Source: Squalus acanthias (Eukaryota). From it: DNA of 64,000 nt. Within the stretch, counting starts at the first letter, position 1. Every line of letters begins with the position of its first letter. The position numbers were made by a program, and so were the translations under genes. The stretch lies in assembly GCA_030390025.1 (NCBI GenBank), contig CM059431.1, positions 111,168,001 through 111,232,000 of the forward strand, read 5' to 3'. Positions 1 through 64,000 of this stretch are shown in pieces. A model generated the notes under the pieces. The model saw only the letters and a list, made by a program, of their open reading frames with translations. It was not told where the DNA came from and did not search any database.

Positions 1-1900
1 ATGTAGATTAAAGTCCCCCATGATTACAGTATTGCCCTTGTTACATGCACTTCTAATTTCTTGATTGATACTGTGCCCTACATTACCATTACTGTTTGGT
101 GACTTATACACAACTCCCACCAATGTTTTCCGCTCTTTGCTGTTTCTTAGCTCCACCCAAACTGATTCCAGTTCTACATCACGATCTGCCGAGCCAAGAT
201 CTTTTATCTCTACCGTACCGATCTCATCCCTTATTAACCGCGCTATGCCACCTCCTTTTCCTTTCTGTCTGTCCTTCCTAAATGTTGAGTACCCTGGAAC
301 ATTCAGTTCCCAGCCTTGGTTACCCTGCAACCATGTCTCTGTAATGTCAAGTACATCATACCCATTTACTTCTATTTGTGCCATTAATTCATCCACCTTG
401 TTGTGAATGCTACGTGCATTTAGATAAAGTGCCTTCAACTTTGCCTGCTCAAGATTTTTCTGCACTATGACCCTCTTTACTGTTGGTCTTTGTTTCTGCT
501 CCCTACTAGTTTTGCTGACTACTTTTCTAACTTTCACTTCCAGCTTTGTTTCTCTCCATTCTGGGCCCACACTTAGGTTCCCAGCCCCCTGACAAACTAG
601 TTTAATCCATCCCAACAGCATTAGCAAACCCCACTGCGAGGATATTGGTCCCGGTTCTGCTGAGGTGTAACCCATCCAGCTTGTACAGGTCCCACCTTCC
701 CCAGAATTGGTCCCAATGCCTCAGGAATTTAAATCCCTCCCTCCTACACCATCTCTCCAGCCACTCAATCATCTGGTCTATTCTCCTATTTCTGCTCTCG
801 CTAGCACGTGGCACTGGGAGTAATCCTGAGATTACTGCCTTTGGGGTCCTGCTTTTTAATTTATTTCCTAGCTCCCTATATTCTGTTTGCAGGACCTCGT
901 CCCTCTTTCTACCTATGTCGTTGGAACCGATATGGACCACGACCTCTGGCTGTTCACCCTCCCCCTTCAGAATGTCCTTCAGCCATTCATTGACATCCTT
1001 GACCTAGGCACCAGGGAAGCAACATACTATCCTGGAGTCACGTCTGCGGCCACAGAAACGTCTATCTGTTCCCCTTACGATAGAATCCCCTATCACTATT
1101 GCTCTCCCACTCTTTTTCCTCCCCTCCTGTGCAGCTGAGCCACTCATACTGCCACGGACTTGGCTCTTGCTGCATTCCCCTGAGAAACCAACAGTATCCA
1201 AAACGGAAAATCTGTTGGAGAGGGAGATGGACCCTTCCTAGTTCTTTTATTCTGTCTGGCAGTCACCCATTCCCTTTCTGACTGTGGACTCTTTACCTGC
1301 GGTGTGACCACCTCGTTAAACGTGCTATTCACGTAGATCTCAGCCTCGCGGATGCTCCACAGTGACTCCAGCCGCTGCTCCAGATCTGAAATGCGGATTT
1401 CGAGCAGCTGCACACGTGTTCGCCCTGGACACTGAAAGTGTCCCTGACTTCCCACATAGCACAGGAGGAGCACTCCATGCTGCCGAGCTTCCCTGCCATG
1501 TCCTACCCTTAATTTACTCCCTTTACTTCCTCTAAATTAAAGAATATTAAATACACTAGGGACCTTACTTCACTTTAAACACTACTTACTCTAAACTAGA
1601 GACCTTACTTTTACTTTAACGACTGGACTGTAGAAATACTCACCAGGTCCTACTTACCAATCAGCTCCTTCCCTGGTTTTCACGTCACTTCAGCGGTTTT
1701 GCAGTTGTTGTTGTTGTTGTTTGACTGCTCCCGCTCTCGGACACTTTCCTGGGTGTAAAGTAAGAACCAATTCCTACAGGGTGAAAAGTTAGGGAAAGCA
1801 AAGGCGAAGCAAGGGAGCTCCTCCTTCCACTCCTCACCCACCTAACTCCCTCACTCACCCAACTCTCAGCACTCTGTTCAAACCGCACTTAGTGCAGATC
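1..1900 (-). mobile_element. CR1 LINE, 5' portion (5'UTR, ORF1, start of ORF2 APE endonuclease); continues beyond window start
   Basis: Minus-strand ORF1 fragments with SGNH esterase motifs (IVIGDSIVRG, VHIGSNDI, DGLHL); bases 1-430 encode APE motifs on the minus strand (VVYKSPN, MGDFNLH). 5' boundary approximate. Confidence 0.9.
602..1499 (-). pseudogene. CR1 ORF1 (zinc finger/leucine zipper + SGNH esterase), disrupted
   Basis: Split ORFs 1144-1473, 1004-1201 and 602-940 are collinear with ORF1 at 19518-20458. Confidence 0.85.
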
Positions 1901-2210
1901 GCACTGTGAAGCCTGTTTTTATAGGCCTAGTTTCCCTAATTAACTGCCTTTAGCTGCTCTGAATTATCCTCTGCCTTCTCCGGGGCTGCTGACTCCTTTC
2001 AGGTCCTAGTGTCAAAGGGTTGGATATGATGGCCCCTCACCCCCATCACCACCAGCCCCCCACCCCCTGCCCCCGATTTGCAACTGCTGGCTGACCTTTT
2101 TTCAGGTGTGGCTGTGCGTTGAAATTCTCCCCCAATCACATCCTTGTGGGGTAGTGATGCATTTTGATGCAAATTGTGTCAATGGGTTAAGTGGCAAACA
2201 AAAAATGTCA

Positions 2211-2520
2211 GGCCAGAATTTCCTGGTAACTTGCACCATAGAAATGGCGTATCTATGACTTGAAGCATTATTCTAGTGCAGAGGTTCCAGGGAATAACGG
2301 CTTAAGTGACTTACGCCATTATATACGCCATGCCATGATCTCCTGGGACCGCTGCCGTTACCCTCGCTGAAACAGTGAGAACTTAATGAACTTAATAGCA
2401 CCGCCTCGTTAAAATCAATTGAGATCGTGAATTTCCTGAATTAACTCCTGTTTTCTCACCGCCACCATTTAGACTGAAAAATAATGACACTGGAGACCTG
2501 ACTGCACTGTGATTTATTTA
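2211..2520. mobile_element. Probable Harbinger-type MITE fragment
   Basis: Starts GGCCAGAATTT, similar to the start at 6310; no partner TIR found. Confidence 0.35.
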
Positions 2521-2536
2521 AACACGTTCTCCGATT

Positions 2537-3554
2537 GTACCGCAGGGATCGGTGCTGGGTCCTTTGCTGTTTGTAGTGTACATTAATGATTTAGATATGA
2601 ATGTAGGAGGTATGATCAGTAAGTTCGCAGATGACACGAAAATTGGTGGGGTGGTAAATAGCGAGGAGGGAAGCCTCAGGCTACAGGACGATATAGATGG
2701 GTTGGTCAGATGGGCAGAACAGTGGCAAATGGAATTTAACCCTGAAAAGTGTGAGGTGATGCATTTTGGGAGGACTAACAAGGCAAGGGAATACACAATG
2801 AATGGTAGGATCCTAGGAAGGACAGAGGATCAGAGGGACCTTGGTGTGCATGTACATAGATCCCTGAAGGCAGCAGGACAGGTAGATAAGGTGGTTAAAA
2901 AGGCATATGGAATACTTGCCTTCATTAGCCGAGGCATAGAATATAAGAGCAGGGAGGTTATGATGGAGCTGTACAAAACGCTAGTTAGGCCACAGCTGGA
3001 ATACTGTGTGCAGTTCTGGTCGCCACTCTATAGGAAGGATGTGATTGCATTGGAGAGGGTGCAGAGGAGATTCACCAGGATGTTACCTGGGCTGCAGCGC
3101 TTCAGCTATGAAGAGAGACTGGACAGGCTGGGGTTGTTTTCCTTAGAGCAGAGAAGGCTGAGAGGGGACCCGATTGAGGTGTACAAAATTATGAGGGGCA
3201 TAGATAGGGTAGAGAGATAGGGTAGATAGAAAGGAACTTTTCCCCTTAGTAGAGGGGTCAATAACCAGGGGGCATAGTTTCAAGGTAAGGGGCAGGAGGT
3301 TTAGAGGGGATTTGAGGAAAAACTTTTTCACCCAGAGGGTGGTTGGAATCTGGAACTCACTGCCTGAAAGGATGGTAGAGGCAGGAACCCTCACAAAATT
3401 CAAGAAGCATTTAGATGAGCACTTGAAACGCCATAGCATACAAGGCTACGGACCAAGTGCTGGAAAATGGGATTAGAATAGACAGGGCTTGATGGCTGGT
3501 GCGGAGACGATGGGCCGAAGGGCCTCTTTCTGTGCTGTATAACTCTGACTCTAT
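2537..3554 (+). mobile_element. 5'-truncated CR1 LINE (RT C-terminus + 3'UTR)
   Basis: PQGSVLGP, KFADDTK and VRPQLEYCVQFWSP motifs (ORF 2552-3220); ends in a CTCTGACTCTAT tail. Confidence 0.95.
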
Positions 3555-4437
3555 GGGGGGAAAATTCAGTTGGTTGCACCTCCCGTTAGCGCCTTAAGAG
3601 GGCGCTAATGGGGCGCAAAGCAGCTAGCGCCTGGGCGCGGCGAAGTTTGCGCCGCTCGCGAAATTAACTAGACATTTTGCGGCGGCGCTAAACACTACCG
3701 CCACGATCTCCTGCGCCAGCAGATCATGACGTCACTCGAGTGCGCAACACCCCGGTATCGCCCCGGAGCGGATATTAAGTGGCGCCTCCTGCCTTACCGC
3801 CTGACGCTAGCAACGACAGGTTGAGGGGAGCGTTCTGCAGTCATGAAGGGAAAGGGGGAGCGCTATTTAAAGGTGACCGCTTCCTGCCTTTTATTGTTGG
3901 TGCCATTTTTGAACTACGCATTCTGAGAGAGAGAGGGAGAGACTTCTGGAGAGATTCAACGTTGTGTGAAGGAGTTTTGGGCACTTTGCAGGTTCATTTT
4001 GATTTGCCATTCCTTGTATCGATTTAGCAGAGACTGTGGGGGCTGCACTCTGAGCTCTTTGCCTGGTACTCTCCATTGTTCTTTCCAGCACATTTGATGT
4101 GCAGGTCTCTCCAGGCCGAGATTCAAGGCTGCAATGAGCAGGATGTGGATGGAAAGCAAGATTAACCATCCCCTTTAAGAACTGGCCCGTGCCATTGTGT
4201 GTGTGTTCCATTGCTGACTGACATCACATGAACTTCGCCAGCGCTCTGAGGTAGCGCCTCGCTCCTCGGCCTTTGCGCCTTAAGACAGGTGTGAGGCGCC
4301 TGATTTAGCGCTCCAATCACCTCCCGGGGCGTTAAAAGTGAAGTTTCCAGTCAGTGGCGATAATTAGCGCCAGGCGCTAATTTTTGCGCCCGGACGATAT
4401 TTGCGCCCCAAATGGGGCGCGACTGAATTTTTCCCCC
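3555..4437. mobile_element. Harbinger-type MITE (883 bp)
   Basis: 16-bp TIR GGGGGGAAAATTCAGT / ACTGAATTTTTCCCCC with 1 mismatch; 3-bp TSD TAT at 3552-3554 and 4438-4440; no coding capacity. Confidence 0.85.
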
Positions 4438-5380
4438 TATGTATTTTGAATGAAGTGTTTGCTGGTCAGGACTTGTTGAAAGACAGGTTCTTAAACCATT
4501 GTCATGACAATAAAAACGGATTATTAATGATTCTTTTCTATTAAGTATTTTTTCTATTTAAGCATTAATTGTTGCTAATCAGCTACTTCATAAGTTTGTT
4601 TAGCTAAAAGATCCCTCGAGAATAAATAAGTGCCAATAAAAGACAATTGAACAATCGCGTATTGATAAGTGTACAAATAATGGTTAATCCATGCATCAAT
4701 TAGGCCGGAGTCTGCAACAAAAGCTCTCACAAAGAATATCGGTCCCTAAAGTCATGAAGTTGTAGGAGTCTTAGAAGATGCTGGCCCCAGCTCATCCCTC
4801 ATATTTTGATTAAAATACTCTGTATCTGTATGACATGCCAGTTTTATGGACCGGATAATCTAATAAAACGTGCCTCACTTTTGCTCAAGGTTAGAAAAGG
4901 CTTAGACTTAATTGGAGACCCAACCTGCTTCAGTCCGAGGTTATTTTTCTCAATCATTAATTGTTAAGATGAAGATGCTCTGGGAGATTCCTGTTGCTAT
5001 TTCCAGCAGCTAATCCTCGCTCCCTCCATAAAGGTGAAATACTTTGCATCAATTTTGCAGCCAGAGATGGCTGCACGGGGACTGATTTCAATAAAATGCA
5101 GGCTTTAACTTGATGAAATTATCGGGACGTCTTCTCGAAAAATGCGAATTGTACAGATTCCCATTTTAAATAACTCAGCAATTATATCTAAAGTGCAGCA
5201 GCAAAGGAGTAGGAGCAGAATTAACCTGATAAACACAGAACACCTTCCTCATTTCAGCTTTAAATTGCGAGTGTTAAAATGGATTGACTTGGGGCATTTT
5301 ATTTGAACAATTAACAACAGACTCAACAAATGAGTGTAACAATCTGGATACTCCCAGCTACTTCAGTGGTGTTTTTCAGA

Positions 5381-5556
5381 TGGGTCAAAATCCTGGAACT
5401 CCCTCCCTAACAGCACTGTGGGAGTACCTTCACCACACGGACTGCAGCGGTTCAAGAAGGCGGCTCACCACCACCTTCTCGAGGGCAATTAGGGATGGGC
5501 AATAAATGCTGGCCGTGCCAGCGACGCCCACATCCCATAAACAAATAGAAAAAAAG
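5381..5556 (+). mobile_element. 3' end of a jockey-group (L2/CR1/Crack-like) LINE
   Basis: Same tail (GGGCAATAAATGCTGGCC...CACATCCC, A-rich end) as at 7805, 25240, 28172 and the SINE at 54694. Confidence 0.8.
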
Positions 5557-6033
5557 ATGAGGTGAGGGATGAAAAGTGTCTAAGTTAAACCAGTTTAGTC
5601 AGAACCAACTTTGATAATTATCACTTGTAAGTATTAAGAGCTGATAAACATAGACTACTATCAGGCTAAAGAGGGGATTGGGATCCTCCAATTCTGTTTC
5701 AAAGCACCATTTATATTGGGCGGTGATAAGCAAGTCACAGTTTCTTCCATTTAATAAATGGTATCCACCTAATATTTTCCACAGTTGAATTCCTTCTTTT
5801 GTGCGACTATTGTCTCACATTTTCACAATGGGTTACTGCGAATAATAACATTTAAATTCGAACTTTCATATCCTGAAGCACAAGATTGCGGATTTTTCAA
5901 TTTTATTTAATTTTCGTCACCAGTAAGTGTAGAAAAGTGCAATAACCTTTGAAAGTAACTGTTATATTAGCTTTTACTTATTTTCTTAAACTTCGATTAA
6001 TAAATGCAGAAAATGCATAAATGTATCCCAAAA

Positions 6034-6037
<4 letters not shown>

Positions 6038-6064
<27 letters not shown>
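6038..6064. repeat. (TA)n microsatellite
   Basis: Directly visible. Confidence 0.95.
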
Positions 6065-6068
<4 letters not shown>

Positions 6069-6309
6069 AACCAAACATGCTAAAAATTACTTACTGTTAT
6101 GAATAGGTATAAACTATTAATGTGAAAGTATCACTTTTAATTGACGGTTTCAGCAATTGTCCAGGGAGTGTGGAAAGTACAATGGCCATCAGCTGCATCA
6201 CTTCGGATTCAGCGCTTTGCTCAGTGAAGCGGTTTCTTATCAGTTTTCCAGCAAATTTTGGAGTGAATTTGCTACTGGAGGTACGGGGCATGCAATGGTA
6301 TAACTTATT

Positions 6310-7012
6310 GGGCCAGAATCTGCGGTGGGTAACAACAGCGAACTGTCAGCGTTTGCTGTTATTACCCCTTTGAAACTGACCGCATCTAAACGCGGAAATC
6401 CTGTCATTCACTGCTCCGACACTGGCTGTGCTGTGGCCCCCCTCCCCACCCACCACCACCACCCACCTCCCACCCATCATAGCCGGCAATCAGTGAAATC
6501 AGTGGAACTGACGGAAACTTGGGCTTTTCCACAGTAATATCACTGTTAAATACCCCATTAAATGTTAGGCCTTGTTGGATTAGGTGTAACTGGGATTTTA
6601 GCAGTGTGGTGACTGCTAAATAAACATTATGGCCATGAATAACGAATTTTAATTTTGTGGAGTGTAAAATTTCTTCATAATGATGAAAATTACAATTTTT
6701 AAGAAACTTTTTAAAAAATTATAATTTTTTTAAGTTTGTTCCTATTTATTTCAGGTTTACCTTTTCCCCATGTGAGAGCCCCAATCTTTGTTTGGCTCTC
6801 TGTAACATTTTTTTAAAGTCTGAATAAAAGCAACTTGGTTCGCAGTCTGTGAGAATTCCGCATTGTGATTGGCTGCTTAGACAGCTTGCTGACATCACAG
6901 CAGCTCGCGTTAGGGATTCCCCACTATTCTACACTGATCTCACTTATGCGTCGAGAAAGGCAAACTTCTCGCCACAGAGATCGCGAGATCGCCATTGCAG
7001 GATTATTCTGGA
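6310..7012. mobile_element. Degenerate MITE-like element
   Basis: Starts GGGCCAGAATC with a possible decayed inverted end ATTCTGG near 7005; boundaries approximate. Confidence 0.35.
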
Positions 7013-7804
7013 TGTTGTCACTTGTTTGAGAAACTCAAAGCCCTTTTAATCAAATCCGTATATGTTTTGATATTCTGGTCATGTAGAGTGGTCTATTGGC
7101 ATCTGACTGCTGGTAGCCTGTTGGTCAGTACGCCTCCAAGCACTCCGCCAATCTTGGTTCCACAAGTGATCTGAGGCCGTGATTGGACTAAGCCCGACCC
7201 TAAGCAATTTAATGCAGGTTGGGGAGAACATATCTCTGTTGTCTGGTTACAGAAACTCATGCGTTAATAGGGCCAGCTCACCCCCAACTTTGTGAGGACT
7301 TAGATTTTAGAGATTATAAGGGGGAATTTTAACACCTGGGTGGAATATCAGTTACTTGCACAGGCCGCCCACTGGGGACCTGCAGTGGGAGGCCCGGTCT
7401 ATTTTAACGGCTGGCTCTCATTAACTTTCCACCAGCCAGAGGCAGCTCACTGGCTTGCAGTCTGTGAAGATCGGACAGCCCAGAGGTTGGTGGCAGGGGG
7501 TGGGGTGGTTGGGGGGGGGGGTGCGTTTAGGAGCATTTTGTGGGGCGGGAGTGGTGGAGCCTGGGTCGCAGTGGCTGAAACTTTCTTTGTGGAGCCCGAA
7601 GACAAAGGTAAATTGAGTGACAAAGATAAGTTTTAAATGTACGTGATGGGATCTCCATTGGGTGTCCAACAGGTTTTACTGAGTGGAAAATCCGTGGCAG
7701 ATGTTCTGCTCAGAGGACAGTTAAAATTGCATCGGAGTTCTAATGACATTATCGGACCCCCAATTTACACTTATTCATGGAGCACTCGTTGGGCACACAA
7801 CATT

Positions 7805-8004
7805 CTGACTTGGAAATATATCGCCATTCCTTCATCTTCGCTGGGTCAAAATCCTGGAACTCCCTCCCTAACAGCACCTTCACCACACGGACTGCAGCAG
7901 TTCAAGAAGGCGGCTCACCACCACCTTCTCAAGGGCAATTAGGGATGGGCAATAAATGCTGGCCTTGCCAGCGATGCCCACATCCCAGGAATGAATGAAA
8001 AAAA
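7805..8004 (+). mobile_element. LINE 3' end fragment (same family as 5381)
   Basis: Near-identical to 5381-5556. Confidence 0.8.
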
Positions 8005-8027
8005 TACCTCAACTGCCCAAGAAATAA

Positions 8028-8310
8028 GAACATGAGAACATAAGAAATAGGAGCAGGAGTAGGCCATTCGGCCCTTCGAGCCTGCTCCGCCATTCAATGA
8101 GATCATGGCTGATCTTCTGCCTCAACTCCATTCACTGGTCCTATCGCCAAATCCCTTGATGTCCTTACTAGTCAGAAATCTATCGACTTCTGTTTTGAAT
8201 ATACCCAATGACTGAGCCTCCACAGCCCTCTGGGGTAGAGAATTCCAAAGATTCACCACCTCTCTGTTTGAAGAAATTTCCTCTCAACTCAGTCCTGAAT
8301 GGCCTACCAT
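8028..8310 (-). mobile_element. CR1 3' end fragment
   Basis: Reverse complement of the CR1 3'UTR seen at ~16570-16828 and ~35880-36155. Confidence 0.85.
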
Positions 8311-8544
8311 TTAGGTAGCGTGAAATGGGTGGTAAGTGCACAGCTTAGAATTTAACTCCTGTTCTTCCAGGTTTCTATTGGGCAGAGGGAATTAAATTTC
8401 CCCCTATGAATTCAAATCTCTCCAAAACTCAAAAAACCTAATCTAAGTATTGCGATGTGATATTCATGCCACAGTACAGATCGCAATTTATATCTGTTTA
8501 AAATTCTCTGCACATACACAGAATTTCAAAGTAGAGATAACAAG

Positions 8545-8655
8545 AAAGAAACCGTAAATGCTGGAATTCTGAAATATAACAGACAATGCTGCAAATGCAA
8601 AATAGGTCCATCAGCACCTATCATTTAGGGTATAGGCTTTTTGTCAGAACTCAAA
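8545..8655. repeat. Decayed copy of the Penelope-derived palindromic element (cf. 61346), split by the element at 8656
   Basis: AATGCTGGAATTCTGAAATATAACAGACAATGCTG resembles 61365-61402; continues as GGGTCT at 21318. Confidence 0.4.
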
Positions 8656-10686
8656 GGGCTGGATGTTGCAGGGGGCCAGCGGGCATGTTCGGTGGCAGGT
8701 CGGGTGAGAAAGCATATTTTTCCCCCAGCAGGTCGGGACCCCGCTGTGAACCCGCCGCCACGCGCCTTTACCAAATGTCGAGTCTGTCAGCGCTAAGCAC
8801 ACCCGAGACGCAGTGGCGGGGGCGGCAATTAAAATCATTAGTGGCTTGTTTACAGCCACTTATCAATGGTTTCTCCCAGCTTTTTGAATTTGACAGGTCG
8901 CCCACCAGTTTCCCGCTGTGCCTAGACCTCGACTGTGAAGCTGAGGCAGGAGGTCAGTAGCCATTGAATCAGCTGATGAGTTGACAGCTTCAAATGTCAA
9001 GTCAAAGCTCCCAGCTGATTGAGAAATGTTCGCTTAACCACTAGCTTCTCTAAACTGCATTTCCACTACAGATTCAGGATGCTGCAAGTCTTTACACAAG
9101 TCTCCATCCAGTCTGACCTCATTACCTCTCCCACCATTGACAGATCGCTTCTGTCATCTCTATTTCAACTGCCATCTATTCCATCAGCATGGGTGCCCTT
9201 GAAACTCTCTCACCCTGGTCCTCAGAATCCCACCATGATCAGCCCCAACACCAGCATCACCAGGCACACCAGCAGCACCAGCACACCAGAAGCACCAACA
9301 ACAACACCAACCTTCTCCGCAATCAACTGATGTTGCACAGGACAGAGGGCATCAGCACCCGACCACATTGTTGCCCGGGAGGCCAGGGATGGCCTCACCG
9401 TGGCCAGATTGACTTCACTTGACGCTGTACACCCTGGTTGCCACATGATGCACCAGGTTGGCACCACCCCACACCAACACCATAAAGCATCCCTACAATG
9501 CCCAAGCCATTCCTTTCACACTCATCACCATTGCAGGGGTCACTGTTATGTCTCACCATTCACTGCAACTCACGAAGCCACTTCCAAAGGTGCACACAAA
9601 TCTGTCCAAGAACACAAAGTGTTGAAAATAAAGGTTTCAATGTTTGACAGCAAATTAAATGAACATTGCATAAAACACCCAAGTGCTTGTATGATTGTAT
9701 TAGGATGAGGGTGAGTGTAAGGGGTAGCTACTGAGAGGGGGATGTGATAATGTAAATAGAGAGGGATGGGTGGAAGTGCAAGGTAAGTTGCTGTGAGTAA
9801 GGATGTGCAGGAGTAGGGTAGGGAAGGCAGAGTGATGGGGATGTGATGAGAGGCACAGCAGGATGAGGTTCAGTGTGGCTTTGTACTAACGTTTCGTGAT
9901 CTACTGAGATAATTGAAATGTTTGCAGCACTGCAACCAGGTCCTCCTGACCACATCCCTGCTTGTGCCCTCTTCTGCAATGTGCAATCACATTGTGTTGA
10001 TCTCCTGGGGAGGTCTCTTCCACCCTTAGGGAAGGGGAGAGGACCTCCCTGTGTGCTGTGACTCCCTCCATAAGCATAATCATATGGAGGAAGTCATGGG
10101 AGAGCCTGGGTGCAGCCCTGCACCTCTGTGCAGTCATTTTCAGTCATAGAGTCACCGGGCTGGATTTTCATAGGGCCATTGAGGTGGGATTGAAGGCGTG
10201 TGGGTGGTTAAAATTGCAGAAACTGGCAGGCGGGCCCGATCCCGCCTCCAGCCCGCCTCCACGCAATTTTGATGAAATCGTGTCTACTAGTCCCGTCTCC
10301 GTCCCGCCTCCAAGAGGCGGGAGAGGCCATTAATGCCCTTAACAAGTCCTAAATTGGCTCTGTAATGCCATTTTGATAGTTTTTTGCTAGTTTAACCCTT
10401 TTCCCACGTGAAGCACGCCTGATCTGAAACACGCCGGTGAAACCTGGCGGGAGCACAAGTGGATTGCTGACTCTCAGCTGCAGCTCAACCATTAAATAGG
10501 AGATTTGATCAGCCATCATTTGCAGGTGGCAGGACTTTGTTGTCACAGGTCTGGGGGAACTTTTAGAAGGCATAACCACAGCTCTGGAAGTTTGGAGCCT
10601 GACACCCATCTCCAGTGTGAGCTCCTGGGAAACCCCTCTCGCCACCCTCATTGAGCGCTTCCTCAACTGAGGCATATACCAGAGGC

Positions 10687-11934
10687 ATGGGAGCGATTTA
10701 TTTCCTTCCCTCCTGGGCAGCAGATGAGGACGAACACCAGCCGTGGCACCAGCAGAACCATGAACAACAGCAGCAACAACAGCAGCAGCAACAGCAGGAG
10801 CACCAAGCTGCTGCTCACCCACCTGAAGCTGCACAGGCCAGAAGGGGCCAGCACATGGAAGGCTGTCGGTGCAGGAGATACCCCCCAAACAGGGTCTACA
10901 GACACAGTGTCAGCTACCTCAACATGTCTGAGCAGCAGTGCCAAAGGCGGCTCCAACTTTCGCGAGAGGTAGTGGGTGACATCTGCGCAATGCTGCAACA
11001 AGACCTGGAGCCCAGAGGACCAGGTGGACACCCCTTACCAGTGGCCGTCAAAGTCACCACCGCACTCAACTTTTTTGCCTCAGGCTCATTCCAGGGATCA
11101 GCAGCAGACATCAGCGGCATCTCCCAGGCGGCCGCACACACCTGCATCACGCAGGTAACCGATGCCCTCTTTGCCATCGCGCACAATCACATCCATTTCA
11201 CCAAGGATCGAGCAAGTGTCACGGCGCGTGCTGTTGGATTAGCTAATCTGGCAGGCTTTCCAAGGGTGCAGGGCATCGTTGACTGCACACATGTGGCCCT
11301 TAAGGCACCCCATTGCAATCCAGGTATTTTTGTCAACCGCAAGGGCTTCCACTCCCTCAACGTTCAGCTGGTGTGTGACCACAAGAAGGAAGTTTTGCAT
11401 GTTTGTGCCAAGTACCCTGGCAGTTGCCATGACTCCTTCATACTGCGCCAGTCTAGTGCGCCTCCGCTATTCAGTCCGCCAGACCAACTTCACGGATGGC
11501 TACTTGGAGACAAGGGCTATCCCCTGAAGACGTGGCTAATGACGCCATTGAGGAGCCCATCTAACGCAGCTGAGAAGAGCTACAACTCCAGCCACATTTC
11601 CACCAGAGCCATAATCGAGCAAACCATCGGTATGCTGAAGATGCGCTTCAGATGCCTGGATAGATCAGGTGGAGCCCTGCAATACTCAGCAGCCAGGGTC
11701 TCCAGAATCGTCGTGGTTTGCTGTGCACTTCACAACATGGCACAGCGTCGTGGCTTGCAGATGCCGGAGAACCAAGTGGCTCCTCACATAGCCTCCTTAG
11801 ATGAGGTGGAGGAGGAGGAGGAGGAGAGAGAGAATGAACAACTTGCAGAGGCCCATCAACCAGCGGTAGCATTACGCGAGACCATAGCTGCCCGGAATGC
11901 AAGGAACGCACTCATCTTGACCAGATTTGCTTAG
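10687..11934 (+). CDS. Harbinger DDE transposase (HARBI1-related family), intact 415-aa ORF with N-terminal polyQ and C-terminal polyE
   Basis: HTH region ([11 protein letters not shown]...GISQAAAH) and catalytic motifs [41 protein letters not shown]; no stops; ATG conserved in copies 2 and 3. Confidence 0.93.
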
Positions 11935-12191
11935 CCTAGACAATCAAGCACTTTTGCCTCGCAGCTTCTTACCAGAGCTAAGACAATGGCCCAGACCCAG
12001 CGGATCCCTAACAATTTGACCACCATACTGACAATTGCAAGTTATCCTAAGGCCTCATTGTGGAAGTCCCATTAGCGAAATGACAGATGCCACAACTGCA
12101 GCTGTAGCCATCAAAGTTTTTATTTACACTTAACACCTGATGGCTTTTTTACATTAAACATCAAATTTCACCCAAGTGACTACCCTTGTGA

Positions 12192-14112
12192 CTATTTGTG
12201 CAGTATCTTTCTCTTACGCGTGCTCCTACGTGGTGCTTCCCCTGTGGCTTCAGCAGAGGTGGAGGCCCCCTGCTCAGTTTGTTGCTGCTCCTGTCTCGAC
12301 ACCTTTGGCAGGCGTCCTCTGGCGTTGCAAACCTGCGAGGGCTCAGCAACAGTCTGCTGCTCCTGCGGCTGGGCAGGGGTTGAGACGCCGATCTCAGTTG
12401 GGTGCGGATTCTGGTAGGGCTCTGACCGAGGACTTGTCAGTGGCACAGAGTGTGAGCGCTTGGAGAGGAGCCCCCACCTCCTTGTTGTCTGCCACCAACA
12501 TCCCTCTCATGGGTCAGGTCCACCTCAGCGCTTGCAAGTGGATTGAGAGCACCTTGCTGCACATCAGGGGGGCCATGGGGACCCGTATCTGCACTGGCAG
12601 TCCTACTCAGAAGGACTTCCATGAAGGTCTGGTTTCTCTGTTCAATAGATGTCCATCGCTCCTCCAGAGATGTCATTCTATTCAGAACACTCACCATGTT
12701 TTCTGCACTCTGGCGACTTATCACCTCCACGGAGGTTGCCATCCTTTCCATGGTGATACGTTCATGCGCCAATGACTCCACAAAGGCTCTGCTCATGTTC
12801 ACTATGGACTCCTCCATTCGCTCCACACTCGCAGCGACCCTGGAGACAAAACCTGTCAGAGACTCCTGCATCTGTTCCTGGAGTTCCAGCACCGCTGATC
12901 TTATGGATGGCCCCAGAGGCAGAGGGTCGACATGCAGCTGAGCCGAGCTAGGAGAGTCCTGCGCCCTCCGACTAGGACTCTCCACTGCTGTCCCTGTCTC
13001 CACCATCTGCTGATGCTCACTTGTGAGCTGTGATACACCAGGTGACAACACTACTCTATGTCCCGAGGGTCCCACCGAGGTGTGAGTCTCTGCGCTGGTG
13101 CTGGGTGCGCTGAATTCTGCTGACGCTGCGCCCTCAGAGGTTGCAGCTTCCTCTGCGGAGTCTGGATACTCAGGCTCTTCCTCCTGGCTAGTGGGGACGG
13201 GTGCTTGTGATGGTCCTGTGGGGGAGCAAAGGAAAGAGTCAGAGATGTGATGCCAAGGTTACATGCACATTGCATATTGCAGATGATCATAAATCCATCT
13301 GTTAGAGCTTCAGATTCATCATCAGCGACTCATGCAATGTCAATGAAAGAGATGGAACACTATTCTGTCACCAGCTTGCTGTGATGCACCCGTCTGTCCG
13401 TCCCCCACTTGCGTATCCTCCTCTACTCCCACGATCTCCAGGACCGCATCCTTCCAGGGGGTGAGCTTGGCTAATGAAGGTGGCCCTCCTCCTGTCCTGG
13501 CTCTTTCCCTTTTATTGTGAGCTCTCTTTTCCTGCAATGAGGGAGACAAGTGGAGTTTGAGTGAGATTGAAGGAGTGAGTGTAGAGAGTCCATAGCATAG
13601 ATGCTTAGAAGGAGACAAAGATGGAGTGAGGTGGCAAGACCAAGGGCCCTCCCTGTGTGTTGTAAGTTGTTTTCATAGCATAACAGTGATAGGGAGTGTG
13701 AGGGCTGCATAGTCGAATAGTAAGGTGAATGTGACCATAAAGGGAGAGGGATGGGTAAGGGTGCATGGATGTCAGTGTCAAGTGGGATATGGAGGAAGAG
13801 GTGCTAAAGCTGAGTGCTGGTGAGGAGAGGCAATGAGGATCAGATTGAGGGTGAAGGGAAAGTCATACTCACTTTTGCAGTGCGTAGAAGGTCATGAAAC
13901 CTCTTTCTGCACTGGAGTCAGGTTCTGCGGGTGATGGATAAACAGATGACCTGCTGGGCGACCTGGACCCACACAGCCTTGGTCTGCTGGGGAGGCTTCT
14001 TCCTCCCTGAGGAGGGGAAGAGCACCTCTCTGTTGGCTCTTGCTCCCTCCACCAAAGCTTGCAGGGCAACGTCATTGAACCTGGGAGCAGACCTGGGTCA
14101 TTGGCTGGCCAT
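12192..14112 (-). pseudogene. Harbinger Myb/SANT-like DNA-binding protein, three exons (14112-13873, 13531-13372, 13215-12192), inactivated
   Basis: Motifs PRF..., W..VA, LQCRKRFHDL, RARTGGGPP; GT-AG introns at the same positions in all three copies; TGA at 14098-14100 and 13918-13920 and a frameshift near 12440. Confidence 0.88.
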
Positions 14113-14465
14113 TCCTCCTGCAGTTGCCTCTAGGATACAGGTCCAAAAGCTTGGCAGCCTGCAGAAGAAGCAAGGCTTGTTGCAGACCTTAAATGCAGCA
14201 GCAATGATGACGTCATCGGAGGTGACTTTCAGACTGGAATAACTCATTGGCCATGGGTTCCCACACGTTGGAACTGAATTGGCCAATTAAGTTAAAATCG
14301 CATCATTCATCCACATCGATCTAGATTCGGGTGGGCAACACGAAAAGCGGATAACCCGACCCCAACCCGCCCCAGTATCAAAATCCAGCCCATAGAGTCA
14401 TAACGGCACAGAAGGAGGCCAGTTGGCCCATCTAGTCCGTGCCGGCTCTCTGTCGAGCAATCCAG

Positions 14466-17400
14466 TCAGTTCCATTCCCTCGCTCTATCCCCGTAACCCT
14501 GCAAGTTTATTTCCCTCAAGTGCCTATCCAGTCTCCCCTTGAAAACATTGAGTGTCTCCGCTTCCACCACTTCCGTCGGCAGCGAGTTCCAGGTCCTCAC
14601 CACTCGCTGCGTAAAAAAGTTTTTCCTCACATCCCCACTGTATCTCTTACCCAAAACCTTAAATTTTGTCCCATATTCCTTGTACCATCAATTAGTGGGA
14701 ACAGCCTTTCCCCGTCTATCCTATTCAAACACGTTACTTAAAGGGGTGACGGTGGATAGGCAATGGCAAACATTTAAAGATCGCATGGTGCAACCGTGGC
14801 TAACAAGGGAAATTAGGGATAGCATAAGATCCAAGGAGAGGACATATAAATTGGCCAGAAAAAGCAGCAAACCTGAGGATTGTGAGCAGTTTAGGATTCA
14901 GCAAGGGAGGACAAAAGGATTAATTAAGAGGGGGGAAATAGAGTATGAGAGTAAGCTTTCAGGGAACATAAAAACTGACTGTAAAAGCTTCTATAGATAT
15001 GTGAAGAGAAAAAGATTGGTGAAGTCAAGCGTAGGTCCTTTGCAGTCAGAATCAGGGGAATTTATAATGGGGAACAAAGAAATGGCTGACCAATTAAATA
15101 CATACTTTGGTTCTGTCTTCACAAAGGAGGACACAAATAACCTCCCAGAGATGTCGGGGAACATAGGGTCTAATGAGAGGGAGGAACTGAATGAAATCAG
15201 TATTTGTAGGGAAATGGTGTTCGGGAAATTGATGGGATTGAAGGCTGATAAATCCCCAGGGCCTGATAATCTACATCCTGGGGTACTTAAGGAAGTGGCC
15301 CTAGAAATAGTAGATGCATTGCTGGTCATCTTCCAAAATTCTATAGTTTCTGGAACAGTTCCCATGGATTGGAGGGTAGCTAATGTAACCCCACTATTTA
15401 AAAAAGGTGGTAGAGAGAAAACGGGGAATTATAGACCGGTAAGCCTGACACCGATAGTGGGGAAAATGCTAGAGTCCATTATAAAAGATGTAATAGCAGA
15501 GCACTTGGAAAACAGTGACAGGATCGGACAAAGTCAACATGGATTTACAAATGCTTGACTAATCTACTGGAATTTTTTGAGGATGTAACTGGTAGAATAG
15601 ATAAGAGAGAACCAGTGGATGTGGTGTATTTGGACTTTCAGAAGGCTTTCGATAAGGTCCCGCATAAGAGATTAGCGTGCAAAGTTAAAGCTCATGGGAT
15701 TGGCGGTAAGGTACTGACTTGGATAGAGAACTGGTTGGCAGACAGGAAGCAAAGAGTTGGAATAAACAGGGTCTTTTTCCAAGTGGCAGGCAGTGACTAG
15801 TGGGGTACCGCAGGGATCGGTGCTAGGACCCCAGCTATTCACAATATATATTAATGATCTAGATGAGGGAACTAGATGTAATATCTCCAAGTTTGCAGAC
15901 GACACAAAGCTGGGTGGGCATGTGTGCTGTGAGGAGGATGCAGAGAAACTCCAGTATGATTTGGACAGGTTGGGTGATTGGGCAGATGCATGGCAGATGC
16001 AGTATAATGTGGATAAATGTAAGATTATCCACTTTGGTGGCAAAAACAGGAAGGCAGATTATTATCTGAACTGCAATAGATTGGGAGAAGGGGAAGTGCA
16101 ACGAGACCTGGGTGTCCTTGTGCACCAGTCGCTGAAGGTAAGCATGCAGGTGCAGCAGGCGGTTAAGAAGGCAAATGGTATGTTGGCCTTCATAGCGAGA
16201 GGATTCGAGTACAGGAGCAAGGATGTCTTGCTGCAGTTGTACAGGGCCTTGGTGAGACCACACCTTGAGTATTGTGTGCAGTTTTGGTCGCCTTATCTGA
16301 GGAAGGATGTTCTTGCCATGGAGGGAGTGCAGCGAAGATTCACCAGACTGATACCTGGGATGGCAGGAATGACGTATGAGGAGAGATTGCGTCGATTGGG
16401 CTTATATTCGCTTGCGTTTAGAAGAATGAGAGGGGATCTCATTGAAACTTATAAAATTCTAACAGGACTAGACAGACTAGATGCAGGAAGGCTGTTCCCG
16501 ATGGCGGGGGAGTCCAGAACCAGGGGTCACAGTCTAAAGATAAGGGGTACGCCATTTAGGACAGAGATGAGGAGGAATTTCTTCACCCAGAGAGTGGTGA
16601 ACCTGTGGAATTCTCTACCACATAAGGCAGTTGAGGCCAATTCATTAAATATATTCAAGAAGGAGTTAGATATATTTCTTAAGGCTAAAGGGATCAAGGG
16701 ATATGGGGAGAAAGCAGGGACAGGGTACTGAATTTGGATGATCAGCCATGATCTCATTAAATGGCGGAGCAGGCTCGAGGGGCCGAATGGCCTACTCCTG
16801 CTCCTATCTTCTATGTTTCTATGTTTCTATAATCTTGTGCACCTCTATCAAATCACCCCTCAACCTCCTTTGCTCTAATATAAAAACCAATCCAGCTTCT
16901 CCAACCAGTCCTTGTAGCTAAGATCCCCCATCCCCGGAACCATTCTGGTAAATCTCCTCTGCACCCTCTCAAGTGCCTTCACATCCTTCCTAATGTGTGG
17001 TGACCAGAACTGGACGCAATACTCCAGTTGTGGCCTAACCAGTGCTTTATAAAGGTTCAGCATAACTTCCCTACTTTTGTACTCAATACCTCTATTTATG
17101 AAGCCCAAGATCCCATATGCTTTGCTAACCAGTCTCTCAATATGTCCTGCCACCTTCAGGGACCTATGCACATTAACTCCCAGGTCCCTCTGTCCCTGCT
17201 CACTCTTTAAAACTGTGCTATTAAGTGTATATTGCCTCTCCCTGTTCCTTCTGCCAAAATGCATCACCTCACACTTCTCTGTATTAAATTCCATCTGCCA
17301 CTTGTCTGCCCATTCTGCTAGCCTTTCTATGTCCTGTTGCAGTCGATTGGTGTCATCCTCACTGTTTGCCACACCCCCAAGTTTGGTGTCATCTACAAAT

Positions 17401-19485
17401 TTAGAAATTCTACTCTGTATCCAGGTCATTTATATATATATATCAAAAAAAGCAGTGACACCAGCACTGACCCTTGGGGAACACCACAATCTACCATCCC
17501 CCAATCTGAAAAACAGCCATTTACCACAACTCGCTGTTTTCTGTCCTTAAGCCAATTCCTTATCCAAGCTGCCACAGACCCACCTATTCCATGAGCCTCA
17601 ATTTTATTAACCAGCTTTCTATGTGGTACTTTTTCAAACGCCTTTCTAAAATCCATGTAGACAACATCCATTGCATTCCCTTCATCAATCCTCCCTGTTA
17701 CTTCATCAAAATATTCAATTAGATTAGTTAAACACGGCCTGCCTTTTACAAATTCGTGTTGGCTCTCCTTAATTAACTTAAACCTCTCCAAGTGCCCTTT
17801 AATTTTTTCCTTGATTATTGTTTCTAAAACTTTACCCACCACTGATGTTAAACTGACCGGCCTGTAGTTACTAGGATTGTCCTTGCACCCTTTCTTGAAC
17901 AATGGTGTCACATTTGCCACTTTCCAATCCTCAGGCACCTCCCCCGCATCTAGGGAAGATTGGCAAATTATGGCAAGCCTTTCTGCTATCTCCTCCCCAA
18001 TTCACTTAGCAATCTGGGATGCAAGCCATCTGGACCAGGTGACTTATCCACTCTAAGCATACCCAGTCTTTCTCATACATCCTGTCTATCAATTTTCACC
18101 CCTTCCATTGCTTCTACCTTTTCCACTTCTACCGATATTTTGTCAGCATCCACCTCCTTAGTAAACATCGATAAAAAGTACTGATTGAGTATTATAGCCT
18201 TGCCCTGCGCCTCTAAGCATATATCACCTTGTTTGTCCCTAATAGGCCCCACACCGCCTCTTACTACCCGCTTACTGTTTACATGCCGGTAGAAGATTTT
18301 TGGGTTCCCTTTTATGTTAACCGCCGTTCTACTCTCATATTCTCTCTTTGCCAATCTTATTTTCATCTTCACTTCCCCTCTCAACTTAATGTATTTGGTC
18401 TGGTTCTCCCTTGAAGAATTCACCTGACATTTATCATACACCCTCTTTTTTTGTTTCATCATCTTCTCAATCTCTCTCGTTATCCAAGGAGCCCTTGCTT
18501 TGGTTTCCTCACCGTTCCCTCTTGTTGGAATATACCTAGCCTGTACTTAGAACATCTCCTCCTTAAGGATCACCCATTGTTCTGTTACAGTTTTTCCTGT
18601 CAGTCTTTGGCTCCATTTTACACTGGCTAGATCCTTTCGCATCCCATTGAAGTTAGCCCTATTCCAGTTTAGAAGTTCCACTCTAGATTGTTCCTTGCTC
18701 CTCTCCATTGCTAATCTAAATCTTTTGATACGATGATCACTCGTACCTAAGTGTTCTCCCATAGACACTTGGTCGACCTGGCCCACCTCATTCCCCAGCA
18801 CCAGATCCAGCAATGCCTCCTTCCTAGTTGGGCCAAGAACATACTGAGCAAGGAAATTCTCCAGAACACATTTCAGAAATTCCTCCCCCTCCTTTTCCTT
18901 TACCCTAGCATTATCCCAATCAATATTTGGGTAATTAAAGTCCCCCAATTTCACCACTCTATAGCTCTTGCATATCTCTGCGATTTCCCTGCAGATTTGC
19001 TCCTCTACCTCCCTCTCACTATTTGAAGGCCTGTAGAATATCCCCAATAGCGTGATCATACTCTTTTTGCTCCTCAACTCTAACCAAATGGATTCTGTCC
19101 TTGTCCCCTCAAGAACATCCTCCTTTTCCAACACTACAATGTCTTCCTTAATCAGCACTGCCACCCCACTTCCCTTTTTTTCTTCCCTATCTTTTCCGAA
19201 CACCTTGTACGTTTGAATATTAAGTGCCCAGCCCTCACCGTTTTTAAGCCACGTTTCCGTTATTGCCACATCGTATTGCCACATGGCTAATTGTGCTTGT
19301 AGCTCACCAACCTTATTCACCACACTTTGTGTGTTTACGTACATGCATTCTAAACCCATTTTTGAATTTTTCGTAGTCTTTCTTAGTCTGCTCCTATCTA
19401 ATATGGTACTACTTCCGCCTCTAGCACTACCTTCCTCTCCAGTACCATCCAACACACTTCCATGCACGTTATTCCTCCCCTCCAC
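14466..19485 (-). pseudogene. CR1 ORF2 (APE endonuclease + reverse transcriptase), frameshifted and interrupted
   Basis: ORFs 18547-19485 (ITETW, GDFNYP, SDH), 18073-18462, 17426-17938, 16875-17429 and 14466-14654. Confidence 0.9.
14735..16828 (+). mobile_element. 5'-truncated young CR1 LINE nested in the minus-strand CR1
   Basis: RT ORFs 14539-15558, 15555-15800, 15793-16731; (TTTCTATG)n tail; closely related to the CR1s at 33033 and 49466, with small internal deletions near 14787 and 15550. Confidence 0.95.
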
Positions 19486-19517
19486 TCCTACATGCTGGTG
19501 CCCATCCCCCTGCCAAG

Positions 19518-20458
19518 CTAGTTTAAACCCTCCCCAACAGCACTAGCAAACCTCCCCGTGAGAATATTGGTCCCGGCTCTGTTGAGGTGTAACCCGTCCG
19601 GCTTGTACAGGTCCCACCTTCCCCAGAAATGGTCCCAATGCCTCAGGAATCTAAAGCCCTCCCTCCTGTACCATCTCTCCAGCCACGCATTCATCTGTTC
19701 TATCCTCCTATTCCTGTACTCACTAGCACGTGGCACCGGGAGTATTCCGGAGATTACTACCTTTGAGGTCCTGCTTTTTAATCTCTTTCCTAGCTCCCTA
19801 TAGTCTGACTGCAGGACCTCATCCCTCTTTCTGCCTATGTCGTTGGTACTGATATGGACAACGACCTCTGGCTGTTCACCCTCCCTCCTCAGAGTGTCCT
19901 GCAGCCGCTCAGTGACATCCTTGACCCTGGCACCAGGGAGGCAACATACCATCCTGGAGCCACGTCTGTGTCCACAGAAACGCCTATCTGTTCCCCTAAC
20001 CAATGAATCCCCTATCACTATTGCTCTTCCACTCTTCTTTCTCCCCCCCTGTGCAGCTAAGCCACCTGTAGTGCCATGGCCTTGGCTCTGGCTGCTCTCC
20101 CCAGAGGAGCCATCACCCCCACCAGTTTCCAGACCTGTGAACCGGTTAGTGAGCGAGATGCACTCTGGGGATTCATGCCCTACCTGCCTGGTCCTCCTTC
20201 TCTGTCTGGTGGTCACCCATTCCCTCTCTGCCTGCATATTCTGAGGTTGCGGGGTGACCACTTCTAGAAACGTGCTTTCCAAGTATTTCTCAGCCTCGCG
20301 GATGCACTGTAGTGACTCCAGCTGCCACTCAAGCTCTGAAATCCGGAGCTCGAGTTGCGGCACTTCCTGCACACATGGTCGTCCAGGCTGCAAGAAGCGT
20401 CCAGGATATCCCACATGGCACAGGATGTGCAAATCATGGGACTGAGCTGCCCTGCCAT
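19518..20458 (-). pseudogene. CR1 ORF1 (CxxC...CxxC zinc finger, leucine zipper, SGNH esterase) with one frameshift near 20360
   Basis: MAGQLSPMICTSC...VCRKC then LELRISELEWQLESL, IVIGDSLVRG, DGLHL. Confidence 0.9.
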
Positions 20459-20557
20459 GCCTCTATTTACCAGACTATGGAGGTAATTTAGCAGAAATAA
20501 ACTGAACAAGAAACACTCAACAGCTACCCACTAATCAGCACTTCCCTCTATTCGATA

Positions 20558-20783
20558 AAAGTGAGAAGTCGCACAACACCAGGTTATAGTCCAACAGCTT
20601 TATTTGAAATCACAAGCTTTCGGAGCGCTGCTCCTTCGTCAGGTGAACAGGTGAACTTCACCTGACGAAGGAGCAGCGCTCCGAAAGCTTGTGATTTCAA
20701 ATAAAACTGTTGGACTATAACCTGGTGTTGTGCGACTTCTCACTTTTGTCCACCCCAGTCCAACACCGGCATCTCCACATCAT
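20558..20783 (+). mobile_element. Penelope-derived palindromic mini-element (inverted pseudo-LTR plus ~35-nt tail)
   Basis: ~90-bp inverted arms; tail and arms match the end of the GIY-YIG element at 36217; TSD CTCTATT(C/A)GATA at 20546-20557 and 20784-20795. Confidence 0.88.
20658..20694 (+). ncRNA. Minimal type I hammerhead ribozyme motif (mirror copy 20610-20646, minus)
   Basis: TCAC-CTGACGA-A-GGAGC AGC GCTCC-GAAA-GC-TT-GTGA: conserved core, stem I TCAC/GTGA, stem II, palindromic AAGCTT stem III. Confidence 0.8.
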
Positions 20784-21449
20784 CTCTATTAGATAGGCTA
20801 TGAACTACTTAGCAGAATTATACTGAAAACAGACCAAAAATAACTTACCACAAATACTCACCCTATACTCACCTCTCAGCTCCCTTGTGCCAGCGACACC
20901 TTTGAATTCTGATGTCACTCCTTCGTTGTGTCGCTTGCTGACTGTCCCCCTCGCAGGTAGTCCGCTCGCTCAGACTCCCAGATCTCTGCTCCGCGCTGCC
21001 TTTAACCCCGGTCTCCAACTCCGTTCCTCCCGCAGGTCCGCTCGCTCAGTGTTTGCAGCCCCTCAATGCTGTAGAACACCGACAGCACAAATGTCAAAAT
21101 TAATTTGGCCCTGGTCCCTTTTAAGGAAAACGGCTGATCAAATGACATCACCAGATCCGCTTCCTCTAATTGGCCGGCAAACACTCTGGGCAGGCTTGAC
21201 AGGCCCAATCAGGAGAAATTCATTTCAGAGGCCGGGAGAGAGACAGCAGCGGGGCCGGGACCCGCCAACCAACGTCGCCACCCCGGACCTTCCGAGGTTC
21301 GTAAAATCGCAGCCAAAGGGTCTATAGCCACACAATCAAAGCCAAGCACTTGAGATATCAGCCACTTTCACTCTAGGTAAATTATCTTTTTTCTTTTTAG
21401 TTCTTGAATGACCTATTGTGTATTTCTATCATTTTCTATATCATATTAC

Positions 21450-21571
21450 ATATAGAATTACATACAGTGTACGGCACAGAAAGAGACCATTTTCCCAGCA
21501 GGTCTATGCCAGTGCTTAAGCTCCACATGAGTCTCCTCCCACCCTACTTTATCTAACCCCATCAGCATATC
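21450..21571 (-). mobile_element. Old CR1 3' tail fragment
   Basis: Similar to 63408-63500 and to CR1 3'UTR ends (CGGCACAGAA...CCATT). Confidence 0.55.
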
Positions 21572-22702
21572 ACAGTGAATTGAAGTGTATACAGAGCATC
21601 TCAAAGTTAATCTGTCTGGTACTTGGAGTGAATCATACTTGAATAGCTTCAGGTATCAGAATAATTGGATGTCTGCGTTTGTATATATTTTTGTACATTA
21701 GACTCAGAAGCATTGGCTGGTTGAGATGTCACAACCAAGGCAATGAAGACATGAATGAATTGTTTTGGATTTCTGTGATTGAAATATACTGCAACATTAA
21801 ACTGTATGATTGTAAGAGTCTGTGGTTTATTTATATGAACATATTCCACATAGTCTCAGAGTTCAAGCTAAGCACTTGAGACATCAGCCACTTTCAGTCT
21901 TTGCATGCAACCCTGCACTCAGTAAGCACCTTGCACATTTTTGCTGGAAGCATAGATAAAGTCAACTATAATTTGTCAGACTCACTGCAAATAGAATCAT
22001 TCCCTGCAAACAAGAAGCTCGCAGCTCGCTGCTTTGCCAGCTGTTTCTTCTTGGACTCCTTCTGGATGGAATGCAAGCATTTCCACTTGCCTACCTTAAA
22101 TGTCTTCACACCACGCTCACTGACAAACTGAGCGGATTTTCCCCTCAATAAGCATTTCTTTGATTGGGAAGGGAATTTGTTGAAGTGCCTGTCATGTAGT
22201 ATAGCTAAATTGGTAGTGAATGCTGTGTGTGGTAATGGGATTCAAGCTGCTGTGGTAGAATGCTAGAGTGCTCTCTCTTATCACATATATTTAGCAGACA
22301 TGACGATGCTGCCAGCTTATACTTCACATCCCTTGTATTGCCTCCCTTCTCTGAGGAGCTATTGGGCACAGAATTTGTGAGGTAAAACCAGATAAGCTAT
22401 TCTATAAAATGTATATATCACACAGTAAACTACCAACAATATGTGATGAAACCCTTACATTATCTACTGCATATAAAAAGTTGCTCATCACACTTTGGGC
22501 ATTACGACTATCTAGCTGTAAATACATGTAATTGGCTCAAACTTCACATTCATATTGGACCAAAGAAAGAAAGGAGAAGGTGAACCAATGAATCACTCTC
22601 CATATTTTTTGAAAATCCTTTTGGCCGGCAACTTGTCAGCCATGGTTCAGTGCAGCACGCTCACCTCTGAGTCAGAAGGTTGTGGGGGGGTCAAGCCCCA
22701 AT

Positions 22703-24517
22703 ACAACAACAACAACTTGCATTTATATAGCATCTTTAACGTAGTAAAACATCCCAAGGTGCTTCACAGGTGCGTTACCAAACTAAATTTGACACCGAGC
22801 TACATAAGGACCGGACGACCAAAAGGTTGGTCAAACAGGTAGGTTTTGAGGAGAGAGAGAGAGGCGGAGCGGTTAAGGGAGGGAATTCCAAAACTTAGGG
22901 CCCAGGCAGATGAAGGAAAGGCTGTCAATGGTGGACCGGTTAAAATCGGGAATGCGCAAGAGGCCAGGTTTGGAGGAGAGCAGAGATCTCGAAGGCTTGT
23001 GGGGCTGGAGGAGGTTACAGAGATAGGGAGGGGCGGGTCTATGGAGGGATTTGTTAACAAGGATGAGAATTTTAAAGTTGAGGTGTTGCTGGAGCAGGAG
23101 CTATTGTAGGTTAGTGAGCATAGGGGTGATGTGTGAATGGGACTTGGTGCGAGTTAGGATACGGGCAACAGAGTTTTGGATGAGCTCAAGTTTATGGAGG
23201 GTGGAAGATGGGAGGCCAGCCAGGAGAGCACTGGAATAGTCAAGTCTAGAGGTAACAAAGGCTTGGATGAGGGTTTCAGCAGCAGATGAGCTGAGGCAGG
23301 GGCGGAGTCGGAGTGGAAATAGGCGGTCTTGGTGATGGAACGGATATGTGGTCGGAAGCTCATCTCAGGGTCAAATATGACACCAAGGTTGAGAACAGTT
23401 TGGTTCGGCCTCAGACAGTTTCCAGGGGAGAGGGAAAGATTCAGTAACTAGGGAACAGAGTTTGTGGCGGGGTCTGAAGACAATGGGCTAGAAATTGCGT
23501 AGCGCCCCGTTTGGGGCGATAACTTTTGCGGGAGCGCAAAAGTATCGCCAGGCGCTACCCAATTCTAACGGACGCGAACTTTCGGTTTAGCGCTCCAGGA
23601 GGGAAGTGGAGCGCTAAATCAAGCGCTACCAGTTCCCTTGGAGTGCTAAACCAGGCAAGAGAGGCGCTAGCGGCAGAGCGTTGCACAATGTCCAGTGCAG
23701 CGCTGCCGGGATCAGCGGCTCCTTCCCTCCCCTAAAGGGAAGAGCCATTGCTGCAGGCTCTGCAAGAAAACGAATCCCCTGATTGCCGACGGCACCTCCG
23801 ATCGGCGCCGATCAGCCCCAAGCTCTCTAATAGAGTGCAGGGCTGATCAAGCGCGGCACCTGAAAAATAGAAAAAAAAGCACAGAGTCTTGATGAAACAT
23901 TTTTCACCTACCTCACTGGCAATCCCTTTAGCTACCGCTCCCCAAGCGGCCATCTGTGGTGACAACGCCTCCTGCAGCTGCCGGTGCTGGCGTCCGACGA
24001 TGCTGCAGGGGGCGGAAGCCAAGCTCGCATCCGGGGCGGTACCGGGGCGTTGCGCACCGGATGATGTCACGCTCTCCGGGGTGCAGGAGATCGTGGCGTT
24101 AGTGTTTACCGCCGCCACTAACCTGCAGGGGAAGTCCGCGGGCGTCAGTACACTCACCGCGCCCGGTCGCAAAGCCGGTAGCGTCCCGTTAACGCTCCCC
24201 GGAGGCGCTAACGGGAGGCGTAAAGGAGGCCAATTTCTCGCCCAATGGCTTTGGTCTTCCCAATATTTAGTTGGAGAAAACTTCTGCTCATCCAGGACTG
24301 GATGTCGGACAAATCAAAGTGTGACAAATCAGAGAGAGTGGAGGGGTCGAGAGAGGTGGTGGTGAGGTAGAGCTGGGGGTCGTCAGCGTACATGTAGAAC
24401 CTGACGTTGTATTTTCGGATGATGTCACCGAGGGGTAGCATGTAGATGAGAAATAGGAGGCGGCCAAAGATAGATCCTTGAGGGACACCACAGGTAAGGG
24501 TCTGGGAGTGGGAAAAG
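22703..24517 (-). mobile_element. 5'-truncated L2 LINE, interrupted by a MITE
   Basis: [10 protein letters not shown]...[34 protein letters not shown]; tail GCTATATAAATGCAAG(TTG)n. Confidence 0.9.
23485..24243. mobile_element. Harbinger-type MITE (759 bp), related to 3555-4437
   Basis: TIR GGGCTAGAAATTG / CAATTTCTCGCCC; TSD AAT; L2 sequence rejoins across it. Confidence 0.88.
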
Positions 24518-25239
24518 ACTTCAGAGACTTGAGCACAAAATCCAGGCTGATACTCCAGTGCAGTGCTGAGGGAGCTGTTGTCTTTTGAATGAGACGTTAA
24601 ACCAAAGTCCCCACCTGCCCTCTCTTAATAAAGTGTAAAAGATCCCACGGCACTATTTCGAAGAAGAGACGGGAATTTCTCCCCGGTGTCCTGGCCAATA
24701 TTTATTCCTCAACCCACACCTAAAAACAGATTATCTGGTCATTATTACATTGCTGTTTGTGGGAGCTTGCTGTGCGCAAATTGGCTGCCACGATTCCTAC
24801 ATTACAACAGTGACTACACTTCTAAAGTACTTCATTGGCTGTAAAGCGCTTTGAGACATCCTGAGGTCATGAAACGCGCTCGAGAACTCCAAGTACTTTC
24901 GTTCTTGATTCTGCCACTAAGCTGAGCATATACCATTTGAAATAAAGATATCACAAGAAGATTATTAAACTTACCCATTGAATAGTATTTTCTCTGTGAA
25001 ATACCTGTAACAGTGTTTTCTCTTGAAAGACAATGCCGGTGCAAAAGGCCTGAGCTTGCATTTCGTCCAGATTTCCAGAGCCATCAATGTTGATTGAAGG
25101 CCGCAACTCCGAAAAATGTCCCTGTAATTATAACTTCCATCATTTGGAAGTCTCTGGGCAAGTGCCAATGAAATGAACGGCAGGCGCTGTTCGTTCACCG
25201 CTGACTGCAAAATTGAGCTAAATGTGAATTTTTCTTTTT

Positions 25240-25780
25240 ATTCATTCATGGGATGTGGCATCACTGGCAAGGCCAGCATTTATTGCCCACCCCTAATTGC
25301 CCTTGAGAAGGTGGTGGTGAGCCGCTTTCTTGAACTGCTGCAGTCCGTGTGCTGTTAGGGAGGGAGTTCCAGGGTTTTGACCCAGCGACGATGAAGGAAC
25401 GGCGACATATTTCCAAGTCAGGATGGTGTGTGGATGGGGTGCCAGTCAAGCGGGCTGCTTTGTCCTGGATGCTGTCGAGATTCTTGAATGTTGTTGGAGC
25501 TGCACTCATCCAGGCAAGTGGAGAGTATTCCATCACACTCCTGATTTGTGCCTTGTAGATGGTGGAAAGGCTTTGGGGAGTCAGGAGGTGAGACACTAGC
25601 GGCAGAATACCCAGCCTCTGACCTGCTCTTGTAGCCACAGTATTTACGTGGCTGGTCCAGTTAAGTTTCTGTTCAATTGTGACCCCCCAGGATACTGATG
25701 GTGGGGGATTCGGCAATGGTAATGCGTTTGAGTGTCAAGGGCATTGACTTGACTCTCTCTTGTTGGAGATAGTCATTGTC
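25240..25780 (-). mobile_element. Jockey-group (L2/CR1/Crack-like) LINE 3' fragment
   Basis: GVTIEQKLNWTSHV...TIYKAQIRSVMEYSPLAW RT C-terminus followed by the tail seen at 5381. Confidence 0.85.
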
Positions 25781-26090
25781 CTTCTCACCCCTTCTGTTTC
25801 TCAACTCTTTTCTGTTTCTCTCTGATTATATTTTTTTCTCTCTCTCTTCTGGTTTTCTTTCTCTCTCTTTCTGATTAATATTCTGTTGTTCCTTGACTTT
25901 GCTTTTTTCCCCCTCCAATTCTAGTTTGCTCACATTCTCTCCTTTTATGGTTCGCTCTCTTTCATTTTCTGGTTTACTCCTGCTCTCCTTGCTCTCTCCC
26001 CCATCTTTTTCCTCTTTCTCTCTACCTCTCTCTCCTGTTATTTCTTCCTTGGGGGTGTGGGGGTGTGGGGGGGTGGGGGTGGGGATGTGG
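25781..26090. repeat. Pyrimidine-rich low-complexity tract ending in G-runs
   Basis: CT-rich sequence followed by (GGGGGTGT)-like runs. Confidence 0.75.
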
Positions 26091-27257
26091 CTGCGAGGAA
26101 CACAAGCTTTGGAACAAAACAGAATTCTGCAGAGACAAGGGATGGAAGTCCTGGGAGTGGTAGGACTGCTGTGGCAGCAGAAGCAATTGGGCTGGGTCTG
26201 TTGAGACAATTTGGAGTTGGCGAGACCGTTTTAGCAGCAGTGGGAGTGATTGACATTGGGGCCATTGCTGCAGCAGGAGAGAATGAGCTGATGCCAATGT
26301 AGCCACTAGGGATGGGCAATGAATTCTGGCCTTGCCAGCAACAACCACACCCCGAGAATGAATGAAGAAAAAGTTCTCAATGTACAAAAACCATGTCCAT
26401 AAACTTGTTCAGTGAGAGTACTCGAGAAAGCTGCAGGATGAAACATTTTACCACTTTATTCATCATCACATAGTCATGAATCACGAATCAAATGCAATGA
26501 TGAACTCTCGGTGCTTTACACTCAGTCCCAATCCGCTGAAGGGTGCATCTACAGCTCCAATAATCCTTTCATTGCTCTCAATTTATTTCCGTTTTGTACT
26601 GGACCCGATTTTTTCCCCCCAAATTATCCTGGCTCCGTTCTGCTCAAAGATCAAACAGTGGGAGACTTAAACATAAATTTGTGTCTTGGCCAATGTTGAT
26701 TGAAACCGCACATCTTGAAGCTTCTTGTTCTCACATTTCCCGTTCCACCTGGGACCCTACGGGGTTGCTCACTGTTGCTCCATGCTCCCCACCCACTTCA
26801 CTCTCTGGGTTTTGAAAAGGGCACCCGGTGCTGCTATCGTGAGACTCACCCCCCGCCCCAACCCCCCACCCCTCCCACCCTTTCCCAGTTTTCAAAATCT
26901 CGGGAATAGTAATGGAAAAGGAAAATGTTTTATTTTGGAAATCTACAAATTCACACTTTTTATGCAGAAGTTCCCTAAAAAAATGTGAATTTGAGACAGG
27001 ATGCCCGTCCTTGGGGAATTATACCCCTAAAGATAGTCATTGAATAGTGGTGGAGTCAATTAAAATATTATTAATTTACTACTCAAAGCTGCGTTTCAAT
27101 GCAACCCACGACCAAGGCACGAAGGGCTCCTCATTCTGCCAGCTGTGGCATTCCTAAGAGAAATAACTCGTGACAAATTTTGAGCTAAATCCTAGTGGTC
27201 GTGGCAGCACAAAGCTGCTCATAATTCAGCACCAATTTCCAGTCACATTCAGGAAGA

Positions 27258-27411
27258 CTAAAAGACGTAGGGAGTGGAAATTATGTCATAGGCGGTGTTT
27301 TTCTGAGAATTGGGGTAAGACGACTTGTTGGGGAAGATCGGTAGTACCACAGGAATCCCCTCTGGAAGATTGTCCCACATCCTTCCTTGAGTTCCTGCGC
27401 AAATAGGAAGC
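27258..27411 (-). CDS. Candidate host terminal coding exon (LPICAGTQGRMWDNLPEGIPVVLPIFPNKSSYPNSQKNTAYDIISTPYVF*)
   Basis: Unique sequence, TTCAG acceptor with a weak pyrimidine tract, 50 open codons to TAG; protein not recognised. Confidence 0.3.
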
Positions 27412-28171
27412 CTGAAGCTATGTTGTTACTTACGATCAAAACATTTTATCAATTTGCTATGCCAATAATCTAGCGGAAATATCTAAAATAAAATTTGTTG
27501 ACAGCTATCCAGCTGTTCCTTATTTTTCAGTTTTCGTACCTCCTTCGGTGAAAGTAATGTCTCATGCTAAGGTACAGTTACACTAGCACCAACAGACTGC
27601 AGGTTTGATCTCTGGTTCGTATGCCTCAGTACCACATCAGGTGCTTCATTTAACACTTGGATCTCTACCTTTTCTAAACTAAAAATAATATGGGCAGGGG
27701 TTGATTGAATGGCGTTGGGCCAGAGGTAGTTACTGTCCACTCTGCCTGTAGCTCTTATTGATTTTTACAGTATTCCTTTGTCACGATTATTGTTTAAATG
27801 GATGCAGAAACGTGATTTGTCCTAATCTATTTATGCTTAGCAAAAAAGAAATACAGTCATAATGTAATGTGTTTGTTAAATACATTAAAGCCTTCCTTTT
27901 GTCAAGTTAGTGTTGCATGGATTGATTAATATTCAAACATTCCCTCATTATGTCACGGTGTATAGGTATTTCACTATAAAGTGTAATCATCTTAATGTGC
28001 GTATTTTTTCAGCACTTTCTGTTTATCAGCCTTGATTTTCCAATTGGCATTATAGTAACACTGATATTATCCCATTTATTTTAAATGGATTAGCATGAAC
28101 GAAATGATCAGAAAATCTAGCCTGCAAGTATGCGGTTGAAGTGTTGGTTGGAAGTCCTGGAAGGAAGATCT

Positions 28172-28312
28172 TTGTTTTTTTATTCGTTTATGGGATGTGG
28201 GCGTCGCTGGCAAGGCCAGCATTTATTGCCCATCCCCTAATTGCCCTCGAGAAGGTGGTGGTGAGCCGCCTTCTTGAACCGTTGCAGTCCGTGTGGTGAA
28301 GGCAGTCCCACA
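28172..28312 (-). mobile_element. LINE 3' end fragment (family of 5381), followed by a DeuSINE tail fragment to ~28420
   Basis: Reverse complement of 5410-5556. Confidence 0.8.
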
Positions 28313-28732
28313 GTTTTGCCTACACAAGAACAGTGACTACACTTCAAAAGTAATTCATTGGCTGTAAAGCACTTTGGGAATGTCCTGAGGATGTAAAAGG
28401 CGCGATAGAAAATGTAAGTCCTTTTACCCCTTTTAGGCAAAATTTGGAGCATGGGAATGCTTGGAATGCAAATCATCTTTGAACAGGTTTGAACATCAAG
28501 ATAAGGTGTCTGGTCTAATAGGAAAGTGCTTCCATTTAATTTTCTGCATATTGTTTGTGTTATTTAGGTAGCATTTGCAGTTTTATTTTGTTTTTTCTTC
28601 ATTTCAATGTTGATATATAAAATTACAAGAGAGGACTACAACGCCATGCGTTTGAATTACACACTTCTTTTTAATAATGCTGTGTAGACATGAAAGGTAA
28701 AAGAAAATAGTTAATATGAGAACAATGCAAAA

Positions 28733-29195
28733 AAAAGAAAAATTTGCATTTAAATAGATCCTTTCACAATCTCAGGACAACCCAAAGCACTTTCTAGCCA
28801 ATTAAGTACTTTTGAAGTGTAGTCACCATAGCAATGTAGGAAACGCGGCAGACAATTTGCGGACAGCAAGCTCCCACAAACAGCAATGTGATAATAACCT
28901 GATAATCTGTTTTAGTGATGTTGATTGAGGGTTAAATATTGGCCAGGACACCGGGGATAACTCTCCTGCTCTTCTTCGAAATAGTGCCATGGGATCTTTT
29001 ACGTCCGCCTGAGAGAGCAGACAGGGCCTCAGTTTAATGTCTCATCTGAAAAACGGCACCTCTGACAGTGCAGCGCTCCCTCAGTGCTGCACTGGAGTGT
29101 CAGCCTAGCTTTTTATGCTCAAGTCTCAAGTGGGATTTGAACCCACAACCTTCTGACTCAGATGTGATAGTGCTTCCAACTGAGCCACTGGCTGA
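28733..29195 (-). mobile_element. Full-length DeuSINE (SacSINE1-like)
   Basis: tRNA-like head with A/B-box-like motifs (TGGCTCAGTTGG, GGTTCAAATCC), Deu core, L2-type tail. Confidence 0.85.
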
Positions 29196-29686
29196 CAAAG
29201 CTTACATCGTTATTATTAATAACAATTAAGAGTCCATCATACAGTTGTCAAGGAGGTTATCCTTCAGAGCACTTGTTAAAGAATGATCCAGGATTTGTGC
29301 CTTGGAGAATATTTATGACTAGCTTGTAAAACCTTGATTGATTGCCATCAAATGAGTCAAAGAATCACAGGGTCTTATGCTAAGGGATTGAAGAAACAGA
29401 TCCCTTGGGCTCGATTTTGTCATTGGGGCGGGCTGGGGGCGTGTCATCCGCTTTTCGTGTTAGCCACCCGACTCCAATTTGATGTGGGAAAAATATGCGA
29501 TTTTCCCCTAATTGGGCAATTGATTTCCAGCGTGTGGGAACCCCTGGCCCAATTAGTCTTTCCATTCTGAAACTCGCCTCCGATGATGTCATCAATGCTG
29601 CTGGATTTAAGGCCTGCAAGCAGCCTTGCTTCTTCTGCAGACTGCAAACCTTTTGGCCTTTGCTCTGATAGTTTCTTCCAGGCAAA

Positions 29687-31692
29687 ATGTCCAGCAGTAG
29701 ACCTAAGTCTGCACCGAGGTTTGATGACGCCGCCCTGCAAGCTCTGGTGAAGGGAGCAAGAGGGAATAAGGAGGTGCTCTTCCCTTCTTCAGGGAGGAAG
29801 AAGCCTCCCCAGCAGACGAAGGCTGTGTGGATGCAAGTGGCCCAGGAGGTCAACTCGTTATCTATGTGCCGCAGAACCTGGCTGCAGTGCAGAAAGAGGT
29901 TTCATGACCTTCTGCGCACTGGAAAAGTATGACTTTCCCATCACCCTCAATCTGATCCCCATTGCCTCTCCTCACCAGCACTCAGCTTTGACAACCTCTT
30001 CCTCCACATCCCACTTGACACTGACATCCCTGCACCCTTACCCATTCCCTCTCTCTGTATGTTAACATTCACTTAACTATTCGACTATGCAGCCCTCGCA
30101 CTCCCTATCGCTGTGATGCTATGAAAACAACTTATAAAACACAGGGAGGGCCATTAGTCTTGGCACCTCACTGAATCTTTTTTGTCTCCTTCTAGGCATC
30201 TATGCTATGGATTCTCTACACTCACTCCTTCATTCTCACTCAAACTCCACTTGTCTCCCTCATTGCAGGAAAAGAGAGCTCACAATAAGATGGAAAGAGC
30301 GAGGACAGGAGGAGGGCCACCCTCAGTAGCCCAGCTCACCCCCTGGGAGGAGGCGGCCCTGGAGATCGTGGGAGTGGAGGACGATGCGCAAGTGGGGGAC
30401 GGACAGACGGGTGCATCAGAGCAAGCTGGTGACAGAATAGTTTTTCATCTCTCTCATTGACATTGCATGAGTCACTGATAATGATTTTAATGCTCTAACA
30501 GATTGACTTATGATCATCTGCAATATTCAATGTGCATGTAACCTTGGACTCACATCTCTGACTCTTTCCTTTACTCCCCCACAGGACCATCGAAAGCCCC
30601 CGTCCCCACTATCCAGGAGGAACAGCCTGAGCCTCCAGACACTTCAGAGGAAGCTGCAACCTCTGAGGGCGCAGCGTCAGCAGAATTCAGCACACCCAGC
30701 ACCAGCGCAGACACTCACACCTCGGTGGTACCTTCGCGAGATAGAGTAGTGTTGTCACCTGGTGTATCACAGCTCACAAGTGAGCATCAGCAGATGGTGG
30801 AGACAGGGACAGCTGTGGAGAGTCCTAGTCGGAGGGCGCAGGACTCTGCCAGCTCTGCTCAGCTGCATGTCAACCCTCTGCCTCCGGGTCCATCCAGAAG
30901 AAGAGCGGTGCTGGAACTCCAGAAAGAGGTGCAGGAGTCTCTGGCAGGTTTTGTCTCCAGGGTCGCTGCGAGTGTGGAGCGAATGGAGGAGTCCATCGCT
31001 AACATGAGCAGAGCCTTTGTGGAGGCGTTGGCGCATGAACGGATCACCATGGAAAGGATGGCAACCTCTGTGGAAAGGATGGCTACCTCCATGGTAAGGC
31101 TGGCTACCGTAGAGGAGAGGATGGCTATGGTAGAGGAGAGGATGGCTACGTCCATCGAGGAGCTTAGTCGCCAGGGTATGGAAAACATGGCATTGTTCAG
31201 AATAGACTGACATCTCTTGAGGAGCGATGGTTAGCTATTGAGCAAACAAACCAGACCTTCAGGCAAGTCCTCTGGAGTAGGACTTCCAGTACAGAAACGG
31301 GTCCTCATGGCCCCCCTGAAGTGCAGCAAGGTGCTGTCAAGCCACTTACTAGCTCTGAAGTGGGGCTGACCCATGAGAGGGATGTTCGTGGCAGACAACA
31401 AGGAAGTGGGGGCTCCTCTCCAAGCGTTCACACGACCATGCCATTGCAAAGTCCTCAGTCAGAGCCCCACCAGAGTCCCCACCCAACTGAGATCGGCGTC
31501 TCAACCCCTGCACAGCCGCAGGAGCAGCAGACTGTTGCCGAGCCCTCACAGGCTCGCAACCCCAGAGGACGCCCGCCAAAGGTGTCAAGACAGGAGCAGC
31601 AAGAAAGTGATCAAGGGGCCTCCACATCTGCTGAAGCCACAGGGGAAGCACCACGTAGGAGCACACGTAAGAGGAAGATAATGCACAAGTAG
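29687..31692 (+). pseudogene. Harbinger Myb/SANT protein, three exons (29687-29926, 30269-30428, 30585-31692), ~500 aa, single 1-bp frameshift near 31191
   Basis: Exon phases 0 and 1 join in frame; SANT/trihelix motif, RTGGGPP, heptad repeats, basic C-terminus RRSTRKRK; AATAAA at ~31760. Confidence 0.88.
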
Positions 31693-31944
31693 TCACAAGG
31701 GTAGTCACTTGGGTAAAATGTCATGTTTAATGTTGAAAAGTCATCAGTTGGTTATTGTAAATAAAAAATTCTGATGGCAACTGTTGTGGCGTCTGTCATA
31801 TCGCTAATGGGACTTCCACACTGAGGGCTTAGGATGACTTGCAATTGTCAGTATGGTGGTCAGAGTGATAGGAATCCGCAGGTTCTTGGCCATTGTCGAT
31901 GGTCTGATAAGAAGGTGCGAAGCAAAAGTGTTTGATTGTGCAGG

Positions 31945-32171
31945 CTAAGCAAATCTGGCCAAGAGGAGTGCGTCCCTTGCATCCCGGGCAGCAATGTGGT
32001 CGCGCGCTGGCGCCTTCTGGCCTGTGCAGCTTCAGGTGGGTGAGCAGCAGCTTGGCGCTCCTGTTGTTGCTGCTGCTGTTGGTGATGCTGTTGTTCATGG
32101 ATCTGTTGCTGCCACGGCTGGTCTTCGTCTGAATCTGATGTCCAGGAGGAAAGGAAATAAATGGTTCCCAT
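31945..32171 (-). pseudogene. Transposase remnant: polyQ N-terminus fused out of frame to the last ~20 codons
   Basis: Collinear with copy 3 on both sides of a junction at 32006-32014. Confidence 0.9.
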
Positions 32172-33032
32172 GCTTCTGGTATATGCCTCAGTTGAGGAAG
32201 TGCTCATTCAAGGTGGCGAGAGGGGTTTCCCAAGAGGTCACACTGGAGCTGGGTGTCAGGCTCCAAACTTCCACAATAATGGGTATGCCTGCTAAAAGTT
32301 CCCCCAGACCTGAGACAACAAAGTTCTGCTACCTGCAAATGATGATTGCTGAAAACTCCTTTTTAATGGTGGAGCTGCAGCTGTTAGTAAGCATTCTACT
32401 TGTGCTGCCACCAGGTTTCACTGGCGTGTTTCAGAGGAGACGTGAACCACGTGGGAAAAGTGTTAAAATCAGAAAGACCTCTCAAAATGGGATTATAGAG
32501 GCACTTAACTGGTTGTTAAGGGCCTTAAGGGCCTATCCTGCCTCTTGGAGGCAGGATGGAGATGGGATCAGAAAACTCGCATTTGGGAAAATTGCTCGGA
32601 GGCGGGATGGAAGTGAGATCGGGCCCGCCCGCCATTTTTTGCGATGTTAACACCTCACACGCCTCCAATCCCGCCTCCTCAGGCCTGGCAAAATCGAGCC
32701 CCTTGAGTCTGTTATTTGCTGACCCAACCCAAAGATCTCCTGGAGTACATTCAGAGGAGTATTAAAGGCTGTGTAATTGGGGATGGGAGTAATTTGTGCA
32801 CCAGTCCAATGTTTATAATGCACCAAAAATGGGAGATACTTTCTGCAAGAACTTTTTTTTGTTTTAGCCAATGTGTATACATTATACCATCTGACTCAGC
32901 TGTATTCTGGAACACTTGGACCCAGCTCAAACATGATGGAAGGCTGGTGAGAAAACATCCAAATTTATTAGAAAGAAGTACAGAACATCATGGCAGAAGA
33001 GATTGCCAATTACCCTGCAACCTTTCCTTACT

Positions 33033-36000
33033 GGAGTGTTTGCTAGTGCTGTTGGGGAGGATTTAAACTAAAGTGGCAGGGGGTTGGGAACCTGAGCAGG
33101 GAGACAGAGGAAAGGGAAACAAGGATAAAAAGCTAAAGACAGGAAGGAGAAAAACAAAAGTAGAAGGCAAAGAACTCAACGGTTTAAATCAAACATAGTC
33201 ACAGTAAATAATAATTCATATAGGTCTGAGAGCGTTAAAAAAACAAGCCTGAAGGCTTTGTGTCTTAATGTAAGGAGCATTCGGAACAAGGTGGATGAAT
33301 TAGCTGCGCAAATAGAGGTAAATGAATATGATTTGATTGGGATTACAGAAACATGGCTCCAGGGTGGCCAAGGCTGGGAACTCAACATCCAGGGTTATTC
33401 AATATTTGGGAAAGATAGGCAAAAAAGAAAGGGAGGTGGGGTAGCATTGCTGGTTAAAGAGGGGATAAACGCAATTGAAAGGAAGGATATTAGCTCTGAT
33501 GATGCGGAATCTGTATGGGTAGAACTGAGAAATAACAAGGGGCAGAAAACGTTAGTGGGAGTGGTATATAGACCTCCAAACAGTAATACGGAGGTTGGGG
33601 ACGGCATTAAAAGGGAAATTAGAGAAGCATGCAGTAAGGGCACAGCAGTCATCATGGGTGACTTTAATTTACATATAGATTGGGCTAACCAAATTAGTAA
33701 AAATACTGTGGAGGAGGAATTCCTAGAATGTTTACGGGATGGTTTTCTGGAACAATATGTCGAGGAACCAACCAGAGATCAGGCCATCTTAGACTGGGTA
33801 TTATGTAACGAGAAAGGATTAATTAGCAATCTTGTTGTACGAGGCCCCTTGGGTCAGAGTGATCATAATATGATAGAATTCTTCATTAGGATGGAGAGTG
33901 AAGTAGTTGAATCAGGACTAGGGTCCTGAATTTAAATAAAGGAAACTACGATGGTATGAGGCGCGAATTGGGTAGGATTGATTGGGGAATGTCACTCAAA
34001 GGGTTGACGGTGGATAGGCAATGGCAAACATTCAAAGACTGCATGGATGAACTACAGAATTTGTTCATCCCAGTGTGGCATAAGAATAAAACAAAAAGGG
34101 TGACTCAACCGTGGCTAACAAGGGAAATTAGAGATAGCATAAGATTCAAGGAGAGGGCATATAAATTGGCCAGAAAAAGCGGAAACCCTGAGGATTGGGA
34201 GCAGTTCAGGATTCAACAAAGGAGGACAAAGGGATTAATTAAGAAGGGGGAAATAGAATATGAAAGTAAGCTTGCTGGGAACATAAAAACTGACTGTAAG
34301 AGCTTTTATAGATATGTGAAGAGAAGAAGATTAGTGAAATCAAGTGTAGGTCCCTTGCAGTCAGAAGCGGGGGAAGTTATATTGGGGAACAAAGAAATGG
34401 CAGACCAATTAAATGCATATTTTGGTTCTGTCTTCAAAAAGGAGGACACAAATAACCTCCCAGAGATGTTGGAGAACATATGGTCTGATGAAAGGGAGGA
34501 ACTGAAAGAAATCAGTATTTGCAGGGAAATGGTGTTAGGGAAATTGATGGGATTGAAGGCCGATAAATCCCCAGGGCCTGATAATCTACATCCTAGGGTA
34601 CTTAAGGAAGTGGCCCTAGAAATAGTAGATGCATTGCTGATCATCTTCCAACATTCGATGGAATCTGGAACTGTACCCATGGATTGGAGGGTAGCTAATG
34701 TTACCCCACTATTCAAAAAGGGTGGTAGAGAGAAAGCGGGGAATTACAGACCGTTAAGCCTGACATCGGTAGTGGGGAAAATGCTAGAGTCCATTATAAA
34801 GGATGTAATAGCTGAGCACTTGAAAAACAGTGACAGGATCGGACAAAGTCAACATGGATTTACAAAAGGTAAATCGTGCTTGACTAAGCTACTGGAATTT
34901 TTTGAGGATGTAACTGGGAAAATAGATAAGGGAGAACCAGTAGATGTGGTGTATTTGGACTTTCAAAAGGCTTTCGATAAGGTCCCGCATAAGAGATTAG
35001 CGTGTAAAGTTAAGGCACATGGGATTGGGGGCAAGGTATTGACTTGGATGGAGAACTGGTTGGCGGACAGAAAGCAGAGAGTAGAAATTAATGGGTCTTT
35101 TTCCGAGTGGTAAGCAGTGACTAGTGGGGTACCGCAGGGATCGGTCCTTGGACCCCAGCTATTCACAATATACATTAATGATCTAGATAAGGGAACTAAA
35201 TGTAATATCTTCAAGTTTGCAGATGACACAAAGCTGGGTAGGAGTGTGTGCTGCGAGGAGGATACCAAGAAACTCCAGGATGATTTGGATAGGTTGGGTG
35301 AGTGGGCAGAAGTGTGGCAGATGCAATATAACGTGGATAATTGCGAGGTTATCCACTTTGGTGTCAAAAACAGAAAGGCAGACTATTATCTGAATGGCAA
35401 TAGATTGGGAGAAGGGGAAGTGCAACGAGACCTGGGTGTCCTTGTGCACCAGTCGCTGAAGGTAAGCATGCAGGTGCAGCAGGCGGTGAAGAAGGCAAAT
35501 GGTATGTTGGCCTTCATAGCGAAAGGGTTTGAGTATAGGAACAGGGATGTCCTGCTGCAGTTGTACAGGGCCTTGGTGAGACCACACCTTGAGTACTGTG
35601 TGCAGTTTTGGTCGCCTTATCTGAGGAAGGATGTTCTTGCCATGGAAGGAGTTCAGCGAAGATTCACAAGGCTGATACCTGGGATGACAGGAATGACATA
35701 TGAGGAGAGATTGGGTCGATTGGGCTTATACTCGCTGGGGTATAGAAGAATGAGAGGGGATCTCATCGAAGCATATAAAATTCTGACAGGTCTGGACAAA
35801 CTAGATGCAGGAAGAATGTTCCCGATGGTCGGAGAGTCCAGAACCAGGGGTCATAATCTAAGGATAAGGGGTAAGCCATTTAGGACAGAAATGAGAAAGA
35901 ATTTCTTCACCCAGAGAGTGGTGAACCTGTGGAATTCTCTACCACAGAAGGTAGTTGAGGCCAAGTCATTAAATATATTCAAAAATGAGTTAGATATATT

Positions 36001-36155
36001 TCTTAAAGCTAAAGGTATCAAGGGATATGGGGAGAAGGCAGGTACAGGGTACTGAGTTTGGATGATCAGCCATGATCTCATCGAATGGCGGAGCAAGCTC
36101 GAGGGGCCGAATGGCCTACTCCTGCTCCTATCTTCTATGTTTCTATGTTTCTATG
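33033..36155 (+). mobile_element. Young CR1 LINE, 5'-truncated at the end of ORF1; ORF2 has one frameshift (~33915) and one stop (35111-35113)
   Basis: APE and RT ORFs 33258-33929, 33956-35113, 35117-36055; (TTTCTATG)n tail; possible TSD TTACT at 33028-33032 and 36156-36160. Confidence 0.95.
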
Positions 36156-36576
36156 TTACTTGTACAGGGGACAGAAGTGTATCAGTATCAGAGTGCAGGT
36201 GTATTGGTTTATAGTACATGATGTGGAGATGCTGGCGTTGGACTGGGGTGGACAAAAATGAGAAGTCGCACAACACCAGGTTATAGTCCAACAGATTTAT
36301 TTAATTTTACAAGCTTTCGGAGCTGTCGCTCCTTCCTCAGGTAAGTTAGCAGTGAGAGAATCTCCCAGAATTCACAATTTAAACACAGACAAAATCTATT
36401 CAAATATTTCCCTACATCAAAGACACACTAAGAGCACAGCCAAGACAATGAGATGTGGCCCAGGGGGTCCAACGTGTCAAACCACCTGCTGGCTGCATAT
36501 CCTGTCAATTTGTGTTGGTTTCTTGTGTTAGTCTTTTTAAAAATAAACACCTGGGAAGACCGGCCATGATGTCAAG

Positions 36577-37021
36577 TCACGTTCTGTATCGTGACATGAA
36601 CCCGATATCGCGATTGAGGCCATCCTCATGAGTGCGGAACTTGGCTATCAGTTTCTGCTCTATGATTTTGCGCTGTCGTGTATCCCGAAGGCCGCCTTGG
36701 AGGACGCTTACCCGCAGATCCGAGGCTGAATGCCCCTGGCTGCTGAAGTGTTCCCCGACTGGGAGGCAACCCTCCTGCCTGGCGATTGTTGCGCGGTGTC
36801 CGTTCATACGTTGTCTCAGTGTCTGCATGGTCTCGCCGATGTACCATGCTCTGGAGCATCCTTTACTGCAACGTATCAGGTAGACAACGTTGGCCGAGTC
36901 ACATGAGTATGTACCGTGTACCTGGTGGGTAGTGTCCTCACGTGTGATGATGGTATCTGTGTCCATGATTTGGCATGTCTTGCAGAGGTTGCCGTGGCAG
37001 GGTTGTGTGGTGTCTTGGTTG
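36577..37021 (-). pseudogene. Penelope GIY-YIG endonuclease domain (truncated ORF)
   Basis: PC...CKTC, CDSANVVYLIRC, YIGET, LRQRMNGH, VGEHF, GLN motifs. Confidence 0.92.
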
Positions 37022-37208
37022 CTAACACAAGAAACCAACACAAATTGACAGGATATGCAGCCAGCAGGTGGTTTGACACGTTGGACCCCCTGGGACACAT
37101 CTCATTGTCTTGGCTGTGCTCTTAGTGTGTCTTTGATGTAGGGAAATATTTGAATAGATTTTGTCTGTGTTTAAATTGTGAATTCTGGGAGATTCTCTCA
37201 CTGCTAAC

Positions 37209-37246
37209 TTACCTGAGGAAGGAGCGACAGCTCCGAAAGCTTGTAA
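37209..37246 (+). ncRNA. Minimal hammerhead ribozyme motif (element-sense copy 36307-36344, minus)
   Basis: TTAC-CTGAGGA-A-GGAGC GACA GCTCC-GAAA-GC-TT-GTAA. Confidence 0.8.
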
Positions 37247-37644
37247 AATTAAATAAATCTGTTGGACTATAACCTGGTGTTGTGCGACTTCTGGTTTATA
37301 GTAGGTATTGGTACAAAACTGTGACCTGACATTCATATAGGTTGCTACTAGCAGTTATACTATAGGGAACGGACCAAATAACCATTGACTGCTCCTTTAA
37401 GATGTCTTTCTCCAGCTCTTCTCCCTGTGCTTCTTTCCTGTGCCTGGAGGCAATAAAGCACACAAAAACGAGCATAGGATAAAAGAGGGAAAGTAATTTA
37501 TTCTCCAGTGGGGTAGAAGAAAACCCATCAATGTCATAAATGGCTGACAGCCTCTGTCCAAGGCAGTGGTGTCAATCAGCAAGTGATATACCTGGAGACA
37601 GTATTGAGTCTCCACCTTCAACACAAAATTGCTTTTGCACAGAA

Positions 37645-37814
37645 TCACATGACTTGAAGGATGACATGTCCCTTAAAGTCTGGACAGTAACCACAGACCA
37701 TTGGATGAAATGGGAGGTATGAAATGGGAATGAGTAACAACACTTCTACTCCATCTTCATCGTCATCCTTTGGTGGTATATTGGAGCGAAAATTCATTCT
37801 AATGTCGAATGTAC
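37645..37814 (-). CDS. Candidate last coding exon of an unidentified host gene (xTFDIRMNFRSNIPPKDDDEDGVEVLLLIPISYLPFHPMVCGYCPDFKGHVILQVM*)
   Basis: Good acceptor CCTTCGTCCTCTTTCATTATTGCTTGGTTCAG; only one open phase, 55 codons to TGA; AATAAA downstream at 37497-37502; unique sequence. Confidence 0.55.
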
Positions 37815-38452
37815 CTGAACCAAGCAATAATGAAAGAGGACGAAGGGAAAGTACCCCTCCCCATGTTTGAAAAGCTTCAGACATTTCAGTCTCCGGTATG
37901 GCATGAGAAGCAGCTGATCTATTTCTCCAATCTAATGCTTGCTCGTTAATGGGGGAACAAAATCATATTCAGTTTGGGGTCAGCTGAATGAGCAAAACCA
38001 TCTGGAAAACAACCTTTTACATTAACTGTGTTGTTTCATCATGCCCCAGTACTTGTTCTTTCTCCCTCGTACATATTGACATTTGGACCTTGTTTTAGCA
38101 AAGAAAATCTATTCTTAGGCTAAGTAATAAAATTAGAAAGTTTCATTTTTATCTAGTGTTCTTTTCTTGATTGATATTTGATTATTAGGCATAGGTTTCC
38201 CTCCATTATGAAACGTACCCTGCATTTCCATCTACTTCATGCTGTAGGCATTCAGTTTTTATAACTCATTCGAAGTTATATCGAACCATATAGTCCTGGT
38301 TCCTGGCTGCACAAAAATGCACTGAACATCAATCTGCATTAATTTTGTAAAAAACTTATAGAAATGCAAACACCTATCATGTAAATTGAGCACAGCATGT
38401 ATCTAATTAATTAACCTAACATTTTATCACCCCCAGCTCTTTTTGACACAAA

Positions 38453-38636
38453 GCAGGTGGATTTCCGTGGGGATTCTCCCAGTCATCAGTGAATTCAACA
38501 GAATAGCTGGGCAAATCCCGGAAAATGGCGTACACGGCATTGACAATATTATTGCAGGGTTTCCACAGCTCTTCTGCCAAAGTTATGGGAGACGATCAGG
38601 AGGAAACCGCCCCCCCCCCCACGGGAATTCACCCCC
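38453..38636. mobile_element. Small Harbinger-type MITE (184 bp)
   Basis: Imperfect 19-bp TIR GCAGGTGGATTTCCGTGGG / CCCACGGGAATTCACCCCC; TSD AAA. Confidence 0.65.
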
Positions 38637-38975
38637 AAAGTTTAAATAATATAATGGCTGATTTAGCCGAACAGTGTGGGGAGTGCTGCAATCTTATGAG
38701 ACTTTGCACGAGTGACGCAGCCAGCTTACCTGACTGGATTCAGCAGGGTCAGTTAATGAATATCATTAGAATAGGCTCTGCGGATGTTTTCCACAAGCAG
38801 AGAGAGCGCCCTTATTGGCAAGGTATTTGAATAGTGGCAGCTATTAAACTACTTCAAGCAGACTGGTTTCTTGGACTGCAGCAAATCTGCTATGTCAGCA
38901 ATGGAACATACCCAAGGGAATATGGCCAGAGCTTTCCTCTTTAGTGAAGAAAGCTTGGATATTTTCCTAGATGTG

Positions 38976-39523
38976 TGGCAGCTGTGGTTCAGTTGGTAGC
39001 ACACTTGCCTCTGAGTCAGAAGGTTGTGGGTTCAACAGATTAGCTGGTCATTATCACATTACTGTTTACGGGAGCTTGCTGTGCGCAAATTGGTTGCTGT
39101 GTTTTCTGCATTGCAAAAGTGACTTCACTTAATCACATAAATCTTTGCTGACACTCCAGTGCAGTACTGAGTGGGTGCTGTGCTGTCAGAGGTGCCGTCT
39201 TTTGGATGGGACATTAAACCGAGGCCCTGTCTGCTCTCTCAGGTGGACATAAAAGATCCCACGGCACTTTTTTTGAAGAAGAGCAGGGGAACTATCCCTG
39301 GTGTCCTGGCCAATATTTTACCCTCAATCAATATCACTAAAAACAGATTATATGGTACTTATCACACTGCTGCTTGTGAGAGCTTGTTGTGTGCAAATTG
39401 GTTGCCGTGTTTTCTACATTACAACAGTGACTACACTTCAAAAAGTACTTCATTGGCTGTAAAGTGCTTTGGAACGGCCTGAGGTCATGAAAGGCGCTAT
39501 ATAAATGCAAGTTCTTTCTTTTA
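38976..39523 (+). mobile_element. DeuSINE with an internal duplicated/inserted 3' segment (~39035-39130)
   Basis: Head, extra copy of the ACAGATTA...GTGACT segment, then Deu core and tail. Confidence 0.82.
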
Positions 39524-40620
39524 GATGAGCTATGGCAGAGGAGGGTAGCCATATTTGGAGCTGAGGGAAATCTTCTTGTGTGCCACCATGTGCAACAAGC
39601 ATGGCAGAAGATGGCAGATCAGGTCAACAATATGTTCCATGTCTGTACATTGTCCAAGCAGATGAAAGAAAGGGTCCCTGGTCTGAGGAAGAGTACTAAG
39701 TCTATGGCCACGATGTAACTGTACCTGTGGTGGAACTTGTTTGGAGGACATGCTCGAGGGGAAGGCCTAACTAGGGGCTAGCTTACTTTGTAAAATGGAA
39801 AGGCCAAGCCAGGTCTCTTCGGACACACCAAGGTGTCTAGGTCCAAGCACTCAGCTCCTGAGAGATGGGAAAGCAGGTGCCAAATACTCCAGCTGCACTT
39901 GTTTCTCTTTCCTCCACAGGAACTCCGCTACCTTCTCAAAATCTAGGTCTGCCACAAAAATGCCCAAAAGAATACTTAAACTAAACAATTTGCTTGTTGC
40001 AAGTGAAGTAGCATCTGTCAGCAAGACTGTTGCGGGGAAAAAATGGGGAAACAGTCTTGTAATGCAAAAAAAATGCTAATAGCAGAAAACAAGAACATAA
40101 TGGACTCGATTTTGCCAGGCCCGAGGAGGCAGGAATGGAGGCGTGTGAGTTGTAAAAATCGCTAAAAATGGCGGGCAGCTCCGATCCCGCCTCCGAGCAA
40201 TTTTCCCACATTCGTGGTTTCAGACCCCGTTTCCATCCCACCTCCAAGAGGCGGGATGGGCCCTTAAGGCCCTTAACTACCAGTTAATAGCCTCTATAAT
40301 CTCATTTTGAGAGACCTTTCTGAATTTAAGACATTTCCCCCGTGCTGCACACCTCCTCTGGAACACGGCAGTTAATCCTGGCGGCCTCACAAGTGGATGG
40401 CTTACTAACAGCTGCAGCTCCACCATTAAAAAGGACTTTTCACCGATGATCATTTGCAGGTGGCAGAACTTTGTTGTCTCAGGTCTGGGGGAACTTTTAG
40501 CAGGCCTACTCATTGTTTTGGAAGTTTAGAGCCTGACACCCATCTCCACTGTGACCTCCTGGGAAACCCCTCTCCCCACATTGACTGAGCGCTTCCTCAA
40601 CTGAGGTATATACCAGAAGC

Positions 40621-41843
40621 ATGGGAACCATTTATTTCCTTTCCTCCTGGACATCAGATTCGGATGAAGACCAGCCGCGGCAGCAGCAGAACCCTGAACA
40701 ACAGCAGCACCAACAGCAGGAGCAACAACAGGAGCTCCAAGTTGCTGCTCACCCACCTGAAGCTGCACAGGCCAGAAGGCACCAGCGCAAGGAAGCACGT
40801 CGGCGCAGGAGATACCCCCAAAACAGGGTCTACAGACAGAGGATCAGCTACCTCAACATGACTGAGCAGCAGTGCCAAAGGAGGCTCAGACTTTCGCGAG
40901 AGGTAGTCGCTGACATCTGCGCAATGATGCAGCAAGACCTGGAGCCCAGGGGATCCGGTGGACACCCCTTACCAGTGGCCGTTAAAGTCACCACCGCACT
41001 CAACTTTTTTGCTTCAGGCTCATTCCAGGGATCAGCAGCAGACATCAGCGGCGTCTCCCAGGCGGCCACACACACTTGCATCATGCAGGTAACCGATGCC
41101 CTCTTTGCCATCGCGCACAATTACATCAACTTCTCCAAGGATCAAGCAAGTGTAACCGCGCATGTGGTTGGGTTTGCCAATCTGGCAGGCTTTCCAAGGG
41201 TGCAGGGCATCGTTGACTGCACACATGTGGCCCTTAAGGTATTTTTGTCAACCGCAAGGGCTTCCACTCCCTCGACGTACAGCTGGTGTGTGACCACAAT
41301 AAGGAAATTTTGCATGTTTGCGCCAAGTACCCTGGCAGTTGCCATGACTCCTTCATCCTGCGCCAGTCTAGTGTGCCTCCGCTCTTCAGTCTGCCAGACC
41401 AACTTTTCGGATGGCTACTTGGAGACAAAGGCTATCCCCTGAAGACGTGGCTAATGATGCCGTTGAGGAGCCCTTCCAATGACACTGAGGAGCGCTACAA
41501 CTCCAGCCACATTTCCACCAGATCCATAATCAAGCAAACCATCGGCTTGCTGAAGATGCGATTCAGATGTGTTGATAGATAAGGTGGAGCCCTACAGTAC
41601 TCAGCAGCCAGGGTCTCCAGAATCATCGTGGTCTGCTGTGCACTGCACAACATGGTACAGCATCGTGGCTTGCAGCTGTCTAAGGTACAAGTGGCTGATA
41701 GCATAGCCTCCTCAGATGAGGAGGAGGAGGAGGACACTGACAACGAAAAGGTTGCGGAGGCGCATCAACCAGCGGCACCAGCACGCGAGCACATTGCTGC
41801 CCGGGATGCAAGGGACGCACTCATCTTGGCCAGATTTGCTTAG
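40621..41843 (+). pseudogene. Harbinger transposase pseudogene
   Basis: 19-bp deletion near 41239 relative to copy 1 (frameshift) and TAA at 41580-41582. Confidence 0.92.
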
Positions 41844-42101
41844 ACTGCACAATCAAACACGTTTGCATCGCACCTTCTTACCAGAGCATCGACAATGGAC
41901 AAGAACCTGCGGATTCCTATCACTCTGACCTCCATACTGACAATTGCAAGTCGCCCTAAGGCCTCAATGTGGAAGTCCGATTTACGAAATGACACAGGCT
42001 ACAATTTCAACAGTTTGCTATCAAATTTGTTTATCATCACAATTCACAGATGGCTTTTCAAAAATCAACACAACAGAACACCCAAGTGACTACCCTTGTG
42101 A

Positions 42102-44080
42102 CTACTTGTGCTTTATCTTCCTCTTATGCGTGCTCCTACGTGGTGCTTCCCCTGTGACTTCAGCAGATGTGGAGGCCCCTTGATCACTTTCTTGCTGCTC
42201 CTGTCTCGACACCTTTGGCGGGCGTCCTCTGGGGTTGCGAGCCTGTGAGGGCTCGGCAACAGTCTGCTGCTCCTGCGGCTGTGCAGGGGCTGAGACGACC
42301 ATCTCAGTTGGGTGAGGACTCTGGTGGGGCTCTGACCGAGGGCTTTGCAGTGGCATGGTCGTGTGAGTGCTTGGAGAGGAACCCCCACTTCCTTGTTGTC
42401 TGCCACCAACATCCCTCTCATGGGTCAGCCCCACTTCAGAACTAGCTTGACAGCACCTTGCTGCACTTCAGGGGAGCCATGAGGACCCGTTTCTGCACTG
42501 GAAGTCCTACTCCAGAGGACTTCCATGAAGGTCTGGTTTCTATGCTCAATAGCTGATCATCGCTCCTCAAGAGATGTCAGTCTATTCTGAACAATGACCA
42601 TGTTTTCAATACCCTGGCGACTAAGCTCCTCCATGGCCGTAGCCATCCTCTCCTCTACCGTAGCCATCCTCTCCTCTACAGTAGCCAGCCTTACCACGGA
42701 GGTAGCCATCCTTTCCACGGAGGTTGCCATCCTTTCCATGGTGATGCGTTCATGCGCCAATGCCGCCACAAAGGCTCTGCTCATGTTCACGATGGACTCC
42801 TCCATTCGCTCCACACTAGCAGCGACCCTGGAGACAAAACCTGCCAGAGACTCCTGCACCTGTTCCTTCTGGATGGACCCGGAGGCACAGGGTCGACATG
42901 CAGCTGAGCCGAGCTGGGAGAGTCCTGCGCCCTCCGACAAGGACTCTCCACTGCTGTCCCTGTCTCCACCATCTGCTAATGCACACGTGTGATCTGTGAT
43001 ACACCAGGTGACAACACTACTCTATCTCGCGAAGGTCCCACCGAGGTGTGATTGTCTGCGCTGGTGCTGGGTGCGCTGAATTCTGCTGACGCTGCGCCCT
43101 CAGAGGTTGCAGCTTCATCTGAGGAGTCTTCAGGCTCAGGCTGCTCCTCCTGGACAGTGAGGACGGGGGCTCTTGATGGTCCTGTGGGGGAGTAAGGGAA
43201 AGTGTTAGAGATGTGAGATAAAGGTTGCATGCACCTTGAATTGTGCAGATGATCATAACTCAATCTGTTAGAGCATCAGAATCATTATCAGTCACTCATG
43301 CAATGTCAATGAGAGAGATGCAAAACTATTCTGTCACCAGCTTGCTGTGATGCGCCCGTCTGTCCGTCCCTCACTTGCGCATCGTCCTCCACTCCCACGA
43401 TCTCCAGGGCCGCCTCCTCTGCATTGGTGAGCTGGGCTATTGAGGGTGGCCCTCCTCCTGTCCTCACCCTTTCCCTCTTATTGTGGGCTCTCTTTTCCTG
43501 CAATGAGGGACACAAGTGGAATTTGAGTAAGAATGAAGGAGTGAGTGTAGAGAATCCATAGCATAAATGCTTAGAAGGAGACAAAGATGGAGTGAGGTGC
43601 CAAGACCAAGGTCCCTCCCTGTGTGTTGTAAGTTGTTGGCATTGCATCACAGTGATAGGGAGTGTGAGGGCTGCATAGCCGAATAGTTCAGTGAATGTGA
43701 ACATAGAGAGAGAGGGAATGGGTAAGGGTGCAGGGATGTAAGGGCGAAGTGGGATGTGCAGGAGGAGCTTGACAAAGCAGAGTGCTGGTGATGAGAGGCA
43801 ATGGGGATCAGATTGAGGGTGATGGGAATGTAATACTCACTTTTCCTGTGCGGAGAAGGTCATGAAACCTCTTTCTGCACTGCAGCCAGGTTCTGCTGCA
43901 CATAGAAATAGCATTGACCTCCTGTGCCACTTGCAGCCACACAGCTTTAGTCTGTTGTGGAAGCTTTTTCCTGCCTGAGGAAGGAAAGATCACCTCCTTA
44001 TTTGCTCTTGCTCCCTCCACCAGAGCTTGGAGGGAGGCCTCATCGAATCTGGGTTCACACTTTGGTCTAGTGCTGGACAT
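42102..44080 (-). pseudogene. Harbinger Myb/SANT gene, three exons (44080-43841, 43497-43338, 43181-42102), inactivated in exon 3
   Basis: Canonical GTGAGT and CAG splice sites; stops at 42976 and 42557 and small deletions. Confidence 0.88.
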
Positions 44081-45943
44081 ACTTGCAGAAGGAATCACTC
44101 AGAACAATGGTCACAAAGTTGTAAGGCTGAAAAGAAGCAAGGCTGATTGCAGGCCTTAAATCCAGCAGCATTGATGACATCATCGGAGGCAAGTTTCTGT
44201 ATGAAAAGGCTCATTGGGCCAGGGGTTCCCACACGCTGGAAATCAAGTGCCCAATTACAGCAAAATCGCACTTTTGTCCCACTTTACATTGGAGTCGGGA
44301 TCCTGACACGACGACCTCCTGACACGCCCCCAGCCCGCCCCCAGGACAAAATCCAGCCCAATGAGTCAATGCAGATATAGCTATCCTAAAAGGGGAAATA
44401 AAAGACTAAACTTTAGATGCCATGGTAAAACATAGCTTTATAAAGGAAACTTCCAATGACCAGAGCCGTGACTCTCAGCAGTCTATTTTATATGTATAAA
44501 CAGTGATAATATAATAAATGTGGAAAAAAAACAGAGAATTCAGCATGGGAGCAATTTTCACAGGGTCGATGCATGGCCTCCAAAAATACGGAACCATTTC
44601 CTGTTGCTAGATTTGGATTTCACAAATCAGGCTTTCAGGCCTACTTGCCCAAAGCAGCAAAGCACGGTCCCAGAATGCACGCATGCATTCAAAGCATGCA
44701 CCATTACTGATTCGGCCGCGTAGTCCTCAAGTGTGTGGCCTGATAACACAACACTGACTTCTTCACAACAATGAAAGCACAAGTTCCAGTTCTGGCATTG
44801 GGTGTATTCAAACCCACTGGTCAAAATATGGGTTGAATTTAATAACACCTGCCAGACAGGGGTTGTGACAGATCAGAAATATGTCGTGTTTCAGATCACG
44901 AAGGACAGCATTTTATGGTATTTTGGTACTTGGCCAGCTGGTGACCTCTTTAATTTGTTTACTGCTGGCTAGCAACAGATGGTCTGGGTGAATATACTAT
45001 GTCGCATGTGCTAATGTCACTTCAAAGGGCTGGATAAGTCACATTTGTATAGGTAGACGACTTAATGAATGTTAATTGCCAAATCCATATTGGTGACAGA
45101 AACACTTAATGAGTTAGTTGGCTGTGAAAAAGAGACAGAGCTAAGTGTTTGTCCCATCAGGAGATCCTACTAGGAAGTGCTCTTGCAGCTTGTCCTTGTC
45201 CGAGAAAGGGTAGATGTCTGGAAACAGATTTCTGGGTAACCAGCCTGATACTATTGAATCCAACTGTGAGTGACAGTTCTATTCAATGGTGAAAGATACC
45301 TTTTTTAATATCTCTTTGTCTCAGTTTGAATTTCAAAGCAAAGATTTGGTATAACTATTAAGGCTTTTTAATGAGTTTCTGCCTCACCAGGCTGTTAACA
45401 AGTGAGGGTTAGCAGAGACACTGCATGAATATTCAATATCTTGTATAAACGTCACATTACTGAATCTGATTTTAATTAGGTGTCATTATGGAGAACCTCA
45501 AGGACGTTGAAACTATTATTTTAGGAATAGGAACTGTAAGTTTAAGTAAAATTTGGCTGCCTTGTGATATCTGTGATATTTGCTCTTGCTTTTGCTAAAT
45601 TCAATTGTTAATAAATTTGATTTATAGTTTATAGTCAGAGATGGATGGGCTGCCAGGATGTTACTTGTTCATCTATCAACGAGATCCAAGAATATGAGGC
45701 GTCTCATACTATATACCGTGTACTTATCAGCAGCCTTATGAATGTACGAAAATGACGGGCAGAAAAAGACCAGCTGGTCCATCAAGCCTGCCCCACAGCA
45801 CGTGGCTAAACAGTCCTTCCCCCTCCCTCCTTCCCTCCCCGCCACCACCAGCCAACCCCCAGCCCCCTTCTGCCCCGCCACCTCACACCCACCTGCAGCC
45901 ATGTACACTCCTGGGAGAGGGCAAAAAACCCAGAAAAGACCTA

Positions 45944-46682
45944 GGGCTGGATTTTGTCAACGGGAAGCTTTTGGAGGCGGGACTGCTGCTTGCCGGCTTT
46001 CAATCCCGCCTCCATCAGCTTCTGGCCAACCAGCGGGATTTTCCCCTGATGGACCTTGTTAAGCCCGCCCAGCGGGCTCAGCAGGCCAATTAGGAGGAAG
46101 TCACTGACAGAGCACGTCAACGTATGACGTGCCATCTGTCAAGATATTTTGAAAGAAGAAATGTCAGCGTTTGACAGCTCTGTGAAGCTGTCAAACACTG
46201 AGGGCTGGATTTTCAATGCCCCGTGGAGTCGGGTTTGGAGGCGTGTGGGGGGTTAAAGTTGCGGGCTCGGGGGTCCCGACCCAATCCCGACTCCAACACG
46301 CCTCCACGCAATTTTGGCAAAATCGGTCGTGGGATTCCCGACTCCGTCCCGCCTCCAAGAGGCGGGAGAGGCCATTAAAGCCCTTAACAAGCCCTAAATT
46401 GGCTCTGTAATGCCATTTTGAAATGTTTTAGCTAGTTTAACCCTTTTCCGACATGAAGTACGCCTGATGTGAAACACTCCAATGAAACCTGGCGGGAGCA
46501 CAAGTGGATAGCTGACTATCAGCTGCAGGTCCACTATTACAATGGAGATGTGATGAAGGTAGTAGTAGTATTGTGATGAAGGTAGTAGTAGTATTAGGTC
46601 TGAAAGTCGCCTCTGATGCTGCTGCATTGAATGTCTTCAGAGATTGCCTGGCCTTGCTGTGAGAGGACCTGGATGGAAAAAT

Positions 46683-46724
<42 letters not shown>

Positions 46725-47607
46725 TGCTCATTTTGCATCCAGGTCCACTCACAGCAAAAGTCAGGCAGGTCCACTCACAGCAAAGGCCAAGCAGTTTCTG
46801 AGACCAGGCACTCAGTCTCTGACCTGCAATGATGACATCATCAGAGGCGACTTTCAGGCTGAAACTACTAATTGGTTCATGGGTTCCCACATGCTGGAAC
46901 TCAATTGCCCAATTAAGTTAAAATTGCATCATTCATCCACATTACTCTGGAGTCGGGGGGGGGAACATGAAATGCGGGTAACACGACCCCAACCCGACCC
47001 CAAGACAAAATCCAGCCCTGACATTCTGTGTAGTTTGATGAGTCCTTGTGTTCAGGACTCATCAAACCTTTCAACTTTGCAGAAATCACCTGGCTGTTGG
47101 TTCGGAGGATCCAACAGCCAGTCTGTGATATCTACAATGGAGATGTCGGGACTCCGGCTCCACAGCGGCTGAAGGCTGTAGGCAGAAACAAAGGTAAGTG
47201 AACATTTTCTATCACTTTACACTCACCTTACATACTTACCGCTCCACACTTGCACCTATCACTCACCTCTACATTGCACTTTCAGACCCCTCCGACCCCC
47301 GCAGACCTCCTACTCGTCTCCTACACCCTGGCGGGGTTCCCCGAGGTCGGGAAGCCTGCACTTCGAATGGAAAAATGGGGCTGATCCTATTTTCTGTCTG
47401 TTAACTACCTGTTAACAGGCAGTTAATAGGCTTTAATCCCTTTCCCGCCTCGAGGAGATGGGACCCGGGCAGGACGGCTTCCCGCCTCCTGACAAGAGGG
47501 CACGGAGGTGGGTTGGGGGCGGGTTTGCCAGCCGCCCCCAAATCCTGCAACTTTACCGGCAGTCCCACCTCCATACCCGCCTCCTCGGGGCTGACAAAAT
47601 CCAGCCC
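45944..47607 (+). mobile_element. Harbinger MITE (hairpin family) with a nested MITE
   Basis: TIR GGGCTGGATTTTGTCA / TGACAAAATCCAGCCC; TSD CTA. Confidence 0.9.
46202..47018 (+). mobile_element. Harbinger MITE with copy-1-like ends (817 bp)
   Basis: Perfect 12-bp TIR; TSD TGA; both ends collinear with the ends of 10157-14391; (CT)n at ~46688-46720. Confidence 0.92.
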
Positions 47608-49465
47608 CTAGGGTCAATAAGGAACAAAATACCCTGTAAAATTCCCCTCCAACCCCCTCAGGTGATCGAAAGCAGTCCAGGAGATCACATGGACCAAGTG
47701 TTACCTATAAAGACACTTACCTTCTATATGATGTGATCTCTGCTCCAGTCAGGAACTAGTCCAGCTCCCAATTGAAGGTGTGCAGAGAGTCAGCACCCAG
47801 TACACCAGCTGGCAATGTACTCCAGAGGCTCACACTTCTCTGGGAAGACAAGAACCACCTAACATCCAATATATTCCTACTCTTACATAAGTTTAAGTCT
47901 ATATCCTCTGGTCCTCCTCAATCTGTTGAACTAGAATAATCTATCAACAAGGACTCTATCCAGCCCTTTAATTATTTTATAGACCTCTATCAGGTCACCT
48001 CTAGGTCTACACTGCTCCAACGTAAATAGACCGAGGTCCTTGAGCCTCTGAGTAGCTGAGATTCTTTAAGCTAGGAATCATTCTTGTAGTCCTCCTCTGG
48101 ACCTTTTCCAAGGCCACTATATAACCGACCATATGAGGCGAGGGAAACCAAAACTGGGCACAGTACTCTAGATGTGGTCTGACCAGCGACCTGTACAGTG
48201 TCAAAATGCTGTCCTTTGTTCATACTGAATGGTTCTATTAATATAACCCAATACACTGTTAGCTTTAGCTACAGTTTCTCTACATTGGTCATGAATCTTC
48301 AGTGATCTGTGCACAATAGCACCAAGATCTGTTTCTCTCTCGACCTCTTTTAGTATTGTTCCCTGCAAATGATACGGCCAACATGCATGACACTACATTT
48401 ACCTAAATTAAAAGCCATTTGCCAATGTGTGGCCCACTCCCCTAGCACATCTAAATCTTTTTGGATTTGATTGCGCTCCTCTGCCGTCTCAACCCTTGCA
48501 CAGATTTTGGTGTCAGCTGCTAATTTACTTATCATATTCCCAACACCACTGTCGAGGTCATTAATAAAGACCGTGAAGGGTAGCGGGCCTAGGACTGAGC
48601 CCTGGGGGACACCACTAGCAACATGTCTCCAAGCTGAACCACATCCGTTAACTACAACATTTTGGCTGCGGGAATGGAGCCAATTCCTAATCCAGCGTTT
48701 GAAATTTCGATTCATACCACAAGATTCCGACTTGTGAAGTAACCTAGGGTGAGGTACCTTACCAAAGGCTTTCTGAAAGTCCAGTTAGACAATGTCTACC
48801 GGATTTCCCTCATCCACTACCTTAGTGACTTCCTCAAAAAAACTCTATCAAATTTGTTAGGCATGACCTGTGTTTTCCGAAGCCATGCTGTGAATTTCTA
48901 ATGGCTCCTTCCCTTTCCCAGTGATCATAAAGAGCATCTCTTATGATCCCTTCTAGCATCTTCCCAATAATGGATGTCTGGCTGATAGGCCTATAGTTCC
49001 CTGGCGCTGATTTTTCCCCTTTTTTGAAAATAGGAACTACATGAGCTAGCTTCCAGTCTAAGGGAACTCTCCCTGACTCTATTGAAGTATTGAAGATACG
49101 GGCAAGGGGCTCACAGAGCATCTGTCCCATCCCCTTAATCACCCTTGGATGGATATTAACCAGACCTGGAGCGCTATCAATTTTGAGCTTTCCTAATCTA
49201 TCCAAGATGACATTACTATCTATTTTAATATTAATGATGCTATTCAATACTGAGCACCCCTCATCTGGAACAGAAGCATCATGTACAAGAGTACAGACTG
49301 ATGCGAAATAGTCATTCAGCAGCACTGCCAGAAGCTGAGAATCAGTTTGAATCTGCTCTACAGTATCCGTTAGTGGCCCTATACGATCCTTTATGGTCTT
49401 TTGACTTCTGGCATAGCTAAAAAAGCTTTTGCTATTACTGCCCCAATTATACACCATCTTCTTTA

Positions 49466-52400
49466 ATAGAAACATAGAAGATAGGAGCAGGAGTAGGCCA
49501 TTCGGCCCCTCGAGCCTGCTCCGCCATTCGATGAGATCATGGCTGATCATCCAAACTCAGTACCCTGTACCCGCCTTCTCCCCATATCCCTTGATACCTT
49601 TAGCTTTAAGAAATATATCTAACTCATTCTTGAATATATTTAATGACTTGGCCTCAACTACCTTCTGTGGTAGAGAATTCCACAGGTTCACCACTCTCTG
49701 GGTGAAGAAATACTTCCTCATTTCTGTCCTAAATGGCTTACCCGTTATCCTTAGATTATGACCCCTGGTTCTGGACTCTCCGACCATCGGGAACATTCTT
49801 CCTGCATCTAGTTTGTCCAGACCTGTCAGAATTTTATATGTTTCGATGAGATCCCCTCTCATTCTTCTATACTCCAGCGAGTATAAGCCCAATCGACCCA
49901 ATCTCTCCTCATATGTCATTCCTGCCATCCCAGGTATCAGCCTTGTGAACCTTCGCTGAACTCCTTCCATGGCAAGAACATCCTTCCTCAGATAAGGCGA
50001 CCAAAACTGCACACAGTACTCAAGGTGTGGTCTCACCAAGGCCCTGTACAACTGCAGCAGGACATCCCTGTTCCTATACTCAAACCCTTTCGCTATGAAG
50101 GCCAACATACCATTTGCCTTCTTCACCGCCTGCTGCACCTGCATGCTTACTTTCAGCGACTGGTGCACAAGGACACCCAGGTCTCGTTGCACTTCCCCTT
50201 CTCCCAATCTATTGCCATTCAGATAATAGTCTGCCTTTCTGTTTTTGACACCAAAGTGGATAACCTCGCATTTATCCACGTTATATTGCATCTGCCACGC
50301 TTCTGCCCACTCACCCAACCTGTCCAAATCATCCTGGAGTTTCTAGGTATCCTCCTCGCAGCACACACTCCCACCCAGCTTTGTGTCATCTGCAAATTTG
50401 GAGATATTACATTTAGTTCCCTTATCTAGATCATTAATGTATATTGTGAATAGCTGGGGTCCAAGGACCGATCCCTGCAGTACCCCACTAGTCACTGCTT
50501 GCCACTCGGAAAAAGACCCATTAACTCCTACTCTCTGCTTTCTGTCCGCCAACCAGTTCTCTATCCAAGTCAATACCTTGCCCCCAATCCCATGTGCCTT
50601 AACTTTACACGCTAATCTCTTATGCGGGACCTTATTGAAAGCCTTTTGAAAGTCCAAATACACCACATCTACTGGTTCTCCCTTATCTATTTTCCCAGTT
50701 ACATCCTCAAAAAACTCCAGTAGATTAGTCAAGCAAGATTTACCTTTTGAAAATCCATGTTGACTTTGTCCGATCCTGTCACTGTTTTTCAAGTGCTCAG
50801 CTATTACATCCTTTATAATGGACTCTAGCATTTTCCCCACTACCGATGTCAGGCTTACCGGTCTGTAATTCCCCGCTTTCTCTCTACCACCCTTTTTGAA
50901 TAGTGGGGTAACATTAGCTACCCTCCAATCCATGGGTACAGTTCCAGATTCCATCGAATGTTTGAAGATGATCAGCAATGCATCTACTATTTCTAGGGCC
51001 ACTTCCTTAAGTACCCTAGGATGTAGATTATCAGGCCCTGGAGATTTATCGGCCTTCAATCCCATCAATTTCCCTAACACCATTTCCCTGCAAATACTGA
51101 TTTCTTTCAGTTCCTCCCTTTCATCAGACCGTATGTTCTCCAACATCTCTGGGAGGTTATTTGTGTCCTCCTGTGTGAAGACAGAACCAAAATATGCATT
51201 TAATTGGTCTGCCATTTCTTTGTTCCCCAATATAACTTCCCTCGCTTCTGACTGTAAGGGACCTACACTTGATTTCACTAATCTTTTTCTCTTCACATAT
51301 CTATAAAAGCTCTTACAGTCAGTTTTTATGCCCCCAGCAAGCTTACTTTCATATTCTATTTTCCCCTTCTTAATTAATCCCTTTGTCCTCCTTTGTTGAA
51401 TCCTAAACTGCTCCCAATCCTCAGGGCTACCGCTTTTTCTGGCCAATTTATATGCCCTCTCCTTGGAACTTATGCTATCTCTAATTTCCTTTGTTAGCCA
51501 CGGTTGAGTCACCCTTTTTGTTTTATCCTTATGCCACACTGGGATGAACAAATTCTGTAGTTCATCCATGCAGTCTTTGAATGTTTGCCATTGCCTATCC
51601 ACCGTCAACCCCTTGAGTGACATTCCCCAATCAATCCTACCCAATTCGCGCCTCATACCATCGTAGTTTCCTTTATTTAAATTTAGGACCCTAGTCTCTG
51701 ATTCAACTACTTCACTCTCCATCCTAATGAAGAATTCTATCATATTATGATCACTCTGACCCAAGGGTCCTCGTACAACAAGATTGCTAATTAATCCTTT
51801 CTCGTTACATAATACCCAGTCTAAGATGGCCTGATCTCTGGTTGGTTCCTCGACATATTGTTCCAGAAAACCATCTCGTAAACATTCTAGGAATTCCTCC
51901 TCCACAGTATTTTTACTAATTTGGTTAGCCCAATCTATATGTAAATTAAAGTCACCCATGATGACTGCTGTGCCCTTACTGCATGCTTCTCTAATTTCCC
52001 TTTTAATGCCGTCCCCAACCTCCGTATTACTGTTTGGAGGTCTATATACCACTCCCACTAACATTTTCTGCCCCTTGTTATTTCTCAGTTCTACCCATAC
52101 AGATTCCGCATCATCAGAGCTAATATCTTTCCTTTCAATTGTGTTAATCCCCTCTTTAACCAGCAATGCTACCCCACCTTCCTTTCTTTTTTGCCTATCT
52201 TTCCTAAATATTGAATAACCCTGGATGTTGAGTTCCCAGCCTTGGCCACCCTGGAGCCATGTTTCTGTAATCCCAATCAAATCGTATTCATTTACCTCTA
52301 TTTGCGTAGCTAATTCATCCACCTTGTTCCGAATGCTCCTTGCATTAAGACACAAAGCCTTCAGGCTTGTTTTTTTAACGCTCTCAGACCTATATGAATT

Positions 52401-52763
52401 ATTATTTACTGTGACCATGTTTGATTTAAACCGTTGAGTTCTTTGCCTTCTACTTTTGTTTTTCTCCTTCCTGTCTTTAGCTTTTATCCTTGTTTCCCTT
52501 TCCTTTGTCTCCCTGCTCAGGTTCCCTACCCCCTGCCACTTTAGTTTAAACCCTCCCCAACAGCACTAGCAAACACTCCCCCTAGGACATCGGTCCCGGC
52601 CCTGCCCAGGTGCAGACCGTCCCATTTGTACTGGTCCCACCTCCCCCAGAACCGGTTCCAATGTCCAAGGAATTTGAATCCCTCCCCCTTGCACCATTCC
52701 TCTAACCACGTATTCATTTGAAATATCCTCCTATTTCTACTCTGACTAGCACGTGGCACTGGT
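49466..52763 (-). mobile_element. Young CR1 LINE, 5'-truncated within ORF1; ORF2 (~950 codons) broken only by one stop at 50343-50345
   Basis: ORFs 50343-52418 and 49557-50327 are in frame; near-identical to 33033-36155. Confidence 0.95.
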
Positions 52764-53299
52764 CTCTTGGCTAATCTTAAGGCTATTTTTGTCTTCCTTA
52801 ATTGCATGCATTACTTTTCCCCATTCTCATGAGAGTTAAATGCCTTCAGTGTGTAGAAGGCCTTCTGTTTCAATCAAATTTGCCTCTGTACATTCTTCAT
52901 CAACCATGATGGTTTTGTTTTACCATGCACTCTTCTTTTAACCATTGGGCTTCATTCTGTTGAATGGTTTTAAATAGAACCTATTTGTCCTCAGTACTTG
53001 ATTTCCTATCTAGTAGGGTTGTCCAGTCAACTTTTGCCAGATCTTCAGCCCTCTTAAGATCTGGGACCAGCATTAGATTGGCTGCAACCTTGGATTGGCC
53101 AATAAGATTAAACCTAATTATATTATGATCAGAGTTGGCAGGTGGTACCCTACATGGTGGTTTGATACAGCACTAGGGTCACTGTTGAAAACCAGACCTA
53201 GAATGTGTTTATTCCTAGTTGATTCAACAACATGCTGTGTAAGGAAACAATCGTTGATGATGTCTACAAAAGTCACAGCTACTTTCGAGTAGAAAGAAG

Positions 53300-54693
53300 T
53301 TGTAGCTGAGCTCTGAAGAAGCAGAAAAAAGGAAAAGGAAAGCCAACCCAGGCCTCTAGGCCCCATTATTAACTCGGAGGCTCGTTGGGAGCAGGGGGAT
53401 CCAATATCGCATGGGAAACCCAGAAGTAAGTTCAGCTTGTCAGTCAGCAAATCAGCACCAGGGTCCATGCCTATTATGGAGCTCTGTTCACCCTGTCCTT
53501 CCAGTGAGGATGCTCGTAGAGTTTTGTGGGAGGACCTGCAGAAGGTCAGTTCAGAGGGGGCCGAGCACCATGACACTTCGCTAAGCCTGGCGGAGTTGAC
53601 CAGTGTCCTCCGCCAGCTCTCGAGAGGCAAAGCCCCAGGGATGGACGGGCTGACCACGGAGTTCTGCAGTGTTCTGGGACGTCCTGTGGGGGCGACTCCT
53701 TGTGGGTCCTGAAGGAAGTCTATTGATGGGGGGGGGCAGGGGGGGGGGGATGCCCCTCTCGGCGTAGGGCAGTTGTCATCCTGCTGCCGAAGAAGGGGGA
53801 TTTCCGCCACCTGAAAAATTTGCGCCTGGTCTCCATCCTCAGTGCGGATTACCAGGCCTTTCACAGGGCAATGTCTGCTCGCATTGGTACCGTGCTGGCC
53901 CACATGATCCACGCTCACCAGTCCTACATGGCCCCGGGCCAGAACATCCAAGATAATATCCACCTGGTCCGGTTCCTGGTCCACTATTCCCAAAGGACTG
54001 GTCAGTTGAGCGCCTTCCTTTCCCTGAATCAGGAGAAGGCGTTCCACAGGGTGGATCACGAATACTTGTTCAGGACTCTGCGGGCATTCAGATTCGGGTC
54101 ACATTTCGTTGCCCAGATCCAACTTCTGTACGCCGCCGCGGAGTGTCTGATTAAGGTAAACGGGTCTTTGACGGCACCCCTTCACTTCAGGAGAGGAGTG
54201 CGTCAGTGTTGCCCCATGTCTGGCCAATTATACACAATCTGCATGGAACCTTTCCTGCGCATCTTGCAGAAGGAGTTGCTGGGACTGGCTCTGTGTGGGC
54301 CAGGCGTGGAGGTCATCTTCTCAGCTTACGCCGATGGGGTGTGCATCGTGGTCACGGACCCTGTTGACTTGCGGAGGATGCACGAGCACCAGTGAGTGTA
54401 TTCTGCCTCTTCCACAGCAAGGAGCAGTTGGGTCAAATGTCCGGGACTCTTGGTAGGTCCGTGGTGGGTGGAATCTCTGCCGGAGGAGCTCCGGCCCTAT
54501 GCCTGGAGCACCTCCCACCTCCGGAACCTGGAAGTCTACCTGAGCCCTGCCGAGGAAGTCTGTCTGGCGAACTGGCAAGAGCCGGAGGCCAAAGTTATCA
54601 CTTGCCTAGGGCGCTGGACAGGACTGCTCCGACTGCTGTCCTACAGGGGCCACGCGCTGGTCATAAACCAACTGGTCACCGCTATGTTAGCAT
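53300..54693 (+). mobile_element. Tx1/L1-clade LINE RT fragment, degenerate
   Basis: KAPGMDGLTTEF, LLPKKGD, LNQEKAFHRVDHEYL, RGVRQCCPMSGQLY, AYADGV; 5' boundary approximate. Confidence 0.85.
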
Positions 54694-55030
54694 AGGGGTA
54701 TGGTAGCATAGTGGTCATGTTACTGGACTAGTAATTCAGAGGTCTGGACTAATTATCTGGAGACATGTAGTTCAAATCCCATCATTCAGTTAATTAAATA
54801 AACTACTGGATTGTTGTAAAAATCCATCTGGATCACTAGTGTCCTTTAGGGAAGAAAATCTGCCATCCTTACCTGGCCTGGCCTTTAGGTGACTCCAGAC
54901 CCATAGCAATATGATTGACTCTTAGCTGCCCTCTGAAATGGAGGCTCACCACCACCTTCTCATGAGAAGTTAGGGATAGGCAATAAATACTGGCCTTGCC
55001 AGCGATGCCAACATCCAATGAATAAAAGAA
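54694..55030 (+). mobile_element. tRNA-derived SINE sharing the 3' tail of the LINE at 25240
   Basis: Head TGGTAGCATAGTGG...GTTCAAATCCC; tail GGCAATAAATACTGGCCTTGCCAGCGATGCC. Confidence 0.75.
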
Positions 55031-55950
55031 TATGTTATGATACCGGTTGGTCACTTTGATCCCTCCCCCTGAGTTTCTCACCAGGATTCAGAGGAAGTCC
55101 ATCAAAAAAGGACCAGGCTAGAAGTCTTAGCACTTTATGAACAAAGGTCCTCATCAGTTAGGGATGCCTGCCCTGGAGGTCTATAACTGGTGCCAGTCAT
55201 AGACTTAGGGTCATTGACTTGGACTAATTGAATCCAAACAGCTTCAGCTAATGTTGATGTGCCAATACCACAGCTGGCAGATTGTCTTGGACAAATAAGG
55301 CTGCATCTCCTCCCTTCTGACCTATTCTCCCTTTCCTAAAACAGTTATACCCTGCGATATGGCATTTGGCACCATCTTTTAAATCTAGCCACATCTCCGT
55401 AACACCGAAAACACCTGGGCTTTCTAATGCTGCATAAGATTGTAGTTCCAGCAGCTTATTTCTCAGACTTCTTCCACTAGCATAGAATGGTCTATCAGTT
55501 AGCTGACTCTGGGAAACATTCCTTTTCCGTGCCTGACCTTTAGAAAATCTGGGTAGTCTATTAGTGCTACCTACCCGAGTGAAATTACTGACTGGTTTAT
55601 CCATGCTAACCCTTGGCTCAACTAATTTAAATGCTCCCTAAAGGCCACCTCAAAATTCTCAGTCAACATCTGTGCACCCAGAAAGTTAAGATGGAGGCCA
55701 TCCCTCCTAAAATGCTTACCTTGCTGCTGAAAAGCTCCCCAGTTGTCTATAAGAGTAAGTCTCTCCCTCTTGCATCGGTCCTCGAGCCACAGGTTGAGTC
55801 CGATGATGCTGCTGTTCCTTCCTGCGGAACCCCGTAGCACTGGAATTGTTCGCACTCACACACTTGAGCAACCTACACGGAAAAGGCTTGCCTGGCGGAT
55901 GATCCTTCTCTGTAGCTTCTAAACTATCCTCTGTCTCGTTCTCACTCGGT

Positions 55951-56137
55951 GGAGTAAATTTTAACCTATCAGGCCCGGCTGGAAGCTGGCTTGATTGGGT
56001 TGGCCTACAGTTTTACACCCGGACCCATTTTACTCCTTGTTGACTTCAATAGAGAGTAAAATTGGGCGGGTGTACAGCAGGCGGCCAACCCGAACCCACC
56101 ACTATCCCGCCTGGTGGATTAAGTTAAAATTAGCCCC
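55951..56137. mobile_element. Small MITE
   Basis: Imperfect TIR GGAGTAAATTTTAAC / GTTAAAATTAGCCCC; TSD not clear. Confidence 0.55.
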
Positions 56138-56627
56138 TGCGTCTCTCTCCATTGTAGCCTTTCTTGTCTTTGTTTTATTGGTACTGCTACGCTCAGTTCT
56201 GTTGTTATCTTTCCTATTTTTTGTTTTACAATGCAGTACTGATCAACCGTTAATAAATGTATGTTTTAATTTTAAGATGTCCCACTTCATACTAACACAG
56301 GTTTTAAAAAGAACAGTTTTCCCTGCCTGGCCCTTACGGCCATCTCCCCTTCCCACTGCTGCCCCCACCCCCTCAACAAAGTCGATGCTTAATGGGCAAC
56401 CAGCAACTCTTTATTAGTTACTGGCCAGTGAACTTCCAGCTCCTGACGTCCTAGTGCGCCCAGTATATCATGAGCTGATCTCATGTTATCAGGCGAGATT
56501 GTCTCATTTGTGTGATGGTGTGGGCAGTGCCTAATGGGTGGCAATCCGATGGCATAATGTCGGGACCACGTTATCTGTTTGAAGGTAATGATCAAATCAA
56601 ACTTTGAAAGAAACGTTTGAAAACTTA

Positions 56628-58369
56628 GGCCGGAATTTTGCCGGCTCTCAGAGGGTGGGTTTGGAGGCGGGTAGGAAACGCACTGTCAGCCCGCCTCCAT
56701 GCGAGTCTCCCAGGTGCCGAGTCTGTCAGCGGAGAACTGACCCGACACCAAGCGGCAGGGGATAGAATTGAGCTCATTCAATGGCTTGTTAAGAGCCAAT
56801 TTAAAACTATTTTGAGGCTTCATTCCCAATTTTACGTTCTCCCCACGGGTTACCTGCTGCTCGGGGAACACGCCAGCTCACCCTGGCGTGAGTTGAGTCT
56901 GCTCTGATGTTTCTGATAAGCTGACAGCTGCAGAAGTGGTGTAAAGGATGCCATGTTGCAGATGGTCAGTTTCAGAGCGCAGAAACTTCTGGTTACTTCA
57001 TTTGCAATACATATAGAGATTTCTTTAGCTTGCAAGTGTTTAGAGGCAACTGTATGTTCAGTGCCACCTCATTGAAACAACCTCTCTCACCATTGACAGA
57101 TCGCTTCTATCATCTCACCTGCAGCTGTCATTTATTGCAACATCGGTGCCCTTGAAAAAATCAGACCTTGGTTCTCTGAATCCTTCCACGATCAGCTCCA
57201 ACACCAACATCACCAGGCACACCAACATCACCAACCTTCTCCGCCATCACCTGATGCTGCACAGGACACAGGGCATCAGCCCTTGACAACATTGATGCCC
57301 GGGAGGCCAGCGATGGCATCAGCATGGCCAGATTTACTTCACTTGACGCTGTTAACCCTGGCTGCCACATGATGTGCCAGGTTGACACCATCCCACAGCA
57401 GCACCGTGAAGCATCCCTTTAATGTCCAAGCCATTCCATGCACACTCATCACTATAGCGGGGGGGGAGGGGGGCGCGGAGTTATGTCTGAACATTCACTG
57501 GAACTCAGTAAGACACTTCTTAATGTGCGCTCAGATCTGTCCAATAAGGGACAGTGATGGAACAATAGATTTCACTGTATGACAACACATTACCAGAAAC
57601 TTCACATGGACATTGGCTAAACCTCTCAAGTGCCTATCCTTATGTGTTGTTAGTTGGTATGCTTGCAGTAGGATCAGGGTGAGTGTGAGGGGTGGCTACT
57701 GAGATGGGGAAGTGATAGAGAGGGTTAGGTGGAGGTGCAAGGTAAGTTGGTGTGAGTAAGGATGTGCAGGAGAAGGGTATGGAAGGCAGAGTGATGGGGA
57801 TGTGTTGAGTGGCACAGCAGGATGAGTTTGAGTGTGGCTTTGCAGTAATGTTTCGTGATCCACTGAGATCATTGAAAGGTTGGCGCCACTGCAGCCAGGG
57901 ACCCCTGACGACATCCCTGCTTTTGCCCTCCTATGCAATGTGCAACCAGGCTGCGTTGCTGTCCTGGGGAGGTCTCTTCCGCCCTTGGAAGGGAAGAGAT
58001 CCTCCCTGCATGCTGTGGCTCCCTCCATAAGCATATGGAGGGAGTCATTTGAGAGCCTGGGTGCAAACGTCCACCTTTGTGCAGTGCTTGTCAGTGTTTG
58101 CAGCACCTCAATGCTGTAGAACACTGACACAACAATTGTTAAACTCAATGTGGACATGGTCCCTTTAAATAAACCGGCTGATGACGCGTCATCAAATGAC
58201 GTCATCAGACCCACTTCCTGTTAATTGGCCGGGAAGCCCGCAGGGCGGGTTTAACAAGGCCAATCAAGAGAAAATCCCTTTGACAGAGCAGCTGCAGCCA
58301 GGATCGTGACTGGAACCCAGAAACCAGCTCTCCCGCCACCATCCCGACACTGCTGATAAAATCATGGCC
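56628..58369 (+). mobile_element. Non-autonomous Harbinger deletion derivative (1742 bp), same family as 8656
   Basis: TIR GGCCGGAATTTT / AAAATCATGGCC; TSD TTA; fused transposase remnant (~57140-57345) and Myb exon-1 remnant (~57850-58095, minus). Confidence 0.88.
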
Positions 58370-58449
58370 TTAGAGTGCATGTCCACAGACCCCTGAAGGT
58401 AGCAGGACAGGTAGCTATGTTAATTATCATCTGCCAATTATAATCTCTC

Positions 58450-58893
58450 GTCTCTGTGTCAGAAGGTTGTGGGTTCAAATCCCACTCCAGAGACTTGAGC
58501 ACAAGATCTAGGCTGACTCTCCCAGTGCAGTACTGAGGGAGTGCTGCAATGTTGGAGGTGCCGTCTTTTGGATGCGACGTTAAACCGAGGCCTCGTCTGC
58601 TCTCTCAGGAGACCGTAAAAGATCCCATGACACTATTTTAAAATAGAGCAAGGGAGTTCTCCCAAGTCCCCTGGCCAAAATGTATCCCTCAACCAACATC
58701 ACAAAAACAGATTATCTGGTCATGATCATATTGCTGTTTGTGGGACCTTGCTGTGTGCAAATTTGGCTGCCGCATTTTATACATTACAACAGTGACCACA
58801 CTTCAAAATTACTTAATTGGCCGTAAAGCACTTTGGGATGTCCAGAGGTCGTGCAAGGTGCTATACAAATGCAGGTCTTTCTTTTTCTTTCTT
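58450..58893 (+). mobile_element. DeuSINE (SacSINE1-like)
   Basis: B-box GGTTCAAATCC, Deu core, L2-type tail. Confidence 0.85.
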
Positions 58894-59648
58894 TATGATC
58901 CCAGATTAACCATGTACCAATAATTATCTGAAAGATTGCGTGACATCTTTATCTAACATCTGCTAGCACGGTTTTACTTTGTACATTACTCCACTGGTCA
59001 TGGTGTTAATACTACGAATCGACTGGAAATTAATTTTTTTTGAGTAAAGCATTTTGTATATTCTTTGCATCTGTCATTGAACTTCAAAGTAATCAGCATA
59101 AATTTAAATAATTGATCCAGTAAAAGTGGTCCAGTAGCTTAGTTTAGTCTCTGAAGCAGAAGGTAATGAATATGAGTCTGGCTCCCTGTCACTCAAAGTT
59201 AGCTGGCGGGTGAGTCTTCTTAATTCCCATCCAGGCCATCGTACAGGATGATTGAAAGAAGTGCAGAAAATTAGCATTGTCCAGATGAATCCATCTGAAT
59301 TATGACTTTAAGAGGCTGAAACTGTTTAAGCTTGCTAAGTAATTAACTCCAAAAAATCTTCAGCATAGTTTTGTGTTCACACAGGATACATGACCAATTA
59401 ATGATCGCTCACAACATTAGCTGAGCAACTCTATGTGCTTCAGGCACTGCCTCTATCTCTGCCTGCCAGCCACAAGATCAGGATTTGCTTACTTTCAGAC
59501 CGTGTGATTGTATTTCATACCAGCACAATTTATTTCACACCTTTACCATGGTGATGTCCGAGACCTCTGACTCACTCTTAAACATACCGAAGATGATAAG
59601 CTTCTTAGCAGATTGGAGGAGCAGAGATCTAAGAGTGCAGAGACATAT

Positions 59649-60465
59649 GTGCACGATCCTGCCAGCCCTGGGGAGGCGGGTATGGAGGCGGGACTGCCGG
59701 GAAAATGGCAGAATTTGGGGGCGGGTGCCCAACCCGCCCCCAACCCGCCTCCATGCCATCTTGCCAGGAGGCATGTCCCGTCTCCTTGGAGGCGGGAAGG
59801 GATTACAGCCACTTAACTGCCTGCTAACAGGTAGTTAACAGGCAGAAAATAGGCTTATCACCAATTTGCCCACACAAGTGCGGGCTTCCCGAAGGCTCCA
59901 AACCCCACCAGGGTCACCGAGGCGAGTAGTGGGTCTGCGGCGGTCGGAGGGGTCCAAAAGTGCGCTGTGGAGGTAAGTGATTGGTGCAAGTGTGGAGAGG
60001 TGAGTATCTGAGGTAAGTGGAAAGTGTTAGAAAAAGTGTACTTACCTCTGTTTCTTCCTGCAGGCTTCAGTCGTTGGGTATGCGGAGAGTCTCGCACCTC
60101 CGCGGTAGAGATGACAGATGGCCGTTGCATTCTCCAATGCAACAACCATCTCATTTCTGCAAAAGAAAGAGGTTTGATGAGTCTTGAGTTCAAGAACTCA
60201 TCAAACTACAGAGAATGTCAGTGTTTGACAGCTTCACAGAGCTGTCAAACGATGACAATTCATCTGTTGACAGATGAAACATCATACGTTGACGTTCTCT
60301 GTAACCGGCTTTCCCTTAATTGGCCTGCTAAGCCCGCTGGGCGGACTTAACAAGGTCAATCAAGGGAAAATAGCATGGGTTGGCCAGAAGTCGATGGGGG
60401 CGGGACTAAAACCCGACAAGTGGGAGTCCCGCCTCCAACAGCTCCCCATTGGCAATATCACCCCC
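59649..60465 (-). mobile_element. Harbinger MITE (hairpin family), decayed TIRs
   Basis: Reverse-complement collinear with 45944-47607 minus its nested insert. Confidence 0.8.
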
Positions 60466-61345
60466 ATAGGTCCGGGAATTCGGTTTTGTGGCGCAAAGTG
60501 GGTGGCGCACGAAGGTGGAGGCCAGAGGCTTGGTTGAAATTGAGTCTCGGCCCTCATCTACGTAATACCAGCCAGCTGCCAATCGGGCATCCCCGTACAG
60601 CTTGCCAGTCGAAGCCTTCTCAAAATGGGTCGGCCCGCAGTCAAGTCCTGAGGGAAAGTAAATTATAGTGGGAGGCCCACTTATTTGGGCACAATTGTGG
60701 GCACACCTAAGGAGTATCGTTCCAAGAGCTCTGTGTTAAGATGGCATCATCAACCACCACTGCCCCCACCCCCCAGCTCGGAAGTAGCAAATTATAAGTC
60801 TAGAAATGACTGTGTGCGATATTACCAGGTGAATGCTAACACATTTGTATGACGTTGCTTTGTCCATTATTTTAACAGAAGCATTTTATTTTAAATCGGT
60901 TAATGTCTCTATTAAAAAAAAAAGTGGAAACAGTAATGCTATATGAATGCATTAAGCTTTCATATGCTATGATTGCACAAGATAATTCCCAGGCATATTT
61001 AATTTCAGCATTGCCTACAAAAATGGGTTTCAAAATCTTTTCACCTAAAGTTTTCTCTCGTGGCCACTTTTTATGAACAAGAAAATGGGGGCTGAAAGCA
61101 GTTTGGGAAAAAAAATTATTGAGCAATTTGGTTGGTTTTGTGGTCGTTAATTCCTCATTCATGGTCAGTGATTATAGTTTAAAAGAGAGATTTAAAATAT
61201 GACATTAAGATTTAAAGTGTTGCATACGTACAAAATTTTAGTGTGACATATAAATTCAAGATGTGGCATGTAATAGATGTAAGAGTCTTAATTATATCCT
61301 TTGGTTTTCCCCTCCAAAATGCTTAACAATTTACCTGAAACTAAT

Positions 61346-61590
61346 ACAAAAAAGAAAATACCGCAGATGCTGGAAATCTGAAATAAAAACAGAAAATGCT
61401 GGAGATACTCAGCAGGTCAGGCAGCATCTGTGAAAAGAGAAACAAAGTTAACGTTTCAGGTCGATGACCTTTCGTCAGAACTGGACGATCCAGTTCTGAC
61501 GAAAGGTCATCGACCTGAAACGTTAACTCTGTTCCTCTCTTCACAGATGCTGCCTGACCTGCTGAGTATCTCCAGCATTTTCTGTTTTTA
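61346..61590 (-). mobile_element. Palindromic mini-element of a second family, probably Penelope-derived
   Basis: ~100-bp near-perfect inverted arms plus ~38-nt tail; 14-bp TSD TACCTGAAACTAAT at 61332-61345 and 61591-61604; same architecture as 20558. Confidence 0.85.
61492..61528 (+). ncRNA. Minimal hammerhead ribozyme motif (mirror copy 61446-61482, minus)
   Basis: AGTT-CTGACGA-A-AGGTC ATC GACCT-GAAA-CG-TT-AACT; palindromic AACGTT stem III. Confidence 0.8.
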
Positions 61591-61621
61591 TACCTGAAAC
61601 TAATTTGGCTTTAAATGCATT

Positions 61622-62301
61622 GGGCTGGATTTTCATTGACCCGTGGAGGCGGGTTTGGAGGCGTGTGGGGGGTTAAAATTGCGAAAACTGGCGGGTGGGC
61701 ACAAGTCCGCCTCCATCCCACCTCCACGCAATTTTCATTAAATCGTGTCTGCTGGTCCCGACTCCGTCCCGCCTTTAAGAGACGGGATAGGCTGTTAAGG
61801 CCCTTAACAAGCACTAAATTGGCTCTATAATGCCATTTTGAAAGGCCTTTGTGATTTTAACCCTTGTTCTACGTGAAGCACGCCTGATCTGAACCACGAT
61901 TGTGAAACCTGGCGGGAGCACATTTCGAAAGCTGACTATCAGCTACAGGTCCACTATTACAATGGAGAAGTAGTAGTAGGAATAGGGCTGCTGCTGGTCA
62001 TTTTGCCTTCAGGTCCTCTCACAGCAACGGTCTCTCTCTCGCTCTCTCTCTCTCTCGTTGCTCATTTTGCATCCAGGTCCTCTCACAGCAAAGGCCAGGC
62101 AGTGTTTGAAGACCTTCAATGCAGCAGCAATGATGACATCATCAGAGGCGACTTTCAGACTGAAAACACTAATTGGTTCATGGGTTCCCACATGCTGGAA
62201 CTCAATTGCCCAATTAGGTGAAAATTGCATCAATCTCCCACATCCAATTGCAGTCGGGTGGATAACACAACCCCAACCCGCCCCATATCAAAATCCAGCC
62301 C
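61622..62301 (+). mobile_element. Harbinger MITE with copy-1-like ends (680 bp)
   Basis: Perfect 12-bp TIR; TSD ATT; same family as 46202-47018. Confidence 0.92.
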
Positions 62302-62516
62302 ATTACATCTATTCTGCTCCAATAGCTATGCAACTCCCATTTGTGCAAGGATTAAATATAGAGAGGACTCTCGATGGCTGTCAGTGCAGTCATTGCAAGG
62401 CAGTGATCGAATCACCAACTTCAAATTATGTTGAAATCCACAAGAGCAAAGTTTTATTCACCAGCTAAACCCAGAGATTAGATTACAATCTGCAATTCAC
62501 TGATTAACACCAAGTT

Positions 62517-62784
62517 GGCCCCAATTTTAACTCCAGGTGGATTCCCCGCTCAGGCCTGAGTTAAAATTACAGTCGGGTCTCAATGATGTCATCGGGCAGC
62601 AACATGCCTGTGTAAAGAAGGACCCTGTTGGCTCCGGGCGCGTGTTCTTGCTGCCCGCTCAGAAGAGCAGGTTAAAATTGCAGATGTTGCGATCGTGGCG
62701 GCTTTTAGACAGGTAAGAGCCAGGGCGATTTTAACTGCCCACCCACCAGGTTTCTGCTGAGCGAGTAGGGTTAAAATCACCCCT
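62517..62784. mobile_element. Small MITE (268 bp)
   Basis: Imperfect TIR GGCCCCAATTTTAAC / GTTAAAATCACCCCT; apparent TSD GTT. Confidence 0.6.
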
Positions 62785-63407
62785 GTTTCTACTACATGGA
62801 GGTTGGTGAAATTTTTTTTTAAATTTTTAAAATGTTATTTCAGCCTCAAAAGCTTTGATGCAGGTCGATAGTATGTCACATATTGTAGAGTCCCATATAA
62901 TATCAGGTGAGTGATGTAGGACCTCATCGAATTCTGACTTATTTTGGTAGTGAAATATAAAAACAAACTATTCTTTGAATATAGAGCAAAGATCTTCTAA
63001 ATCTATGTTGTAGCATAAATTGTTACTACTCTAACAGTATTAGTAATAGTGTGTCAAATTATTTAGAAAATCTACCCTTTCTTCAAGCAGATCTTTGTCA
63101 AAAAAATCTTACTTATAGAACATAAAATATTGCACTCCTCATTGATGCTAATTATAATAAAGAACACCAAAGATCAGTTAACCAAATAAATAGTATGCCG
63201 CACTTATTTACATAGATTTTATTGCGCCTACAAGACAGTAAGTATTGTGTCTAATGGACACTAAATTATAGCAGATTATATGTTGGAATAGAGGATAGAG
63301 AGCTTCTTTGTTGTGTGTGCTTTACACATAATATTTTATTCAGTGTTTACAGAGTGCGTGAATCGAACTTAAATTGCACATTTTAGACTAAAGCTGCAGA
63401 GAGTAGT

Positions 63408-63500
63408 TACATAAAATTTACAGCACAGAAACAAGCCATTTGGCCCAACAGCTCCATGTCAGTGTTTATGCTCCACACAAGCCTCCTCCCACTCTACTTC
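63408..63500 (-). mobile_element. Old CR1 3' tail fragment interrupted by a MITE
   Basis: Similar to 21450-21571. Confidence 0.55.
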
Positions 63501-64000
63501 GGGCTGGATTTTATCAATGGAGACATGCTGGAGGCGTGACTTCTGATTTCTGGGTTCTAGCCCTGCCCCCAGCGACGTCTGACCAACCCACGCTATTTTC
63601 CCTTGATTGGCATACCGGCCAATTAAGGGAAAGCTGGTGACAGATGACATCAGCGTATGACGCTTCATCTGTCAAAAATGTTTTGACAGACGAATTGTCA
63701 GTGTTTGACAGCTTTGAGAAGCTGTCAAACACTGAAAATCTCTGTTCTAAGGTGAGCCCTTGCACAGAAGGCTCACCAAGACCTCTCTCCTCAGCAGAAA
63801 GTAGAGGGCTGCTGCATCTGAGAATGCAGCAGCCATTCTGTCATCTCTGCCATTGAGATGAGGCACCTCCGGATCCTCAACGGTTGAAGCCTGCCGAAAG
63901 AAGCAAAGGTAAGGAAACTTTTTCCAACACGTTACGCTCACCTCTCATAGTTACCTGTCCACACTTGCAACCATCACTCACCTCTACAGCTGACATTTCG
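63501..64000 (+). mobile_element. Harbinger MITE (hairpin family), runs off window end
   Basis: Starts GGGCTGGATTTT; collinear with 45944 onward. Confidence 0.85.

Follow-up and report, generated by a model that had tools for sequence, protein, structure and literature searches.

A shared transposase-deletion junction in divergent PIF/Harbinger elements of the shark Squalus acanthias

In the mosquito Tc1/mariner element Ozma, the Gnome, Elf and Goblin MITEs arose by internal deletion between microhomologies of 6-8 bp, and the accessible part of that report ascribes their births to abortive gap repair and then MMEJ, with amplification of the families thereafter (PMC3814204). The PIF/Harbinger elements of Medicago truncatula and mPing/Ping belong to the same superfamily as the shark elements considered here (PMC2213677, PMC3814204, PMC10288884). 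As far as the available text of these sources goes, the non-autonomous members of both groups derive directly by deletion, under a model of abortive gap repair, and are mobilised in trans by ORF1/Myb together with the transposase (PMC2213677, PMC3814204, PMC10288884). For cartilaginous fishes, the available portion of one survey reports that no Harbinger was found in the elephant shark, true sharks lying outside that survey (PMC9179366).

The shark elements resemble the described systems in several respects. As in Elf, one break falls within the transposase ORF and the other a short way ahead of the stop (PMC3814204). For the mariner-like MITEs of aphids (PMC5490172) and Rhodnius (PMC4678618), the accessible sections likewise describe microhomology, exact or nearly so, at most breakpoints, together with deleted lineages common to several species and non-random deletion regions. 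The Ozma families, in contrast, are described as stemming from different breakpoints of one parent, against one register in two shark lineages ~35% apart, and the shark products, which measure 1.7-3.3 kb and one of which retains a Myb gene, are unlike the Ozma MITEs (PMC3814204). Unlike the shark case, breakpoints also differ among the aphid and Rhodnius mariner-like sublineages, where the text available indicates regional clustering (PMC5490172, PMC4678618), and among the mPing subtypes, which break within a narrow region with 0-2 bp of homology (PMC3814204, PMC10288884); the portions of text available for Medicago and mPing/Ping describe no base-identical junction across subfamilies (PMC2213677, PMC3814204, PMC10288884). 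In the literature covered, outside which most subscription papers fall, no report was found of two Harbinger lineages sharing a deletion identical to the base, nor of these shark elements. The repair mechanism is already known, and the identical register across two lineages is the unusual part. Work by Rubin and Levy in 1997 and by Negoua et al. in 2013 may also be relevant to recurrence.

Harbinger elements of the window

The window, that is, the whole 64-kb stretch of DNA analysed, contains seven related TIR elements, comprising the full-length copies 1 and 3, the deleted copy 2, elements A and B, and the short elements D and E (Table 1). These elements belong to the PIF/Harbinger superfamily, since the transposase ORF of copy 1 matches the Pfam family DDE_Tnp_4 and the first exon of the second gene of copy 2 encodes a Myb/SANT domain (Myb_DNA-bind_5); they have short TIRs and 3-bp TSDs, the triplets of which agree in six of the seven elements (copies 2 and 3, A, B, D and E) and not in copy 1. 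In the same Pfam search as copy 2 exon 1, the degenerate Myb exon of element B matched no family. Among the 120 listed of 396 protein matches, the nearest transposases are chondrichthyan proteins named 'putative nuclease HARBI1', which are 55-64% identical, come from sawshark, sevengill, horn, bamboo and white sharks, and point to a shark host; these 120 include no protein close to the copy 1-3 lineage.

Copy 2 measures 3.3 kb and elements A and B ~1.75 kb each, all with coding remnants. MITEs are short (under about 800 bp) and devoid of coding remnants, and neither copy 2 nor A nor B falls in this class on account of length and coding remnants. Rather, they have the features of non-autonomous deletion-derivative families, in that both ends are kept, the transposase is gone and many copies share one junction.

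Element A is interrupted at 10145-21045 by ~10.9 kb of nested insertions, namely copy 1 and several LINE fragments. In A (9415-9753) and B (57340-57714) the Myb gene after exon 1 is also gone, a second common deletion whose junction would take a full-length A-type element to place. Elements D (46202-47018) and E (61622-62301) are short copy-1-type derivatives with other breakpoints and simple-repeat filler, and represent a separate MITE-like family; further short elements that share the TIR start and are mutually related lie at 45944-46201, 47018-47607, 59654-60472 and 63501-63998. The window also harbors two LINEs (33033-36146 and 49466-52579) in inverse orientation to each other and 97.9% identical, one with a 740-aa ORF, which we take to be CR1-like, and a 1-kb element (36261-37292) in which 271-bp inverted repeats (99.6%) enclose a 174-aa frame, presumably GIY-YIG/Penelope-like from its appearance.

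Table 1. Coordinates of the elements, genes and junction features in the window.
Feature	Position	Strand	Remarks
Element A, left part	8656..10156	+	junction at 9348-9356; without transposase core and without Myb exons after exon 1
Copy 1, full-length, nested inside element A	10157..14391	+	transposase frame open; Myb gene broken; no match between the flanking triplets
Copy 1, open transposase ORF	10687..11934	+	PF13359 DDE_Tnp_4, E 9.7e-37
Element A, right end	21046..21314	+	TIR, TSD AAA; displaced by nested insertions
Copy 2, deleted, TIR-to-TIR	29407..32701	-	TSD AAG; Myb/SANT gene kept, one frameshift in last exon
Copy 2, Myb/SANT exon 1	29684..29926	+	PF13873, E 1.3e-10
Copy 2 junction, single repeat copy	32006..32014	-	alignment to copy 3
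Copy 3, full-length Harbinger	40102..44359	+	TSD AAT; transposase broken by 19-bp deletion and stop
Left copy of 9-bp repeat	40778..40786	+	directly after Gln-rich N-terminal tract of transposase
Interval absent from copy 2, A and B	40787..41782	+	996 bp; holds DDE domain
Right copy of 9-bp repeat	41774..41782	+	directly after Glu-rich tract, 58 nt before transposase stop
Element B, TIR-to-TIR	56628..58369	+	TSD TTA; junction at 57272-57280; layout as in A, 71.5% identical to A

The deletion junction and its repeat

The first-pass annotation had listed seven 9-mers around the deletion, all of which were found by direct check where it had placed them. In alignment, copy 2 corresponds to 40099-40788 of copy 3 joined to 41774-44361, and thus lacks exactly the 996 bp between the two repeat copies, while A and B carry the same junction, as established by ungapped alignment to both sides. 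The missing interval had been described as spanning both HTH and DDE regions; the whole DDE_Tnp_4 match does lie inside it, but Pfam gave no HTH family. In the copy 2/3 lineage the repeat is present at both parental breakpoints (nine exact bases in copy 3), with one copy left at the junction, and among the window elements it is seen as a pair in copy 3 only. Copy 1 had been presented as an intact transposase with both repeats degraded, and in agreement with this its transposase frame is open and its two sites (10844-10852 and 11865-11873) differ at five of nine positions. Its Myb gene, however, is broken by an early stop and a late frameshift, and copy 1 is therefore not autonomous on its own. 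The copy 3 transposase has lost 19 bp at 41236-41237 (11303-11321 in copy 1), which shifts the frame; the ends of the lost segment overlap by three bases, AGG.

Copy 3 contains 46 exact direct repeats of at least 9 bp with a spacing of at least 200 bp, and hence a 9-bp repeat by itself is not unusual; ten repeats of at least 8 bp would excise the core yet leave the Myb gene. The focal repeat is GC-rich and GGCAYCAGC-like, with a few extra matching bases around it. In copy 3 the focal pair ranks ninth of 601 as an exact repeat, first of 598 as a 21-nt hybrid and between second and eleventh of 588-7805 under 21 other window/seed settings, and lies within the top 1-2% by hybrid stability. The notion that it is the strongest repeat of the element, true in one setting and false in the 21 others, was discarded. 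Since repeats decay quickly, with only two of the 46 copy 3 repeats still exact in copy 1, the long persistence of the focal repeat is surprising. The point needing explanation is the occurrence of the same register in elements just 63-66% alike, not the presence of a 9-bp repeat.

For the A/B lineage, the nature of the parental sites can be approached through sawshark proteins, which come from decayed copies with long branches in the tree. Protein P0024 terminates in M-A-S-A, which fits the A/B 9-mer at the right site; the left site of this protein can match the right one at seven of nine positions at best, while P0046 and P0042 have I-P-P-A, a match of ~6/9. The homology shared in the A/B lineage may hence be merely 4-7 bases, and a perfect ancestral repeat in the A/B parent would also be compatible with the sawshark proteins. 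At the right site, four of the five sawshark C-termini agree with copy 3 and not with copy 1. An ancestral status of the copy 1 right site, which resembles that of sawshark P0031, was rejected because of these C-termini and because the core tree puts P0031 outside copies 1 and 3.

The junction in other shark genomes

Contigs from four runs bearing four organism labels (of 24 runs listed) were aligned to copy 3; the best run share was 0.56, and no run was therefore taken as containing copy 3 itself. The focal junction accounts for eight of the 15 joints listed, beyond which lie 453 weaker joints, and for 43 of the 63 contigs of the listed rows, and it appears in all four runs. After counting filler letters, four of the eight focal rows verifiably net 996, the other four having filler of unknown content, and an exact 9-base overlap at the junction was seen in 13 contigs. 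The seven remaining listed rows show 0-2 bases of homology, save one 42-bp tandem-unit change. In 44 contigs of run X5 and nine of run X16, the latter possibly RNA but uninformative on expression, the A-type left flank continues at 41774, and three sawshark gene models (P0046, P0121 and P0122) cross the A-type junction in register. A genome-wide scatter of junctions had been named beforehand as evidence against a favored site; the best-supported joints are instead concentrated at the focal junction, but the weaker ones indicate that scattered rare deletions exist.

Given the many contigs and the three sawshark models, both deleted forms are amplified families and not per-copy events. The dominance of one joint does not count events, because amplification of one founder gives it. 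The A-type deleted form, being shared with a distant shark, the sawshark, is either old or recurrent again.

Several side results accompany these data. The pieces of A-type deleted elements included in P0121, P0122 and P0046, one of them as the C-terminus of an immunoglobulin-superfamily model, reflect either exonisation or annotation error. A rarer joint, from 40788 to 42445 (two contigs, two runs), reuses the left break with another right end and nine filler letters. The last Myb exon contains a 21-bp tandem repeat of variable copy number (42623-42712), with 84 bp missing in copy 1 and loss of a 42-bp unit in other genomes. The repeat positions are absent among 40 listed of 2471 letter differences, which are thus uninformative on the family consensus. 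A scan for the junction pattern returned no instance in metagenome contigs and none in prokaryote genomes, and a transposase scan of metagenomes gave 592 candidates, none of them confirmed. Junction-spanning frames compared with proteins (longer proteins only) yielded 0 of 109 and 0 of 321 candidates; the second comparison missed the known positive P0046, and neither blank is given any weight.

Origins of the shared junction

The earlier description of the copy 2 flanks as close to copy 3, with A and B sharing substitutions of their own, was borne out. Copy 2 is 88.9% (5' flank) and 92.1% (3' flank) identical to copy 3, against 63-66% identity between A/B and copies 1-3, and A and B split from copies 1-3 at 100/100 in the tree of the left flank and in that of Myb exon 1, on either side of the deletion. 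Judged from these sequence comparisons, A/B and copies 1-3 are separate lineages. In a tree of the transposase core (21 rows, 19 of them picked from the 120 listed matches), copies 1 and 3 are united (100/100) to the exclusion of 12 sawshark proteins; among these, P0024 bears A-type sequence at its N-terminus and P0046 after the stop (63% over 49 aa). Full-length members occur in both lineages (copies 1 and 3 in one, sawshark proteins with A-type ends in the other), and more than one origin of the junction is therefore favored. A single deletion would demand either repeated recovery of the core or a heterologous tract of very small length, and we infer from the sequences that at least two origins would be the simpler reading. 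The claim that the deletion is recurrent and not inherited once stands to the extent that more than one origin is favored, but just two founding events followed by amplification are needed.

We consider it probable, with considerable room for doubt, that two founding deletions arose by microhomology-mediated gap repair at a long-lived repeat and that each then spread in trans. A GGCAYCAGC-like, GC-rich direct repeat would have flanked the transposase core in the common ancestor of the two Harbinger lineages. Upon excision of an element, repair of the gap with a sister or ectopic copy as template would have been aborted, and the two new strands would have annealed at the repeat, a microhomology-mediated joining through which ~1 kb would have been lost. 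At least two such deletions would have occurred independently, an early one in the A/B lineage, with a product also present in sawshark, and one in the copy 2/3 lineage; each deleted product, having kept both TIRs, would have multiplied in trans as a non-autonomous family. A built-in conversion of autonomous elements, as put forward by the first-pass annotation, or a frequent one, is not required here, since two founders and amplification suffice and one of the founders is common to sawshark. Its suggestion that degraded repeats protect the transposase concerns a single element (n=1); copy 3, with both repeats still in place, was inactivated in another way, through the 19-bp deletion (3-base overlap) and stops. 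For an element-directed deletion process, no support was found.

It is less likely, although conceivable, that there was one ancient deletion and that recombination brought its junction into the copy 2/3 lineage, either with a deleted copy of the abundant A type as a short bridging template in gap repair or through flanks of the old deleted family overwritten by copy-3-type conversion; the perfect repeat of copy 3 could then be the product of exchange with deleted copies and not the cause of the deletion. A single deletion would account for the exact register without a repeat outlasting two long branches, which only two of 46 repeats did as far as copy 1, and it fits an A-type junction that is old and abundant. 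Recombination among copies 1-3 is evident from their mosaic structure, as Myb exon 1 (43704-44060 and homologs) places copy 2 with copy 1 (98/94) while the surroundings of the junction resemble copy 3. Furthermore, a C at +16 is shared by copy 2, A, B, P0121, P0122 and one joint row (in its filler), against a G in copies 1 and 3 and in P0042 of sawshark; with the deleted copy within P0046 lacking the C, it is common to five of six deleted copies across both lineages. One such common site among ~30 is, however, expected by chance at ~5-10%, as estimated from the rate of copy-2-private sites. Between -45 and +76 around the junction, at sites where A and B agree and differ from copy 3, copy 2 has the copy 3 base at 21 and the A/B base at three, two of which are merely copy-3-private changes. 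Copy 2 also bears own-lineage bases at -6, -1 and +12, the last between the junction and +16, and any A-type tract would hence be limited to the repeat itself; homologous repair between sequences 65-75% identical with a tract of <12 nt is atypical. Conversion of copy 2 from A/B, which had been anticipated as grounds for abandoning recurrence, is accordingly unlikely in its simple form, but copies 1-3 do recombine.

The low survival of repeats between copies 3 and 1 is the best argument for some exchange via deleted copies. In an extended and quite improbable form of such exchange, the junction would be self-perpetuating: deleted copies, being homologous to both ends of the core, would keep the sites alike in full-length elements, or bridge them, so that every autonomous subfamily newly arising in this shark Harbinger clade would spawn the same transposase-less, Myb-bearing derivative.

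Independent deletions could also have been placed by stalling of repair at CAG-rich/GAG-rich tracts, combined with layout-selective amplification, the repeat being incidental or fine-tuning the join, which we regard as very doubtful. Low-complexity tracts, coding for Gln and Glu, do precede both sites, and the rarer joint from 40788 uses the left break without the repeat. In 12 of 21 settings, pairing of the right site with the Gln tract at 40677 is as good or better, although none of the 15 listed joints is of this kind, and mPing subtypes, in the available text, break within one narrow region with little homology (PMC3814204). Regional fragility would nevertheless yield clustered and not base-identical junctions, while all verifiable rows net 996 and the A-type junction lies in the same register; A/B also lost most of the Myb gene, leaving no common selected product evident, and the junction peptide has no recognised domain. 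Loss of the interval as an intron via reverse-transcribed spliced RNA, or its excision by transposase at cryptic ends, would give an exact, repeatable junction, and both repeat copies end in CCAGC(G/A)C, comparable to the right terminus CCAGCCC, but both models are largely refuted at the sequence level and scarcely credible, since GT-AG, GC-AG or AT-AC ends occur in none of 12 registers on both strands, purines and not a pyrimidine tract precede the right site, CCAGCNC occurs ten times in copy 3 (both strands) and the two sites are direct and not inverted.

With two founding deletions as the preferred reading, a base-identical junction in two old lineages, in very many copies and in several shark genomes, would constitute a natural replicate in which repair bias can be told apart from selective amplification and from templating by older deleted copies, whereas the birth of non-autonomous families and the predictability of breakpoints are usually argued from single cases. 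If everything came down to two very old events, the biological consequences would be small; if the junction were self-perpetuating, deleted families would template their own re-creation across lineages and over a very long time. For the classification of transposon subfamilies, the junction calls for caution, in that a common deletion junction is not proof of shared descent.
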